From Candidatus Poribacteria bacterium (GTDB taxonomy: Bacteria > Poribacteria > WGA-4E > PCPOR2b), in contig OZ242351.1 of NCBI GenBank assembly GCA_965208675.1, positions 640,001 through 704,000 of the forward strand: DNA of 64,000 nt, in the 5' to 3' direction. A program made the translations under genes and the position numbers. The notes under the pieces are model-generated. The model saw only the letters and a program-made list of their open reading frames with translations, made no database searches and was not told the DNA's origin. Positions 1 through 64,000 of the stretch are shown piece by piece; position 1 is the stretch's first letter, and each line of letters starts with the position of its first letter.

Positions 1-53
1 AATTTTATCAACTGTTTTCTGAGACCAATTACAATCTCAACACATGTTCTCAC

Positions 54-83
54 TTGAGCAATGCACCCCGAAAGTGATATAAT
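54..83 (+). promoter_or_regulatory. Putative sigma70 promoter for fumC (TTGAGC-18-TATAAT, extended -10 TG)
   Basis: TTGAGC at 54-59 and TGA-TATAAT at 75-83; CACATGTTC direct repeats at 41-49 and 84-92 flank it. Confidence 0.5.
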
Positions 84-214
84 CACATGTTCAAGCAAAC
101 GATTAAGGTTTGTAGATCTAGATTCATGGTTTCAATACTCAAGACCAATAGTATTGAGATTTTCCCATGGTACCAAGACAGCATATAAGAATTGAAATTC
201 TACCGGAGGAGTAG

Positions 215-1615
215 ATGGACACACGAATTGAAAAGGACAGTATGGGTGAAATTGAAGTTCGCGCAGATCGGTATTGGGGTGCGCAGACGCAGAGATCCAC
301 CCAGAATTTTAAGATTGGCGGTGAACGGTTCCCGCGTGAAATGATCTGGGCGCTTGGAATCGTGAAATGCTCGGTAACCGAAGTGAACACTGCACTGGGT
401 TTGCTAGAACGGAATAAAGCGGACGTAATCATGAGAGCCGCACAAGAAGTGATTGACGGCCTGCTTGACGATCATTTTCCGCTTGTGGTCTGGCAGACTG
501 GCAGTGGAACACAGACGAACATGAATACGAACGAAGTCATTGCTAATCGTGCTATTGAAATGCTGGGCGGCCATCTGGGGAGCCAAGAGCCCATACACCC
601 GAACGATCACGTCAACAAGTCTCAATCGACCAATGACGCATTTCCGACTGCAATTCATGTGGCTATCGCAGACCGCATCCACCATAACCTTATTTCAGCG
701 GCGACTGTCCTACGCGACGCCCTCAATGATAAGGCGGAAGAATTCAATGATATCGTAAAAATTGGACGTACGCACTTGCAGGATGCGACGCCCCTGACGT
801 TGGGACAAGAGTTCTCCGGGTACGCAATGCAAATTACCAACGCAATTCGTACAATCGAGAATTGCTTCCCGCACCTCTATGAATTACCGATTGGCGGCAC
901 GGCCGTAGGGACGGGGTTGAACAGCCATCCAGAGTATGCCGCAAGAGCTGCAGCGGCGATATCTAGGCGAACAGGTTTTCCGTTCGTGTCGGCGCCGAAC
1001 AAGTTTGAAGCTCTCGGTGCACGAGATGCTGTTGTCGAGGTGAGCGGTGCTTGCAAAACATTGGCGTGTTCACTCAACAAGATTGCGAACGACATCCGTT
1101 GGCTTGGGAGCGGACCGCGTTGCGGCATTGGAGAGATTTCCCTGCCAGAGAACGAGCCAGGGAGTTCCATCATGCCGGGGAAAGTCAATCCAACACAATG
1201 CGAGGCGATGACGATGGTTTGCGCCCAAGTCATTGGCAATGATACGACGATAGCGCTCGCCGGCGCCTCAGGAAATTTTGAACTAAATGTGTTCATGCCC
1301 GTCATCGCCTTTAACGCGCTGCAATCGATTCGCCTTTTAGGAGACGCCTGCGCGTCATTCACGCAAAATTGCGTTCTTGGCATTCGCCCGAACCGCGAAA
1401 AAATCGACCAATATTTGAATGACTCCTTAATGTTGGTGACTGCGCTCGCCCCTAGCATTGGATATGACAACGCCGCTCTAGTAGCAAAAACAGCCCACAC
1501 GGAAAACAAGACGCTGCGCCAAGTCGCACTTGAATTGAATCTATTGACCGAGGAAGAGTTCGATCGCGTTGTCGTTCCCAATAAAATGATTGGTCCAAAC
1601 GTGAAAGCGAACTAA
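215..1615 (+). CDS. fumC: Fumarate hydratase class II
   Basis: [10 protein letters not shown]-terminus, [22 protein letters not shown], signature [11 protein letters not shown]; GGAGGAG RBS. Confidence 0.97.
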
Positions 1616-1709
1616 CTTTACGCTTGAATTGAACTGATTGAACATTAGACCTCGAATTCTTTGAACGAATTGCGTATTGGCTTTTTTGAGATGTAATTCG
1701 TCACATGTT

Positions 1710-2630
1710 ATGCCGCCTATTGAAAAACTAATCGCTGACTTTGATGGAACCGTGTCTGAGGTAGATACACTTGGTCTATTGGTGCAGAACGCCGCAAAAC
1801 ATCGGGCAACTGCCGGCGAAGTGGGAGCGCAAACGTCATTATTAGAATGGCGCGAAACGGTGGAATGGTATTCAAAACAGCACAATCGGATTGTCAATGA
1901 ATGGCTTACCAACGACAGCGGGGGAACGCCTGGCACGGAGGACAATCTCGAAGTTCACCCAGACCTAGCTGGACTCCGGAGATTCCTTGATGCCGCTGAG
2001 GTCCTGGAATATGACGCTACCCGTAGAGTCATAGAAAGAAAATTCCTGTCAGGGCTCACAAAGGAGACGCTCCGGAAGATTGGCCGGAGCGTTCAATTGA
2101 GATCTGGGGTATTCACGCTAATGGATGCGATGCGCGCGATTGGTATAAAGATTGAAATACTCTCTGCAAATTGGTCAATGACCTTTATTCAAGGCGCGAT
2201 GGGAGACATGTGCGATCAGATTGTAACCAATAGCTTGGAATTTGATAAATCAGGGCGTTCAACCGGGGAAATTCATTTACGCGTGATTTCTGCACAAGAT
2301 AAACTGAAACACTTTTTAAAGCGGAAAAGCGACCGCAATCATTTTACTCCCTCGCAGTACGTGAAGGAACAGCACCACACGCAACAGCCACAGTCCGGAC
2401 GAACATTGTACATCGGCGATTCAGTTACGGATTTACTCGCCATTTTGGAGGCTGATGTTGGGGTGTTGATTGGCACCAAGCAAACCGCTGTTCAGGCAAT
2501 GAAGCGGTTTGGTATTCCCACGCGAACGATAACCGGCAAAGATAGATTTGATCCAGTCCGTGATGCTGCACGCACCGTACTACGTGTGGATTCATGGGAG
2601 ACATTAGGGCATTTCCTCGAAAATGAATAG
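1710..2630 (+). CDS. HAD-superfamily phosphatase (TH2/Cto1-like)
   Basis: Motif I DFDGT, motif II LSANWS, motif IV YIGDSVTDLLAILEADVG; ATG at 1710 preferred. Confidence 0.75.
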   Translation: MPPIEKLIADFDGTVSEVDTLGLLVQNAAKHRATAGEVGAQTSLLEWRETVEWYSKQHNRIVNEWLTNDSGGTPGTEDNLEVHPDLAGLRRFLDAAEVLEYDATRRVIERKFLSGLTKETLRKIGRSVQLRSGVFTLMDAMRAIGIKIEILSANWSMTFIQGAMGDMCDQIVTNSLEFDKSGRSTGEIHLRVISAQDKLKHFLKRKSDRNHFTPSQYVKEQHHTQQPQSGRTLYIGDSVTDLLAILEADVGVLIGTKQTAVQAMKRFGIPTRTITGKDRFDPVRDAARTVLRVDSWETLGHFLENE

Positions 2631-2846
2631 TCTTAGGCAAAATGACGAACAGGGAGTGCGGCAGAAGCTCCGCAGATTTTAACAACTCAAACGCACTAGA
2701 AAGGCATTATTTTCTATTGTTCAACCAGGTTTGCAGATATGAACACACGCAGCAATTGGATTAATCCTCTCAAATTTCTAGGTTAATCTATCATGTTGTT
2801 TTACGGGGAAGATTTGCGCGAGTGAGAATACAGGAGGGAAGTCATT

Positions 2847-4052
2847 ATGCTCAGTGTCGAGGAAGCGCGTAAACGGATATTGGACGTAACCCATGTCTTG
2901 CCGCCGGAAAAACTCAGGATTATGGACTGTCTCGGATATGTCTTGGCGGAAGATGTGCACGCCACGGAACATATACCGCCGTTTCGCAATTCTGCGATGG
3001 ACGGATACGCAGTGGTTGCTGAAGATACACAGTCGGCTTCCAAAGATTTTCCAATTCAACTTTCGATTGTCGAATCTATACCCGCAGGCTATGCCCCAAC
3101 CGAGTGCGTTGCGCGCGGCCAAGCTGCCCGGATTATGACGGGGGCAATGATGCCCAATGGAGCAGATGCCGTTGTGATGATAGAAGAAACGCAATCTGAA
3201 AAGAATCAGATTAAGGTCCTTGATAGTGTAGAAAAAGATGAGAATGTACGCTTTGCCGGTGAAAGCGTAATGCAAGGCGATCTCGTGATGTCAAGAGGCA
3301 AGCAAATCCATCCGCCGGAAATTTCCATGCTTGCCTCACTCAATCTACCGGCAGTCGAGGTGCACAAGCGCCCCAAAGTTGCCGTGATTTCGACAGGCGA
3401 TGAGCTAACACCTCTCGGCGGACCGCTGAAGCCGGGCAAGATTCGAGATAGCAACCGATACGGCATTTGCGCCCAGATTCAGGAAGCTAATTGCTTTCCA
3501 ATCGATATGGGGATTGCCACCGACGATGAAGTGGTGTTGGAACGCAAATTCCGCGATGCAGTGGGTCAAGCCGACGCTGTCGTCACCAGCGGAGGCGTAT
3601 CAGTCGGAGACCACGACAGCGTGAGAGCGGTTCTCGCCCGGATGGGTGAGATAAATTTCTGGCGGGTCGCGATGAAGCCGGGAAAACCACAGGCGTATGG
3701 ATTCATTGACGGCGTGCCAATCTTCGGATTGCCGGGGAACCCGGTATCGTCGCTTGTGGTGTTTGAATTATTTGTCCGTCCTGCCCTGCTCAAAATGGCA
3801 GGTCATACCGATTTACTTCGTCCAACGTTCCAAGCCATTTTAGATGATGACGTGGTAAACAGGGATGGGCGCGTAAACTTTCTGCGGACAATCATTACAT
3901 CGCGCAACGGCAAATTTCATGCCCAGACGACGGGACCGCAAGGATCCGGCATTCTTTACTCGCTCGTTCTAGCAAACGGGTTCATAATTATTCCGGCAGG
4001 TGCGACCATCAAAGCGGGCGAAACAGTCGAAGCACAGTTACTGAAGTGTTGA
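2847..4052 (+). CDS. moeA: Molybdopterin molybdenumtransferase
   Basis: PPFRNSAMDGYAV, IMTGA, STGDEL, TSGGVSVGDHD, MKPGKP, GLPGNPVS. Confidence 0.96.
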   Translation: MLSVEEARKRILDVTHVLPPEKLRIMDCLGYVLAEDVHATEHIPPFRNSAMDGYAVVAEDTQSASKDFPIQLSIVESIPAGYAPTECVARGQAARIMTGAMMPNGADAVVMIEETQSEKNQIKVLDSVEKDENVRFAGESVMQGDLVMSRGKQIHPPEISMLASLNLPAVEVHKRPKVAVISTGDELTPLGGPLKPGKIRDSNRYGICAQIQEANCFPIDMGIATDDEVVLERKFRDAVGQADAVVTSGGVSVGDHDSVRAVLARMGEINFWRVAMKPGKPQAYGFIDGVPIFGLPGNPVSSLVVFELFVRPALLKMAGHTDLLRPTFQAILDDDVVNRDGRVNFLRTIITSRNGKFHAQTTGPQGSGILYSLVLANGFIIIPAGATIKAGETVEAQLLKC

Positions 4053-4170
4053 CAGTTGCGCTATAATAAACTGCAATTTCTGTAGAGATTCCTAATGACT
4101 GATTAAAACTGGGTACAAACAAAGGTACGAACCGCGCCGTTAAATTAAAGCTTTCAAACTGAAACCTGTG

Positions 4171-4194
4171 AGGGATTGGTGCACCCAACCCTAC
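4171..4194. repeat. REP-like imperfect palindrome ending in CTAC
   Basis: AGGGATTGGTGCACCCAACCCTAC; the reverse complement begins GTAG. Confidence 0.45.
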
Positions 4195-4215
4195 AAATTG
4201 AATGAGGGATCACAC

Positions 4216-4815
4216 ATGCCACGACAGGTTTTTGTCGATATAGATACGCAACACGACTTCATTGATGCTGACGGCGCTCTTTCGGTGCCGGGAGCAGAGG
4301 ATATCCGAGAAAATTTACATATGCTTACTAACCACGCGCTTGAAACTGGGGTGAAAATTATCGCCTCGGCGGATGCACATGCGCCTGACGATAAAGAGTT
4401 TGAGGTCTTCCCGCCGCATTGCGTACAAGATACCCCTGGGCAGAAAAAAATTGAGGAGACAAGCGTTGCCAACACGCAGGTCATCACAAACACCGCATCA
4501 GGAACCCATCCACACGAAGTGGTCAGTGGGGCGGATCTGGTCTTGTTAGAGAAACAGACATACGACGTTTTCACGAATCCGAACACGGCAGAGATTGTCA
4601 GGGCGGCAAACGCGGATGAACATATCGTTTACGGCGTTGCGACGGACTACTGCGTCAAAGCGGCAGTGTGCGGATTGCTTGATCGAGGGCATAACGTAAT
4701 CGTCGTCGAGGATGCCATTGCGGCGGTGGACGAGAGTGCGGGCAATGACGCTATCGCATTGATGAAACGGGAAGGGGCAATTTTTGAGAAGACCCGTGAA
4801 ATCATCGGTAGGTAA
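4216..4815 (+). CDS. Cysteine hydrolase, nicotinamidase/isochorismatase family (PncA-like)
   Basis: DIDTQHDF, DAH, FPPHC, EKQTYDVF, GVATDYCV catalytic motifs. Confidence 0.85.
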   Translation: MPRQVFVDIDTQHDFIDADGALSVPGAEDIRENLHMLTNHALETGVKIIASADAHAPDDKEFEVFPPHCVQDTPGQKKIEETSVANTQVITNTASGTHPHEVVSGADLVLLEKQTYDVFTNPNTAEIVRAANADEHIVYGVATDYCVKAAVCGLLDRGHNVIVVEDAIAAVDESAGNDAIALMKREGAIFEKTREIIGR

Positions 4816-4844
4816 TTCAGTCTGGCTTAAAGCTGCGGAATCCA

Positions 4845-5792
4845 ATGACTGCTGAGAAGAAAACTGGTTTTGTTTACCATCCCGATTGCTTGAAGCACGA
4901 TACTGGACACGGACACCCTGAACGTCCGGATCGGCTAAAGGTTTGTATTCAGGCCATTCAGGCATCGCATTTTTGGTCAGATTTAGTTCAATTAAAACCG
5001 ATAATTGCCACGATTGATCAGATTTGCGATGCGCATACAAAACCGTATGTAGACAGCGTGAAGCGCCATTGTGCTGAGAGCGTTCCACTCGCTTACGATA
5101 CGCCGCTCTCGACAGATTCTTTTAATGCGGCGTTACTATCCGCAGGGAACGTGCTTGCGGCGGCTGACGCCGTAATGACCGGAAAAGTTAAAAATTCGTT
5201 CGCCCTTGTTCGTCCCCCCGGTCACCACGCCACGTCGGATCGAGGTATGGGATTTTGCTTATTCAATAATGTCGCCGTTGCGGCTAAATTTCTTCAACGA
5301 GAGCACAATGTCGGGAAAGTTGCGATTGTGGATTGGGACGTGCATCACGGCAACGGCACGCAAGACATTTTCTACAGCGATGATTCGGTTTTTTTCTTTT
5401 CCATTCACCAATTTCCGCTCTACCCCGGTTCAGGACTGGCTAGCGAGATTGGCGCGGGCAAAGGAATCGGCGCGACCTTAAATGCGCCGATGCGCGCCGA
5501 GAGTGAGGCGAACAACTATATCGAGGTTTTCGAGAAATTGCTCATACCCGCGTTGAATAATTTTTCGCCGGACTTCATTATAATTTCGGCCGGATTCGAT
5601 GCGCATCGCTCGGACTTGTTGGCATCAATAAACTTGACCGCAGAGGGGTTTGCGGATTTGACTGACATTATAGTAAGAATTGCTGAGCAGTGTTGTGAAG
5701 GGCGGCTGGTGTCGGCATTAGAAGGGGGCTACAGTCTTGAAGGGTTGGCAGAATCGGTCGTCGCCCATATTGAACGGCTGTTTGAGAATTAG
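4845..5792 (+). CDS. Zn-dependent histone deacetylase family protein
   Basis: HPERPDRL, RPPGHHA, GFCLFNN, DWDVHHGNGTQ, SAGFDAH, LEGGY. Confidence 0.95.
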   Translation: MTAEKKTGFVYHPDCLKHDTGHGHPERPDRLKVCIQAIQASHFWSDLVQLKPIIATIDQICDAHTKPYVDSVKRHCAESVPLAYDTPLSTDSFNAALLSAGNVLAAADAVMTGKVKNSFALVRPPGHHATSDRGMGFCLFNNVAVAAKFLQREHNVGKVAIVDWDVHHGNGTQDIFYSDDSVFFFSIHQFPLYPGSGLASEIGAGKGIGATLNAPMRAESEANNYIEVFEKLLIPALNNFSPDFIIISAGFDAHRSDLLASINLTAEGFADLTDIIVRIAEQCCEGRLVSALEGGYSLEGLAESVVAHIERLFEN

Positions 5793-5797
5793 AGAAG

Positions 5798-6991
5798 TTA
5801 AAATCTATCGGTTTCCCACAAGAATAACTCCCCGCGCGGGAAAAGTACACCAAGCAGCGCAATTTTACTGTCGTCAAGCGTCAAGCCGTTGGAGAACGCA
5901 ATCTGACGCGGCGTCATATTTCCGAACAACAGATTTAACAGTTGTGTGTGGCTGACAGCGAGATCGATGCTTGGCATTCCGATAAATGCTGAGCGCTTGA
6001 AAATTCCTCCGTCAACACTTAAGCATAAGATATCGGTCTCGCAGCGGATAACAATCGATCCGGCCCATCCCGAATAGTCAGAGTCATTGAGCCTGGTTTC
6101 GAATGTCGGCAGCATCTTCGTAAGCAGCGATTCCAGGTTAATTACCCGAATCATAGTATGATAATGTTCAACACGCTTCACTGCGCAGCTTGTACGTGCA
6201 AGTAACTTGCGGCATTCGTGCGGAACAATGGCTTCAACTGAATTAACACCCTCAACATTCGCTTGATTGAAGAAGCGGTGGAATAGTTCAATAGCTGCAC
6301 TTTCATAATTCGGTAGATAACCCATTTCGCGGATGAACCACCGGTCGCACATGAGATAAGCAACGATGCCGCCGTTCTGCCGCGCCGTCCAGAAGAGCGA
6401 GGGATCGTAATCACGCCATTTCGGCCGGTTATTCCAATATTCGACTGATCTGACAATCGTCCCTGTACGGGACGCATTGAAACGTTCGTAAATTTCCCGC
6501 AGCGCCCCTTCATCTTGGTCCAGGTTACATTGCCGAACGATCACGTCCGACGTGCTTTCAAACCTTTCAGGTAAAGTCATGCGCGTCCTGTACGCCGGGT
6601 GCATCACCCAACCTGCCTTGGCGTAATGTGATTGGATGTCCGTAAAGAGAATAGAGACATCATAGCCTGCCCCGTGCATGTACTGAACGCTATCCCGAAG
6701 CACTTGCGATGAGTGTCCGGCACGGCGGTATTCAGGGCGGGTGCTGACGTTCCCGACGCCTGCCATCTGCACAACGCTGCCGCCAATTCGCATGGGACGC
6801 CGAAATATCTGAACGACGCTAACCACCTTCCCATCTACAAAACAGGCGCGGGTATTGTTTAAATCGAACCATGGATCGAGTTTAACAATGTTCGTGAACA
6901 TGTGATCCGATTCATCGAATACACTAATGCTGCATTGAATTGAATCTTCCAGTTCAATTTGGTTTAGGGGCGCGCGGTATTGAATATTCAT
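5798..6991 (-). CDS. Eis-like GNAT acetyltransferase with SCP2-like C-terminus
   Basis: GVGNVSTRPEYRRAG acetyl-CoA motif, IVRSVEYW, C-terminal ...DRF, ~400 aa. Confidence 0.85.
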   Translation of the reverse strand: MNIQYRAPLNQIELEDSIQCSISVFDESDHMFTNIVKLDPWFDLNNTRACFVDGKVVSVVQIFRRPMRIGGSVVQMAGVGNVSTRPEYRRAGHSSQVLRDSVQYMHGAGYDVSILFTDIQSHYAKAGWVMHPAYRTRMTLPERFESTSDVIVRQCNLDQDEGALREIYERFNASRTGTIVRSVEYWNNRPKWRDYDPSLFWTARQNGGIVAYLMCDRWFIREMGYLPNYESAAIELFHRFFNQANVEGVNSVEAIVPHECRKLLARTSCAVKRVEHYHTMIRVINLESLLTKMLPTFETRLNDSDYSGWAGSIVIRCETDILCLSVDGGIFKRSAFIGMPSIDLAVSHTQLLNLLFGNMTPRQIAFSNGLTLDDSKIALLGVLFPRGELFLWETDRF

Positions 6992-7692
6992 GTCTTCCTG
7001 CCGACGTGTATGGCAACAATGCCAAGAGTCTTCTGATAGTATCGCACGTCCGCCAGGCCGCAGCCTTCCATTACGGCTTTAAGCTGTTCACAATTCGGAA
7101 ATTGCATAACTGAATCCGGTAGATAACCGTATGCATCGTCTTTGTTTCTTGAAATTAAATTTCCGATAACGGGCAATAGCCTTTTGAAGTAAAAGAAATG
7201 GAGATTGCTAAAAACCGGCGCGGACGGCTGAGTAAACTCAAGAATTACAACACGCCCGCCTTTGACGGCGACTCGTGCCATCTCGCTGATGCCGAGTTCT
7301 AGCTTCGCGACGTTGCGAATACCGAACCCAACTGACACGATATCGAAGGTATCGTCAGCAAACGGAAGTTGGAGCGTATCCGCCTCGACGGCAACCAAAT
7401 TATGGGTGCGTTTCTGTTTTTCTACTTTCTCTTTGCCAATCGCTAGCATTTCGAAGCAGAAGTCAGTGCCGATTACGGGTTTACCGTTACCCATCGCATC
7501 CGCGTAAGCAAGCGCGAGTTCACCGGTGCCTGTGCAAACATCAAGCACGCTATTGCCCGGTGCAACCTCGCTGACTCGGGTGGTAAATTTTCGCCATGAC
7601 CGGTCACGCCCCATACTCAACAGGGTGTTGAGGAAATCGTACCGCCTTGCAATCGCGGAGAAGATTTTATGGATGTAGGTTTCTTTTTCCAT
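6988..7692 (-). CDS. ubiE: Demethylmenaquinone/ubiquinone methyltransferase (UbiE/MenG)
   Basis: IFSAIARRYDFLNTLLSMG, VLDVCTGTG, FGIRNV, ILEF, YLPDSV; ATG at 7692. Confidence 0.9.
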   Translation of the reverse strand: MEKETYIHKIFSAIARRYDFLNTLLSMGRDRSWRKFTTRVSEVAPGNSVLDVCTGTGELALAYADAMGNGKPVIGTDFCFEMLAIGKEKVEKQKRTHNLVAVEADTLQLPFADDTFDIVSVGFGIRNVAKLELGISEMARVAVKGGRVVILEFTQPSAPVFSNLHFFYFKRLLPVIGNLISRNKDDAYGYLPDSVMQFPNCEQLKAVMEGCGLADVRYYQKTLGIVAIHVGRKT

Positions 7693-7720
7693 AATCCAAA
7701 CGGCAATCAGACACGCGTTG

Positions 7721-8512
7721 TCACGCGAAAGGCAACTGGATATTTGCCACAAACCGCCTCGTGAAATCGAGGTTCATTTTGGCAGAAGCGAAGGCATCCT
7801 CACCGGTCGGCGTTTCCAGTACGAACCAACCTTCATAATCGATTTCCACAATTGCTTTGCTGACCGCTTCAAAGTCCACTCGTCCCCCGCCCAGAGGCTG
7901 CGAATCCGTATCCTTCATGTGCAGATAGCCAATATGCTCCGCGGTAAGCATTCGGATTTCCCGCGCGGGGTCGTAGCCCGCGCTTACGGCGTTACCCACA
8001 TCGTAACAGAGGGCGACGGCCTCAATATCAACTGCCTCGAGCAGACGAAGTTGCTCCTCACCGCTCAATGTACATTCGAGAGCGAGTGTGACGCCGTATT
8101 GCGCGGCAACCACGCCTGTACGCTTTAGTCCATCCACCAGGCGCGGCGCCGAGGCGTGTTCTGAACTTAGCGTCGCCTCTTCAAAAAAGGGCAATACAAT
8201 TACGTTAGCCTCCAACCGCGGTGCAACGCGCGCCAAATAGTTTACGAAGTTTATTCCTTCACGACGCAGGTCATCATCAGGGTTCAAGAAGGTGCGTGGA
8301 ATCAACGCCTGAGCCGTAAGTGCGGCGGCACTACATCCTGACGAATCAATCAATTCTTGGACTTTTTCGACCCCTTCCTCGCTGAACAGTAGATGGTCTT
8401 GATAGTTATCTCCAATGCGAAACTCCAGTCCGTCAAAACCGAGTTCCGCCGCTTGGGCAAATGTTTCCTGGAAGGGAAGGGGCAACATCACATCACGAAT
8501 ACCGATTTGCAT
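7721..8512 (-). CDS. Sugar phosphate isomerase/epimerase (xylose-isomerase-like TIM barrel)
   Basis: GFDGLE, LALE, YDVGN, HMKD, LGGGRVDF, FVLE metal-binding pattern. Confidence 0.85.
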   Translation of the reverse strand: MQIGIRDVMLPLPFQETFAQAAELGFDGLEFRIGDNYQDHLLFSEEGVEKVQELIDSSGCSAAALTAQALIPRTFLNPDDDLRREGINFVNYLARVAPRLEANVIVLPFFEEATLSSEHASAPRLVDGLKRTGVVAAQYGVTLALECTLSGEEQLRLLEAVDIEAVALCYDVGNAVSAGYDPAREIRMLTAEHIGYLHMKDTDSQPLGGGRVDFEAVSKAIVEIDYEGWFVLETPTGEDAFASAKMNLDFTRRFVANIQLPFA

Positions 8513-8690
8513 ACGTCTAATCCTTTTGTGACTGTCCTTGTCGATTCGTACACACCAACAGCCGAGCATCTATCCCAATCGGCAGATTATGATAACAGAG
8601 ACCCAATTCCAGTCTTTACGGGAATCCGGCAGCGTTGAGATAGAATAGCAATGTGTGACGCTGAAGCCTGACGCCGCTATTTCACACCTT

Positions 8691-9092
8691 TTATTCTAAG
8701 ATTTGCATCAGTTCGAACACGAGGCCGTTGGGAGATCTGAAAAAGGCAATGCGGCGCGTCCCCAATCCAACACTGATTTGCCTCGGCTCGAATAGTGTTT
8801 CTGCTCCCAGCCCCGCGGCTTGTTCGCAGGCTTTATCCAGGTCTTCAACTTCGAACACCGCATGGGTCAATCCGGTCATGAGTGGGTAGTTAAGCGATTT
8901 TTCAAACGGCGGCTCCGGCATCAAAGACAGCCGCGTACCGCCGAAATCCAGTAACGCCACCTCGTACACTTCGCCATCGGGCTTTGAACGAGTTTCTCGC
9001 ACTAGAACTTTGCCGCCTAAAGCTTCGAAAAAGCCAACTTCCCGATTTAAGTCTTCAATTTTTACGCCGAGGTTCCAGAGACTTGTCTCCAT
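8691..9092 (-). CDS. VOC/glyoxalase family protein
   Basis: HAVFEVEDLD, RIAFFRSPNGLVFEL; ATG at 9092. Confidence 0.85.
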   Translation of the reverse strand: METSLWNLGVKIEDLNREVGFFEALGGKVLVRETRSKPDGEVYEVALLDFGGTRLSLMPEPPFEKSLNYPLMTGLTHAVFEVEDLDKACEQAAGLGAETLFEPRQISVGLGTRRIAFFRSPNGLVFELMQILE

Positions 9093-9348
9093 AATCCGCT
9101 GCCTTCGCTTGGATAAGGTTGCCGGCAACACACCTATTGTACCGACGGCCTTTTTTTTGCAATCCGATGGGAGAATACACGCCGCCAATAATCCAAGCCG
9201 TTGGTATTTTGGTTAGCAGAATGGTGAATTCTGATACTGTCGAGAACAACACTTATAGGGGGGTGCAAGATGTTGAGTCGTCCTACTATTGCGGGGCGTG
9301 CGTATCATCATATGAACATGCTCAATGCCTTTTCAATCCGATCAGTGC

Positions 9349-9377
9349 ATTGTAGCAAGAGCGGAATAAAATGTCAA
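9349..9377 (-). promoter_or_regulatory. Putative sigma70 promoter (TTGACA-17-TACAAT, extended -10)
   Basis: Minus strand TTGACA ttttattccgctct TGc TACAAT, facing the VOC-epimerase-ubiE-GNAT genes. Confidence 0.6.
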
Positions 9378-9784
9378 CGTCCTAAACAGGTGAAAGAATG
9401 GCGTGGGTCGGCCGCGGGCAGATTTCCGTTTGACCCAATGACTTTGACAGATTAAAAAGGTGTCCCTTTATGCGAGGCTGAGTCCTTGGGGACACTCACG
9501 TCCACCGGCACAATCTTGATTGAAATTTGGCATTCGAAAACACTTGAGAAACCCGTCCAACACTAGCTCCATGGCATGTTCGGTGTATAGTTCAAAGCGT
9601 CAGTTTCGACCCGCGCAAAAGTGCCCTTTTGTGTCTTTTTGTGCCCCATTTCGATGTTTCCTTTTTGGGACACTTCTCACGGTTTGGGTGGCACGTCCGG
9701 CTTGCGGATTTGATTTTACGGTTCAGCACCAGTAGTCAATCCGGCGGTAATGAAATTGAATGTACGTTTTGCGCTCCTTTGGGT

Positions 9785-9826
9785 AAAAAAAAAGGCGAGG
9801 TTAGACATCCTTCAGCGCCCTCGCCT
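9785..9826 (-). terminator. Intrinsic terminator
   Basis: AGGCGAGG...CCTCGCCT stem with a 9-A run on plus (U9 on minus). Confidence 0.7.
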
Positions 9827-9872
9827 CGCCAACAAAAATTTAAATATTCAGATTTTATGCAAAACAAATTTC
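9785..9872 (-). ncRNA. Candidate small RNA (~90 nt)
   Basis: TTGACA(9908-9903)-18-TAAAAT(9884-9879) promoter, then a GGCGAGG/CCTCGCC hairpin plus T9; no ORF. Confidence 0.4.
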
Positions 9873-10045
9873 TATTGTATTTTACAAGGTGTTAAATACA
9901 CATGTCAAGGAAAAATTAAGCCTACAAACGAAAATTTATGGAGCGCGAGTGATATCTACTACGCTAATACCCGAGGACTATCGCGCGCCCTTTATTACCC
10001 TATAATGAACGACCTCGCAACGACTAAACATGAACTAGCCGTGGG

Positions 10046-10717
10046 TTAGAATTTCCCTGACGGGGATGTGCCGACTCCCACTTTTACCCCCGTTCCCTCC
10101 ATCTGTTCCACGACGTGGCGGATGCAGTCGTCAACCGTTTTGAACGGGGGATCAGCGTAGGATTCTAAGCTAAAACTCAAGTCATTTGCGCCGAACACAA
10201 GCATATCCACCCCAGGTTTTGCCAGTTTTCGTGCATTGATAACGGCATTAACAGATTCGATCTGTAGACAGAGAATACCATTATTGTTCCACCAATCGGC
10301 GTAATCGAGACGGTCAGGGTACGCTTTTACGCCGTAACCGGAGCTCGGACCCCAACTCCTTTTTCCAATCTGTGGATAGTAGAACGCATCAATCGCCTCG
10401 TCCACCGTCGATTCGTTCTCCACTTGCGGCACCACAATGGCTAGCGGCCCCAGATCGACGTAATTGCCAATTAGAAACGCGTGCCGTGTGTGTTTGATAC
10501 GGAACATAGCGGGCACACCCAGGTCCTCCGCCATGCCGCAAAACCGAACAAGTTCTTTTTCATCGAACGCCGAGTGTTGGCTGTCGATTCCGACCAAATC
10601 GTAGGTGTCTTTACTGAGGATTTCCTCGAGTTGTTCTTTAGAGGAATCCATGGGTGCACCTCCAACGTTAACTGGTTCCCCGTTGTGTATGCGTTGTTTC
10701 AAAGATAGCTCCGACAT
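10046..10717 (-). CDS. HpcH/HpaI aldolase family protein
   Basis: IDSQHSAFD, VVPQVE, FYYPQIGKRS, LQIES, FGANDLS. Confidence 0.88.
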   Translation of the reverse strand: MSELSLKQRIHNGEPVNVGGAPMDSSKEQLEEILSKDTYDLVGIDSQHSAFDEKELVRFCGMAEDLGVPAMFRIKHTRHAFLIGNYVDLGPLAIVVPQVENESTVDEAIDAFYYPQIGKRSWGPSSGYGVKAYPDRLDYADWWNNNGILCLQIESVNAVINARKLAKPGVDMLVFGANDLSFSLESYADPPFKTVDDCIRHVVEQMEGTGVKVGVGTSPSGKF

Positions 10718-10946
10718 ATCTAAAATTCTCCTTTATTTTGACTTAAACGTTGTAACATGCGGAAGAAATTGTATCTATCAATAAATTGATTGCCACCAGC
10801 CATTTTACGCCTTTTTCGTTTTCTGATCAACATAAATTTGTAAATGCGCGTTTACTTGCGTTTTACGCATAAAATTTTCGGTACAACTTGTTCATCGTTT
10901 GTCGACTGAATCCGAGACGGACAGTGATTGCCCCCTTACAATCGGC

Positions 10947-10975
10947 TTGCCCAACAATGAGTCGTGTGTTATCAT
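10947..10975 (+). promoter_or_regulatory. Putative sigma70 promoter (TTGCCC-17-TATCAT, extended -10)
   Basis: Motif spacing upstream of the glyoxalase gene. Confidence 0.45.
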
Positions 10976-11097
10976 TGTGGCTGAAAACCGTACTTTTTGG
11001 GATCCGAATTGTTTAATACGAGACGTTGAGAAACGGACAGGTGAAACTTCTCAATCGCTATTTTACCTAAAATAAACTGCAGAAAGGAATTCACGAA

Positions 11098-11508
11098 ATG
11101 GCTACGTTTTTGCACACACGTATTCGAGTCAGCAATCTAGACCGATCCATCAATTGGTATTGCGACAATCTCGGTTTCGTTGTGAAACGCCGAAGCGATA
11201 GATCGCCGGCGGGCAACCAAATCGTCCATTTGGAGTTACCCGGTAATGTTCCCACCCTAGAATTGACCTATTCCCCCGATTATGAACTCAACGTTCCGGA
11301 AGATTTGATGCACCTCGCCATCGGCGTACCGGATCTGGTAGCCTGCTGCGACGAACTGGAAAATTCTGGCCTTGAAATCTGGCCCGACGGTTGGCGTGAG
11401 CAATTCACATCAGGCGGCATGAAAATGGCTTTTATTACCGATCCAGATGGTTATGAGGTGGAATTGCTTGAGGATATGGAGAAAATTATGAATGAGTTGA
11501 GCGAGTGA
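11098..11508 (+). CDS. VOC family protein (lactoylglutathione lyase-like)
   Basis: FLHTRIRVSNLDRSI, LELTY, HLAIGV, AFITDPDGYEVELL. Confidence 0.9.
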   Translation: MATFLHTRIRVSNLDRSINWYCDNLGFVVKRRSDRSPAGNQIVHLELPGNVPTLELTYSPDYELNVPEDLMHLAIGVPDLVACCDELENSGLEIWPDGWREQFTSGGMKMAFITDPDGYEVELLEDMEKIMNELSE

Positions 11509-11548
11509 GATGAATCGCCGCCCAATCTCATATGGGGTAGACCTACGG

Positions 11549-12190
11549 ATGAAGTTGCTCTCGGTAAATGTATCGAAACCCAAGCCTGTCTCATATAACG
11601 GTAAAACGATACACACAGGGATCTTTAAGGCTCCGGTGAAGGGTCGCGTTGCGCTTAAAAGATTGAATTTGGACGGAGACGGACAGGGTGATTTAACGGT
11701 ACACGGCGGCGTCGATAAGGCAGTCTACGCCTACCCAAATGAGCATTACGAGCACTGGCGGCGAGAACTCAGGCGTGACAATCTGACTTACGGACAGTTC
11801 GGCGAGAACTTTACTGTGGAAGGTATGTTGGAGGATGGCGTTCATATTGGAGATGTTTTCCGCATAGGGTCGGCATTGGTGGAAGTGTCGCAGCCGCGCG
11901 TGCCGTGTTTTAAACTTGGGCTAAAGATGGGCAACCCGACATTTCCGAAACTGTTCTTGGCGAGCGAACGGTCTGGTTTTTACTTGCGCGTATTGGAACC
12001 GGGGGAGGTCGGCGCTGGCGATGCGATCGAACGGGTTAAGGTTGGGCAAAAATGCCTAACGGTAAAGGCGGTACACCACCTGCTGTATTTCGACAGCAGT
12101 AATTTGGAAAGAATTCACGAGGTTTTAGGCATCCCCGCGTTGGCGGCGAGTTGGCGCGAATCATTCGAGAAGGTGTTAGCTAATGCCTGA
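11549..12190 (+). CDS. MOSC domain protein (YiiM-like) with 3-alpha domain
   Basis: TGIFK, GDGQGDLTVHGGVDKAVY, FGENFT, SQPRVPCFKL, GFYLRVLEPG. Confidence 0.92.
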   Translation: MKLLSVNVSKPKPVSYNGKTIHTGIFKAPVKGRVALKRLNLDGDGQGDLTVHGGVDKAVYAYPNEHYEHWRRELRRDNLTYGQFGENFTVEGMLEDGVHIGDVFRIGSALVEVSQPRVPCFKLGLKMGNPTFPKLFLASERSGFYLRVLEPGEVGAGDAIERVKVGQKCLTVKAVHHLLYFDSSNLERIHEVLGIPALAASWRESFEKVLANA

Positions 12191-12208
12191 AATCACAAGA
12201 AAGTGAAA

Positions 12209-12258
12209 AGCGCCGAATGGCTAGTGGAAAGCACGAAATTCACTAACCACTCGCCGCT
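12209..12258. terminator. Long imperfect hairpin between convergent genes
   Basis: AGCGCCGAATGGCTAGTG / CACTAACCACTCGCCGCT inverted repeat. Confidence 0.5.
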
Positions 12259-12319
12259 AATGTACAAATCACTGTTCATGGATGACTTCCTGATGCCGAC
12301 GATGGAAATCGCCCCAACG

Positions 12320-13816
12320 CTACTCAACCATGCCAATCTTGGCGGCTTGCGGCGCGCGCGTCGGTAGATTCTGCTTCGCCAGTTGATTTTCCGGAATATA
12401 TCCGGTGTAATCAGGTATTCGACCGTGCGTCAATGAGTAAACAGCGACATTGGTCATAAACCGATATACGCCTGGGGAATAGTGCACGGACCGCGTCGGT
12501 AGGCTTACTGCCTCCATGGCGCACATGTAATCTCGCCGCACGACTAACACCGAAAGTTTTTCACCAATTGAGATTCCTTCTAGGAAATTCCGCCGGGGCG
12601 GCGGTTGAGTGCCAAACCAAAAGATATCAAATCCCACCGGTGGTCCGCCCATTTCATAGAAGTTATTATAGAGCTCGTGGTCGTTAGGAATACGCCCAAC
12701 CTGAAATTCAGGCATGACATAGCGCATCTGAGCGAGGAAAACGCGAGTAAATCCACGGTCGGCGGCGTTTACGCCGCAATCGTCAAAGACGAGGAGGCCG
12801 CCTCTGTCAACAAGATATCGACGCAGTCCAGCCGCTTCCGGTTCCGTAAGTCTTTTGTTCAGCGTCATATTAGCAGCCGCATTAGTACTGCGAAGACCGC
12901 GCGCCATGTTGTGCGACCGCACAAAAACAGGATCGTGCCCAGTCATAAATGCCATTGGAGTCTTTTGCAGGTTGGCGTCCGTTAATTTCACCGCACCGCC
13001 TTCAACGTTCATGTCCGTCTTAATGTTCGTCCGTTCATTTATCCATTTCGTCAGCGCATTCAGCGATGATGCGTCTGCCCACCAATCAGACAGGTTATGC
13101 CGGATACGGGCGAAGCGGAACACACCTTGAATGTCGCGTCCTTTACCGATGACCCGACCCCCAGGTTCACCCCTCGGCAACGGTGGAACATCTGCATTTC
13201 CAAGTGTAATGCTTTCAACCACATCGCCTAGTGCATCACGCGCAGCACCAACCTGCTCCACCATGATTAGCCCTAGAAGATGTTCAAATGCGACCTTCAC
13301 CTGCACTATCCCGCCGGCAATCCCGCGTTCAATATTCGACGGGCCGGTATTTGGTGCAGTGGCGACAGGTCCGGAAAACGCCAATGCGCCCGGCACATCC
13401 GATTCCGGCAAATCCGCATGAGTCGTCACTTGCGGCAGGGTTGCATTGAGGCTAATCACTTTGGGTACATTAGGAGTCATGGATTGGTCTAGTTTGACGA
13501 CTTTATTCGAGAATTCGAGCACGGTTTGGGGCTCGAAAGTAGACGTACGAACGACTGCAGCAGTTGTGACTCTGGGTTGAACCTGAACTTGTTCAACGAC
13601 CAAAGTGTTATCCGTGAGAGTAGCAGGTTTCATCGGTTTAATTACCTGCTTACGTACTTTAGGTTTTGGCGGCTCTGGCGATACAAGTACGTGGGCACCG
13701 ACTAAGTCTTTGAATTGCGGGGTTTGTGTGACGAGATAAACACCTAGAATCAGCACAGCGACTCCGTGGAGGATTATCGACGTCATCAAAGCCCTTGAGG
13801 TTTTCTTGGCAGACAT
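12320..13816 (-). CDS. Membrane-anchored protein with C-terminal DUF4159-like domain
   Basis: N-terminal TM (SIILHGVAVLILGVYLV), Pro/Val-rich linker, FMTGHD...EAAGLRRYLVDRGGLLVFDDC...IPNDHELYNNFY. Confidence 0.7.
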   Translation of the reverse strand: MSAKKTSRALMTSIILHGVAVLILGVYLVTQTPQFKDLVGAHVLVSPEPPKPKVRKQVIKPMKPATLTDNTLVVEQVQVQPRVTTAAVVRTSTFEPQTVLEFSNKVVKLDQSMTPNVPKVISLNATLPQVTTHADLPESDVPGALAFSGPVATAPNTGPSNIERGIAGGIVQVKVAFEHLLGLIMVEQVGAARDALGDVVESITLGNADVPPLPRGEPGGRVIGKGRDIQGVFRFARIRHNLSDWWADASSLNALTKWINERTNIKTDMNVEGGAVKLTDANLQKTPMAFMTGHDPVFVRSHNMARGLRSTNAAANMTLNKRLTEPEAAGLRRYLVDRGGLLVFDDCGVNAADRGFTRVFLAQMRYVMPEFQVGRIPNDHELYNNFYEMGGPPVGFDIFWFGTQPPPRRNFLEGISIGEKLSVLVVRRDYMCAMEAVSLPTRSVHYSPGVYRFMTNVAVYSLTHGRIPDYTGYIPENQLAKQNLPTRAPQAAKIGMVE

Positions 13817-13916
13817 TTTTTTCCCTCCATATCAACATGCGGTGTTAAGGTAGTTAAAACTCTTGATTGCCCCGCCGCCTAATCTATGGTATTGCGCGAG
13901 GTCATTTATCGTAATA

Positions 13917-13932
13917 AGCAATTTATATGCCA
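13917..13932 (-). promoter_or_regulatory. Putative sigma54 (-24/-12) promoter
   Basis: Minus strand TGGCATATAAATTGCT, exact GG-N10-GC spacing, ~100 bp upstream of the DUF4159 gene. Confidence 0.6.
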
Positions 13933-14347
13933 CAATTACATTTCAGTGTGCAAAATACCAATTACCTATGTGCAAGCAGAAAGCATAATGGATTATCGGC
14001 ATTTGTCCAGCCCGCTCCATGACTGGGTTGCGGCGGTCGATATGACTTTTTTGCCGTGCACTGCATACGAATATAAAAACTTCCGACTTATGGCGCTAGC
14101 TATTTTTAAACACCGGCGAAGATTGTACATTTCTGCGCTAAACGGTTAATCCTCTTTGTCAGGTTGCACCAGATGGTGCACCCTCGCCTGCATGAAGAAA
14201 TTAAAACTTCACGTGATTGGGGCCTACCTAATCTCAAGCCAATCAGATAAGTGAACTGGTATAACACCGATTGAAGTATCCATCAAGAAACTCCAAAATT
14301 GCCTACATTTCCATCCCTGTGTTCAATAGCTGCAGACACAAAAACGC

Positions 14348-14376
14348 TTGACACGAACTCTATCCCGTGATAAATT
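14348..14376 (+). promoter_or_regulatory. Putative sigma70 promoter (TTGACA-17-TAAATT, extended -10)
   Basis: GCTTGACACGAACTCTATCCCGTGATAAATT. Confidence 0.5.
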
Positions 14377-14507
14377 TGCTCGTTTGTTTTACCTTACCTT
14401 TACCGCCAATTGAATACCGCCAATCGAAATGTGTTTCCCACAAGACCGTACTTATACCATTTCTATAATTGGAAGTGCATTAATGGCGTCAATCATGTCT
14501 TTCCAAA

Positions 14508-14530
14508 GCGGGGCAAGATGCCCCGCCTAC
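14508..14530. repeat. REP-like palindrome
   Basis: GCGGGGCA-AGA-TGCCCCGC followed by CTAC. Confidence 0.65.
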
Positions 14531-14691
14531 GGGGTTCGGTGGAAAGGGCAACAGTTAGTATGGGTCGCGTCATAGTAGTATAATAGAAAACACGATATGC
14601 ACTATTATTCAAGCGAAATGGTATTAGAACCCAAATGGGTTTATGATGAAATCTATTTCCTATTGATGAAACTTGACAGGAGGTTTATTCA

Positions 14692-15660
14692 GTGAAAGTG
14701 CTAATTCTCCCGTCCCCGCCACAATTGCATTATTGGTGCGACGGCGTTGTTACAGCGTTAGACGACAGGTATCCGATTAGGCATTTTGATCCGACGCAGG
14801 CGGTATTAGACCAATTTAGAGACATTGACGTCGTCGTGGAGTGTGCCGGCTGTACGCGGGAGATGGTTGATGCGGCAGTAGATGCCGGCGTAAAATTGTG
14901 GCAGGTCATGGCGGTTGGCTTAAATGCCTGGGACGTGAATTACTTCTTGGAAAAGGGTATGCTCTTTGCCAACACGCCCGGTCCTTTTAGCGCGGTCGCT
15001 CTGGCGGAACATGCTTTATCATTGATGTTCTTGATCGCCAAAAACTACACGGCAGCTCAAGAAAATGTACGATCGGAAAATTTTAGTCTGCCGGTCAATG
15101 ACGAGTTAGCGGGAAAAACGTTAGGCTTGGTTGGGTTGGGTGCAAGCGGGCGTGAACTCGCAAAGCGCGCCCATGCGCTGGGCATGCGGTTGGCGGCTAT
15201 TGATATCGTTGATGTTTCTCAGGAAATTCGGGACGAACTGCACTTGGAGTTCTTTGGCGATCCGAGCCGGTTGGACCACCTGTTGAGCGAGGCAGATTAC
15301 TTATCAATCCACACGCCGCTTACCTCAAAGACCCGACATCTGATTGACCGGCGAGCATTAGAAATAATGAAACCGACCGCCGCGTTGATTAACATTGCAC
15401 GCGGTGGAATCGTGGACGAGCCGGCTCTAATTGAGGCGTTAGAAACAGGGCAGATTCGGGCTGCCGGCCTGGACGTTTTTGCACATGAACCGTTGCCATC
15501 TAGCCACCCTTTCCAACAGATGAAAAACGTGTTTTGCACGCCCCACATCGCTGGAGTAACTAAGGAGACTGTTCAACGCCGCGCGGAATTAGTGGTTGAG
15601 AACATCGATCGGGTGGCTAAGGGCATGATACCTCTGCATCTCGTTACATCTGCCGAATAG
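14692..15660 (+). CDS. D-isomer-specific 2-hydroxyacid dehydrogenase
   Basis: GLVGLGASG, HTPLTSKTRHLI, INIARGGIVDE, AGLDVFAHEP, TPHIAG. Confidence 0.93.
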   Translation: MKVLILPSPPQLHYWCDGVVTALDDRYPIRHFDPTQAVLDQFRDIDVVVECAGCTREMVDAAVDAGVKLWQVMAVGLNAWDVNYFLEKGMLFANTPGPFSAVALAEHALSLMFLIAKNYTAAQENVRSENFSLPVNDELAGKTLGLVGLGASGRELAKRAHALGMRLAAIDIVDVSQEIRDELHLEFFGDPSRLDHLLSEADYLSIHTPLTSKTRHLIDRRALEIMKPTAALINIARGGIVDEPALIEALETGQIRAAGLDVFAHEPLPSSHPFQQMKNVFCTPHIAGVTKETVQRRAELVVENIDRVAKGMIPLHLVTSAE

Positions 15661-15799
15661 TCAGGGACGAACCGCAAAGAATTTTTCTCGCTTTTGCCGC
15701 TGAACCGCCCGTTTCAGCGGATAGACTTCAACCCTGTATCGGCATGAATACACCTTTCTCGCAACATCATCCCGCATATTGCGTGAATGACGTACCGTT

Positions 15800-16864
15800 T
15801 TGGAGGAAAATCCATTGAAGTATTTGTCTGCTTCCCAGCTACAAGAGATTGGCACAAGGATTTTGGATGCAGCCGGTTCGCCGCATGAAGAATCCGTTAT
15901 CGTAAGCAAAGCGCTTGTCCGCTCAAACTTAATGGGGCACGATTCTCACGGCGTCTTGCGTATCGCACAGTACGTCGGGGATATTCGGAACGGCGAGATT
16001 TTACCGGGGGCGCCGATTGAAATTGAGCGAGAAATGGACGCTTCTGCCGTGATAAACGGCAACTCCGGGTGGGGCATGGTGATTGCCCAGAAGGCGATGC
16101 AGCTTGCGATTGACAAGGCGCGCAGGTGTTCGATTGGTACGGTGGTTGTGCGCGGAAGCCATCACGTGGGCCGCGTGGGAGAGTATCCCACAATGGCGGC
16201 TGCGGCACAGATGATTGGTATGGCTGCCATCAACTCTTACGGTACCCCCGGTATGATGGCGCCGTGGGGAGGAATCGATCGGCGGCTCTCCCCAAATCCT
16301 CTAGCATTCGCTATGCCGAGCGGGGAAACGTGGCCCGTGCTTGTAGATGTAACTACATCGGTTGTGCCGGAAGGCAAAGTTCGCGCCGCCCAATACGCGG
16401 GCGAATCCTTGCCGGAAGGGTGTATCATTGATTCCGAGGGAAATCCAACTACAGATCCTAACGCTTTCTACGGTCCTCCGACTGGCGCAATCTTACCTCT
16501 CGGCGGCGTCATGGGATACAAAGGCTACGGGTTAGGCATCGTCGCCACCTTGCTGGCAGGCGCATTGTCAGGTGTAGGTTGTAATGGTCCCGAGGCGCCA
16601 ATGAAGGGCAATGGGATATTCTTTCAGGCAATTAACATCGAAGCCTTCCTCCCGCTAGAAGAATTCATCCAAACGGTTCAAGGGCAAATCGAATGGATGA
16701 AGTCGTCTCGGCGGAGACATGGTGTGGATGAAATTCTTTTTCCCGGCGAGCCGGAGTTTCGGACGGCACAGCGCCGCGAAACGGAAGGCATTCCGGTTGA
16801 GGACAGCGTTTGGGAAGAAATGGTTGAAACAGCGGCAAGTCTAGGGCTGGATATAGAGGAATGA
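15800..16864 (+). CDS. Ldh_2 family oxidoreductase (malate/L-lactate/L-sulfolactate dehydrogenase type)
   Basis: GHDSHGV, SHHVGRVG, NPLAFA, GYKGYGL, LFPGEPE. Confidence 0.92.
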   Translation: MEENPLKYLSASQLQEIGTRILDAAGSPHEESVIVSKALVRSNLMGHDSHGVLRIAQYVGDIRNGEILPGAPIEIEREMDASAVINGNSGWGMVIAQKAMQLAIDKARRCSIGTVVVRGSHHVGRVGEYPTMAAAAQMIGMAAINSYGTPGMMAPWGGIDRRLSPNPLAFAMPSGETWPVLVDVTTSVVPEGKVRAAQYAGESLPEGCIIDSEGNPTTDPNAFYGPPTGAILPLGGVMGYKGYGLGIVATLLAGALSGVGCNGPEAPMKGNGIFFQAINIEAFLPLEEFIQTVQGQIEWMKSSRRRHGVDEILFPGEPEFRTAQRRETEGIPVEDSVWEEMVETAASLGLDIEE

Positions 16865-16940
16865 GGACAAGAACAAAAAATCCTCTCCCTTGGCAAGCTT
16901 ACTATTACCCACAAGTCCAGAAATTCGCACGGAGCCACGC

Positions 16941-17053
16941 TGTGGGAGGGAAATCCTTCTCCCGATTGTCGAGGCAGGGATGCCTCTCCTACAGTGAGAA
17001 CGCCCTGTCGGCTCCTTCCAATAATCATTCCCCTCCTTACTAAGGAGGGGAAT
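16941..17053. repeat. REP-like cluster at the left border of the defence island
   Basis: TGTGGGAGGGAAATCCTTCTCCCGATT (inverted copy of module D), GAGGCAGGGATGCCTCTCCTACA, ATTCCCCTCCTTACTAAGGAGGGGAAT palindrome. Confidence 0.8.
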
Positions 17054-17117
17054 AAAAACAACCGCCCGGATGTTATTGCTCAGCCAACTTTACGGCGTAT
17101 GTACGAATTGCGTGCGC

Positions 17118-18875
17118 CTAGGATTCAACAACGGACGCCAACACCTCATTTAACAGCCCTTCGTTCTTCCGCTCCAATGCCAGCAATTCCTCGGCGATTT
17201 CATCAAGAGAACGAAGCGGCGTGTATTTGTAGAAATACCGATTAAAGTTTATTTCGTAGCCAACCTTGTCCTTTTTCCTGTCCAGCCAACTGTCCGGCAG
17301 GTGCGGCTTGACCTCCCGCTGGTAGTAGTCTTCGATGTCCTCACTGAGCGGCACCCGCTCATAGTCTCGCAGCTTAGAATCGGGTTTAGGATTGCCCTTC
17401 TTGTCTCTGACGACCACCTGTTTCTCCTCGCCTTGAATCTTGTTTTTCTCGACCAGCGGCCTCTCAACCGTGACTTTGGTGTAGCCGAAGAAATCGTTCT
17501 CGTAAATCTTGCAGTGTTCGTTCTCCTCAAAATTGGTGTAGAGCGCCGACAAACGACGGATATGGGCGTCAGAGATGAAAACGCTCTTGTCGCCCAAGTT
17601 TCGCTTCATCTTGTCGAAGAAACTCGCTCCGTTAATGAGTTGTATCATGCCGCGCCGTGCATTTGATTTTTGGTTCGTTAAGATCCAGATGTAGGTTGCG
17701 ATACTGGTGTTGAAAAACAGCTTATCGGGCAGCGCAACAATACACTCCAACCAGTCGTTTTCGATAATCCAGCGTCGAATCTCGCTCTCGCCGCTGCCGG
17801 CATCGCCCGTGAATAGCGGAGAACCGTTGAAGACGATGCCGATCCGGCTGCCGCGGAATTCCATCTTGGAAAGCATGTGCTGCAGAAAAAGCAACGCCCC
17901 GTCAGAGGTGCGCGGTGTACCAACAGCGAACCTGCCGCTCGGATTTTCGGCGTCCTCCTTAACTGTCCCCTCCTCGGACTTCCAACTGACGCCGAACGGC
18001 GGATTCGTAATCATATAGTCGAATCGCTGTGCTTGAAATTTGTCAGCCGATAGCGACGATCCGAGTCGGATTGAGTCCGGATCTTCTGCGGTAATCAGCA
18101 TGTCCGATTTGCAGATAGCGTAGGTCTGCGCATTCAGTTCTTGACCGAGCAGGCGAAGTTCGGCTGAGCGGTTGATATGTTCTAGGAAGTATTCCTTGCC
18201 GATGGTTAGCATGCCGCCCGTCCCGCAGCACGGGTCGAAGATGCTGCGGACAACGCCCTGTCCCTGCAGATTCTCGCGGTGTTCCGCGAACAGCAGCGAG
18301 ACGAGCAGCCTTACCACGTCCCGGGGCGTGTAGTGTTCCCCGCTAGTTTCGTTGGACATCTCCGAGAATCGGCGTAGCAGTTCCTCAAATACCTGACCCA
18401 TGATGTGGTTGTCCACTTTGTTGGGGTGCAAATCGACTTCGGTGAATTTGCTGCAGAAGATGAACAACCGATTGTTCCGGTCCAGCCGTTCAATGAACCG
18501 GTCTAGGTTGAAGTTTTCGATGATGTCCCGTACATCCGCACTGAATCCGTTCAGGTAATTCTGGAAGTTATGGCGTATGTTGGCAGGTTCATCTTTCAGC
18601 CGCGCCAGGTCGTATTGGGAGGTGTTGTAGAATTGGGTGCCAGTGGCTTTCAAAATAATCGGCGGCAACCTGTCTTCAGACACCTTGTCCTTGAATTGGT
18701 TGTAGGCGTCGATGGCTCTCTTTTTCCGGTCGCCCTCCTCCAAGATGCAGTCCAACCGCCGCAGCACGAGAAACGGCAGCGTCACATCGCCGTATTCGTG
18801 CGGCTTGAACAACCCGCGCAGCACATCGTCCGCGACATTCCAAACCAGATTAGCGAGTTCTTGATAGTTTGCCAT
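17118..18875 (-). CDS. hsdM: Type I R-M methyltransferase subunit (N6-adenine)
   Basis: WNVADDVLRG, GEHYTPRDV, FDPCCGTGGML, NPPF, LFTGDAGSGES, GYEINFNRYFY. Confidence 0.95.
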   Translation of the reverse strand: MANYQELANLVWNVADDVLRGLFKPHEYGDVTLPFLVLRRLDCILEEGDRKKRAIDAYNQFKDKVSEDRLPPIILKATGTQFYNTSQYDLARLKDEPANIRHNFQNYLNGFSADVRDIIENFNLDRFIERLDRNNRLFIFCSKFTEVDLHPNKVDNHIMGQVFEELLRRFSEMSNETSGEHYTPRDVVRLLVSLLFAEHRENLQGQGVVRSIFDPCCGTGGMLTIGKEYFLEHINRSAELRLLGQELNAQTYAICKSDMLITAEDPDSIRLGSSLSADKFQAQRFDYMITNPPFGVSWKSEEGTVKEDAENPSGRFAVGTPRTSDGALLFLQHMLSKMEFRGSRIGIVFNGSPLFTGDAGSGESEIRRWIIENDWLECIVALPDKLFFNTSIATYIWILTNQKSNARRGMIQLINGASFFDKMKRNLGDKSVFISDAHIRRLSALYTNFEENEHCKIYENDFFGYTKVTVERPLVEKNKIQGEEKQVVVRDKKGNPKPDSKLRDYERVPLSEDIEDYYQREVKPHLPDSWLDRKKDKVGYEINFNRYFYKYTPLRSLDEIAEELLALERKNEGLLNEVLASVVES

Positions 18876-19004
18876 ACTACTCCTATTTTTTTAGAGTGAA
18901 TTCTATTTCTCCTCATTGAAAAATCGGGGCTAGAGGAGGTGACTCAACTTTCGGAACCTTACTCTCAAGTTGGACGCGACAGGGAGTTCTCTGAGTCATA
19001 GGGC

Positions 19005-19034
19005 TTGACATCGCCATAAGGGATTTGTTATCCT
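19005..19034 (+). promoter_or_regulatory. Putative promoter of the channel/GIY-YIG cassette
   Basis: TTGACA-18-TATCCT with TG upstream of the -10. Confidence 0.4.
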
Positions 19035-19053
19035 TTGATATCCAAGCCTTAAG

Positions 19054-20085
19054 ATGATTACACCGTCAATTTATGCCGCATGGAATTGGAAAGAGGCTGA
19101 TTTGCCACGAATCACACAGAAATTTTCAAAGCACGGTCAACGATTGCTGGTCTACGTTGTAGAAAATGTCAGTATGTTCCAGTATATATCGGTATTCATC
19201 TCCGTCGTCATCGGCTTTGGTATACTATATACCATATTCACCCCAATGGGGCACGGCATTGGGGAAAATCTCAAGCCAATTTCTAATGTTACGTTTTTCA
19301 CGGGAATTTACTTTAGCGTCGTCACGATTTCTTCATTAGGCTATGGTCATATGCATCCAATGGGGATATCAAGGGCTTTTGCATGCATAGAGGTCCTATT
19401 TGGTCTTGCAGCAGTTGGCATCATGATTGCGAAATTAACATCGCAACGTCTTTCATACCATGTATCGCGTCTTTTTGGTTCAGACGCTCAAAAACGGCTT
19501 GAAGATTTCGCCGCAAATTTCGACACCTCTACGTTAAATCTTCATGAAATAATGCCGAAACTGATGGCCGCTTACCAGAACGAGCCCCAGCAAATCTCTC
19601 CACCGACCGAGATTAGGAGCGCATTAATTTCAGGTTTCCGTGAATTAATCAGCGCGTTTAAATCAGAATGTGTTAAATTGCATGACTATCTTGCTCGAGA
19701 AACCGAACAGGACAACTATTTCCAAATCGTGCCGGTTGATCCAGTCAAAAGAGTTGGCATCGCTGTGGGTGACGCATTCTTGAAGCTTGGTCAGCTCATC
19801 ACGAGTGTACCATCACAGTCCAGGTTTGAAATTTTCGATGACATCAACAGGCAAATGATATTTGAAGCGCTCAGCTCCCAAAAAAAGGTATGTGACTTAG
19901 TCGAAGAATATGCAACTGACGAAGCAACCCTAAGTAGGTTCCTTCGGGTTATGGAGACTTGTGAGACACTACCAACAAGCTACTTCGCAGTTCCAGAAGA
20001 ATCGCAACCCGACCAATCCTTTCAAGGTACTAATGAACCGCAGGAACCTCCAGAGGTGGACAATCAGCACACAGATTCTCCGTAG
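19054..20085 (+). CDS. Two-TM pore-loop ion channel (Ion_trans_2 type) with unknown helical C-terminal domain
   Basis: TM1, then IYFSVVTISSLGYGHMHP pore loop, then TM2 (ACIEVLFGLAAVGIMIAKL). Confidence 0.85.
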   Translation: MITPSIYAAWNWKEADLPRITQKFSKHGQRLLVYVVENVSMFQYISVFISVVIGFGILYTIFTPMGHGIGENLKPISNVTFFTGIYFSVVTISSLGYGHMHPMGISRAFACIEVLFGLAAVGIMIAKLTSQRLSYHVSRLFGSDAQKRLEDFAANFDTSTLNLHEIMPKLMAAYQNEPQQISPPTEIRSALISGFRELISAFKSECVKLHDYLARETEQDNYFQIVPVDPVKRVGIAVGDAFLKLGQLITSVPSQSRFEIFDDINRQMIFEALSSQKKVCDLVEEYATDEATLSRFLRVMETCETLPTSYFAVPEESQPDQSFQGTNEPQEPPEVDNQHTDSP

Positions 20086-20118
20086 TATTGAACTATCACG
20101 GCACGAAGGGGGATAAAA

Positions 20119-20472
20119 ATGCAACTCAATTGGAATAAGTGCCAGGGCAATGTGTGGTGCAAATTAAATGCGGTAAATCTAAACCACGAACATTTCAACA
20201 ATATGAATGGTGTCTATGTAATTTGGCATGGCGGTACAGATCCTAAAGTGGTATACGTTGGTCAGGGAAACATCAGAGAACGACTAACCGCACATAGGAG
20301 CGATAAAAGAATACAGCAGTTTGACTATCTAGATCTATATGTTACTTGGGCCGCGGTACCCAAAGAGAATCGCGGCGCCATCGAATTATACTTGGTTGAT
20401 ACCTGGTCACCAAAAGTCGGCGATCGACAACCAGAAGCAACTCCCATGCAAGTAAATTCGCCATGGTCATAA
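20119..20472 (+). CDS. Small GIY-YIG nuclease-like protein
   Basis: GVYVIW...VVYVGQG, NIRERLTAH Arg helix, downstream Glu (AIELYL); GGGG RBS. Confidence 0.75.
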   Translation: MQLNWNKCQGNVWCKLNAVNLNHEHFNNMNGVYVIWHGGTDPKVVYVGQGNIRERLTAHRSDKRIQQFDYLDLYVTWAAVPKENRGAIELYLVDTWSPKVGDRQPEATPMQVNSPWS

Positions 20473-20583
20473 TTGCGATCCCTGACTGACTAAGCCCTAC
20501 CAAAACCCGGACGGCGTTCCATTATCAAATCCGCACCGGATGATCGTCCACATACGCTTGCCTAACGACAGCGTGCGCCTAGT

Positions 20584-21011
20584 TAGTTGGGTTGAACGGG
20601 CTCGCGAAACCCAACGATCAACTACCCACTCGGCGAAGTATTGTCGGGAATCGGAATTCCCTCCTACAGGAGAAAAGCGGTAGGAGCGATCGCCGTATCG
20701 CGACACACTCCTGTCAATTGATTCACAATAATCGGGAAAAGGATTTCCCTCCCACAGGGTACATGTTCTGCGGCGTTTGTAGGTTGGGTCAAGCCAACGG
20801 TGAAACCCAACGCTTTTCTGTCGCCGAGAGGTTTGAAAAGCGTTGGGTTTCGCTTCACGCATTCAAGACTTGAACTCAATCGGCAAACTATGTGCGTGCT
20901 GCATAGATTACATGTTTCATGAACACCGCTCTACCCAACCTACAAGAGCTCCCAGTCGCCCAATAGTGCAGCTTACACCAGTAGGAGCGATCGCCGATTC
21001 GTGACACACAC
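20584..21011. repeat. REP mosaic (modules C-D-A)
   Basis: Contains TCGGGAATCGGAATTCCCTCCTACA, GTAGGAGCGATCGCCG, ATCGGGAAAAGGATTTCCCTCCCACA, GTAGGTTGGG and the 117-bp module A (20828-20944). Confidence 0.85.
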
Positions 21012-21012
21012 T

Positions 21013-23979
21013 TTACAAACCCGATGGTGCGGACGGATGGCGATAATCCTGATACAGCATATCCTTTAGGTCGGCATTGACCTCCTGCTTCGTCAGCTTG
21101 TTGTAAAGGTCAATTTTGGTACTGACAAATTCCAATAATATATCGTCAAACACTTGATTAAACTTGTATCGTCTGTTACTATCGGTGTTGTCACCCTCAA
21201 ACACCTGTCGGAGTGACTCGTCGGCGCGCACCTTTTGGCGGATAGTCTCAATGTCAACCTTGTCTTCCTCGGTAAAGTCCGTCTGATACGCGTCATTCAA
21301 TGTTTGGATGATGTTCGAGAGTAGGTCGTGTTCCGGGTCATTGGGCGTGGACTCATCGCCGCCGATACCGTTCACCTCGCTATCTCCTGGATCGAGATAC
21401 AGCGCTTGGCTATCATGAATCTTCTGCACGCGGAACGAATCCAAGTCCACGGATGCCAAGACATCGGACACATCTTCGTATTCTCGTTTCGGCAGTTTCT
21501 TGTTTAGACTGCGGCAGAAAACGTAGAGTTTCTCCAACGCCGGGTCGGTGAACGTAATTAACTGAGATATGTATCCGTAACCCCGAATGTAGCTCTGCAG
21601 CGCGGATCGAAAATCCTCACGCGCTTCGCTCTCCAACTCCGACCATCTCTTAACGACGCTGTCCAGAATGGGTTGCAGCCGTTCATTGGGCTGATTTTCG
21701 TCATAGAAAATAAGGCAAAATCCGTCAACCGTATCCAGGTCGAATAGATCGAAATCCTCCAGCCGCCGCTGCAGGTCATAAAGCCGATTCGGGTCGGTCT
21801 CCTCCTCAAGGATTGTCGCCTCATAGTATTGCTGAAACGCGCCCTGAATCTGGTCGGGTTCGTTCACGAAATCGAGCACCAGCGTCTCGGTCTTGCCGGG
21901 CGCGACGCGGTTCAGGCGGCTGAGGCTCTGGACGCATTGCAGCCCGTCCAACCGCTTATCGACGTACATGGTTTGCAGCATCGGCTCATCGAAACCGGTC
22001 AGGAACTTGTTGGATACGATGAGAATCCGATACTCCGGACGCTTGAATGTGTCCGCAATCGAAACGCTCGGCGCCAGGTTGTTCATGCCGTTCTCGGTGT
22101 AATCCCGCCCGATATCCGTGTCGTGTACCGTACCGCTGAACGCGACCAGACAGCCGTAATGCAGGTTCATATCCCGCATCTGGCGGTCAAATTCGGTCTT
22201 GTACCGCACGCAGTGCATGCGGGACGGCGTGATTAGCATCGCCCGCCCCTTCCCTGCAATAGTATTTGCGGTGCGCTCGACGAAGTGCTCTAGGATAATC
22301 CGCGCCTTGGTCTCAATGCTGTGCGGCTGCAGGTCAACGTAAGTCGTTAACATCCTGAGCGTTCGACCCTTCTCATAGGCTTTATCCTCTGGCACGCTCT
22401 TGACCAGTTGAAAGTACCGTTTAAAGGTGGTATAGTTCTGCAGCACGTCGAGCGTGAACCCTTCGCTGATGCTCTGGCGCATCGAATACACGTGGAACGG
22501 GACGAATTTTCCGGCGTCGTTTTTCCGCCCAAACAGCTCCAGGGTCTTGTTCTTGGGAGTGCCGCTGAACCCGAAATACGATATATGGTCCTGCGCCCGG
22601 CGCCGCTCCATCTCCTCGATAATTCGCGCATCCATGTCTGAAACGTCAGGTTGGTCTTCGTCCGATGCCGTGCTCTCGATCCCTTTTGATAGCGAGACTT
22701 TGAGGTTCTTTGCGGCTTCGCCGCTCTGCGAGGAGTGGACTTCGTCAACGATTACGGCGAAGGTCTTGCTCTTGAGTTCCCCGATTGCCTCTGCGATTAC
22801 GCTGAACTTCTGAATCGTCGAGATGATGATGTCTTTACCAGATTCAAGGAACGCCTTGAGCTGTGCCGAGGTTTTGTCAACAGAGTGCACGACGCCGGCG
22901 ACTTGCTCCATCTGCTTAATTGTCGCCTGAAGTTGCCGGTCGAGCACGCGCCGATCGGTCACGACGATGATGGAGTCGAAGATGCGATCGGTGTCCTCGG
23001 GCGAGCGGTACAGATGCGTGAGGAGGTGCGCCAGCCATGCAATCGAGTTCGACTTGCCGCTGCCGGTGGCGTGTTGGATGAGGTAGTTGCGCCCGACGCC
23101 GTCCGCAATGACCGCCTCCTTCAATTTCCGAATTACGTCGAGTTGGTGGTATCGCGGGAAAACCAACACTGAGCGTGGCTTATCTTTGACTTCGCCAAGG
23201 TCAGGGTCGTAGACCTTGTCTGTGACCTTTTGCTCATGAATAAAGTCGCCGATGAGTTCCATCAGGTTATCGGGCTGCAAGATGTCATCCCACAGGTAGG
23301 CGGTCTTGTGCCCGTCCGGGTTCACCGGGTTTTCGATGCCGCGGTTGTACGGAAAGAAGCGCGTGCCGCTGCCCTGTAGGCGCGTCGTCATGGAAACCTT
23401 CTCGTTACCCACCGCGAAGTGAACTAGACAGCGCCGGAATTTGAACAGCGGTTCTCTCGGATCCCGATCGGTGCGGTATTGTTTCTCGGCGTCCGCCACC
23501 ACCTGACCGGTCAGGCTGTTCTTCAGTTCCATGGTCACCAGCGGCAGACCGTTGAGGAACAGCACCATATCCAGCGAACTCTCATTTTTTTGCGAATACT
23601 TCAACTGCCGGATCAGAGAAAACCGGTTCTGCGCGTAGCGCTTCAGAAGGTCGGGGTTCATGCCGCTTGCCGGGCGGAAATAGGTCAGGTCGAAGTAGCA
23701 GCCCCTGTCTTTAACGCCGTTTCGCAGCACATCCAGGACGCCGCGGCGCTCAATCTGTCGACTTATTTCGTCGAGTAGCTTCTCGGGTGTCTCCTTCTGG
23801 TATTGGCGTTCAAGTTTCTCATACGTATTCAGTTGCGTGTCCCGAATAAAATCCAGCATCTCATCGTGAATCAAGCAGAGCCGCTTATTGTAAAAGATGG
23901 GCTGCCGCGAGCGGTAACCTGAGCGATTCAGGTGCGCTTCGATGTGGTCTTCAAAATTTGTCTCGTCATACGTCGGCAC
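21013..23979 (-). CDS. hsdR: Type I restriction endonuclease subunit R
   Basis: DMVLFLNGLPLVTMELKN nuclease motif, QHATGSGKS, DEVHSSQ, SGTPK, TGFDEP, VQSLSRLNR. Confidence 0.95.
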   Translation of the reverse strand: MPTYDETNFEDHIEAHLNRSGYRSRQPIFYNKRLCLIHDEMLDFIRDTQLNTYEKLERQYQKETPEKLLDEISRQIERRGVLDVLRNGVKDRGCYFDLTYFRPASGMNPDLLKRYAQNRFSLIRQLKYSQKNESSLDMVLFLNGLPLVTMELKNSLTGQVVADAEKQYRTDRDPREPLFKFRRCLVHFAVGNEKVSMTTRLQGSGTRFFPYNRGIENPVNPDGHKTAYLWDDILQPDNLMELIGDFIHEQKVTDKVYDPDLGEVKDKPRSVLVFPRYHQLDVIRKLKEAVIADGVGRNYLIQHATGSGKSNSIAWLAHLLTHLYRSPEDTDRIFDSIIVVTDRRVLDRQLQATIKQMEQVAGVVHSVDKTSAQLKAFLESGKDIIISTIQKFSVIAEAIGELKSKTFAVIVDEVHSSQSGEAAKNLKVSLSKGIESTASDEDQPDVSDMDARIIEEMERRRAQDHISYFGFSGTPKNKTLELFGRKNDAGKFVPFHVYSMRQSISEGFTLDVLQNYTTFKRYFQLVKSVPEDKAYEKGRTLRMLTTYVDLQPHSIETKARIILEHFVERTANTIAGKGRAMLITPSRMHCVRYKTEFDRQMRDMNLHYGCLVAFSGTVHDTDIGRDYTENGMNNLAPSVSIADTFKRPEYRILIVSNKFLTGFDEPMLQTMYVDKRLDGLQCVQSLSRLNRVAPGKTETLVLDFVNEPDQIQGAFQQYYEATILEEETDPNRLYDLQRRLEDFDLFDLDTVDGFCLIFYDENQPNERLQPILDSVVKRWSELESEAREDFRSALQSYIRGYGYISQLITFTDPALEKLYVFCRSLNKKLPKREYEDVSDVLASVDLDSFRVQKIHDSQALYLDPGDSEVNGIGGDESTPNDPEHDLLSNIIQTLNDAYQTDFTEEDKVDIETIRQKVRADESLRQVFEGDNTDSNRRYKFNQVFDDILLEFVSTKIDLYNKLTKQEVNADLKDMLYQDYRHPSAPSGL

Positions 23980-23982
23980 GGT

Positions 23983-25299
23983 CTACACCTCGATTCGGAC
24001 ATCTATCTTGCCCGTCACGGCATTTGAGATGAGCGATTGGCGGTACTCTTTGAGGAGTTCAATGCTCCGTTGCTCTTCGGATATGAGTTTGTCAATCTGT
24101 GCGGTTTTGCGGTCGAGGTAGTCGGCGATTTTGGCCTGTTCACTTAGTGGTGGCAGGAGGATAGGTAAATTCTCTATGGCGGATTTTCCTAAACTAAATC
24201 TTGTAATACCCGTCGAATTGGATCCAAAATATCGACAAGTCTGATTCGATTGAATGAAACGAAACAAGAACTCTCCGTCAACGTCATTTTCTGGTCTTAT
24301 CACGCTCAAATGATACCCACATACAACATTTGTAAATTCTTCCTGAATAAAGGCTGGAACCCCAATATCATCAGGACTTTCAGAATCCTTCGTGATAACT
24401 ACATCTCCCTTTCTTAGCACTGACCGATTGTACTCATCTTGGCTACAACTCCCTTTCATAAAATTGATGCTCGAGTGGATTTTTTCAGCGTAGTATACAT
24501 CGGTGTAATTGCAAAGATCCACTTGGATTTCATCAGGGTTGACATGTTTATCGACGTAGCTTGCTACGATTTTAGAGGTATGCTTTAGCCTTTTTGCTCT
24601 CCAATGTTTCGGTGTCTCCCCAATCCACTCCACGCCCGACGGTTTCATTTCCACATTTGGGTCAAGCCCCTTCGTCACCGCCTGATTTATCAGTGTAGTT
24701 CGCTGTTCCTGCAGCAACGCTATCTTCCGCTCTTTGACGCGGATTAGCTCGTCAATCTGCCCAGTCTTGCGGTCGAGGAAGGCGGCGATTTGGATTTGTT
24801 CAGGAAGCGGTGGCGTCGGTAGTTTCAGGGCTTTGAATTGGATGAAATTTAGGGCTTCACGAATTTCCATCAATCCTGACGATATTTGAATTAGACTTTT
24901 TTGGAAGGGTCTAATTTTGAATACGTAATCAAAATAACTCATATCAATATCAGTTCTTTTTGGGGCAAGAACAATATAAATGCCGGACAAAGCCCCAAAT
25001 TGGTCTGACCTTCCTACTGACCCAATGGTGACATTCATATTGTTTACAACAATGTCGCCGGCATGAACAAGTTGATAGTTTTCAATGTTATCGGAAACCT
25101 TGTTACCGATATTTCCTTTATCTTCATAGCGAATGACCCCGCGGTCTTTTAGGACAGACAAGATGTTGTCACTAACGATGTTAGTGTTTTTTTCTCTTCT
25201 CCGAAAAAAAAGAGAGTCAATGCGGCTTAATCCCCAATCGCCAGGTATCATTCCAATCCACTCTATTCTACTCTCTTTGTGTGCCATGTAACACTTCAT
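23983..25299 (-). CDS. hsdS: Type I R-M specificity subunit
   Basis: Two TRDs with conserved EWIG(M/E)xP, PPLxEQxxIAxxLDRKT repeats and AVTKGLDP / AVTGKIDVR. Confidence 0.95.
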   Translation of the reverse strand: MKCYMAHKESRIEWIGMIPGDWGLSRIDSLFFRRREKNTNIVSDNILSVLKDRGVIRYEDKGNIGNKVSDNIENYQLVHAGDIVVNNMNVTIGSVGRSDQFGALSGIYIVLAPKRTDIDMSYFDYVFKIRPFQKSLIQISSGLMEIREALNFIQFKALKLPTPPLPEQIQIAAFLDRKTGQIDELIRVKERKIALLQEQRTTLINQAVTKGLDPNVEMKPSGVEWIGETPKHWRAKRLKHTSKIVASYVDKHVNPDEIQVDLCNYTDVYYAEKIHSSINFMKGSCSQDEYNRSVLRKGDVVITKDSESPDDIGVPAFIQEEFTNVVCGYHLSVIRPENDVDGEFLFRFIQSNQTCRYFGSNSTGITRFSLGKSAIENLPILLPPLSEQAKIADYLDRKTAQIDKLISEEQRSIELLKEYRQSLISNAVTGKIDVRIEV

Positions 25300-25340
25300 T
25301 ACTTCATTACCTCAATCTTCCGCCAATGTGTTAATGAGCC

Positions 25341-28300
25341 CTAGTAAGGCATTCTTTCATGGCGCAATTCTTCATCTTCATTTTGCTTGTTCAACCGGTC
25401 GATCAGTTCATCAATCCAGCGCTTTACGTTTTCGTTATCTTCGCCGTCTCTAATCCTACGTAGACTTTTTAGTTTCTCTTCATAGTACGAGTTCTCAGAC
25501 CCATACCAACCCTCTGTGCAATAAACGTAATTCGTGCACAGATTTCTGCAAACCTCCGCCCGTTCGCCGTAACGCACGAGGAACGCACGCGTTAGAGATG
25601 TCGGCCATTCTCCGGCAGAAAAGGTTTTGGGGATAAAGCTGCCAGCCAAAAACGCCGCACGGTCTTGTAGGTCTTCATCAACCCATTCCCAAATTTTTTT
25701 ACGTGGGAACTGTGCAAGTGCACCTTGACTGTCTTCTCCTGATAAAAATCTGCCCTCTCTAAGCCACTGTTCTAAAGGGCCTATTCTTGAATAATCCGTT
25801 CGGTCCTCTAAAATTTTACTGACCTGTTCCCAGACCTCCGAAGGATACTGCGAGGTAATTTTATCTAGCACTTTAAGTGCTTCTTCGTAGAGTCTTTCAA
25901 AAACGGTTCCCTGTTTGCCCAATTGACGCAGCATTGGTTCCAAAAGTTCCAAGCTCTTCTCGGAATTGAGGTGTAGAATCACCTTCCCAATTTCTGCCCA
26001 ATTATACTGCGACGTCGCATCAAACCCGTGTTTATCTGATTCTTCAAACAGGGGAGGATGGCAGAGCAATTGGAATGTCAAATCTAGCGGTAATGTAGAT
26101 TTTCGCTTGGGAAAGATGTAGTAGCGATAGTATAGCTGTAATGCAATTGACGTGGCGGCTTTATTGGAAACATTTAACAAATACTCAATCCATTTCCTGA
26201 AGATATCATCGGTGAGGTTGTTAATAACTGTCGCATGGGTGAAGGGTTTAAAGTCATTTATACCGATGACGTCACGCTGTGCGAGGTCAAGAAGATGCAG
26301 ACCCGCGTGATTCGTCATCCCGGAAAAACAAGTAAGCCGCGGGATTAGTGGACTTAGCGCAGCGTCATGACTAAGTATCTTAAGTTGCCTTTCCCACAAG
26401 TTAGAATCTGATTCAAAAATGGCGCGGAAATAGCCACCTAGAAAACCCACATCCGCACTCTCTTGGGTGTTTCGTTGGGCATCTAGTAACGTTGGAAGTA
26501 AACGAAAACCATCATCCATTTTGCCAAGTTCAAACCCATACCTGTAACCATTCTGCGCTTCCACGGTGACGAGCCAGTATAGTTCAGATTGCAAAAGTGA
26601 AGGCGAATCAACGGCGCGCTGGGCGAGTTCTGCAATGCGAGGTTGTGAATAATCCACGTAATTCTGATTTTCTTCGAGCTTAAGGTCTTCTAGCAGGTCC
26701 ATGCCAACATACCGACGCATCATAGAATGAAAATCTGGAGTAACCAACTCATCCATGAGTTGCTCCCAACGTCCTAGAGTTTCCGCAGGCAATCTTTCAC
26801 CGTGATTGTGCAAGATTGCGTTAACTGTCTTGATGACTTGTTTTTTATTCACGTCCGAGCGTTTTGCTATCAATGCAACCGTTTCCACGATCATCTCAGC
26901 GAGATTTGGAATCCGTGAGAGCCCCGGTGCATGACCGAGCAAGATGTCTACCCCATCTTTACGCTCATCTTCAGACAGATGTTCTAATTGATTAACTAGG
27001 AGTTTCCACACTCGCTTATAGGCGTCCCAAAATTCGCCTTCTGTCTTGGGTAGCCACAGCTTGGGTTTCTCGCTTAACCCCTGATACTCTGGACTTCCGG
27101 TTCTCGAAAAGAAAAAAAATACTAACGCTACATTACATGCCTTCATCGCAAGAGCGCGGTGTTCTTTTAATCCGGATTCAAACGCCTCTTTTAAGACAGG
27201 AAACCGCTCTTCTGGGGGCGCTGCCGTTGGGGCCACGGTACCTTGACCAAGCGAGAATAGATCGGCAAACTTGGTGTCGCCAAGCGTGAGGAGCAACCGC
27301 GCGGCATCCACGAACAGATGGCGCCACACTACAATTTTTTCGAGTGCGGACAGCACGTAAGTTCGTCCCACGAATTTCGAAAAGGCATCTCCACCCCAAG
27401 TCTTAACAGAATTCTGCAGGCATTCTAAGGCGGCGTCTGGATCCGCCTCCGTCAGTGCTAAAAAAAAGTCGCCATCATGATTTGTCTGCAAATCGCCACG
27501 CTTTTGGAAGGGACCGTTTGTACCAAGAAGGTCCTTGACGACTGTGGATGCCACCCCTGACGTGGCAGCATACCGAAACATCTCATAGAACCATTCAACT
27601 AGTTTTGGCGTCAAACCTTGTTTAAATTCCTCAAGGTCAAATCCCCTCCCATAAATGTCCCACCACTCTGTCCATAGTTTGATGTGCAGGGCTTTTGGCG
27701 TGATGGAGAGCGTGAACTTGCCTTGAAGAATTTTGCGTTTCTTAAGGTTATCAACGACTTCCTGAAATATCGTCCAAGTAATTTGCGGATCTGCCTCGTT
27801 AATTTTTCTGGCAACGACTTCAGCTTCTTCGCCAACGGGTGCCTCAAAACCGAATTGCTTAAATAATGCCATGAATCGAAGTACACGTCGGCGTTGTTCT
27901 GTTCTTTCCTGACTTGGATCGTCTACTGAGACGATATAACGTTCCCAGATGTTGATCGTGCTCAGTGGGTTCAAAACATCTTGGGGATAATTTGCCAAAT
28001 TCCATCCTACAACATGTGCAACTCGTGGAGAACCGCTGCATAGCTCAACCCAACGCATATCTGAGGTGTCCGAGGATTGGGTATAGTCGGCAATGATGCT
28101 GCAAATCTGTTCGTCGCTGAGTCGTGGGGGAACATAGGGTGAAATATCTCCGGCAATCTCTTCGTGGTTATTATAAATCACAATTAACTTAATCTTTGCA
28201 CCGCGGTACTTCAGTTTGTTTAAAATCTCGGATCGGCTATGGAGGTTACAATCATCAATCACGACAATCGCGGAAAAGTCGCTTTCGCTGTTGCATAGCT

Positions 28301-29138
28301 CGTCCATCAAAAACTTATCTTGAAGAAATTGGTCCGCCGGGGAGTAAATCACTAGCGGTGCTAAATCTTCAGTCCTTGTAGTTTCCAATACCAGCCTTGT
28401 CTTGCCAATGCCTGGGTGCCCGGACACTAACACAGGATTTGTGTAATCGTCGCGTCGCAAATCGCTCCGAAGATTTTCAATAAATTTATCCTGTGATTCT
28501 CCAAAAATAAAGGGACCTTGCATGTTCGCATCTCGCGACCAACTGTCATGTGTCTGAAATTTTGCGCTATCACGTCCATTTACCCACAACGAAAATGATG
28601 GGAAAGATTTGAGGAAACGGATAAGAATATTCTGAGACCATATGTCAACCTTCGCATTAGGATATCCACACGCTTTGAGGTAGTCCGAGATGAGTTTGAA
28701 GGCTTTTTTCCGATAGGGAGGGACAAGACGGTCGATTCCGGTGCAAACTAAAACGTAAGTACCGCATTCATCAAGGCAGTCCCTGATGCTCTCTCTTAAA
28801 TGTTCTTGCTTCGGGACTTTAGGGCTTCCCTGCTTGAGGAGTTCTTTCCGGATATCCCCGTCTCGCCATGGCTTAAATACTGTTCCTGATCGGATTTGGT
28901 AACCGTTTTTGCCTCGGGAAATTATATCGCTTTCTTGTGCACACGAACTAGCGTCAGCAGTGGCATCAATCCCACCATCAGGGATTTTGGTTTCACTCGG
29001 CACATTAATCTTGCAGGTTCCTGGTCCCAGCCTGCGTGCTTCCGCCCAAAGCAATCTCTTAAAAAATTCAACGGCCGTGTCCTCAGTTAGCAAGTCAAGA
29101 TGCTCTTTTTTTACAGTGAAAATATTCTCAAAGTCCAT
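25341..29138 (-). CDS. STAND-type NTPase with N-terminal restriction-endonuclease-like domain (Avs-like defence protein)
   Basis: PDGGIDA...YQIRS N-terminal motif, Walker A GHPGIGKT, Walker B VVIDDC, GSPRVA (GxP), long helical C-terminus. Confidence 0.75.
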   Translation of the reverse strand: MDFENIFTVKKEHLDLLTEDTAVEFFKRLLWAEARRLGPGTCKINVPSETKIPDGGIDATADASSCAQESDIISRGKNGYQIRSGTVFKPWRDGDIRKELLKQGSPKVPKQEHLRESIRDCLDECGTYVLVCTGIDRLVPPYRKKAFKLISDYLKACGYPNAKVDIWSQNILIRFLKSFPSFSLWVNGRDSAKFQTHDSWSRDANMQGPFIFGESQDKFIENLRSDLRRDDYTNPVLVSGHPGIGKTRLVLETTRTEDLAPLVIYSPADQFLQDKFLMDELCNSESDFSAIVVIDDCNLHSRSEILNKLKYRGAKIKLIVIYNNHEEIAGDISPYVPPRLSDEQICSIIADYTQSSDTSDMRWVELCSGSPRVAHVVGWNLANYPQDVLNPLSTINIWERYIVSVDDPSQERTEQRRRVLRFMALFKQFGFEAPVGEEAEVVARKINEADPQITWTIFQEVVDNLKKRKILQGKFTLSITPKALHIKLWTEWWDIYGRGFDLEEFKQGLTPKLVEWFYEMFRYAATSGVASTVVKDLLGTNGPFQKRGDLQTNHDGDFFLALTEADPDAALECLQNSVKTWGGDAFSKFVGRTYVLSALEKIVVWRHLFVDAARLLLTLGDTKFADLFSLGQGTVAPTAAPPEERFPVLKEAFESGLKEHRALAMKACNVALVFFFFSRTGSPEYQGLSEKPKLWLPKTEGEFWDAYKRVWKLLVNQLEHLSEDERKDGVDILLGHAPGLSRIPNLAEMIVETVALIAKRSDVNKKQVIKTVNAILHNHGERLPAETLGRWEQLMDELVTPDFHSMMRRYVGMDLLEDLKLEENQNYVDYSQPRIAELAQRAVDSPSLLQSELYWLVTVEAQNGYRYGFELGKMDDGFRLLPTLLDAQRNTQESADVGFLGGYFRAIFESDSNLWERQLKILSHDAALSPLIPRLTCFSGMTNHAGLHLLDLAQRDVIGINDFKPFTHATVINNLTDDIFRKWIEYLLNVSNKAATSIALQLYYRYYIFPKRKSTLPLDLTFQLLCHPPLFEESDKHGFDATSQYNWAEIGKVILHLNSEKSLELLEPMLRQLGKQGTVFERLYEEALKVLDKITSQYPSEVWEQVSKILEDRTDYSRIGPLEQWLREGRFLSGEDSQGALAQFPRKKIWEWVDEDLQDRAAFLAGSFIPKTFSAGEWPTSLTRAFLVRYGERAEVCRNLCTNYVYCTEGWYGSENSYYEEKLKSLRRIRDGEDNENVKRWIDELIDRLNKQNEDEELRHERMPY

Positions 29139-29236
29139 CGCTTCTCTCGCATTGATTAACGGTCATCACCTAATGTTCTGTCAATCCATTCTCTTTATAA
29201 TCAAAATTACACCGCACTCGCTTAGCCTCTGTTCAA

Positions 29237-29737
29237 TCACCCATCGTAAAACCGTTGAATGTCATCTTCACAAATAAACTCAACCGTAACCCCGTGACGA
29301 CTGAGCACGTCGCGGAAATCCCGCCAATGGCTATCGGTCGCTTGCAAAATCGGCGGCTTGTTTGGATGGGCGAGTGCAACTGCGACAAATTTCCGATCTT
29401 TTGAATGAAAACCATTCAGCGCTTTATCGAGCGGAAACTCTTCAAATTCATTTTCTAAACCGTTCACAGTCGTGATCGAAACTAAGTCGCATCGTTTATC
29501 CTTGTTCATCAAGACCCAGCGAAGAAACCTATCGCCTGTACCCGGCTTACCACTAGAGCGGAGATTATCCATATATTCGGCGAGAATTATCCATCTATCA
29601 TCAAGAACCAATGTCTCCTCGCCGCGCATAATTTTTTCAAGCTTACCGATACAGGTGTTGACGCAATTCGGAGTAGCTTGAGGTGACTCCTCTCGACCAT
29701 TGGCGACCTTCGCAACGTTTGTATCCACAACAACCAT
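29237..29737 (-). CDS. PIN-domain protein (putative RNase toxin)
   Basis: VVVDTNV, ILAEY, KDRKFVAVA, ATDS acidic PIN pattern. Confidence 0.75.
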   Translation of the reverse strand: MVVVDTNVAKVANGREESPQATPNCVNTCIGKLEKIMRGEETLVLDDRWIILAEYMDNLRSSGKPGTGDRFLRWVLMNKDKRCDLVSITTVNGLENEFEEFPLDKALNGFHSKDRKFVAVALAHPNKPPILQATDSHWRDFRDVLSRHGVTVEFICEDDIQRFYDG

Positions 29738-31047
29738 TATTCCATCACTTTCCGCCGGTTCATTTCAGCTTTAGTCTTTTCCACTAGGTCGCCCATATCA
29801 TCGCCAAAGAAGTTTTGGGGCCAATTTCGGATGTTGCCGTATTCGTCCATATTGAGGCGTTCAATTTCGGATTTGCCATCGTTGTTTTGGCAGGAATAGA
29901 GTTCCGTGTCATTCGTCGAAAGCTGCTCCTCGGCGATGCGGCGCGTTAGGCGGTGCAGCAGATGCTCGCTGTGGCTTTCAAGGATTATCTGGACGTTTCG
30001 ATTCATCACGACATCAATCAAGACATCCGCGAGTTCTGATTGCGCTTTTGGATGTAGATGGGCTTCAGGTTGTTCAAGGATAAGTATTGAGCCTTCAGGA
30101 GCATAGTAGCATAGAACCAACACTGGCAGGACCTGGGAAACGCCAATACCGACATCTGAAAGTTTGACTTCGAGACTACCATTGTATTCTGTGACATGGA
30201 ATTCGTAGCTCTGTTCTCTTCCTGGAACCGGGTCAAGTCGATAGGAGTCAATCAATTCCAGTCGTTTTACCCATTTCTGTATCTGTTCGTCAACTGAGAG
30301 TCGCCTAACTCGCGCTGAAAGCAGTGCGGCAACCATCTTTTCCCCATGCTGACCAACGCCTTTTGGGTGGTCGCCTTCCCAGATGTAATGGTGGCGGGGC
30401 TGTTCGCGGAGCGGACCTAGGTAGTGGATTTTGGAGAATAGAGATTCGAAAGCCCTCTGTAGAAGCAAGAAACTGTTGAGCCCTGGTCCTGAATCATGTA
30501 CCCCATAGCACCGAAACGGATTTGCGTCTATCGACTCCTGTGAAAAGACCAGCAAACCGGTCTTAACCAGAAAATCTGGAAATCTGAATCGGTGCCCTTG
30601 TGCCTTCCTCTCTAAAACCCAATTCTGTGCGTTAGCGGTATAACAAAAGCCGTTCAAATCTGTGTGCTGATCGTCTTGCTCAACGGACGTTGAGAAGGTA
30701 AGCGAGTCGGTTGATATCTCTGCAGATACTACTCTAATATCCATAGCCCTAGGAAGGCTCCACGATACCAACATGTCTAGCTTTGAATCCTCGTTGTGCC
30801 CGTGGATAATGTCATCGAATTCGCCGAGATTAACCAGTGACTTCGTGTCGTTCCCATCACCAAAGTAAAGCGGTTCATTCCAATCGGGTGATGGATGCTC
30901 TACGGTTTGCTTGAGCATGAGCAGGACTTGCAAGATACTAGATTTGCCGGAGCTATTCGCGCCGAAGAATCCAGTCAAGGGTGCGAAACGCAGCAAACCC
31001 GTATCTTGCCATGACTTGAAGTTTTGGGCTTTGAGTTCGGTAATCAT
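29737..31047 (-). CDS. ABC/AAA ATPase with C-terminal DUF3696-like domain
   Basis: NFKSW, Walker A GANSSGKSS, YLGPLR, VGIGVSQVLP, LEQPEAHLHP, ESHSEH, DEYGNIRNWPQNFF. Confidence 0.88.
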   Translation of the reverse strand: MITELKAQNFKSWQDTGLLRFAPLTGFFGANSSGKSSILQVLLMLKQTVEHPSPDWNEPLYFGDGNDTKSLVNLGEFDDIIHGHNEDSKLDMLVSWSLPRAMDIRVVSAEISTDSLTFSTSVEQDDQHTDLNGFCYTANAQNWVLERKAQGHRFRFPDFLVKTGLLVFSQESIDANPFRCYGVHDSGPGLNSFLLLQRAFESLFSKIHYLGPLREQPRHHYIWEGDHPKGVGQHGEKMVAALLSARVRRLSVDEQIQKWVKRLELIDSYRLDPVPGREQSYEFHVTEYNGSLEVKLSDVGIGVSQVLPVLVLCYYAPEGSILILEQPEAHLHPKAQSELADVLIDVVMNRNVQIILESHSEHLLHRLTRRIAEEQLSTNDTELYSCQNNDGKSEIERLNMDEYGNIRNWPQNFFGDDMGDLVEKTKAEMNRRKVME

Positions 31048-31124
31048 AACTTTTCCGCTCTTTCACAAAGAGATTGAAACATAAAATTTAACATGCGCCG
31101 ATGATGAAGCGCTGGGGTTCGCAT

Positions 31125-31245
31125 TCAACCTCCCCTAGCCCCTCCTTGGTAAGGAGGGGAATAAAACTGAAAAATTGATTGCCGGCAAGGCATCGGAGGC
31201 TATCGCGCTCTATAGTCGGTCATTAAACGGTCAACCCAACCTACG
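31125..31245. repeat. REP-like remnants
   Basis: CAACCTCCCCTAGCCCCTCCTTGGTAAGGAGGGGAATAAAA and CAACCCAACCTAC. Confidence 0.75.
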
Positions 31246-31260
31246 CGCTGCAATTGCTTG

Positions 31261-31662
31261 TTAGGTCAGCTTGAAGGCGCGCTCGAGTGCTAGCAAAGAA
31301 TCAACCCTGCTTAACGCCTCATTCATGGACTGTAGTTTCATGGTGGTCATCCCAGCGAAGGCAAGGAATGCACCGTATTTTACCGAGATGCCAACCTTGG
31401 TTGTCGATTCACCTGCTGATTCAAAATCGTAGATTATTGTCCAACCCTTGTGGCGAATACGCGTGACGGCTTCTACTGCAGGTTCTTGAATCACGACTCT
31501 GTGGTTTTCATTCTCCTCCAGAATTGCTCCAGAATATCCCCAGCCTGAATGAAGGTTGTTGTAGGCAGCTCGGAATTTGGGATTCGATATTGATTCTTTT
31601 ACGTAAGAATAGCAAACTTCAACCGGCACCTCAACATCAACCGAAACAAACGTCCTACCCAT
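31261..31662 (-). CDS. Small SRPBCC/START-fold-like protein
   Basis: VSVDVEVPVEVCYSY...YDFESAGESTTKVGISVKY pattern; GGAGG RBS before ATG 31662. Confidence 0.5.
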   Translation of the reverse strand: MGRTFVSVDVEVPVEVCYSYVKESISNPKFRAAYNNLHSGWGYSGAILEENENHRVVIQEPAVEAVTRIRHKGWTIIYDFESAGESTTKVGISVKYGAFLAFAGMTTMKLQSMNEALSRVDSLLALERAFKLT

Positions 31663-31767
31663 TTGAACCTCCATCACTTCAGAATTTAGGGTTATAATTT
31701 GATCGTTTGCGAGGAAAACCTTGGTTTTTCACCGCGCCGAGAATAGTATGCTGGTTTTCGATGCTAC

Positions 31768-32325
31768 AACCTCCCCTAGCCCCTCCTTGGTAAGGAGGGG
31801 GATAAAAACAAAAGAACTTCCCACAACGTACAACGTAGTCTGGAAGTCCAGAGGTTTGAAAAGCGTTGGGTTTCGCTTCACGCATACAAGTATTAGCTTG
31901 AATCGGCAGACTATAATCATGCTGCACAGTTTACATTTTGCATGAAACCCGCTCTACCCAACCTACAAAATCACAAAAACTATCGCCTTCCCTAATCGGT
32001 CAGTTGATCCTCCTTGGTAAGGAGGGCATTAAGAACAAGAAAATCCTCCGCCTTGCGAAGGAGGAGCGAGACTCAATGACCAACTGCCCGCGAGGTCAAA
32101 AATTGTCGGGAATTGGAATTCCCTCCTACAGGCGTAAGGCGGTAGGAGCGACTTCCGAATTGTTACGCATTCGGGTCATGCGGTTATTGGATAATCGGGA
32201 AAGGGATTTCCCTCCCACAGGGTTCATATTTTGCGGCTTTTGTAGGTTGGATAGAGCCTACGCCGAAACCCAACCTACGACCTTCCCTAGCCCGTCCTTG
32301 GTTAGGAGGGCGACAAGAGGGGAAT
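31768..32325. repeat. REP mosaic (P-A-B-C-D-P)
   Basis: Module A 31851-31967, B AACTATCGCCTTCCCTAATCGGTCAGTTGATCCTCCTTGGTAAGGAGGG, then modules C and D as in other clusters. Confidence 0.85.
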
Positions 32326-32349
32326 GTGGCGTCACGGCAAAGCATCTCA

Positions 32350-32378
32350 ATTATAACACAATTTGCTTCCGTTGACAA
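32350..32378 (-). promoter_or_regulatory. Putative sigma70 promoter facing the defence operon (TTGTCA-17-TATAAT, extended -10)
   Basis: Minus strand TTGTCA acggaagcaaattg TGt TATAAT. Confidence 0.6.
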
Positions 32379-32495
32379 AGCCTTGAGGTGTAGGTCAAAC
32401 TTCGCCTTAAGGTGTTGCACAAACATGACTTGTATGCCTCTCATACCAAAAATGAAATTCAGATGCAATTGCCCTGAAGGTGATTGCTTAAAAAC

Positions 32496-32524
32496 TTGCC
32501 TTTTTTTCGCGATCGTGATATAAT
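32496..32524 (+). promoter_or_regulatory. Putative sigma70 promoter (TTGCCT-17-TATAAT, extended -10)
   Basis: TTGCCT ttttttcgcgatcg TGa TATAAT. Confidence 0.65.
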
Positions 32525-32530
32525 CCCGGT

Positions 32531-32684
32531 AATTCCAATCAGAAAGTGAGTTCAGAAATTGTTCAATCAACTAAAACCAAGGGCGGCGTGAATGACAGCT
32601 AGCTTTGGTTAGATCTACCAAACTTCCTTCCATTCCTTCCTGCCAATCGCCCGCCTGTGAGCAGTGTACCTCACTGCTGTTTTT
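32531..32684 (+). ncRNA. Candidate sRNA or attenuated leader (~155 nt)
   Basis: Promoter, AACCAAGG/CTTTGGTT stem, CU-rich CTTCCTTCCATTCCTTCC, terminator AGCAGTG-TACCT-CACTGCT-GTTTTT. Confidence 0.45.
32660..32684 (+). terminator. Intrinsic terminator
   Basis: AGCAGTG/CACTGCT stem followed by GTTTTT. Confidence 0.6.
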
Positions 32685-32719
32685 CGTGCCTTCGACATTT
32701 TTCAAATAATAACTTCAAC

Positions 32720-33205
32720 CTGTACAAAAACTATCGCCTTCCCTAATCGGTCAGTTGATCCTCCTTGGTAAGGAGGGGGACATAAACTCGGGGACCCCAA
32801 CAACCAACTAACCCCATCGCGCTGTATTGTCGGGAATTGGAATTCCTTCCTACAGGCATAATGCGGTAGGAATGATCTCCGAATCTCGACACGCTAGGTC
32901 AATGGTTGCTCAATAATCGGGAAAGGGATTTCCCTCCCACAAGGTTCATATTCTGCGGTATTTGTAAGTTGGGTAGAGCCAACGCCGAATCCCAACCTAC
33001 ACAATTACAAAGACTATCGCCTTCCCTAATCGGTCAGTTGATCCTCCTTGGTAAGGAGGGGAATAAGAGCAAAAAAATCCTCCCCCTTGCCAAGGGGGAG
33101 TTAGTGGGGGTTAGAGTTTTCCGAATTAACCTCCCCTAGCCCCTCCTTAGTAAGGAGGTGAATAAGGACAAAAAAATCCTTTCATTTGACAAGGGGGAGT
33201 TTGAG
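32720..33205. repeat. REP mosaic (B-C-D-B-P-P)
   Basis: Two module B copies (~32727, ~33010), C, D and CCTCC(C/T)CCTT-n-AAGG(G/A)GG palindromes. Confidence 0.85.
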
Positions 33206-33260
33206 ATTGACAAACGAAAGAGAGCGACTGCTACGAAAACGAAAAAAGGAGGCTGTAACC

Positions 33261-34079
33261 ATGTTAAGAACACCTGTATCATTAACTCTAATTATTGTCA
33301 TGACGGCGGGATGGGTTGGTATCACAGCGGTTGTTGGAGAAGCGGCGATTGACGAAGACGTGGTGCTTGCCATGCCATTTGATTCAGAAGAAGCCAACGA
33401 CATATCTTCTCTTGAACATACGGGCGTGCTAGAAGGAGACGTCAAGGTCGTAGAAGGAAAGATTAGAAAAGCCCTGAGTTTCGATGGGGATGGCGACAAG
33501 GTTGTAGTTGAGAGCAAGGGTGATGCCCTGGACATCGTCGATTCTGACGCCACGATTGTGATGTGGGCGAAGTTCGCCAACTCCGGTGTAAAATTCGATG
33601 CCTTCTGTGCCAAAAACGAAGGCGGCGGCGAAAAACCGAAATGGGTATTCTACAATAGACCCGATGACAACGCTAGACCCGGACTCACGTTCCACATCAA
33701 TTCCGCAGATCACGATCCCCTCTGGTTTGGTAAAGTCCCTTTTGTCGCTGATAAGGGCAAATGGTATCAAATCGCTGTGGTCGTGGAAGGGCATGACTAC
33801 ATTTTTTATGTGGATGGAAAAAATGTTGGCGAAGAGTCTGATGCTACCAAGGAGAAGATATCTTTGGTCGAACGTGCGCCCCTGACAATCGGGTGGTCTG
33901 AAGGCAACTTTTTCTTCAACGGCGTCCTGGATGAGTTCCTTATGGTCAAAAGGGCTTTGACCGCGGAGGAACTTAGCAGCCACTTTGACGGCGGTGTAGA
34001 GGGATTCTTGGCTGTCCAGCCCCGTGGGAAACTTAGCGCAGTCTGGGGCAACATCAAGGCTGGTATATTCCGCCATTGA
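33261..34079 (+). CDS. Secreted LamG-like jellyroll domain protein
   Basis: Signal peptide, GKIRKALSFDG, WYQIAVV, FYVDG, FNGVLDE, C-terminal AVQPRGKLSAVWGNIK; AGGAGG RBS. Confidence 0.9.
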   Translation: MLRTPVSLTLIIVMTAGWVGITAVVGEAAIDEDVVLAMPFDSEEANDISSLEHTGVLEGDVKVVEGKIRKALSFDGDGDKVVVESKGDALDIVDSDATIVMWAKFANSGVKFDAFCAKNEGGGEKPKWVFYNRPDDNARPGLTFHINSADHDPLWFGKVPFVADKGKWYQIAVVVEGHDYIFYVDGKNVGEESDATKEKISLVERAPLTIGWSEGNFFFNGVLDEFLMVKRALTAEELSSHFDGGVEGFLAVQPRGKLSAVWGNIKAGIFRH

Positions 34080-34086
34080 TTCAATG

Positions 34087-34236
34087 TAGGCGTTTCGCAG
34101 TTGATCGTTCAAAGGTTCGTAGTAGGGCAATTCATTGCCCGTTTCTCCATAAAACAACATGTCAGGTCAAGGAAGTGTGCGACCTGCCGGACGCGCAATA
34201 AATTGCGCTACTACAAACTGAACTGCGTACGTCCTA
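34087..34236. mobile_element. MITE-like element with degenerate TAGGACTTACGCA-type ends enclosing a REP pair
   Basis: TAGGCGTTTCGCAGTT...AACTGCGTACGTCCTA; internal GTAGTAGGGCAATTCATTGCCC and GCGCAATAAATTGCGCTACTAC. Confidence 0.6.
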
Positions 34237-34411
34237 CAATGTTTAAAAGCCTGTTTGAATGATGGGTGGCAAAGCCATTCTTGGGCGTTTGAGTTACTAT
34301 AATCTGTCGCCCCGCTGGGGCTTTGGATGTAAGGTGAATTTTCGTTTCTATAAATCTGAAAAAACTATCTTCGATTTGATGATCGAAGATCCCCTCCGGG
34401 GCTTTGGCTTA

Positions 34412-34542
34412 AGAACCTTTTTGAAAAGTAGATGGCAGAGTCATTTATTTGGTCATATGGTGTCCAAATCATTGGATTTTCAAGGCATTTACCGTAAAAT
34501 AGCCTCCCTCGAAGACGGATTCGGACTTTTCAAACCGATTCT
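34412..34542. mobile_element. MITE-like element with 18-bp imperfect terminal inverted repeats
   Basis: AGAACCTTTTTGAAAAGT ... ACTTTTCAAACCGATTCT. Confidence 0.45.
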
Positions 34543-34629
34543 ATGGCAGGTGTGGTCTAGAGTGAATTTTCCTCTTAACTAAAAGGTAATAAGTCCGGAA
34601 AAAATCGTGAATTTTAGGAGAATTGAGTC

Positions 34630-35469
34630 GTGGAATTGACGGATGAAGAACGGTACAACATAGAGCAGCGTACCTATGACTGCAAGCCCGCCCTGACAGA
34701 CAGTCAGGTGCTGGAATTTTGCAAACAAGGGTTTCTCTTGCTTGAGGGTGTTGTTCCGGACGAGATAAATCGCAGGACATTCGAGTATCTCGAAAATAAC
34801 ACCTATTACGAACCGACCGAAATCCTCAGAGAAAAGTGGTTCGTCGAGGCTGTAATTCTTAACACGCAGGCGGCGGGTGCAATCCGGTCGTTGCTCGGGG
34901 CGAGTTTCGGCTTACCGATTCTTATGAGCCAGCATCGGGTTAAGTGTCCGACTTCGGCGCAGGGCTGGCATCGCGATGCCAGCTCGAAATTCGGTCCAGA
35001 GCTGACCTCGCTGCAGGTGTTCTATTACCCACAAAATACACCTGAGGAGTTGGGGCCGACCGAGATATTGCCGGGGTCACATCTTTCCTATGCGCGTCAA
35101 ATAGGGCACTACGGCAGCATTCGCGGTGCGCACAAAACGACTGCGCCCGCGGGTTCAATCTTCATCACGGTCTATTCGATTTGGCACCGCCGCGCCGCGT
35201 CCACTGCGGACGGGATGCGCCATATGTTGAAATACAACTACTGGCGCACCCTATCGCCAGAACGTGATTGGATCCGAGAGCCGGACTTTGATTTTGACTC
35301 GGCTAACTATGGCCCGGATCGGCTGCAAAGCGCTCAGATGTTCTACTGGTTATGCGGGAAGGAAAGCCAGTTTCGCTGGGTAGGCGGCCAAGCGTGGCCC
35401 ATGCGTTATAGTCGCGGAGCCAACTACAAGCCGTACGGATCGCCATCTGCGCCGCCGAGACGCGGTTAG
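34630..35469 (+). CDS. Phytanoyl-CoA dioxygenase (PhyH) family protein
   Basis: QGWHRD (HxD), GPTEILPGSH, IWHRR. Confidence 0.88.
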   Translation: MELTDEERYNIEQRTYDCKPALTDSQVLEFCKQGFLLLEGVVPDEINRRTFEYLENNTYYEPTEILREKWFVEAVILNTQAAGAIRSLLGASFGLPILMSQHRVKCPTSAQGWHRDASSKFGPELTSLQVFYYPQNTPEELGPTEILPGSHLSYARQIGHYGSIRGAHKTTAPAGSIFITVYSIWHRRAASTADGMRHMLKYNYWRTLSPERDWIREPDFDFDSANYGPDRLQSAQMFYWLCGKESQFRWVGGQAWPMRYSRGANYKPYGSPSAPPRRG

Positions 35470-35553
35470 GCGGCGAGAGGATCGTAAACGTCTGTTATTG
35501 TACCTTTTAGGTCTTCGACTCGACCAAATGCCAATAACAGAAAGGAGAAGAAA

Positions 35554-36372
35554 ATGAGAATTGTAATATTTGTCCTGTGGATCGTTGGTTTGGTGTTCGC
35601 TTCCTCTTTTGGAGAAGCAGCGGTCATTGACCGAGACATCGTGCTCGCCGTTTCGTTTGACGAAGCCGGTGTTAGAGACCTGTCCCCCCACGGCAATGAC
35701 GGCATCCTAAAGGCGGGCGCCAGAAAGGTAGAAGGCAAGTTCGGAAAAGCCCTTAGCCTGAACGGATCGAACCAGCATGTGGAGATAAAAAATCATGACA
35801 GTCTCATCCTATTTAGGTCCGACTTCACAATGGCGGTATGGTTGAATTTTGCAACAGCCCCGCCGAAGGGCACAAGAGGGTTGGAAGGGTTTTCAATGAT
35901 GAGTCACGATGAAGGGCCCGGAAGTACGGACAAATGGATTTGGTGGTATACCGGCGGCGCGATACACCTCCATATCCATATCAAAAATTGCTTTTGCGGT
36001 AAAGCTGCAACCGCTTGGATTAACTCTGACAGATGGGCCGCCGAGTTAGATGAGTGGCATCAGGTAGCCATGGTAAGGGTGGGTAACAAGTACGCTTATT
36101 ACCTGAACGGCGAGCCATTTGGAGAATTCGATGATAACACCGACCCGACGCCGATGCCCAAAACAATTGACAGCGACTTCCTCATCGGATGGTCAGAAGG
36201 CCCGTTTTTCTTCAGCGGACTGCTTGATGAAATCCTAATTATTAAAAGGCCTCTGAGCCAGGCGGAAATTCTCAGCCACTTCCAAGGCGGATTGAGCGGT
36301 TTTCTGTCTGTTCAACCTTATGATAAGCTCTCCACAACCTGGGCTAACCTTAAGGTCGAGGCGCTTTATTGA
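35554..36372 (+). CDS. Secreted LamG-like jellyroll domain protein
   Basis: Signal peptide, GKFGKALSLNG, WHQVAMV, FSGLLDE, C-terminal SVQPYDKLSTTWANLK. Confidence 0.9.
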   Translation: MRIVIFVLWIVGLVFASSFGEAAVIDRDIVLAVSFDEAGVRDLSPHGNDGILKAGARKVEGKFGKALSLNGSNQHVEIKNHDSLILFRSDFTMAVWLNFATAPPKGTRGLEGFSMMSHDEGPGSTDKWIWWYTGGAIHLHIHIKNCFCGKAATAWINSDRWAAELDEWHQVAMVRVGNKYAYYLNGEPFGEFDDNTDPTPMPKTIDSDFLIGWSEGPFFFSGLLDEILIIKRPLSQAEILSHFQGGLSGFLSVQPYDKLSTTWANLKVEALY

Positions 36373-36452
36373 AAAGTCTTCCTTGCGGGCGTTGACAGCA
36401 ATTACCCCAAACAAGTGGCTGTGGGCAATGCCGCACGAAAATGGTACTGCGG

Positions 36453-37310
36453 ATGAAGGGTCTAAGTTGCGATTCGGGAATGCTTCACATGTTCAGCCTG
36501 GAACAGGCGATTGATGTGCTTGCAGCGCAGGGCTATAAAGCTATCGACATTAGCCTTGAGAAAGGGCGGCCCATCCTGCCGGTTCCACAGGCGCACATGA
36601 GTCCGGATGCAGATGCGAACACACGCCAGCAGTTGCGAAAGCATGCCGAGCAAGCCGGCGTAACCATCTTGGCATTGAATGCCACTACAAATCTCATCTA
36701 CAATGTGCCAGAGACGAGGCAAGCCAACCTGAAATTCGTGATGGGAGCGTTGGAACTCGCCTCGGATCTTGGCGCAAGGTACGTGGTCACCGGCGGCGGT
36801 TCGAAGAAATTCTATGGGCGGGAAAGCCAGTATTGGGAATGGTTGCTAGCCGCGCTGCGTGCACTGCTGTCCCGTGCTAACCAACTGGGGGTGACGCTAG
36901 CCTTCGAAGCAGCGGGACCGTATGGCCGCTTTGTGCACAATCTGAGCCGGGTGAAGCATCTGCTGAGCTGCGAGGGACTGGAGGCTCTGCGGGTCGTGTT
37001 TGACCCGAGCCATTACCACCTCAGAGGAGATTCGGTAGTGAAGGCGTACGAAGCGTTGAGCGGCCATGTGGCGCACGTGCACACCAAGGACGCTAAGGGC
37101 GACGCGGAGGATTTTGAGTTTCCGCCGCTGGGTGAGGGTGAGGTAGATTTCGACGGACTTCTCGGTGCAATCGTTGCGGACGGCTATGACGGTTACATCT
37201 CGGTCGAGTACGAGGGTTTTGCCTGGGGTTATGAAAGCGACTGCCGGAAAGTGCTTGCTGACAGCAAATCCTTCATTAACCGCATCCTCGCGTCGAAACA
37301 AAATCTCTGA
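36453..37310 (+). CDS. Sugar phosphate isomerase/epimerase (TIM barrel)
   Basis: LAFE, FDPSH, HVHTKD, PLGEGEVDF, YISVEYE. Confidence 0.88.
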   Translation: MKGLSCDSGMLHMFSLEQAIDVLAAQGYKAIDISLEKGRPILPVPQAHMSPDADANTRQQLRKHAEQAGVTILALNATTNLIYNVPETRQANLKFVMGALELASDLGARYVVTGGGSKKFYGRESQYWEWLLAALRALLSRANQLGVTLAFEAAGPYGRFVHNLSRVKHLLSCEGLEALRVVFDPSHYHLRGDSVVKAYEALSGHVAHVHTKDAKGDAEDFEFPPLGEGEVDFDGLLGAIVADGYDGYISVEYEGFAWGYESDCRKVLADSKSFINRILASKQNL

Positions 37311-37372
37311 AAGGTCGGAGACAAAGCGCTTTTGCAGAACCCAAACTAATGGTCGAATTGAGGAGGGCATTG

Positions 37373-38125
37373 ATGTCCGTTGAAGAAGCCATCCGCCATC
37401 TTGCAACCTATGGTTACTGCGTGCTTGAAGACCGCATTCCAGCGGATCGTGCGCAACGCATGGCAAAGAAATATTTGGAACTGCACAATGACCCAGCGGA
37501 CAGCTCGTCAAGCGTCAGTAGCAGCCATTATCAGACGGTGTTTGGAATACTGAATCTTGATGACATGGCATGGGCGTGCGCGACATGCCCGGAGGTGCTA
37601 GCAGTCGCCCGACATTTCCTAGGTGAACGCATCCGCATTGTTTCAGGCGGTTGTTCAAAAGTGACCTATCCCGGTGCGCAGGATCAGTCTCTGCACGTGG
37701 ATTCCGCCGGTTTTTTCCTTGAAGTGCCGAATATCCCGTGGCTGATTAACTCGATTTGGATGCTCACGGACTTCACGGTCGAGAACGGCGCCACGGGTGT
37801 TGTGCCGATGAGCCATTTGTCGCGCCGGAATCACCCACCAAACGGGATGGGGCCAGAGCACCCGTTGGTAAAACCTGTGACGGGCCGCGCAGGTTCGGTC
37901 CTGATGTGGCATTCCGGGCTTTTTCATGCTGCGCGTGCCAATCAATCCAATCAGATTCGCGTTGGACTCAACATGGGCTACTACCCGCGCTGGTTCAATA
38001 ACTGGATGATGGGCGGCCACCAACCCATCTGGCCTGAGACATACGAGCGGATGCCCCCCGAAATGAAGGCCTTATGTCCCGGCCGTTTGGCAAAAAACCG
38101 TGCTGACCTTTATGAAAATCCGTAA
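37373..38125 (+). CDS. PhyH family dioxygenase
   Basis: LHVD, WMLTDFTVENGATGVVPMSH, LFHAAR; GAGGAGG RBS. Confidence 0.9.
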   Translation: MSVEEAIRHLATYGYCVLEDRIPADRAQRMAKKYLELHNDPADSSSSVSSSHYQTVFGILNLDDMAWACATCPEVLAVARHFLGERIRIVSGGCSKVTYPGAQDQSLHVDSAGFFLEVPNIPWLINSIWMLTDFTVENGATGVVPMSHLSRRNHPPNGMGPEHPLVKPVTGRAGSVLMWHSGLFHAARANQSNQIRVGLNMGYYPRWFNNWMMGGHQPIWPETYERMPPEMKALCPGRLAKNRADLYENP

Positions 38126-38160
38126 TCTGGGCACTTGAGAAGTACGTACCGAGACAGAAT

Positions 38161-38527
38161 TAGGACTTACGCAGTTGAACGTCCAAAGGTTCGTATTCGA
38201 TTGTAGGACTCTGTTCAACTTGAAATCTTGCAACCAAAGGAAATTTATCAAGGTTGTCGAGCACCAACTCAATGCGACACACCTGTCGCCCCTCTGGGGC
38301 TTTAGGGCAGATTTTACGCTTTTTCCTACACACCTATCGCCCCGCTAGGGCTTGCAGAAACGGCAAAACTTCACACACCTAAGCGCTAGCGGCGCGACAG
38401 GTATATAGCAACATCAAACCCCTCTATACCAAAGTCCCTGCGGGGCGACAGGTATGTAAGTTCAGTCTCTGGTGGCTTGCCCAATGCTTACAGCCATTGC
38501 CAATTTGACTGAACTGCGTAAGTCCTA
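38161..38527. mobile_element. MITE-like element with perfect 16-bp TIRs (TAGGACTTACGCAGTT)
   Basis: TAGGACTTACGCAGTT ... AACTGCGTAAGTCCTA; four internal CCT(G/A)TCGC-type repeats, two in each orientation. Confidence 0.75.
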
Positions 38528-38565
38528 AGAATTATGGTAAAACCAATAATCATTTATACACTGCG

Positions 38566-38634
38566 GTAGGTTCGGTTTCCTAACCGAACCGGTATTTATC
38601 CAGCCTCGTAGGCGCGGTTGGAATCCACATCTAC
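38566..38634. repeat. Two GTAG-REP-like palindromes
   Basis: GTAGGTTCGGTTTCCTAACCGAACC and GTAGGCGCGGTTGGAATCCACATCTAC. Confidence 0.65.
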
Positions 38635-38821
38635 CTAAACATTTGTAAATATGAACGAATTGAATATAAATTGATAAAACACATGCGTATTGGAGCAGCG
38701 GAGCGTTGATGCTCCGTTGCTTTAGTTTTCAATCTCCCTGCAGCATACAATTTGCATGAATTTTTTTTATAAAGGAGCGAATCGGCGAATCACCACCACT
38801 ATTCAGCAGTGAGGACTATTT

Positions 38822-40756
38822 GTGAATCAATTCGCCCTCATCGAAAACGACAGGGCAAGTGGAATTCCTCTCAGAGTGATGGTCATTGGACTTATTTTGG
38901 TTGTCGTTAACGCCTATTGGATTTCAGTCAATGACCTTGTGAGGGGGCTATCCCATAACTACATGTCGCTCTTTAGTAATGCTGTTTTCACCTTTTTTGT
39001 GGTGATTCTCTTCAACCTGCTTCTTAAGAAACTCGCTCCGAATCTTGCGCTCAGGGACTCCGACCTGCTGGTCATCTACGTGATGGTTGTCATCGTGACA
39101 ACCATGTCCGGAAAGCGAACCAACAGGTTGATTTCGATTTTATCCCACCCCTTTTGGTTCGCCACGCCTGAAAACGACTGGCGGGATTTATTCTGGCGGC
39201 ATATCCCTCCGTGGTTTACAGTCAAGGACGAAGATGTTCTCGGGGGGTTTTTTCTTGGCGAGACCTCCTTCTTTGCCCAAACTTACATCAGTGCTTGGGT
39301 TGGACCGTTGTTCTATTGGTCTGCCTTTACTTTCGTGCTTTGCTTTGTGCTTTTTTGCATCAACACCATTATCCGAAAGCAATTCACTGAGCATGAGAGG
39401 CTTACGTATCCGATTACCTGGCTGCCGCTGGAGATAGGCCGCGACACATCCGCATTCTTGAAGAATAAGTTGATGTGGGTCGGATTCGGTATCGCAGCTG
39501 GCGTGAGTCTGCTCAATGGTTTGAATGTCTTCTATCCTGTCTTTCCTTCAATCCCTGTTGGGTGGACACGGATTGACTTCCCGGATAAGCCATGGAGCTA
39601 CATGGGCGGGACATTGGTTTCCTTCCAGTTGTTTTTCATCGGCCTCTCCTATTTCATGCCGCTGGACCTCGCCTTTTCCGCATGGTTCTTCTATCTCCTA
39701 CAAAAAATGATTCGAATGTTAACGGGAATGATGGGCTGGCGGGACCTCTACTTCCATGAACAGGCGCAAGGCGCGTGGATAGGATTGGGTTTTTTGGCGC
39801 TGTGGGTCGCACGTAGACACCTCAAGCGGGTTTTCATCCAAGCAACCACGGGGAAGGGGATGATCGATGATGCCCAAGAGCCGATGCGATATCGGACTGC
39901 GCTTTGGGGTATTACTGCAGGTCTGGTGTTTCTCCTCTGGTTTTCCTATAAGGCCGGTTTATCCTTCTGGGTACTGCTGCTGTTCTTTGGGATATACTGT
40001 TGCAGCGCCATTGGTTTGACTAAAGTGAGGGCTGGTCTTGGACTCGGTTTTCATGAGATACTACAGCTTGATCCTGGGCGGACAATGGTGACAGCAACCG
40101 GCACGCGTGTATATGGCTCACGAAATCTGACGGTTCTGACGTTCTTCTATTGGCTGAATCGAGATCAGCCCAATCATCCGATGCCGAATCAGCTAGAAGC
40201 CTTTCGAATTGGCGAACAGGCCAACATCAATAATCGGAGGCTCCTGTGGGCGATGCTTATCACCCTGGTCGTAGGCATTCCGGTGAGTTTTCTAATCTAC
40301 CTCAGCCTCTTGTACAATTTGGGTGCCGATAACACGGGGCCGTGGATCATTGGAATAGGAAGGGAAGGATTTGCCCGGCGGCTTCAAATGTGGCTAAGTA
40401 ATCCATTGGGGCGAGATTACGTGACCATGGGTTTTATGGGGTACGGTTTTTGTGTCACCGGCTTTCTGTTAGCCATGAAGGTGCGGTTTCTGTGGTGGCC
40501 GTTTCATCCGGTTGGCTACGTGCTTGCGATAAGCCCGGGGGAGATGGTCTACATTTGGTGTCCACTTCTGATCAGTTGGGCAATAAAACTTGCTATCCTC
40601 CGGTATGGGGGGTTGCAGGCGTACCGCAGGGCAATCCCGTTCTTTGCGGGCCTGATAATGGGCGACTACACCATGGGCGGCATTTGGAGCGTCATTAGCG
40701 CGGTGTTCAAAATTACAACGTATCACATGGGATGGCACCCGCAGTTGCCTCAATGA
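38822..40756 (+). CDS. Polytopic membrane protein, putative peptide transporter (DUF6785/DUF6784, OPT-like)
   Basis: Many TM segments; RKQFTEHERLTYP, WWPFHPVGY, KLAILRYGG, PFFAGLIMGD. Confidence 0.75.
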   Translation: MNQFALIENDRASGIPLRVMVIGLILVVVNAYWISVNDLVRGLSHNYMSLFSNAVFTFFVVILFNLLLKKLAPNLALRDSDLLVIYVMVVIVTTMSGKRTNRLISILSHPFWFATPENDWRDLFWRHIPPWFTVKDEDVLGGFFLGETSFFAQTYISAWVGPLFYWSAFTFVLCFVLFCINTIIRKQFTEHERLTYPITWLPLEIGRDTSAFLKNKLMWVGFGIAAGVSLLNGLNVFYPVFPSIPVGWTRIDFPDKPWSYMGGTLVSFQLFFIGLSYFMPLDLAFSAWFFYLLQKMIRMLTGMMGWRDLYFHEQAQGAWIGLGFLALWVARRHLKRVFIQATTGKGMIDDAQEPMRYRTALWGITAGLVFLLWFSYKAGLSFWVLLLFFGIYCCSAIGLTKVRAGLGLGFHEILQLDPGRTMVTATGTRVYGSRNLTVLTFFYWLNRDQPNHPMPNQLEAFRIGEQANINNRRLLWAMLITLVVGIPVSFLIYLSLLYNLGADNTGPWIIGIGREGFARRLQMWLSNPLGRDYVTMGFMGYGFCVTGFLLAMKVRFLWWPFHPVGYVLAISPGEMVYIWCPLLISWAIKLAILRYGGLQAYRRAIPFFAGLIMGDYTMGGIWSVISAVFKITTYHMGWHPQLPQ

Positions 40757-40767
40757 AATAACAGGAG

Positions 40768-40889
40768 CAGGACTTACGCAAATTGAGCAGAAAAAGGTAA
40801 ACCTGGACTTAAAAAGTCGTTATTTCAGTGTTTTTAACCCCCTAAATCCCCCTTGACAGGGGGACTTTGAACTTTTTGCGTAAGTCCTA
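40768..40889. mobile_element. MITE-like element with AGGACTTACGCAAA TIRs
   Basis: AGGACTTACGCAAA (40769-40782) / TTTGCGTAAGTCCT (40875-40888); internal CCCCCTAAATCCCCCTTGACAGGGGGACT. Confidence 0.7.
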
Positions 40890-41007
40890 AGGAGTTTACT
40901 TTCAGATTCATGGATAGAGCGTGCGAGCGCCGAGCTTAGCAAAACTCAAGGGGCGAAAAACAAAAAATATGTGACGCACGCAGCCATGCGAGTCTGCGTA
41001 AAAAGGC

Positions 41008-41036
41008 TTGACAGAACTAAAGTCCCATGATAAATT
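41008..41036 (+). promoter_or_regulatory. Putative sigma70 promoter (TTGACA-17-TAAATT, extended -10)
   Basis: GCTTGACAGAACTAAAGTCCCATGATAAATT. Confidence 0.5.
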
Positions 41037-41178
41037 CGCTGACATAATGAGACTTCGATTAGGTTATTGAAATGGGTGTTTGACATTAGTCGTCAATCTC
41101 TCAAATTCGAGTCGCGCTCGTATTGACGCAATTCATTGCCAATTAGTATTGGCAGTACAGCGTAAGAGAAAACATGAG

Positions 41179-42030
41179 ATGAAAGGGCTGAGTTGCAATT
41201 CCGGTCTCTTAAGTCAGTTCTCTATCGAACAGGCTATTGATATTCTCGCAGAACTTGATTATCAAGCCATTGACATCAGTCTTGAGAAGGCGCCGCCGTT
41301 CTTGCCGCCGCCTCCGCCGCACATGAGTCCACGGGCGGGAGCAGAGGAAACACGCCGCGTGCGCAAGCAAGCAGAACACGCCGGCGTTGCTATCGCCGCG
41401 TTGAACGCGCACACGAATTTGATCCACGCCGTACCCGAGGTTAGGCAAGCTAACCTAGAATTCGTGGAGGGTGCACTGGAACTCGCGTCAAATCTTGGCG
41501 CCCAATATGTAGTTTTCGGCGGGGGGCGGAAGGAGTTTTATGGCCGTGAAAGCCAGTACTGGGAATGGCTGGTCGCAGCACTCAGGCATTTGATCGCCCG
41601 TGCGTCCCGTTTGGGGGTGATTCTAGCAGTGGAAGCAGGTAGTTCTCCCGGTTCCCTCCTGCATAATCTCAGCCGCATGCAGTATCTACTGAGCCACGAT
41701 GGCCTGGAAACTTTGGGAGTTCTGTTTGACTCGGGCCACTATTTCGTGCGGGGAGATTCTGTAATTGAAGCTTACAGGATGTTGAATCAGCGGGTAGTTC
41801 ACGTACACGCCAAAGACGCGAAAGGTAATCTGGAGGATTATGAGTTCCCGCCGCTGGGGCAAGGCGATGTTGATTTCGACGGGTTGTTGGGTGCAATGGC
41901 CGCCACCGGCTACGACGGTTACATCTCAATCGAATACGAGGCGTTCGCATGGGGTCATGAAAGCGACCCTCGCAAAGTACTTTCCGAGAGCAAAAGCTTC
42001 CTAGACTGCATCGTCGCTTTGAAACCGTGA
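41179..42030 (+). CDS. Sugar phosphate isomerase/epimerase (paralogue of 36453-37310)
   Basis: MKGLSC start, FYGRESQYWEWL, HVHAKD, YISIEYE. Confidence 0.88.
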   Translation: MKGLSCNSGLLSQFSIEQAIDILAELDYQAIDISLEKAPPFLPPPPPHMSPRAGAEETRRVRKQAEHAGVAIAALNAHTNLIHAVPEVRQANLEFVEGALELASNLGAQYVVFGGGRKEFYGRESQYWEWLVAALRHLIARASRLGVILAVEAGSSPGSLLHNLSRMQYLLSHDGLETLGVLFDSGHYFVRGDSVIEAYRMLNQRVVHVHAKDAKGNLEDYEFPPLGQGDVDFDGLLGAMAATGYDGYISIEYEAFAWGHESDPRKVLSESKSFLDCIVALKP

Positions 42031-42147
42031 AAACGACGCATACGCCGCACCTACAGTTCATCTAACCGCGACCTGGTCGTTTTTGAAATAGACCGCTTTT
42101 GGGCTGAGAATGTGACAATTACCGCTCATCCCATGGAGGACAAAACC

Positions 42148-43167
42148 ATGCGAGCCGCACGACTGCACCGAATTGGCGGGTTGCTACAGATAGATGAGGT
42201 GCCTACGCCGGAAATCGGCGACGACGAGGTGCTGGTACAGACCAAAACGTGCGGCGTTTGCCGGACTGATCTCCACAAAATTGATGGGCTGGGTCACCTG
42301 CAAGCACTGCCGCACACGCTCGGACATGAGGCTGCCGGTATTGTAGCTCAAACTGGCCGCAATGTAACGAGTTTGGAAGTGGGGCAACCTGTTGTTCCGC
42401 ACGATTTCTTTTCTTGCGGACAGTGCTACTATTGCCGGGTTGGCCGCGATCCGCTCTGTGTTCAACCCAAGGTTTTTGGCTCAACCGTCAACGGCGGGTT
42501 TGCCGACTATTTTGCGGCGCCCACGAAGAATCTGTTTGTTTTGCCTGAACACACGCCATTTGAGCAGGCGGGCCTGATTAGTTGCGCCGTAATCACCGCG
42601 CTGCACGCCTTCCGCCGATCTGAACTGTGCTTTAATGACACTGCGGTAGTATTGGGCGCTGGCAACGTTGGACAAAACCTAATTCAGATTCTTAAACTTG
42701 CCCGCCTACAAGTGATCGCAATTGACCGTTCGGAAGCCAAATTGCAAATCGCCAGCCAACTCGGCGCAGATCTTGTTCTCAATGCGGATGCTGTCGATGC
42801 AACTCAGCAAATTAAGGAATTCGCAGGCGGCGATGGCGTCCAAGGTGTTTTCGATGTCGTCGGTCTTTCTTCGACATTAAAAACAGCCGCAGATTATGTT
42901 ATGCGCGGCGGGCGAATAGTCGTGATTGGCGAGGAACCGGAATTTCCGATGATTGACTCCACCCAAATCGCGCAACGGGAGCTGGAGATTATCGGATCGC
43001 GTAATGGTTCGCGCCAGGATATCATTGATGCCATTTCCATGGTGGGTGCCGGTATGATCACACCGTTGATTGCTCACCGGTTTCCGCTGGAGGACATTAA
43101 CGAAGCACTGGCACTCATGCGCGGTGGGGAGGCGGAAGGTAAAATTGTCATTGAGGTCTCTGAATAA
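42148..43167 (+). CDS. Zn-dependent alcohol dehydrogenase (MDR family)
   Basis: CGVCRTDLH, GHEAAG, CGQCYYC...C, GAGNVG; GGAGG RBS. Confidence 0.93.
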   Translation: MRAARLHRIGGLLQIDEVPTPEIGDDEVLVQTKTCGVCRTDLHKIDGLGHLQALPHTLGHEAAGIVAQTGRNVTSLEVGQPVVPHDFFSCGQCYYCRVGRDPLCVQPKVFGSTVNGGFADYFAAPTKNLFVLPEHTPFEQAGLISCAVITALHAFRRSELCFNDTAVVLGAGNVGQNLIQILKLARLQVIAIDRSEAKLQIASQLGADLVLNADAVDATQQIKEFAGGDGVQGVFDVVGLSSTLKTAADYVMRGGRIVVIGEEPEFPMIDSTQIAQRELEIIGSRNGSRQDIIDAISMVGAGMITPLIAHRFPLEDINEALALMRGGEAEGKIVIEVSE

Positions 43168-43236
43168 ATACAAGCGGAACCGAACTTACCCAAAACATTT
43201 TCGGTTTATATTGTGAAAATTTGAAAGGAGAGTCGG

Positions 43237-44121
43237 ATGGACAAGCTCATTATCACAGTCACTGTCGACTCGACTGTGTCATATCCTAGCAACTACTTGT
43301 GTCCGCCGCAACGGGACCTAGACAAGGTCGCGGCAGAATATATTCGCGCAGTTAACGCCGGGGCAAGTATCACCCACATTCACGGTGTGCGTTCCCTTGA
43401 GCGTGAAATTCAAGCTGATGGGCGCCAAGTATCAAAACTTGATTTTGAGGGCTGGAGGGGATTGCAAGAACGAATCAAAGCCAGTTGCAATCCAGTCATG
43501 CAATTTGGCGTCGCTAGTGCCAGAATAGAAGAGAAGGTCAACCTGATGAACCTCGAGCCTGATATGATGTCGATTGCCTTCAACGCGCACGATGAATTCT
43601 TCCAGCCTGACCCCAGCTACCCGCCCAACGAGATGTACGCGTCGCATCCCAGAGATGAGTTAGCTGCCTACGGCCGTGCGGCGATTGAACACGGGGTAAA
43701 GATTGAAGTCGAGTCGTTTCAAACGGGAGCATTTTGGAACATAAAGTTCATTGCCGACCAAGGGCTGCTTCCAGAGCCAATCTGGACAACCCTTTTGGTT
43801 GGTTGGAAAGGGGGTTGTTGGACGCCTCCCACACCGAAGGCGTTGATAAACATGGTGGAGCATCTGCCTACGGAATTCAAGATTAACTGGAATCTCAGTG
43901 TGATGGATGCACCCACACACTGGCAACTGTTAACCTTGGCAATTATGCTAGGGGGGCATGTCCGCGTAGGCTGGGAAGACAATCCATACTTGCAGGATGG
44001 TTCACTGGCTAAGACCAATGCCGTGTTGGTCGAGAAGATTGTACGCATCGCCCGTGAACTTGGGCGCGAGATTGCAACGCCGGACGAAGCTCGCCAGATT
44101 ATCGGTATTGCCGAACTATGA
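43237..44121 (+). CDS. Beta-keto acid cleavage enzyme (BKACE/DUF849, Kce-like)
   Basis: MDKLIIT, AGASITHIH, GGHVRVGWEDN, REIATPDEARQI. Confidence 0.9.
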   Translation: MDKLIITVTVDSTVSYPSNYLCPPQRDLDKVAAEYIRAVNAGASITHIHGVRSLEREIQADGRQVSKLDFEGWRGLQERIKASCNPVMQFGVASARIEEKVNLMNLEPDMMSIAFNAHDEFFQPDPSYPPNEMYASHPRDELAAYGRAAIEHGVKIEVESFQTGAFWNIKFIADQGLLPEPIWTTLLVGWKGGCWTPPTPKALINMVEHLPTEFKINWNLSVMDAPTHWQLLTLAIMLGGHVRVGWEDNPYLQDGSLAKTNAVLVEKIVRIARELGREIATPDEARQIIGIAEL

Positions 44122-44154
44122 CTTTGCCATAATATTCTAATGAGTGTTCATGGT

Positions 44155-45090
44155 CTAGTCCTCCTTGGTAGGGCGGGGAACAGAAACTCGGGAAGGCCAA
44201 CAACCAACTAACCGCACCGTGCAGTATTGTCGGGAAAGGGATTTCCCTCCCACAGGGGCATGAGGTGCAAGATTGCCGGGATAAGGAATTCCCTCTTAAA
44301 GGATCAATGTCTTGCCGGTTGGGAAACGTCAACGGATAAATTTAAGGCTTATCTGCTGTCGGGAGGTTTGAAAAGCGTTGGGTTTCGCTTCATGCATACA
44401 GGTATTAAACTGAATCGACAGACTATAATCACGCTGCATAGTTTACATTTTACATGAAACTCGCTCTACCCAACCTACACAAAAAAAACTATCGCCCTCC
44501 CCTAATCGGTCAGTTAATCCTCCTTGGTAAGGAGGGGATTAAGGACAAGCAATCTTTCCACTTCCAAAGGGCAAGCGAGACCCAATAACCAACTACCCAC
44601 AGCGTACATCATGGTCGAGTTGGAATTTCCTCCTACAGGTGTAAGTGGTTGGAATGATCTACGAATCGCGGCACGCTACGGTTAGTTGAATCTCGATTAT
44701 CGGGAAAAGTATTTCCCTCCCACAGGGGCATATTCTGCGGCATTAATAGGTTGGGCAGAGCCAATGGTGAAAGTCAACGTTTTCTGCCGACGAGAGGTTT
44801 GAAAAGCGTTGGGTTTCGCTTCACGCACACAAGCATTAAACTGAATCGACAAACTATGCGCATTCCGTATAGTTTACATGATTCATGAAACCCGCTCTAC
44901 CCAACCTACAATCCAACAGTCAACTACGCGCATTGCGCTGGATTGTCAGGAATTGCAATTCCCTCGAACAGGCAAAAGGCGGTAGGAGCGATCTCTGAAT
45001 TGTGACGCATTCGGGTCATGCGGTTATTGGATAATCGGGAAAGGGATTTCCCTCCCACAGGGGGCTTGTAGTGCAGGATTGTCGGAATTT
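44155..45090. repeat. Large REP mosaic (D'-A-B-C-D-A-C-D)
   Basis: Module A at 44363-44479 and 44794-44910 (431-bp period), with B, C and D modules. Confidence 0.85.
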
Positions 45091-45094
45091 CCGC

Positions 45095-48000
45095 CTACAG
45101 GTTTGCCGCGGGTAAGGTTTCAAAGTTTATCTCACCAGCCGGATGTTTGTATTTTATGAAGATGATATCCTTTTCTTCACGATATAGCCAACCGGACTCG
45201 ACTGATTCAAGGTTTTCAACAACGGTTATTTCATGATCTTGCGCGCGAATTGCGGCAGGATTTCCGCCGTAACCCGCAATTATGGTATAACTTGTTTCAT
45301 ATTGAACATACCTCAGCTTAAAATTCAACTTCGTAGATTCATCGCATTCAACTTGCTCGATTTTAGCTCCAGTGCTGAGGTGGATTCGCCCATTTTCACC
45401 GCGAATGATAGCCGTCGAAATGTCGGGATCTAATCCGCGGAGCGCGTACAAGTTTGCCATGATATTCTCCGGGTTAAGGTGTGGACCGCGCCTTTCAGCG
45501 CCGAAGCCGTAGAAGGCGTCAGGATATGTGCCTTTGAATTCACCCTCAGTCCACTGCTGATGCATGGCGCTCACTGTGATCCCCTCTGCAATTTTCGACC
45601 AAGGTTCCCGACTGCTATGTCGCGCAAGCCGTTGGAGATAATAGGCGTAGACCAATCCATTCCACTGGACAGGGACACCGAACCAAGGATGAGTGTGGAA
45701 GGTGGTTCCAAAAACGGGTATAGAGGCGAACCGCATTCCGGGGCGACTTGGCAAATTCCAATGGTAGAGGAATGGCAATCCTGTTGCAGCCCAGTATTCG
45801 GCGGGCGTCAATTCGTTCCTTTCGCCGGTAATCTCATAGCCTTCAATATACGCCCCCACAGCGTAGGCCGCGGCAAGAAGATCGGGTTGGTAGATAGGAC
45901 ACTCCCACACCTGCGCGCCTCGCGGGATTCGAAACCGCTCCATGAACCTCAGCGCCTTGAGGCCTGACGCCAATGACCGTTCGTTCCCCGTGACCCTTGC
46001 ATGTTTTAACAACATAAATGCCGAATGTGCACAAATACCCAAAACCGTATCGCCTGTTTCTCCCAGTGTTTTTGTCCGATCGGTGGTCGGGTTAAACCGC
46101 CAGCTTCCATTACTCTCCTGGGAATCTATTAATGCTTTCGTTACCGTATTGAGTTGTTCCAAGTTTGCTTCGAGGTGCCCGTAGTAGAAGGGAAACTCCC
46201 ACTTCAATATGTGGCATAAAGCGGGCGAGATTAAACTCCCCACTCCCGATTCACGGATCGTATTTTCCGCAATCTCGACAACGCGCTGCCTAACCGATTC
46301 ATCTCTTGATGCAAGGTAATCATACCACAATAAGGTTGCAAACCCTGGCGCATTTGCCGGCTGCCAATCAACGCAATGCCGGGATTTTCCCGTTTCACCG
46401 TCCCAGACAGTCTTCATGAACCCGTGCCGAGAAAGCATTAGCTCCTCTTCGTCGCTGCGCGGCGCATCTAAGGGCTCAGGCATACCGTAAGCCGCGGTCC
46501 ACATAGATATTGCGTCCAATATAGAGGCATTGCCATCAAGGATTATCTGCGCCTTGAGCGTAATCGCGTGTTTTGGCTCCATGGCGTATGGTGTAGATGC
46601 TTCCATACAATTCTCGTCCACCCAATGAGGCGGCGTCGGCAAGAACAGTCCCATCAGATGATTCTTCTGATGCATATACCAATTTGGGGAAGCAAATACT
46701 GCTGATAATGTATTGTGTTCACCGTCCCACGTTTCTAACGGATTCCAAATTAAGCCCACAAGAGATTTATCATGTTCAACCGCCATTAGCGGAATGGTTA
46801 CTTTGTATGGGTGCGGTACAAGGCGGTTGTTCAGCGGCGGCAAGGCGTCACGCGTGTTTGACGATGATTCACCGTTCTCCAAGAATTCTAAACCCGGGAA
46901 AAGGGCAGCGTTTTTGCCATTGCCAAACGTTCCGTCCCCGGCGTAAAGCATAGGGCCGTTAAATGCAACCAACTCCCGTTTTTCATTTGCCGTGAGCCGA
47001 TTTTCGATTTTCAGGTACTTGGAATCGGCTCGCAACGAATACCGCCCTTCATAGGACCAAATCACACCATCATCGTCCTTTTCTTCCCAAGTCAGGAGGA
47101 CAATTGAATCACCGCGATTATTTCCCGACAGGCGATAGGCGGCCGGAGTTACTCGGATGTGCTCAGCATTCCCGTTTGAATCTCGATGGCGAATTTCCGA
47201 GACGGCATTGCAGACGGCAACTTGCCGGTAATGCCCGTTTTTCGCAACGAAAAACATGCAATATTCAAAACCCTCGTATCCTCTTACGAAGAGTGCGCGT
47301 AAGTTTTGGTTCTCGGTGATTACGTGCCCATCTAGTTCAAAAGTATGTAATTCTGGAGAAATTTCTGTGGGTAATTTGGGGATTCCTGGCCGTACTTCAA
47401 ACGCTTTCTCCACGGTGTGCTGCATTTCGCCTTGCGCAGTTTGGAATCTAAGCGAAGCGGACATTGACGCCGTCGTACGTCGGGAAAAACTCCGAATTTG
47501 CCACACCAGCGTGGATTCTTCACCAGGATTGAGCGGTTTGATGGATCGCGTGTGATGCCCGCGTCTCAGTTTAATTCGATTAAGTGAAATACTTGCCCGA
47601 TTGGTCGTTACAAGGGGAACTAAACCGTTATTTCGAACCGTACATTGGACTTCAAACTCGTCACCGGCCGTAATTAGCGCCGTAGTTGGACCGATATCTA
47701 CAATGTCCAATTTTGCTTGCTCAGCATAAAGCTGAAGCGCTGCGATCGGTACGTCGGCATTATAACCCTGTACCGATTGGCCAACGATTTTCACAATCTC
47801 GGAAATTGGCGTGAAAGCGTCCAAGACAAATTCCGATGCCAATAATGCAGGGGTATCCTTAGCTGATGAGCTTAAAGCGATCCCACGTATCATTTCGGGT
47901 TCTGATCCGCCTGCTTCTGGCATTAATGGCGTACGAGTCAGTTTAAGTAGCCGCGGATTTCCCCATACAGCCCAATCGTAGTTAGTGTTGCCCGCCCCGT

Positions 48001-48838
48001 TGCAATTGGTTAAAAATACAACTTGGATTGTGCTCCCGGATTCTTTGGTCACATTTAGAACATGTTCTTCCCAACGGCACGCATTTGAAAAACCTTCAAA
48101 GTGTTGTTCCCCTGAAATCTCGATTGTAAACCGGACTCCGTCGGGCTTTGCCGTAGCATTATCAAAATCGACACCGTCCCTTAAGCCGATGCTGAAATGC
48201 AGCATGAGTTGTTCATCGGGGGCTGAATCCGGCAGTCTCAGTTCATATTCAATTCTTGCATCACCGTCGGCACGGGGGTGCTCAAAAATCGCAGCCTTCT
48301 TTACTCCGCCGGCACTGTCTTGGGTGTTTACGGCGGCTTGCTCGACATTACTTACTCGGCTGTTCGGAAATTCGTTGACAAAGTTGTAGATTTCGTCGAG
48401 AACACCGATTTCTAGCGGCATCTCAACCTCCGGCTCAGCTTGAATGCTGTGCGTGTCTTCGCCGGTTTCTACATTGGCGGCGTGCCGTTCGTCATCCATC
48501 TCTGCTTCATCTAAACTCCCGCGTTCTGCATCGTCGGAAGGTAGGTTCTGATTGACTTGAGTTCCAGATTCTGTCGCCTCAATAGCTGGTGAGTCTACCG
48601 CCGCTTGCTCGCCCGTTGTTTCTTCAGCTTCCACAAGCCTTTCACACGAATCTACTTTCTCGGTACTCTGAGTATGTCCGTCTTCTGATTCCCTCTCATA
48701 GAAATCATCTCTACCTGCTGTCCTTTTTTCTGCCAATTTATCCCGGCGATCGTCCTCATCAGGCGGAGTTTTCGCACCCGCTTCGGTATTATCAGTGTGC
48801 ATCATTAGCGCCATAAGCATTTGAAAGGTTATACTCAT
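45095..48838 (-). CDS. Large hypothetical protein (acidic N-terminus, beta-rich domains, C-terminal alpha/alpha-barrel-like region)
   Basis: ~1247-aa ORF with RBS; DWAVWGNPRL (NPCBM-like), CTVRNNG/PLNPGE (CARDB-like), LIDSQESNGSW. Confidence 0.75.
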   Translation of the reverse strand: MSITFQMLMALMMHTDNTEAGAKTPPDEDDRRDKLAEKRTAGRDDFYERESEDGHTQSTEKVDSCERLVEAEETTGEQAAVDSPAIEATESGTQVNQNLPSDDAERGSLDEAEMDDERHAANVETGEDTHSIQAEPEVEMPLEIGVLDEIYNFVNEFPNSRVSNVEQAAVNTQDSAGGVKKAAIFEHPRADGDARIEYELRLPDSAPDEQLMLHFSIGLRDGVDFDNATAKPDGVRFTIEISGEQHFEGFSNACRWEEHVLNVTKESGSTIQVVFLTNCNGAGNTNYDWAVWGNPRLLKLTRTPLMPEAGGSEPEMIRGIALSSSAKDTPALLASEFVLDAFTPISEIVKIVGQSVQGYNADVPIAALQLYAEQAKLDIVDIGPTTALITAGDEFEVQCTVRNNGLVPLVTTNRASISLNRIKLRRGHHTRSIKPLNPGEESTLVWQIRSFSRRTTASMSASLRFQTAQGEMQHTVEKAFEVRPGIPKLPTEISPELHTFELDGHVITENQNLRALFVRGYEGFEYCMFFVAKNGHYRQVAVCNAVSEIRHRDSNGNAEHIRVTPAAYRLSGNNRGDSIVLLTWEEKDDDGVIWSYEGRYSLRADSKYLKIENRLTANEKRELVAFNGPMLYAGDGTFGNGKNAALFPGLEFLENGESSSNTRDALPPLNNRLVPHPYKVTIPLMAVEHDKSLVGLIWNPLETWDGEHNTLSAVFASPNWYMHQKNHLMGLFLPTPPHWVDENCMEASTPYAMEPKHAITLKAQIILDGNASILDAISMWTAAYGMPEPLDAPRSDEEELMLSRHGFMKTVWDGETGKSRHCVDWQPANAPGFATLLWYDYLASRDESVRQRVVEIAENTIRESGVGSLISPALCHILKWEFPFYYGHLEANLEQLNTVTKALIDSQESNGSWRFNPTTDRTKTLGETGDTVLGICAHSAFMLLKHARVTGNERSLASGLKALRFMERFRIPRGAQVWECPIYQPDLLAAAYAVGAYIEGYEITGERNELTPAEYWAATGLPFLYHWNLPSRPGMRFASIPVFGTTFHTHPWFGVPVQWNGLVYAYYLQRLARHSSREPWSKIAEGITVSAMHQQWTEGEFKGTYPDAFYGFGAERRGPHLNPENIMANLYALRGLDPDISTAIIRGENGRIHLSTGAKIEQVECDESTKLNFKLRYVQYETSYTIIAGYGGNPAAIRAQDHEITVVENLESVESGWLYREEKDIIFIKYKHPAGEINFETLPAANL

Positions 48839-49122
48839 CCTCAATCCTCCAAAACAAATGTTACATTTCTACATTACACTTCATTTTTTGACTTCGCGAA
48901 AATTTTCTATTTGTATCTTTCCTTTGAAAATTGTATTACGAAACTGTGTCCAATCCTACATACATAAGTATAACATAGATGAAGCGGAGATTAAAACAAA
49001 GAGTATGAGAGATTGAAAATGCGGAATTGGTGAAACAATATGGCGGCGTAATCAAGGAATTTTGATGAATCCTTTTATTTACTTTTCCGAATTCTTTTAT
49101 GCTTTTAAGTTTCTATTTTCTA

Positions 49123-49131
49123 TGCTATAAT
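49123..49131 (+). promoter_or_regulatory. Extended -10 promoter element TGCTATAAT
   Basis: In an AT-rich tract ~210 bp upstream of the DUF5069 gene. Confidence 0.5.
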
Positions 49132-49340
49132 GGATTTATTTAGAATCCAGAGCGGTCTGGATGTGCATGTCGTGCAGTCAGCGAATCCTTGCGAGGTTCT
49201 ATCATAACACGAGGAACCTTTGCAAGATTGTTCGTTATTGACCATTAAATTAATTACTTGAAATCGTCCTGAAGTCACTGGCATAAATTTGCGGAGCGGC
49301 GGTTTTCATAGCTAAATAGAAAAGTCAAGGAGAATTGATA

Positions 49341-49781
49341 ATGGCAGGAATTATTCCGACAATCAGTTCAGGCGTTGCGGGGCCGCTAGGTGTAATTCAC
49401 CTTCCACGACTGTGGTCTAAGGTCATCTTGAGCGCCACGGGTCAACTTGCAGATGATTATGATGAATGCGGTATGGGATTCGATCAGATGGTTCTTGATG
49501 GGTTGGGAATTGATCGCGAAGCGGCACTCCAATACCTTAAGGACAACGTTCCGACATACCCGCAATTTGAGAATTGGGTAATCGAACAAAACGGCGGGAG
49601 TATCGATCAGGCGACTATTGATAGTCTGAATGCGGATATCAGAGGCTACAACCACGCTGATGAGACGCGCGAATCAATCCTCGGCGCAGCGGGTATTGAT
49701 GACGATGGTTCAATCCCAGACGCGGTAAATCTCAATAATCTCGACGATTGGACTGAGTTTCACGCTTCATTAACGAGTTAG
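49341..49781 (+). CDS. DUF5069-like protein
   Basis: GPLGVIHLPRLWSK...GFDQMVLDGLGID pattern; AAGGAG RBS. Confidence 0.75.
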   Translation: MAGIIPTISSGVAGPLGVIHLPRLWSKVILSATGQLADDYDECGMGFDQMVLDGLGIDREAALQYLKDNVPTYPQFENWVIEQNGGSIDQATIDSLNADIRGYNHADETRESILGAAGIDDDGSIPDAVNLNNLDDWTEFHASLTS

Positions 49782-49795
49782 CCGCGGCTAAACAA

Positions 49796-49823
49796 GTCGG
49801 GGTTCAGTACGCTGTACCCCGAC
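49796..49823 (+). terminator. 3' hairpin
   Basis: GTCGGGGTTCAG-TACG-CTGTACCCCGAC; no T-run. Confidence 0.45.
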
Positions 49824-50158
49824 ACACCGGTTCATTAGTTGTTATTCGGGTGTCTAATGTAGGAAACTATAAGACTACTCTGGCAGCTTTAATTCCCTCG
49901 GATTGTTGTGTATTATTGATGGTTCTTAACTACTCACATTTTCAGAAAGGCATCACCATTTGGGGACAACAGTCGTTACCGGGAAAGGAGGTACCCGCAT
50001 TTTTCAGGTCCTACCATGAGATGGCAACAATGCATTTCAACTTCGGTTTTAACCTATAAGGATACTGTTGCCATTTTTGTTTCTATACATTGATTTTCCT
50101 GCGGGCAAATTTGACTTAACTGATTGGCTCGATTAGGTGGGACGAATGCGGAGTTATT

Positions 50159-50605
50159 ATGAAATGGAATTTCATTTCGAAAATCTTTGATGGTGCAGTA
50201 GGTATCGAAAGAACATATAACGATTGCGACAAAGCGCTCAAAGAGTTGGGCAAATACAACGAGCGAATTGAGGAAATGCAGGAAAACAGTGAGGATATAA
50301 ATAGTATTCCTGAATCTGAAAAAGCTGCACTAGACGAAATTGTCGACTACGCCATAGAGCGGGCAAAGAAGTTACTTAGCAAAGAATCCGAGCGCAATTG
50401 GCCGGGGGTTTTCAGGGAAATGCACAAAAACCTGGCAAATATGTATTTTGAGCGGGGTGATTACGAGAAAGTGCCGGAAGAATGTGAACAGCTCAGTAAT
50501 TACGGCGAAGTCGGGCGTCAAGAAGCACAGGAAATAATGCAAAAACTGCAAGATAAACAAGCCGAAAACTCCGGCAACGCTGAAGAACAGGTTTCATCAG
50601 TGTAG
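50159..50605 (+). CDS. Hypothetical helical (TPR-like) protein
   Basis: HKNLANMYFERGDYEK TPR-like segment; GGAG RBS; closely spaced to the next gene. Confidence 0.7.
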   Translation: MKWNFISKIFDGAVGIERTYNDCDKALKELGKYNERIEEMQENSEDINSIPESEKAALDEIVDYAIERAKKLLSKESERNWPGVFREMHKNLANMYFERGDYEKVPEECEQLSNYGEVGRQEAQEIMQKLQDKQAENSGNAEEQVSSV

Positions 50606-50608
50606 ATA

Positions 50609-52537
50609 ATGTATTTCCTGAATCCTTCCGCCTTTTATCTCTTGGCGTTCATTCCCATCGTGGCATTTCTGCATTTCCTCAAGCTTCGCCGCCAACGACT
50701 CATCGTGCCGAGTGTGATGCTTTGGCTTGAAGCCGTTGAGGATATGAAGGCGAATGTCCCTTTCCAAAAGTTGCAAAACTCGTTTTTACTACCGTTACAG
50801 ATTCTATTTCTATTAATTGCCATTGCGGGTATTGCACGTCCCGCACTGCGCCAACCCGGTGCCCTGACCGATCAGTCGATTGTTATCATTGATACGTCCA
50901 CCAGTATGCTGGCAACTGATTCCGGAAAAAGCCGGTTTGATGCAGCAAAGACGGAAGCTCTGAAACTCATAAATCTGCTTGATGCGAACGGTAATATGAT
51001 GATTATGGACACTTCCCCTCCATCAAGCAATGTGGTTCAGGCTTTTACGTCAGATAAGGAAAAACTTCGCCTCGAAGTCAAAAACCTTTTCGTACGGCAT
51101 GGCCCGCCAAGCTTAAAGGCTGTATTTGACTCCGCCCAGATTTATGGGAATCTGCCGAACACTCGTGTATTCTTTATTAGTGACAACTGCCGTGACTTGC
51201 CCTCTACGGCACAACAAATGTCGCTGCATTGCCAAGATATTGCGTTGGGCAACTCGATTGAAAATGTCGGAATCGTACGATTTAGCGTAGCACGGGACGC
51301 ACACCGATCGAGTTTGTACCGGATTCTTGTGGTGTTGCAAAATTTTGCAGAATCTCCAAGGCAGGTACAAGTGAGACTTGAAATCGAAGGACGATGGGTC
51401 AATGATGAAACGATTACTATTGGGCCGAGGGAAACGAAATCGAGTGTTTTTATTGAAGAAGACGAGGGGTTTGACGGCCAGACAATCAGCGCCCGCCTCG
51501 TTAATGTTAGCGACGACCTTCCATTTGACGACGCAGCATATGCGATTTTGCAGCCGCCGCCGGAGTGGAAAATACTACTCGTTAGCGACAGAGAACAACC
51601 GTTACTGACGACTATGCTGGACACAAACCCGTACGTGGTGTTTTCGCAGATTCGTACTGGGGATTACCATGGAACAGCAGATTGGGATTTTGTGATTTTC
51701 GATCAGTTCGTACCTAATCTTCCTCTCAACGGGAACGTTATTTACCTGAACCCTGTTGCGGGGTTGCCCTTTATGCCGGCGGAATCCAATGCGCAACCGC
51801 AAAGCGTAATATATCAAAACCAAATCCACCCCGTGATGCGAAATGTCTCGTTGCTTGGCTTGAATGTTAGGGAATCGTTGATTTGCGAAATGCCCATTTG
51901 GGGGATCCCGCTCGCGGAAACAGCAAAGGCCCCGCTGATTTGGCTTGGTACACTGATAGATCGAAGTGAGTTTTCGCACTGGAACAAAACACAAAAGGTG
52001 ATCGTTTTCGCTTTCGACCCGTTTGATCTCGAAATCTCGCGTTTTGCTTTGTACGACCGGTCAATCGCTTCCGCCCCGATTCTGATGACGCAGTGTTTTG
52101 AGTGGCTCGATGCAGCAACGGCACCGATTCAGCCCGATGTTGTCAAGGCAGGCGAGCCTGTAAAAATCCGCCTCGACCATCCTGATACCGTGGAGAAGGT
52201 GACAATTCAATTGCCTGACGAGACATCAATAGATTTGGAGATAGACGATTCAACATTTTTATTTACCGAAACCTACCAAATTGGTGTTTATTTACTATAC
52301 CTCAATGCTCGGCCATGGGGAAAATTTGCTGTAAATCTTCTTGATGCAGAGGAATCAGATTTATCCTTGGGAGGACAACCTCAGGCGGCTGAAGGCGTTG
52401 AGGATGGTGAAACAGCTACTGTGAGCCGATATGAAATGCAAGGCGTCAATCAGGAACTTTGGGGCTTTGCAGCAATTGCCGCGCTGCTGCTGCTCGTCGT
52501 GGAATGGTGGTTTTATCACCGAAACTTGCGACGTTAG
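50609..52537 (+). CDS. BatA-domain / von Willebrand factor A membrane protein
   Basis: MYFLNP...HFLKLRR BatA N-terminus, DTSTSM MIDAS, ISD, C-terminal LLLVVEWW TM. Confidence 0.9.
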   Translation: MYFLNPSAFYLLAFIPIVAFLHFLKLRRQRLIVPSVMLWLEAVEDMKANVPFQKLQNSFLLPLQILFLLIAIAGIARPALRQPGALTDQSIVIIDTSTSMLATDSGKSRFDAAKTEALKLINLLDANGNMMIMDTSPPSSNVVQAFTSDKEKLRLEVKNLFVRHGPPSLKAVFDSAQIYGNLPNTRVFFISDNCRDLPSTAQQMSLHCQDIALGNSIENVGIVRFSVARDAHRSSLYRILVVLQNFAESPRQVQVRLEIEGRWVNDETITIGPRETKSSVFIEEDEGFDGQTISARLVNVSDDLPFDDAAYAILQPPPEWKILLVSDREQPLLTTMLDTNPYVVFSQIRTGDYHGTADWDFVIFDQFVPNLPLNGNVIYLNPVAGLPFMPAESNAQPQSVIYQNQIHPVMRNVSLLGLNVRESLICEMPIWGIPLAETAKAPLIWLGTLIDRSEFSHWNKTQKVIVFAFDPFDLEISRFALYDRSIASAPILMTQCFEWLDAATAPIQPDVVKAGEPVKIRLDHPDTVEKVTIQLPDETSIDLEIDDSTFLFTETYQIGVYLLYLNARPWGKFAVNLLDAEESDLSLGGQPQAAEGVEDGETATVSRYEMQGVNQELWGFAAIAALLLLVVEWWFYHRNLRR

Positions 52538-52632
52538 CACAACTTGTCCCTCCGTTGGATGTTGGTATTCATCTAAGCCTATTCGACATTGGAATTCTAG
52601 TAATTGAGGCAGCACTAGGTACATCACGCCTA

Positions 52633-53268
52633 ATGAAATCCAAGGAATCAAACCGCGGACTCATTGTTGGTGTCACGGGCGGTATCGCTTGCGGCAAATC
52701 GACGGTCTCTCAACTGCTTGCTGAAAAAGGCGCCATCCCCATCAATGTGGATGAGATTGGCCACCAGTTGCTCAGACGCGGCAGCCCAGTCATAAACGAA
52801 CTCATTGAGAATTTTGGGTTTGGCATTGTCGGCGAATCCGGTAATGTCAGCCGCAAAAAGCTAGGCGAAATTGTATTCAGCGATACGCACGCACGCGAGC
52901 GGCTGAACGGCATCTTACACCCGCTAATCATACAGCAATCGCGCGCTGAAGCAAGACGGCTTGCAGCAGAATCTCCAAGTTGTGTTGTCCTAATCGATGC
53001 ACCGCTACTCATTGAGGCAGGTGCGCAAGACACAGTAGACTTTATTGTTGTGGTCACAGTTTCCCCGGAGATCCAGCTCGAACGACTGTTGAATCGAAGC
53101 GCGGCTGAAAACAGATTACTTAACCGAGCTGACGCACAGGCGAGAATTGATGCACAGATGCCATTATCCGAAAAAATAAAATTTGCCGATTTTGTTATTG
53201 AGAACAACGGTACGATCGACGCGTTGCGGCAAAAGGCAAATACGTTGTGGTTGATGCTCAGTAGATAG
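52633..53268 (+). CDS. coaE: Dephospho-CoA kinase
   Basis: GVTGGIACGKSTV, ILHPLI, DAPLLIE, RIDAQMP, ADFVIEN. Confidence 0.95.
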   Translation: MKSKESNRGLIVGVTGGIACGKSTVSQLLAEKGAIPINVDEIGHQLLRRGSPVINELIENFGFGIVGESGNVSRKKLGEIVFSDTHARERLNGILHPLIIQQSRAEARRLAAESPSCVVLIDAPLLIEAGAQDTVDFIVVVTVSPEIQLERLLNRSAAENRLLNRADAQARIDAQMPLSEKIKFADFVIENNGTIDALRQKANTLWLMLSR

Positions 53269-53506
53269 CCGCCTTATTTTTCAGCACGGGAATGTACTCT
53301 CTTCAACTTTTCTCTGCTTAAACTGCGCCAACACCGTCTTCGAACGGGTTGCATCTGTCAGTAACATCGCATTTTGCTGTTCAGGCACCGGGTTCAGTGT
53401 ATGTTACGAACTTTTCGGACATAGCGTCCCTTTTCGCGCGGGAAGACTTCTTTGGCGAAGGCAATATTGAGCACACTCCGTACTGGGTGAACAGCGGGGG
53501 TTAAAC

Positions 53507-55075
53507 ATGAGGCATCGGTCCACAAGTGAGATTTATGATGCAATTGTCATCGGCAGCGGTTTTGGCGGATCGATGGTTGCGCACAGTTTGGTTCATGCCG
53601 GATTAAATGTGCTGATGCTTGAGCGCGGCGATTGGGTGCCGCGCAGCCCGCAGAATTGGGAGCCCAACGGCACCGTATATTTTACTCCATTCTACACAGA
53701 CGAAACACCATATCGTGTGTTAACCGATGGTACGAGCGATGTAATGGGTGCGTATAGTTGCGTTGGCGGGCCTTCGGTGTTCTATGGCGGTGTATCGATG
53801 CGCTTTCGTGAGGCCGACTTCGACGCGTCCCCTGAAATCGTCGGCAACTCGGATGCGCGGTGGCCATACTCTTATGCTGACTTGGAACCCTATTACACAC
53901 GCGCTGAACAGATATTAGACGTTGCCGGTGAAGTTGGGCGAGATCCAACCGAACCGGCACGAAGCGCGCCATATCCGCAGGCGCTTGATAAGCTTTCGTA
54001 CACCTCGCGTCTTATTGAACAAGCATCGACCGATCTTAGATTAAACCCGTTTCGCCTCGCTTTGGCGATTAACTACTCTGCTGACGGAAATCGACAGCGG
54101 TGTATTTCTTGTACTACATGTGACACGTTCGCCTGCGCAATTCAAGCAAAAAATGACTTGGCAACCTGTGTCCTGCCAGATTTGATAGAAAAGGGGCTTG
54201 ACCTTAAGCCAAACGTGGTTGTGACTCGGTTGGTTCGTGATGGAAATCGGCTAGTCGCACTTGAATGCTACGACAAGCAGACAGATGAAAAACACCATTA
54301 CCGCGCTCAATTTTTCATTCTTTCTGCGGGCGCCCTAGGGTCGCCGCATTTAATACTCGCGTCTGAGCTAAACCGTGTTAATCCTGGCGGCCACACCATT
54401 GGCCGTTATCTGATGCGCCACTGCAGCGCCATTGTGTTTGGGTTCTTTCCGTCCCGCCCCAACAAGGCGGAGCAGTTCCACAAACAGATTGGCATTCACG
54501 ATTTCTATTTCGGGCACCCGAACATAAAAAGCCCCTACGGCAAATTGGGGAGTATCCAGCAGTTGCAAACACCGCCCGTGGGGTTGGTTAAAGAGGCTTT
54601 GCCAACACCACTCGGCCACATTCTAAGCATAGGTGTTAACCATCTGACCGGACTTCTGGTTATGGCGGAGGATAAACCCCAATACAAAAACCAAGTCACT
54701 ATCAACCGGCGTCGAATGGATCGCTTTGGCCTCCCGCAGTTACTTGTTACCCACGGCTATGCTAACAGGGATAGCGCTGCCCGTGACACACTTATCCGGA
54801 GCGCGAAGCAAATTTTCCGAAAAGCTGGCGCGTGGTTCTGTTACGTTCACAAAATCAATACCTTCTCTCACGCTGTCGGCACTGTCCGCATGGGAATCGC
54901 ACCTCATGTATCTGCCCTTGGCACGTACTGCCAATTTCGCGGTGTTAGTAATTTGTACGTCGTGGACGGCAGTTTCATGCCCACGTCGGCAGGTTTGAAC
55001 CCAAGCTTGACTATAGCCGCCAATGCCTTACGCGTTGGCGATCATATCACAGGCATTTCTTCTGAGACAACCTGA
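53507..55075 (+). CDS. GMC family FAD oxidoreductase
   Basis: IGSGFGG, LERG, VGGPSVFYG, CISCTTC, HAVGTVRMG, NPSLTIAANALR. Confidence 0.92.
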   Translation: MRHRSTSEIYDAIVIGSGFGGSMVAHSLVHAGLNVLMLERGDWVPRSPQNWEPNGTVYFTPFYTDETPYRVLTDGTSDVMGAYSCVGGPSVFYGGVSMRFREADFDASPEIVGNSDARWPYSYADLEPYYTRAEQILDVAGEVGRDPTEPARSAPYPQALDKLSYTSRLIEQASTDLRLNPFRLALAINYSADGNRQRCISCTTCDTFACAIQAKNDLATCVLPDLIEKGLDLKPNVVVTRLVRDGNRLVALECYDKQTDEKHHYRAQFFILSAGALGSPHLILASELNRVNPGGHTIGRYLMRHCSAIVFGFFPSRPNKAEQFHKQIGIHDFYFGHPNIKSPYGKLGSIQQLQTPPVGLVKEALPTPLGHILSIGVNHLTGLLVMAEDKPQYKNQVTINRRRMDRFGLPQLLVTHGYANRDSAARDTLIRSAKQIFRKAGAWFCYVHKINTFSHAVGTVRMGIAPHVSALGTYCQFRGVSNLYVVDGSFMPTSAGLNPSLTIAANALRVGDHITGISSETT

Positions 55076-55079
55076 CACC

Positions 55080-56051
55080 ATGGCACCAGATAAAGATTCG
55101 TCGGCGAGACTGAACCTGGCTTTTTTGGGATGCGGCTTTGCAACGCGGCTCCATAGTAAGACACTGTCGGGTTTCAAACACGATTTTCGGAGGTTTTACG
55201 CCAGCCGCGATGGTAAAAAGGCAGATTTTTATAACCGGCGATACAAAGGGAACGGTTTCTTTGGTTCGTATGAAGCAGCCATTGCAGATGAAAGGATCCA
55301 GGTGGTTCTTGTTGCAACCCCACCGGCTTTACACCTGGACCTTACGTTAACAGCCATGCGCGCGGGAAAGCATGTCATCGTGGAAAAACCTGCATTTCTA
55401 CACGCCGCTGAATTTACGGGTGTCCGCCAAGCACAAGCCGCGACGAAACGACGCGTCTTTGTGGCGGAGAATTACTTTTACAAGCCTCTCGCCGTCAAGC
55501 TTCGAGAACTAATCTTATCTGGGATTATTGGAGATGCGCTTTTCGTGCACGTTAATGCGCTCAAGCACCAAGCGGCCAACGGTTGGCGCAGCGATGCTGA
55601 ATTAGCCGGAGGCGGAGCTATGTTCGAAGGGGGAATCCACTGGATTAACTTTGCCGCCAATTTAGGGTTAACAGTGGAGGCCGTTCGCGGATTTCGCGCA
55701 GGGGTGCGGGAAGGGTTGGACAAGAGTATGCTTGTTGCCATTAAATACGCCGAAGGAGCGGTTGGAGCGCTGCATTATTCTTGGGAAATTCCGTCGTTAT
55801 TTAAAGGGTTGCGATTATCTAGAATATTTGGCCGTAAAGGATCTATCACGTTCGAATCCAACGGGCTGTTCATCGCCGTCAACGGCGCGCGAAAACGTCT
55901 TATCATTCCCAACCTCACCGATATCGCAGGCTACAAGGCCATGTTCCGGGATTTTTCTTACGCCATAAGAAACGGGAAGGAAGCTCAAATGAATCTTGAC
56001 TTGGCGGAGAGAGATTGCGCCCTAATTGATACAATCTGCAAATCAATATGA
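55080..56051 (+). CDS. Gfo/Idh/MocA family oxidoreductase
   Basis: GCGFA, VATPPALH, KHVIVEKP, GGGAMFEGGIHW. Confidence 0.9.
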   Translation: MAPDKDSSARLNLAFLGCGFATRLHSKTLSGFKHDFRRFYASRDGKKADFYNRRYKGNGFFGSYEAAIADERIQVVLVATPPALHLDLTLTAMRAGKHVIVEKPAFLHAAEFTGVRQAQAATKRRVFVAENYFYKPLAVKLRELILSGIIGDALFVHVNALKHQAANGWRSDAELAGGGAMFEGGIHWINFAANLGLTVEAVRGFRAGVREGLDKSMLVAIKYAEGAVGALHYSWEIPSLFKGLRLSRIFGRKGSITFESNGLFIAVNGARKRLIIPNLTDIAGYKAMFRDFSYAIRNGKEAQMNLDLAERDCALIDTICKSI

Positions 56052-56159
56052 TGCGTAAATTTAACATTGTTTATGTTTTACTACAAATGGCACGTTAGAA
56101 ACAACGACTACACTTGCCAATAGAGTTTAGTTTATAAATCGGAGGCAAATTTACTGACT

Positions 56160-56981
56160 ATGAATTTACTAACCGCGCTGGTAATCGGCTTGATGGCAGG
56201 TGCGCATTCCGCAACCTGGGGAATGTATAAGGATGCCATCTACGAGGGTTTCACATACAGGAAATATTTCCGAAGTATCATATTAAGCGGCCTCATCGCC
56301 ATCGTTTTTGAGCGCGTTACAAATCTCGACGTAGTGCAGCCGGCGAATATGGTTATCCTCTACGGCATGACCTATGTCATCGAACGCGGAATTCTTGAAT
56401 TCTACAAGACGTTCCTGAGAGAAGAGGACCAATCCAAGTATTTCATTCCGATGCAGTTTCATGTGGGGGGGAAAGTTGTACACAGCCAGTGGCGGCGATG
56501 GTTGACGGGTGGGGCTTACGCAATTGGTGTTGCCTTAGCTATTATGGGTATCATGGCTTTGCAGGACGTGAGTTTAAATCTTCCTAGCGTGGTCATCGTC
56601 CTATTAATAGGCAGTGTCGGCGGGTGGATTTCAGCTTTTGGCGGCGCCTGGAAAGATGCGCCGTTGGAAGGTTTTGAATGGCTTAAATTTTTCCGCAGCC
56701 CAGTTATTGCATCTCTATATGCGCTGCTCATCGCCTGTTTTACGAACGACTACCTGTATATCTCTATGGGTGCGCTCGGTTACACGGTCGGTACTATCGA
56801 AACCTACAAGACCTTCTTTTTCCCAAACAAGCCCCGCGGAAAATTCGCGGGAAAAACAATACAATTCCCTGAGATGCTTAAAAAGAGATACAATTTTGTG
56901 CCCCTATTCGTGGCTATCTGGTTAGCCGTAATCACAACCTGTGTTATTGCGTTAATCCAGCCCAGAACTGGACTCATTTGA
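56160..56981 (+). CDS. Integral membrane protein with internal duplication
   Basis: Repeated GxxKDAxxEGFxxxKxFRS and ExYKTF motifs; multiple TM segments; GGAGG RBS. Confidence 0.8.
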   Translation: MNLLTALVIGLMAGAHSATWGMYKDAIYEGFTYRKYFRSIILSGLIAIVFERVTNLDVVQPANMVILYGMTYVIERGILEFYKTFLREEDQSKYFIPMQFHVGGKVVHSQWRRWLTGGAYAIGVALAIMGIMALQDVSLNLPSVVIVLLIGSVGGWISAFGGAWKDAPLEGFEWLKFFRSPVIASLYALLIACFTNDYLYISMGALGYTVGTIETYKTFFFPNKPRGKFAGKTIQFPEMLKKRYNFVPLFVAIWLAVITTCVIALIQPRTGLI

Positions 56982-57122
56982 GTCAGGCGATGCCTATCAG
57001 AATTTGTTTGTTGCGCGGGTGATTCAGTTTTTGGTTAACGTCCTCCTGAAAAAAAACGCCTAATTATAACAAGTCAACTGGAAATGACCATTGGGAATCA
57101 AGGTGTGCGGCGGTGTATGCTG

Positions 57123-58541
57123 CTACTTGGCTATAGACGGAATGCGTTTCCATAACCCTGTCGCTTGTTCAAAGGCGTGAGCCAGTTGCAGCACGCCAAA
57201 GTCATCTTGGTGCCGCCCTACAATCTGCACGCCCACTGGCAAGCCTTCCGGTGTGAATCCACATGGAACAGAGATGGCGGGCAGACCCGTAACGGTTACA
57301 TAATAGCATGATTTCATCCAGTCAATGTAGGTTTCCATTTTAACACCGCCAATTTCTGTTACATATCGTTGTGTCACGTCAAACGGCGGTACTTGGTTCA
57401 CAGGGAGAATCAGAAACTCGTAGGTATCCATGAATTGCCGAACGCGGTGATAAATCTCAGTCTGTTTAAGTTCGGCCCATCCAATTTGCGGGCCGCTCAA
57501 CTTCTTCCCTTCTTCGGTATTCCAGACGATTGTGTCCTTCAATTGGCCGCGGTGGGTTTTCAGCAAGCCGCTATAGGCAAGTTCAAAGCGCCACGCCCGC
57601 CATATCTTGAAGACTTCATCCGCATCGGTGAAATCGGGTTCACCATCTTCGACTACGCAGCCCAAGTCTTCAAACACGCTGCGCTGACAATTAATCGCGT
57701 ATGCTACGCGTGCATCTATTGGCAGCCCGCCAAAATCATTGCCCCAGGCGATGCGCACGCCCGAAAAATCGCGTGCTAAGGGACGAGCAAACCGACTGCC
57801 CGGCTCAGCGACGGCGATTGGCGATCGCGCATCCGGCCCGGCGACAGCGCTCAATACAAGTGCAGCATCTTCGACTGTTCTTGCCATTGGCCCTTGTACT
57901 GTAATTGGGAACCAGCCTGTTAAGTTGGGCCAAATTGGCACTCTGCCGGGGGAGGTGCGAAAACCAACGACATTACAGAAGTTGCCCGGAATTCGCAACG
58001 AGCCGCCCATGTCGCTGCCGTCCGCGATTGGAAGCATCCTGCACGCTAACGCCGCGGCTGCGCCACCGCTGCTACCGCCGCAGGTCTTTGAGGTGTCGTA
58101 GGGGTTTAGCGTTTCTCCGAACACTTCGTTATAGGTCTGTGCTCCTGCGCCGAATTCGGGAGTGTTAGTTTTACCGATGGTGATTGATCCGGCTCTCTTC
58201 AACCGCTCCACAATCAGCGCGTCCTCGTCCGGAACAAAATCCTTAAAAATGGGAGATCCGAAACTTGTGCGGATACCTTGAGTTTCAAATAGATCTTTAT
58301 GCGCTATCGGTAGTCCATGCAATTCGCCCGCCGTTTCACCGCGTGCCAGTGCCTCATCGGCGGCGATAGCCTGTTCAATCGCTTGTTCGGGCAACAAAGT
58401 AACTATCGCGTTTACTTTAGGGTTAACACGCTCAATTTGCGCTAAATGGGCTTCCATCACCTCTTTGGCCGATACATCTCTTGCCCGAATACGGCGGCAC
58501 AACTCGGAGGCTGTCATAAAGCAAATGTCTTGGTGGGGCAT
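57123..58541 (-). CDS. Amidase (amidase signature family)
   Basis: HKDL, GKTNTPEFG, GGSSGG, GSDMGGSLR, GLPVGVQIVG. Confidence 0.95.
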   Translation of the reverse strand: MPHQDICFMTASELCRRIRARDVSAKEVMEAHLAQIERVNPKVNAIVTLLPEQAIEQAIAADEALARGETAGELHGLPIAHKDLFETQGIRTSFGSPIFKDFVPDEDALIVERLKRAGSITIGKTNTPEFGAGAQTYNEVFGETLNPYDTSKTCGGSSGGAAAALACRMLPIADGSDMGGSLRIPGNFCNVVGFRTSPGRVPIWPNLTGWFPITVQGPMARTVEDAALVLSAVAGPDARSPIAVAEPGSRFARPLARDFSGVRIAWGNDFGGLPIDARVAYAINCQRSVFEDLGCVVEDGEPDFTDADEVFKIWRAWRFELAYSGLLKTHRGQLKDTIVWNTEEGKKLSGPQIGWAELKQTEIYHRVRQFMDTYEFLILPVNQVPPFDVTQRYVTEIGGVKMETYIDWMKSCYYVTVTGLPAISVPCGFTPEGLPVGVQIVGRHQDDFGVLQLAHAFEQATGLWKRIPSIAK

Positions 58542-58772
58542 GGTGTTTTCGTTTCACTCTCACGATTATTCAATTTACAGATTTCAAGACTAAACCTCGC
58601 CGCATCGCGTGAGGCAGGTTCGAAACATCCTCAATAGGCTGCTAGTTGTCCGGCACACACCTAGTTCTGCGGTAGCTTAGCAGAAGTCATTATACCCGTC
58701 AACCCAAATCACTCCGATTGCCGTGACACTAAGCGGAGTGTTAATGATACGACTTCGGCGGATAAATTAATC

Positions 58773-58801
58773 TTGATATACATTGGGCGTTGTGATAAAA
58801 T
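58773..58801 (+). promoter_or_regulatory. Putative sigma70 promoter for metG (TTGATA-17-TAAAAT, extended -10)
   Basis: TTGATA tacattgggcgttg TGa TAAAAT. Confidence 0.55.
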
Positions 58802-58995
58802 AGTAGGGTTAAGGAAAATCATTAATTTGCAGGTTGGTTAACAAGTTAATCACGCAATCTCAATCCGGATTATTCTCAATGAAGCGCTTTGCCTTTCTTT
58901 CCAATATGTGCATGTCCATGTGTTGAAGTTAAAGTGATAGCGGGCGTGCCACAAATTGACTTGGGATTAGCTGTAACATTTTCTTTGTAGAATCG

Positions 58996-59028
58996 CCTAT
59001 TATCACCGCGGTGATAATAGGTTTTTTT
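58996..59028 (+). promoter_or_regulatory. Perfect 26-bp palindrome plus T7 upstream of metG (terminator/attenuator or operator)
   Basis: CCTATTATCACCGCGGTGATAATAGG-TTTTTTT. Confidence 0.65.
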
Positions 59029-59054
59029 GTTTCAGTCGAAAGGTACACAGGTTC

Positions 59055-60947
59055 ATGGGTAAATTCTACATCACAACACCAATTTACTACGTTAATGCGG
59101 AGCCGCATGTCGGTCATGCTTACACAAGTATCGCTGCCGATGCGCTAGCACGGTATCATAGCCTCAAAGGGGACGATGTGTTCTTTTTAACGGGTGTGGA
59201 TGAACACGGTGCAAACATTGAAAAAATCGCGGCTGAAAATGGGGTGTCGCCGCAGCAATATTGTGATCGGATAGCACCGACCTTCACAAACCTTTGGAAG
59301 AAGCTAAATATTTCATACGATATTTTTCTCAGGACCACCAGCGAATTGCACAAACGCGGCGTGGCGAAACTCCTCACTAGTCTTCATGAATCCGGAGATA
59401 TATATAAAGACAAGTATGAGGGATATTATTGCCGCCCGTGCGAAAGTTTCTACATGGACAAAGAACTCGGCGAAGAAAAGGCATGTCCCGTACACCAGTT
59501 GCCTGTGGAATGGGTTGAAGAAGAAAACTACTTTTTCGCGCTGTCGAAATACGAAAACCGGCTGCTGGATCATATTAACGCCAATCCGGAATTTATTCAA
59601 CCCGATAGCCGGCGTAATGAAATCCTTAGTGCAATTGAGTCTGGCTTGAAAGATGTTAGCATTTCACGGGCATCCGTATCGTGGGGCATTCCATTGCCAT
59701 TCGACCCTACTCACAATATCTATGTTTGGATTGAGGCGTTGTGCAACTATATCACAGCGCTCGATTATCATGAGACCGGCGAAAAATACCGCAAGTATTG
59801 GCCTGCCGATATACATCTAATGGGGAAAGAGATTACCCGCTTTCACGCTGTTATCTGGCCCGCAATGTTAATGTCTGTCAACCTACCGCTGCCCAAGCAG
59901 GTTTTCGGACACGGTTGGTTGACCAAGGACGGAAAACGGATCAGCAAAACAACAGGAAACATTATTGATATGGATGCGCTGATTGACGAGTTTGGGTTGG
60001 AAGCATTTCGATACTATATGATGCGTGAATTCAGTTTCGGCAACGACGGCGACTTTCGGCGCGATCGGTTTGTGTTGAGGTATAACGCCGATCTGGCTAA
60101 CGATCTTGGCAACTTGCTCAATCGCACACTAGGACTTGTCTCCAAGCATTTCGGCGTCATTCCCAAGCCTTCGACGCCCGGTGAATTCGACAGCGAAGTT
60201 AAACAGACAGCTAGGGAAACAGTAAAGGAGGTCGAATCCCTCATGAGCCGCCGTGCGTTTGATGCCGCGTTGGAAGCCATCTGGGAGTTTGTGCGCCGTG
60301 TTAACCGGTATGTGCAGCAGACGCAGGTTTGGACACTAGCGAAATCAGAGGAAGACAAAGGACGTATGGGAACTATCCTATATAATAGCTTGGAAGCCCT
60401 TAGAACGGTTGCCGTTCTGATTTCACCGTTTATGCCGGACACCGCAAATCGTATCCGCCAGCAGATGGGGCTCGACGAAAGTTCCAATGCTCAGGGATTA
60501 GATACAGTCGCGCAGTGGGGTGGATTACCGTCGGAGATACCAATTCGGAAACCACAGCCAATATTTCCACGAAAGGATTCGAAATCGTTGCAAAGCGAAA
60601 GTGCAGAAGGAACTGAAGACGCTAACCTTGTTTCGTTCAAAGATTTCCAGTCGTTGGACCTGCGTGTTGCGGAAGTTATTGCTGCAGAACCCGTTCCTAA
60701 CGCTGACCGGCTGCTAAAACTGCGAGTCAGTATCGGCGGCGGGGAGCGGCAAGTCGTCGCCGGCATCGCCGAACACTACACGCCGCAGGATCTAATCGGG
60801 AAGCTGGTGATACTTGTTGCAAACTTAGAACCCGCTACTATCCGCGGAATCAAATCTCAAGGGATGTTGCTTGCAGCCGCCGATGGAAATGACCTAGCAA
60901 TCGCGACGATTGAAAAGGCGCTGCCGCCGGGGACACGGGTAAGCTAA
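59055..60947 (+). CDS. metG: Methionine--tRNA ligase with C-terminal tRNA-binding domain
   Basis: YITTPIYYVN, HVGH, GVDEHG, CRPC...CPVH knuckle, KRISKT (KMSKS-like), LANDLGNL, C-terminal OB fold. Confidence 0.97.
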   Translation: MGKFYITTPIYYVNAEPHVGHAYTSIAADALARYHSLKGDDVFFLTGVDEHGANIEKIAAENGVSPQQYCDRIAPTFTNLWKKLNISYDIFLRTTSELHKRGVAKLLTSLHESGDIYKDKYEGYYCRPCESFYMDKELGEEKACPVHQLPVEWVEEENYFFALSKYENRLLDHINANPEFIQPDSRRNEILSAIESGLKDVSISRASVSWGIPLPFDPTHNIYVWIEALCNYITALDYHETGEKYRKYWPADIHLMGKEITRFHAVIWPAMLMSVNLPLPKQVFGHGWLTKDGKRISKTTGNIIDMDALIDEFGLEAFRYYMMREFSFGNDGDFRRDRFVLRYNADLANDLGNLLNRTLGLVSKHFGVIPKPSTPGEFDSEVKQTARETVKEVESLMSRRAFDAALEAIWEFVRRVNRYVQQTQVWTLAKSEEDKGRMGTILYNSLEALRTVAVLISPFMPDTANRIRQQMGLDESSNAQGLDTVAQWGGLPSEIPIRKPQPIFPRKDSKSLQSESAEGTEDANLVSFKDFQSLDLRVAEVIAAEPVPNADRLLKLRVSIGGGERQVVAGIAEHYTPQDLIGKLVILVANLEPATIRGIKSQGMLLAAADGNDLAIATIEKALPPGTRVS

Positions 60948-61035
60948 AACGCCGCGGCTCAAGCTTTTTTGCGAAGAGTACTGAGAGGTAAATGAGGCTC
61001 ACGCAGACCGTATATAGATTGGAAAACCATTAGGA

Positions 61036-61398
61036 TTATCCCTTTTCTCTCACCTGTGCATCGTATACCAAGAATTCGATAATCTTTTCCGCAGTTTTGG
61101 GGGTTAACCCTGAACCGGGTTTTCTCATCATTTTGAGGACATATTTCCGCCACTCTTCGCCGATGAATCTTGAGTTGATTGGACGAGCAAGCGTATGACA
61201 CCGGCTGCATTTCCGCGCGAACAGTTGGTAGTATTCCTGCATCTTTAAGGGATAGTCAGAAACTTCAATGAAATTCGGCCCGTTATCCGATGCGAAAGTC
61301 CTCGGATTTGTGTTCGACATATTCACAAAAACTACTGTGATTACCCCGATTAAACCCAAAATAATCAATACGGAGATCCAAACGACCGGTTCGCGCAT
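61036..61398 (-). CDS. Membrane-anchored mono-haem cytochrome c
   Basis: N-terminal TM, CSRCH, downstream KMM candidate axial Met. Confidence 0.75.
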   Translation of the reverse strand: MREPVVWISVLIILGLIGVITVVFVNMSNTNPRTFASDNGPNFIEVSDYPLKMQEYYQLFARKCSRCHTLARPINSRFIGEEWRKYVLKMMRKPGSGLTPKTAEKIIEFLVYDAQVREKG

Positions 61399-61616
61399 CA
61401 GGCTTTATCGCTCAATTAGTCATGCAAGGGTTGGGGTTTTTAGCTTCGCGCCCAATACTGTTGTTTGGGCTTGAATTGTGGCGGGTTATGGAAGGGAAAT
61501 TCTGAACTGATTTCTTGATGTCTACTACCTAGATCGTCACGTAGCAATAACCTCTAGCTACATTGAGGCCATTTCGTTCATTCCGCCGGCGCCGAATTCG
61601 CTGCGCTTGATAGGTC

Positions 61617-62423
61617 CTATATGGAAGTCGCATCTTGCCGCCCTGAGATTTCATGTAACTGACGATTTTCCAATTCTAACTGCCTGATTCGATCGTCCAT
61701 GGCACTTATGCGTGATTCTTGGTCTTGCAAGGTGTTCTTCATTGTCAGGAATTCTTGCTGCAGCTGCTCAACATAGGTTACCAAGTTAGCGACTATATCG
61801 CTGAGTTTTTGAGGAGTCTGATCGCTTGGGGTTTGTGAGGCGGGCTCAACGCTGTGAGCGGTCGATTTGGACACCTCAGCCTTCGCGTCGATAAGTAGTT
61901 GCCTCGTCCTACTTGCCGGTTTGGGTGCCGGCGTTATCGTTGAGCTTTCGTGTTGACGCGCAGGTGGACGGGTTGATGGGGAAAACAATTCGGACGAAGA
62001 TTGCGAGGTTAGGCTTTTGTTGGGGAAAACGCGAGGAAATACACCTTGTGATAGAATTTCATAAGCGCCGGACTGCAATTCCTTATCTTCAAAGTAGGTT
62101 ACACTCACTTTAATCTGTTGTTCAATCTGTAATTTAAGAAGCCGAGTCGTGATATTCCATATCACAGTGTCGTTGTTTCCCGTGGTTTGACCGCTTCTCC
62201 AACGGTTCAATTGACGGAGGTAACTTGTTATTACATGCGGATCGGCGACCTCCCTTACAATTGGTTCTGCCGCCAACACACCATCGCCTTTAGACATCGG
62301 TTCAACAATCGACATCGGGATATTCCCTGTATCGGACTGAATCTTGAATATCCATTTTGTTTCTGCCGCTCTCTTACAAGAAACGATAAATTGGTAACGA
62401 ATTGCCATCGCGTATATTTCCAA
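61617..62423 (-). CDS. Hypothetical protein with Ser/Pro-rich linker and C-terminal coiled coil
   Basis: 268-aa ORF following holA; heptad-rich C-terminus; start uncertain. Confidence 0.6.
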   Translation of the reverse strand: MEIYAMAIRYQFIVSCKRAAETKWIFKIQSDTGNIPMSIVEPMSKGDGVLAAEPIVREVADPHVITSYLRQLNRWRSGQTTGNNDTVIWNITTRLLKLQIEQQIKVSVTYFEDKELQSGAYEILSQGVFPRVFPNKSLTSQSSSELFSPSTRPPARQHESSTITPAPKPASRTRQLLIDAKAEVSKSTAHSVEPASQTPSDQTPQKLSDIVANLVTYVEQLQQEFLTMKNTLQDQESRISAMDDRIRQLELENRQLHEISGRQDATSI

Positions 62424-62560
62424 TTAAGTAAGACAGGGGACTACTAGTCAGATTCGACGCCAACAACCTCCGAGCCGCAGGACACCATCAAGTTGCAACA
62501 TTGTCTTTACCAAAGCAATGTAAATCTACGCTCGCACGATATTTTCGCCCGATTATTACG

Positions 62561-63964
62561 TTATCGTCTGACTGATGACTTTGCGCAAAGCTCATACACT
62601 AGTTGTTCGATAATTGATTCCGGCTCCAACTGGCTGCTTTTGAGGTGGATATCCGCATCGAGTACCTTTTCCATCGCTTTAGTTAACTCCTTAGTACCAA
62701 AGTACGGACTTGACTGAATCACTTTAAAAGCCGCATAAGGGTTTTGCTTGAAAAGGTTGAGTTGCGCGGATTGGGGCAGCAGATCTGCCAATTTCGCCGC
62801 TAACGCCTTGAAAACGGTATCCAAAAAACTTTGATAATTCAGCCGCACCACAGTTGACTTCAGATTTCCGTTCTCGATGAGTAATTTTGCCTGAAGCATG
62901 AGCCGTATTTGGCGGCCAATCAATGCGTTAACTTTGATTGGGGGTTCACCGCTATTCAATACACTGTGCAGGCTGGACAATGCTTGGCTAGTCGATTTCT
63001 TTCCAATCGCATCCATCAGGGCAAAGATACTATCGAAGCTGCTGTTGGTTACAAGGGTTTGGATATCCCTTTCGTCAATTTGTGATTTCTCTCCAACAAA
63101 TGCTATGAGTTTATCAAGTTCTTCAAAGACTAAACTCATGTCGTTGTCGGTGCGCTTTCGCAGGAGATTAAAGGCTCCGGAAGTTATCCTCTTCCCAAAC
63201 CCATCAAGTTTTCGCTTGACCTCTTGAAACAGTTTATCCTCTCTCAGAGATTGCCCCGATTCCAATAGTGTGAATGAAACATGCCTACCCACACGTTTTA
63301 TCGTTTTTACAAGCCGGCTCCGCCCATCAACGCTGCCGTTAAAAATAAATATGAGCACGCTAGATTTGGGCAATTCACCTTCAAGCCATTCAATCAACAA
63401 CTCAGCATCATTCGTGGCTTCCGTTATGACGTGCAAATCATCGATTTGCGAGGCGGCTTGGGGTAAACCCCGGAAGAATTCGAGGTCATACGGGCTCAAG
63501 CTATTCTTGTGTTGTTCAATGAAATGATTCATCGCGCTCTCGAATTCGCTGCTTCGAACCGCGATTTCCTGTGCTGATACCTCCAGCGCTTTGGCAATCA
63601 ACCCGATACCCTTAGGAGAATCCAAATCAAACGCTTCAATGGCCTTCCGTACCAAATCCAGTTGCGGCGGTGACTTTTGAGTGTTGAAAACGGTTGCTTC
63701 CCGCACGACAACGACACGCCAATCCGACATCACGGGATAGACGTCCACTGCGCTCAAAATGTCGCGGCCGGAGGCCTCTAGTCCATTGAGAAGAGTTAGG
63801 TTGAAATCGCGGGTCGTTGGTTCAAGGAGGCTTTCGAGCATGTGCTTGAGCGTATTCTCAATTAAAAAACTCTCTTCTCCGCATAGCAGATAAACCGGGT
63901 GAATCTTCCCTCCCTCAATTTCCTTTAGAATGTTTGGTGTTGAATTTTGTGACTGCTGTTTCAT
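62561..63964 (-). CDS. holA: DNA polymerase III subunit delta
   Basis: PVYLLCGEESFLI, FNLTLLNG, RVVVVREA, ELDKL, IFALMDAIG, ADIHLKSS. Confidence 0.9.
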   Translation of the reverse strand: MKQQSQNSTPNILKEIEGGKIHPVYLLCGEESFLIENTLKHMLESLLEPTTRDFNLTLLNGLEASGRDILSAVDVYPVMSDWRVVVVREATVFNTQKSPPQLDLVRKAIEAFDLDSPKGIGLIAKALEVSAQEIAVRSSEFESAMNHFIEQHKNSLSPYDLEFFRGLPQAASQIDDLHVITEATNDAELLIEWLEGELPKSSVLIFIFNGSVDGRSRLVKTIKRVGRHVSFTLLESGQSLREDKLFQEVKRKLDGFGKRITSGAFNLLRKRTDNDMSLVFEELDKLIAFVGEKSQIDERDIQTLVTNSSFDSIFALMDAIGKKSTSQALSSLHSVLNSGEPPIKVNALIGRQIRLMLQAKLLIENGNLKSTVVRLNYQSFLDTVFKALAAKLADLLPQSAQLNLFKQNPYAAFKVIQSSPYFGTKELTKAMEKVLDADIHLKSSQLEPESIIEQLVYELCAKSSVRR

Positions 63965-64000
63965 AAGATCATTAGCCCATGTTGGAAAATTTTGAGCGTA

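Follow-up and report, generated by a model that had tools for sequence, protein, structure and literature searches.

An ABC ATPase and PIN gene pair of Candidatus Poribacteria as a very probable member of the HEC-03 anti-phage system

Identification of the gene pair

The gene pair described here, which stands at the head of a row of type I restriction-modification (R-M) genes on a chromosome of the sponge symbiont Candidatus Poribacteria, very probably belongs to HEC-03, an anti-phage system of two genes that encode a DUF3696-tailed ABC ATPase and a PIN nuclease resembling VapC. The relevant features of the 64,000-nucleotide stretch of DNA that was analysed (hereafter the window) are the following.

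31047..29737, minus strand: ATPase gene, ORF of 436 aa; probable HEC-03 ABC ATPase, NsnB-like, with a C-terminal DUF3696 helix
29737..29237, minus strand: PIN gene, ORF of 166 aa; probable HEC-03 PIN, VapC-like fold, putative effector nuclease
29737..29741, minus strand: TAATG stop/start overlap (translational coupling, read from the DNA)
30937..30963, minus strand: Walker A, GANSSGKSS (aa 29–37), from the translation; G-x-N-S/N-S-G-K-T/S in 75/75 aligned ATPases
30064..30087, minus strand: Walker B, ILILEQPE (aa 321–328), where Glu-Gln replaces the usual Asp-Glu
29962..29985, minus strand: H-loop, ILESHSEH (aa 355–362); E-S/T-H-S in 75/75 aligned ATPases
29782..29919, minus strand: C-terminal DUF3696 segment (aa 377–422), Pfam PF12476, 6.3e-09
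30448..30750, minus strand: hypervariable insert (about aa 100–200), candidate trigger-sensing region, from residue conservation
25341..29138, minus strand: 1265-aa P-loop NTPase (ORF), neighbouring cargo outside the pair
17118..25299, minus strand: type I R-M genes, namely hsdS (25299..23983), hsdR (23979..21013) and hsdM (18875..17118), from Pfam, PADLOC and NCBIfam

The probable assignment to HEC-03 rests on matches to two profiles of PADLOC-DB v2, PDLC04147 and PDLC04148. Residues 1–432 of the ATPase align to positions 1–452 of the 458 in PDLC04148 (‘HEC-03B’; 2e-113, 377.8 bits), the best among its 124 PADLOC matches and better than NsnB (2e-66), PDC-M55A (9.9e-57) and AriA (1.8e-27, partial). 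The PIN protein has a single PADLOC match, to PDLC04147 (‘HEC-03A’; 4.9e-28), with aa 2–159 on positions 3–154 of 159. The pair therefore combines a full-length ATPase match, a PIN match, adjacency on the same strand, and a VapC-like PIN protein with conserved acidic residues. The labels A and B are reversed between the two sources, the published A being the ATPase whereas the PADLOC model HEC-03A is the PIN protein.

HEC-03 (Hma-embedded candidate 03) was described as an ABC ATPase with a PIN protein by Payne, Hughes, Fineran and Jackson (bioRxiv 10.1101/2024.01.29.577857). Their work showed that HEC-03 protects E. coli without R-M, with lowered plaquing for two or more phages on strain MG1655 deltaRM, that both genes of the tested homologue are needed for protection, and that the system is toxic on IPTG induction (10.1101/2024.01.29.577857). 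The preliminary description of this DNA had proposed a defence module of an ABC ATPase and a PIN effector, which is borne out by the full-length HEC-03 matches and by this published protection and toxicity. It had also regarded the pairing as uncharacterised, and had itself named a match to a known system as evidence against its proposal; this view does not hold, because both proteins match the models of HEC-03, which others had named and tested experimentally.

The two ORFs share a single base, common to the TAA stop codon of the ATPase and the ATG of the PIN gene (...GTG ATG GAA TAA TGG...). The ORF coordinates, the minus strand, the ATPase motifs and this overlap all agree with the preliminary description. 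The two genes are conserved as a pair: the ATPase gene lies directly upstream of the PIN gene in 78 of 79 related loci, and in the one exception (L017) the end of the contig is only 199 bp away. Stop and start overlap in 74/78 loci, with a distance of −4 between them in 59 loci and of −1 in another 15. In-frame fusions are rare, with one locus (L014) encoding a single ORF of 665 aa, and two database proteins combining DUF3696, AAA_15/21 and PIN domains. The ORFs, model matches and conservation are far beyond chance. A scan of positions 25000–31800 gave 7 promoter-like and 6 terminator-like sites, which does not exceed the 8.8 and 6.8 of shuffled sequences.

The PIN protein

The small protein begins with MVVVDTNV and has no Pfam match at E<=0.01, nor did its sequence profile match any PDB entry at E<=10. 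An AF2 model computed from an alignment of 128 diverse representatives reached a pLDDT of 97.6, where the shallow alignment A1 (28 close relatives) had given 54.4. In a VIA wide structure search with this model, the best 15 matches are VapC, FitB or other PIN chains (Z 9.6–7.8), and PIN-type proteins fill rows 1–41 of the 50 entries listed; the closest among these are the VapC toxins 5sv2_A (Z 9.6), 7vwo_A (9.5) and 4chg_A (9.3). Foldseek returned nothing from the PDB at E<=0.001, its best matches being VapC chains at E 0.047–0.3. Residues D5, E54, D114 and D135 are invariant in alignment A1, and at least 90% conserved in A2. The protein, as modeled, thus has a VapC-like PIN fold with conserved acidic residues. 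Prediction of its complex with the ATPase (alignments A3 for the ATPase and A2 for the PIN protein) gave a score of 0.14, versus a mark of 0.32, which is evidence neither of binding nor of its absence.

The ATPase

Pfam domains AAA_15 (9.5e-26), AAA_21 (1.4e-24) and DUF3696 (6.3e-09) are found in the ATPase, while its profile had only one match in the PDB, the OLD-family nuclease 6p74 (1.6e-09). In addition to the motifs listed above, the translation contains a Q-loop-like motif (YLGPLREQP) and a signature-like motif (LSDVGIGVSQ), and all five are kept across the 75 aligned ATPases (74 ORFs from the related loci and that of the window). The Walker B motif reads hhhhEQPE in 74 of these, and EHPE in the remaining one, instead of the usual D-E dyad (PMC12065111); with this Glu-Gln pair, the ATPase could be one that does not cycle at all.

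Variability is concentrated in residues ∼100–200, where the frequency of the commonest residue is 0.28–0.45, versus 0.8–0.93 in the core (74 sequences), and this insert is a candidate sensor. Some relatives possess two or three tandem ATPase paralogues with one common PIN gene; the core of these paralogues is identical, and their inserts are 14–37% identical. No description of the conserved Walker B Glu-Gln, the hypervariable insert or the tandem paralogues was found in the available text of 10.1101/2024.01.29.577857 or PMC12065111.

Genomic context and distribution

In the window, hsdS and hsdR lie downstream of the pair on the same strand, as the preliminary description had it, but that account omitted both the 1265-aa gene, which separates the pair from hsdS, and hsdM, which is set apart from hsdS and hsdR past two plus-strand genes. 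The 1265-aa protein matches AAA_16 (3e-05, below the cut-off) and, over its N-terminal half only, the PADLOC model PD-Lambda-4_A (5.6e-18). Look-alikes in the Atlas are ∼1300 aa long, some with Mrr_cat and nSTAND_NTPase5 domains, which is a lead only. A homologue stands between the PIN gene and hsdS in just 6/78 loci, and a three-gene system including this neighbour was rejected on that count.

Among 151 sampled genomes of the phylum, the PIN model finds a match in 112, frequently with more than one copy per genome; 14 control genomes gave no match. Homologues of the type I R-M genes of the window adjoin the pair in 44/78 loci, usually in the order hsdM, ATPase-PIN, variable cargo and hsdS-hsdR, where the cargo slot holds STAND-like, Schlafen/AlbA_2, HEPN, TIR, DUF4365 and other genes. 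The pair is found without these R-M genes in the other 34/78, six of which are contigs of less than 6 kb and therefore uninformative; many of the R-M-free copies have an isocitrate/isopropylmalate dehydrogenase gene on one side and a NIPSNAP gene on the other. Solo and R-M-linked copies fall in separate clades when the ATPases are placed on a tree, with 4 label changes versus a mean of 23.5 in shuffled labels (0/500 shuffles were as low as 4). The linkage to R-M is therefore old and stable, although kin share labels, so that the separation of the clades reflects inherited context, not function.

Alternative explanations

PARIS and PrrC respond to anti-restriction. The preliminary description had envisaged a similar back-up role for the pair, in which inhibition of the neighbouring type I R-M system, by Ocr- or ArdA-like proteins for instance, is sensed by the ATPase and prompts it to let go of the PIN protein. 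The R-M homologues in 44 of the 78 loci and the old, stable linkage of the R-M-linked ATPases are consistent with this, as is the fact that PrrC occurs almost only within type I R-M systems (10.1101/2024.01.29.577857). However, R-M operons often embed defence genes with which they have no known functional coupling, and HEC-03 does not need R-M to work, as its assay host was E. coli MG1655 deltaRM (10.1101/2024.01.29.577857). The 34 loci without these R-M genes nearby argue in the same direction, and in the window itself the pair lies outside the hsd genes, with the 1265-aa gene before hsdS. Release of the PIN protein on R-M inhibition is thus unsupported, and I consider this explanation very unlikely. 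The pair might instead be an addiction module, with a VapC-type toxin, an ATPase acting merely as antitoxin and a role in stabilizing the R-M island without any phage sensing; the VapC-like fold, the tight translational coupling, the toxicity of HEC-03 on induction (10.1101/2024.01.29.577857) and the Pfam description of AAA_21, which names the AbiEii type IV toxin-antitoxin toxin, would all fit. This is highly improbable, since phage protection requires both genes (10.1101/2024.01.29.577857), an ATPase of 436 aa whose nucleotide-binding motifs are conserved and which carries a hypervariable insert exceeds the needs of a neutralizer, and the solo copies occupy housekeeping sites, where there is no island to stabilize.

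The similarity of the ATPase to NsnB (2e-66), including its DUF3696 domain, and the PIN-like domain with which NsnC begins (PMC12065111) raise the question of whether the pair is what is left of a Menshen system, an NsnB-NsnC core lacking NsnA in which the PIN protein is a non-catalytic adaptor, and which is inert or relies on an additional gene, for instance the 1265-aa neighbour. Yet the PIN protein retains the D-E-D-D positions that are missing from the Menshen inPIN domains (PMC12065111), has no C-terminal toxin domain, and gives no match to the NsnC model at E<=0.01. DUF262 is found in 0/47 upstream neighbours other than hsdM and 0/26 downstream neighbours, the closest DUF262 gene in the source genome (G000 714156) being over 43 kb away. 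With the 1265-aa gene accompanying the pair in only 6/78 loci, and the two genes of HEC-03 sufficing for defence (10.1101/2024.01.29.577857), a Menshen remnant is scarcely credible. The reading that I favour remains that of a HEC-03 module, for which the present analysis shows that the pair belongs to the family, that the small protein has a PIN fold and conserved acidic residues, that the two genes are obligately paired and that they also occur where no R-M adjoins them.

Proposed mechanism and significance

VapC toxins cut tRNA or rRNA. For the HEC-03 pair, I infer physical binding, a trigger, an RNA substrate and a hold-and-release mechanism by analogy, the last being a plausible and reasonable parallel to PARIS, Septu and the predicted NsnB-NsnC complex of Menshen. 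Dimers or tetramers of the ATPase would grip the co-translated PIN protein through their C-terminal DUF3696 helices, and a phage-derived cue, read by the hypervariable insert (aa ∼100–200), would alter the ATP-bound state, which is probably long-lived because the catalytic Walker B Glu is naturally Gln. The PIN protein would then be freed or activated and cut RNA, most likely tRNA or rRNA, such that translation would be halted and the infection aborted.

A broader and more speculative reading, unlikely to be right, joins these elements. It portrays HEC-03 as a module that has become nearly universal in Poribacteria, is present in multiple copies and can exchange its sensors, where the ATPase would be naturally impaired in hydrolysis (Glu to Gln) and would clamp the PIN protein in the ATP-bound state, the insert would be the phage-recognition surface, and tandem paralogues would feed several specificities into one PIN protein; the old R-M-embedded lineages, that of the window included, may also read anti-restriction proteins.

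The finding itself adds little, as a pairing thought uncharacterised is the named and tested HEC-03. The comparative picture is of some value, namely the phylum-wide spread, the R-M slot with variable cargo, the Walker B Glu-Gln and the hypervariable insert. Swaps of the insert, the Q326E substitution and mutants of the PIN acidic residues offer handles on phage sensing by HEC-03 and Menshen-type ATPases, which is stated as unknown (10.1101/2024.01.29.577857; PMC12065111).

Comparison with known systems

The preliminary description had likened the pair to PARIS and PrrC, but it belongs to neither of these, nor to Septu. It shares with PARIS an ABC ATPase and a separate nuclease, and hold-and-release is a plausible analogy (PMC12065111); however, the matches of the AriA models are confined to the core of the ATPase (within aa 272–364, with aa 284–363 at 1.8e-27), and membership was rejected as the partner has a PIN fold and no match to AriB (TOPRIM, DUF4435). 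Septu was rejected with 23.5 bits for the NCBIfam PtuA model, versus a cut-off of 500, and a PIN protein in place of the HNH protein PtuB, and MADS with 54 bits for MAD3, versus a cut-off of 420. PrrC and RloC are single fused polypeptides. They resemble the pair in having an ABC ATPase that controls an RNase, and in their association with type I R-M, but possess another nuclease domain; here the ATPase and the PIN protein are two ORFs parted by a stop codon, with fusions only in rare relatives, and membership was rejected. Regulation of nuclease domains by the ABC ATPases of PrrC and RloC has been described (PMC12065111).

Among the VIA matches listed, the PIN fold is closest to the VapC toxins of VapBC modules. 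The pair differs from these in having a 436-aa ATPase as upstream partner and no VapB-type antitoxin gene, and in a PIN protein without a Pfam match or a PDB sequence match; the ATPase of HEC-03 is likewise unrelated to VapB (10.1101/2024.01.29.577857).

Compared with Menshen (NsnA-NsnB-NsnC), the ATPase of the pair is NsnB-like, an ABC ATPase with DUF3696 whose Walker B is degenerate (EQ, where NsnB has EN), and the partner is of PIN-type fold; in AF3 models of Menshen, the PIN-like domain of NsnC is gripped by two DUF3696 helices of NsnB (PMC12065111). In contrast, the NsnA gene (DUF262/ParB) is missing from the neighbourhood, and the PIN protein stands alone, with its catalytic acids kept and no fused C-terminal toxin. 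Membership in Menshen was rejected despite the NsnB-type ATPase, there being no NsnA and no NsnC match, and the HEC-03 model outscores that of NsnB (378 vs 223 bits). As in HEC-03, the ATPase gene comes first and the PIN gene second, and the pair is set within or joined to a larger system of the restriction type, which in these Poribacteria is type I R-M, beside which the pair lies, rather than an Hma system that encloses it.

The ATPase-PIN pair belongs to HEC-03

The pair consists of two ORFs:

31047..29737, minus strand, ABC ATPase, 436 aa
29737..29237, minus strand, PIN protein, 166 aa, directly after the ATPase ORF

The TAA stop of the first and the ATG start of the second have one base in common in the window DNA (...GAA TAA TGG...), as expected from the overlap given in the preliminary description. 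The ATPase matches the Pfam families AAA_15 (9.5e-26), AAA_21 (1.4e-24) and, over aa 377-422, DUF3696 (6.3e-09), and all the motifs previously attributed to it were found in the window protein:

Walker A, GANSSGKSS
Signature-like motif, LSDVGIGVSQ
Walker B, ILILEQPE
H-loop, ILESHSEH

In PADLOC-DB, the best match of the ATPase is PDLC04148 ("HEC-03B"; 2e-113, aa 1-432), followed by NsnB of Menshen (2e-66), PDC-M55A (9.9e-57) and AriA (1.8e-27, core only). The PIN protein matches a single PADLOC model, PDLC04147 ("HEC-03A"; 4.9e-28, aa 2-159). In NCBIfam, MAD3 (54 bits, cut-off 420) and PtuA (23.5 bits, cut-off 500) were sub-threshold for the ATPase and were rejected. The proposed kind of system, an ABC ATPase with a nuclease acting in defence, is thus upheld by the HEC-03 matches of both proteins, while its proposed novelty is not: the pair is a member of the already known HEC-03. 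In the HEC-03 preprint (Payne et al., bioRxiv 10.1101/2024.01.29.577857), the system was found embedded in Hma systems, and its assay was run without IPTG "due to apparent toxicity". The A and B labels are reversed between sources, HEC-03A being the PIN protein and HEC-03B the ATPase in PADLOC, and the opposite in the preprint.

Predicted fold of the PIN protein and features of the ATPase

No Pfam match (E≤0.01) was found for the 166-aa protein, and none of its 421 relatives in the clustered protein database, which are of ∼165 aa, has a Pfam domain; a profile search returned 1434 representatives at E≤0.001. A structure model built from 28 close relatives reached a pLDDT of 54.4, and one from 128 diverse representatives a pLDDT of 97.6 and a pTM of 0.91. 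Foldseek gave weak VapC matches in the PDB (best E 0.047). The best match of an exhaustive VIA search was VapC21 (5sv2_A; Z 9.6, rmsd 3.5, 125 aligned), along with 14 more VapC, FitB or other PIN chains (Z 9.5-7.8), and PIN-type proteins occupy rows 1-41 of the 50 matches listed. The protein is therefore, as modeled, a PIN domain. Residues D5, E54, D114 and D135 show no variation among the 28 close relatives, are conserved at 90% or more in the 128, and would fit the D-E-D-D pattern described for active PIN nucleases in PMC12065111.

Of 75 ATPases, 74 have a Walker B motif of the form hhhhEQPE and one has EHPE, with Glu-Gln in place of the usual Asp-Glu. In ABC ATPases, the catalytic base is the second of these residues, and changing it from E to Q is the textbook way to a hydrolysis-deficient, ATP-trapped enzyme. 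Because of this resemblance, I infer that the ATPase may be an ATP-bound switch that cycles slowly or not at all. Along its sequence, conservation lies at 0.8-0.93 for the core and C-terminus, compared to 0.28-0.45 at aa ∼100-200, and this insert is therefore a likely recognition surface, judging from sequence.

Two or three tandem ATPase genes followed by a single PIN gene are found in six related loci (L009, L016, L026, L028, L037 and L075; ∼4000-8000 in each). The tandem copies are of two conserved types (72-81% identity within a type, ∼60% between types); their cores are 83-90% identical, against 14-37% at aa 81-200, where almost all of the difference between the two paralogue types lies. 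All seven tandem copies checked (L009, L026, L037) have both Walker A and EQPE.

Conservation of the pairing

PIN relatives are encoded at 432 loci (one genome per species), and the best 79 of these, mostly from Candidatus Poribacteria with a few from Sedimentisphaerales, Pirellulales and Anaerolineae, were examined for co-occurrence. The pair is conserved: in 78 of these best 79, the gene immediately upstream of PIN encodes an ATPase homologue, the sole other locus, L017, starting 199 bp before the PIN gene. Of the 78 pairs, 59 have a stop/start distance of -4 and 15 have one of -1. The pairing is obligate. The PIN model matches 112/151 sampled genomes of the phylum (103/131 of the high-quality ones) and 0/14 control genomes, with up to five matches per genome in the phylum sample and one in the window's genome. 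Some genomes have three PIN genes ∼1.85 kb apart (e.g. G079:C1:5339061-5343255, in one sampled genome), a spacing that suggests tandem cassettes.

In locus L014 (6498-8492), a single 665-aa ORF runs through ATPase and PIN without a stop (...RRRKVMASMNVIIDTNV...), which is a natural fusion or else an error in the MAG. Two database proteins, P0272 and P0273 (415 and 429 aa), are likewise fused, with DUF3696, AAA_15/21 and PIN; P0259 also looks fused, with a linker resembling a frameshift. Such rare in-frame fusions are consistent with a physical partnership, and could also be assembly errors.

Relationship to type I restriction-modification

The defence row continues downstream of the pair, with metabolic genes flanking it on either side:

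29138..25341, minus strand, P-loop protein, 1265 aa, between PIN and hsdS
25299..23983, minus strand, hsdS, type I R-M
23979..21013, minus strand, hsdR, type I R-M, contiguous with hsdS
20119-20472, plus strand, 117-aa ORF, between hsdR and hsdM
19054-20085, plus strand, Ion_trans_2 channel-like protein, 343 aa, between hsdR and hsdM
18875..17118, minus strand, hsdM, type I R-M

The pair was correctly placed upstream of hsdS/hsdR in the preliminary description, which left out the intervening 1265-aa gene. That protein has a weak AAA_16 match in Pfam and matches PADLOC PD-Lambda-4_A (5.6e-18) over its N-terminal half only. Its Atlas look-alikes are of ∼1300 aa, some with Mrr_cat and nSTAND_NTPase5, and homologues of 48-56% identity are found at this position in L013, L018, L021, L038, L045 and L046. 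The gene is probably a STAND-type defence gene in its own right. The type I R-M of the window (17118-25299) is split, hsdM lying 2.1 kb past hsdR beyond the two plus-strand genes, unlike most relatives, where it lies upstream of the ATPase.

On either side of the row, the non-coding DNA (31100-33200 and 20605-20950) is filled with repeat arrays (units of ∼60-420 bp) that contain a hairpin-like CCCCTCCTTACCAAGGAGGGG motif and recur many times in L001 (4041-6137) and in L026. Elsewhere in the window, a 1249-aa ORF (45095-48844, minus strand) gave no Pfam hit (E≤0.001).

Homologues of the window's hsd genes lie beside the pair in 44 of the 78 loci, including an hsdR match of only 25% identity in L074.

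Type I R-M genes flanking the pair (loci of 78; those with none include six uninformative contigs <6 kb)
hsdM + hsdS + hsdR: 25
hsdM + hsdS: 7
hsdM only: 5
hsdS + hsdR: 4
hsdR only: 2
hsdS only: 1
none: 34

As a rule, hsdM comes first, followed by ATPase-PIN, variable cargo, hsdS and hsdR; many solo copies have an isocitrate/isopropylmalate dehydrogenase gene on one side and a NIPSNAP gene on the other. A tree of the ATPases was built on 74 rows, excluding L014 and the truncated ATPases. On it, four label changes suffice to account for the R-M-linked and solo copies, against a shuffled mean of 23.5, with 0 of 500 shuffles as low. This shows stable inheritance of context, rather than joint working of the pair and R-M. 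The window ATPase groups with those of L030 and L001 (SH-aLRT 98 and 97). These two loci and L026 have no hsdM upstream of the ATPase, and in L026 it follows hsdR, as in the window. R-M is optional for the pair, and the proposed release of the PIN protein upon R-M inhibition is unsupported, because many copies have no adjacent R-M and HEC-03 works in a deltaRM host, according to the preprint (bioRxiv 10.1101/2024.01.29.577857).

The cargo between PIN and hsdS differs by genome (L006, L044, L011, L012, L030, L016, L004), and includes SLFN_AlbA_2 proteins of 1121-1133 aa, HEPN_AbiU2, TIR_2, DUF4365, HATPase_c_3 and DUF4268, as well as several 805-839-aa proteins without Pfam match. This slot behaves as a variable defence-cargo position beside a constant HEC-03.

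Comparison with Menshen

In the Menshen paper (PMC12065111), which contains no occurrence of "HEC", NsnB is an ABC ATPase with DUF3696 and a degenerate Walker B (EN), and NsnC joins an inactive PIN-like domain to a toxin; in AlphaFold 3 models, an NsnB dimer clamps the PIN-like domain with its two DUF3696 helices. The window ATPase is NsnB-like. In contrast to NsnC as described there, the window PIN protein keeps its catalytic acids and lacks a further toxin domain. None of the neighbours examined beside the pair (47 non-hsdM upstream, 26 downstream) is a DUF262 gene, and the nearest one in the window's genome is >43 kb away. Menshen membership was therefore rejected. By analogy, the pair would work like an NsnB-NsnC core, with the PIN protein itself as the putative effector, and HEC-03 and Menshen may represent one evolutionary series.
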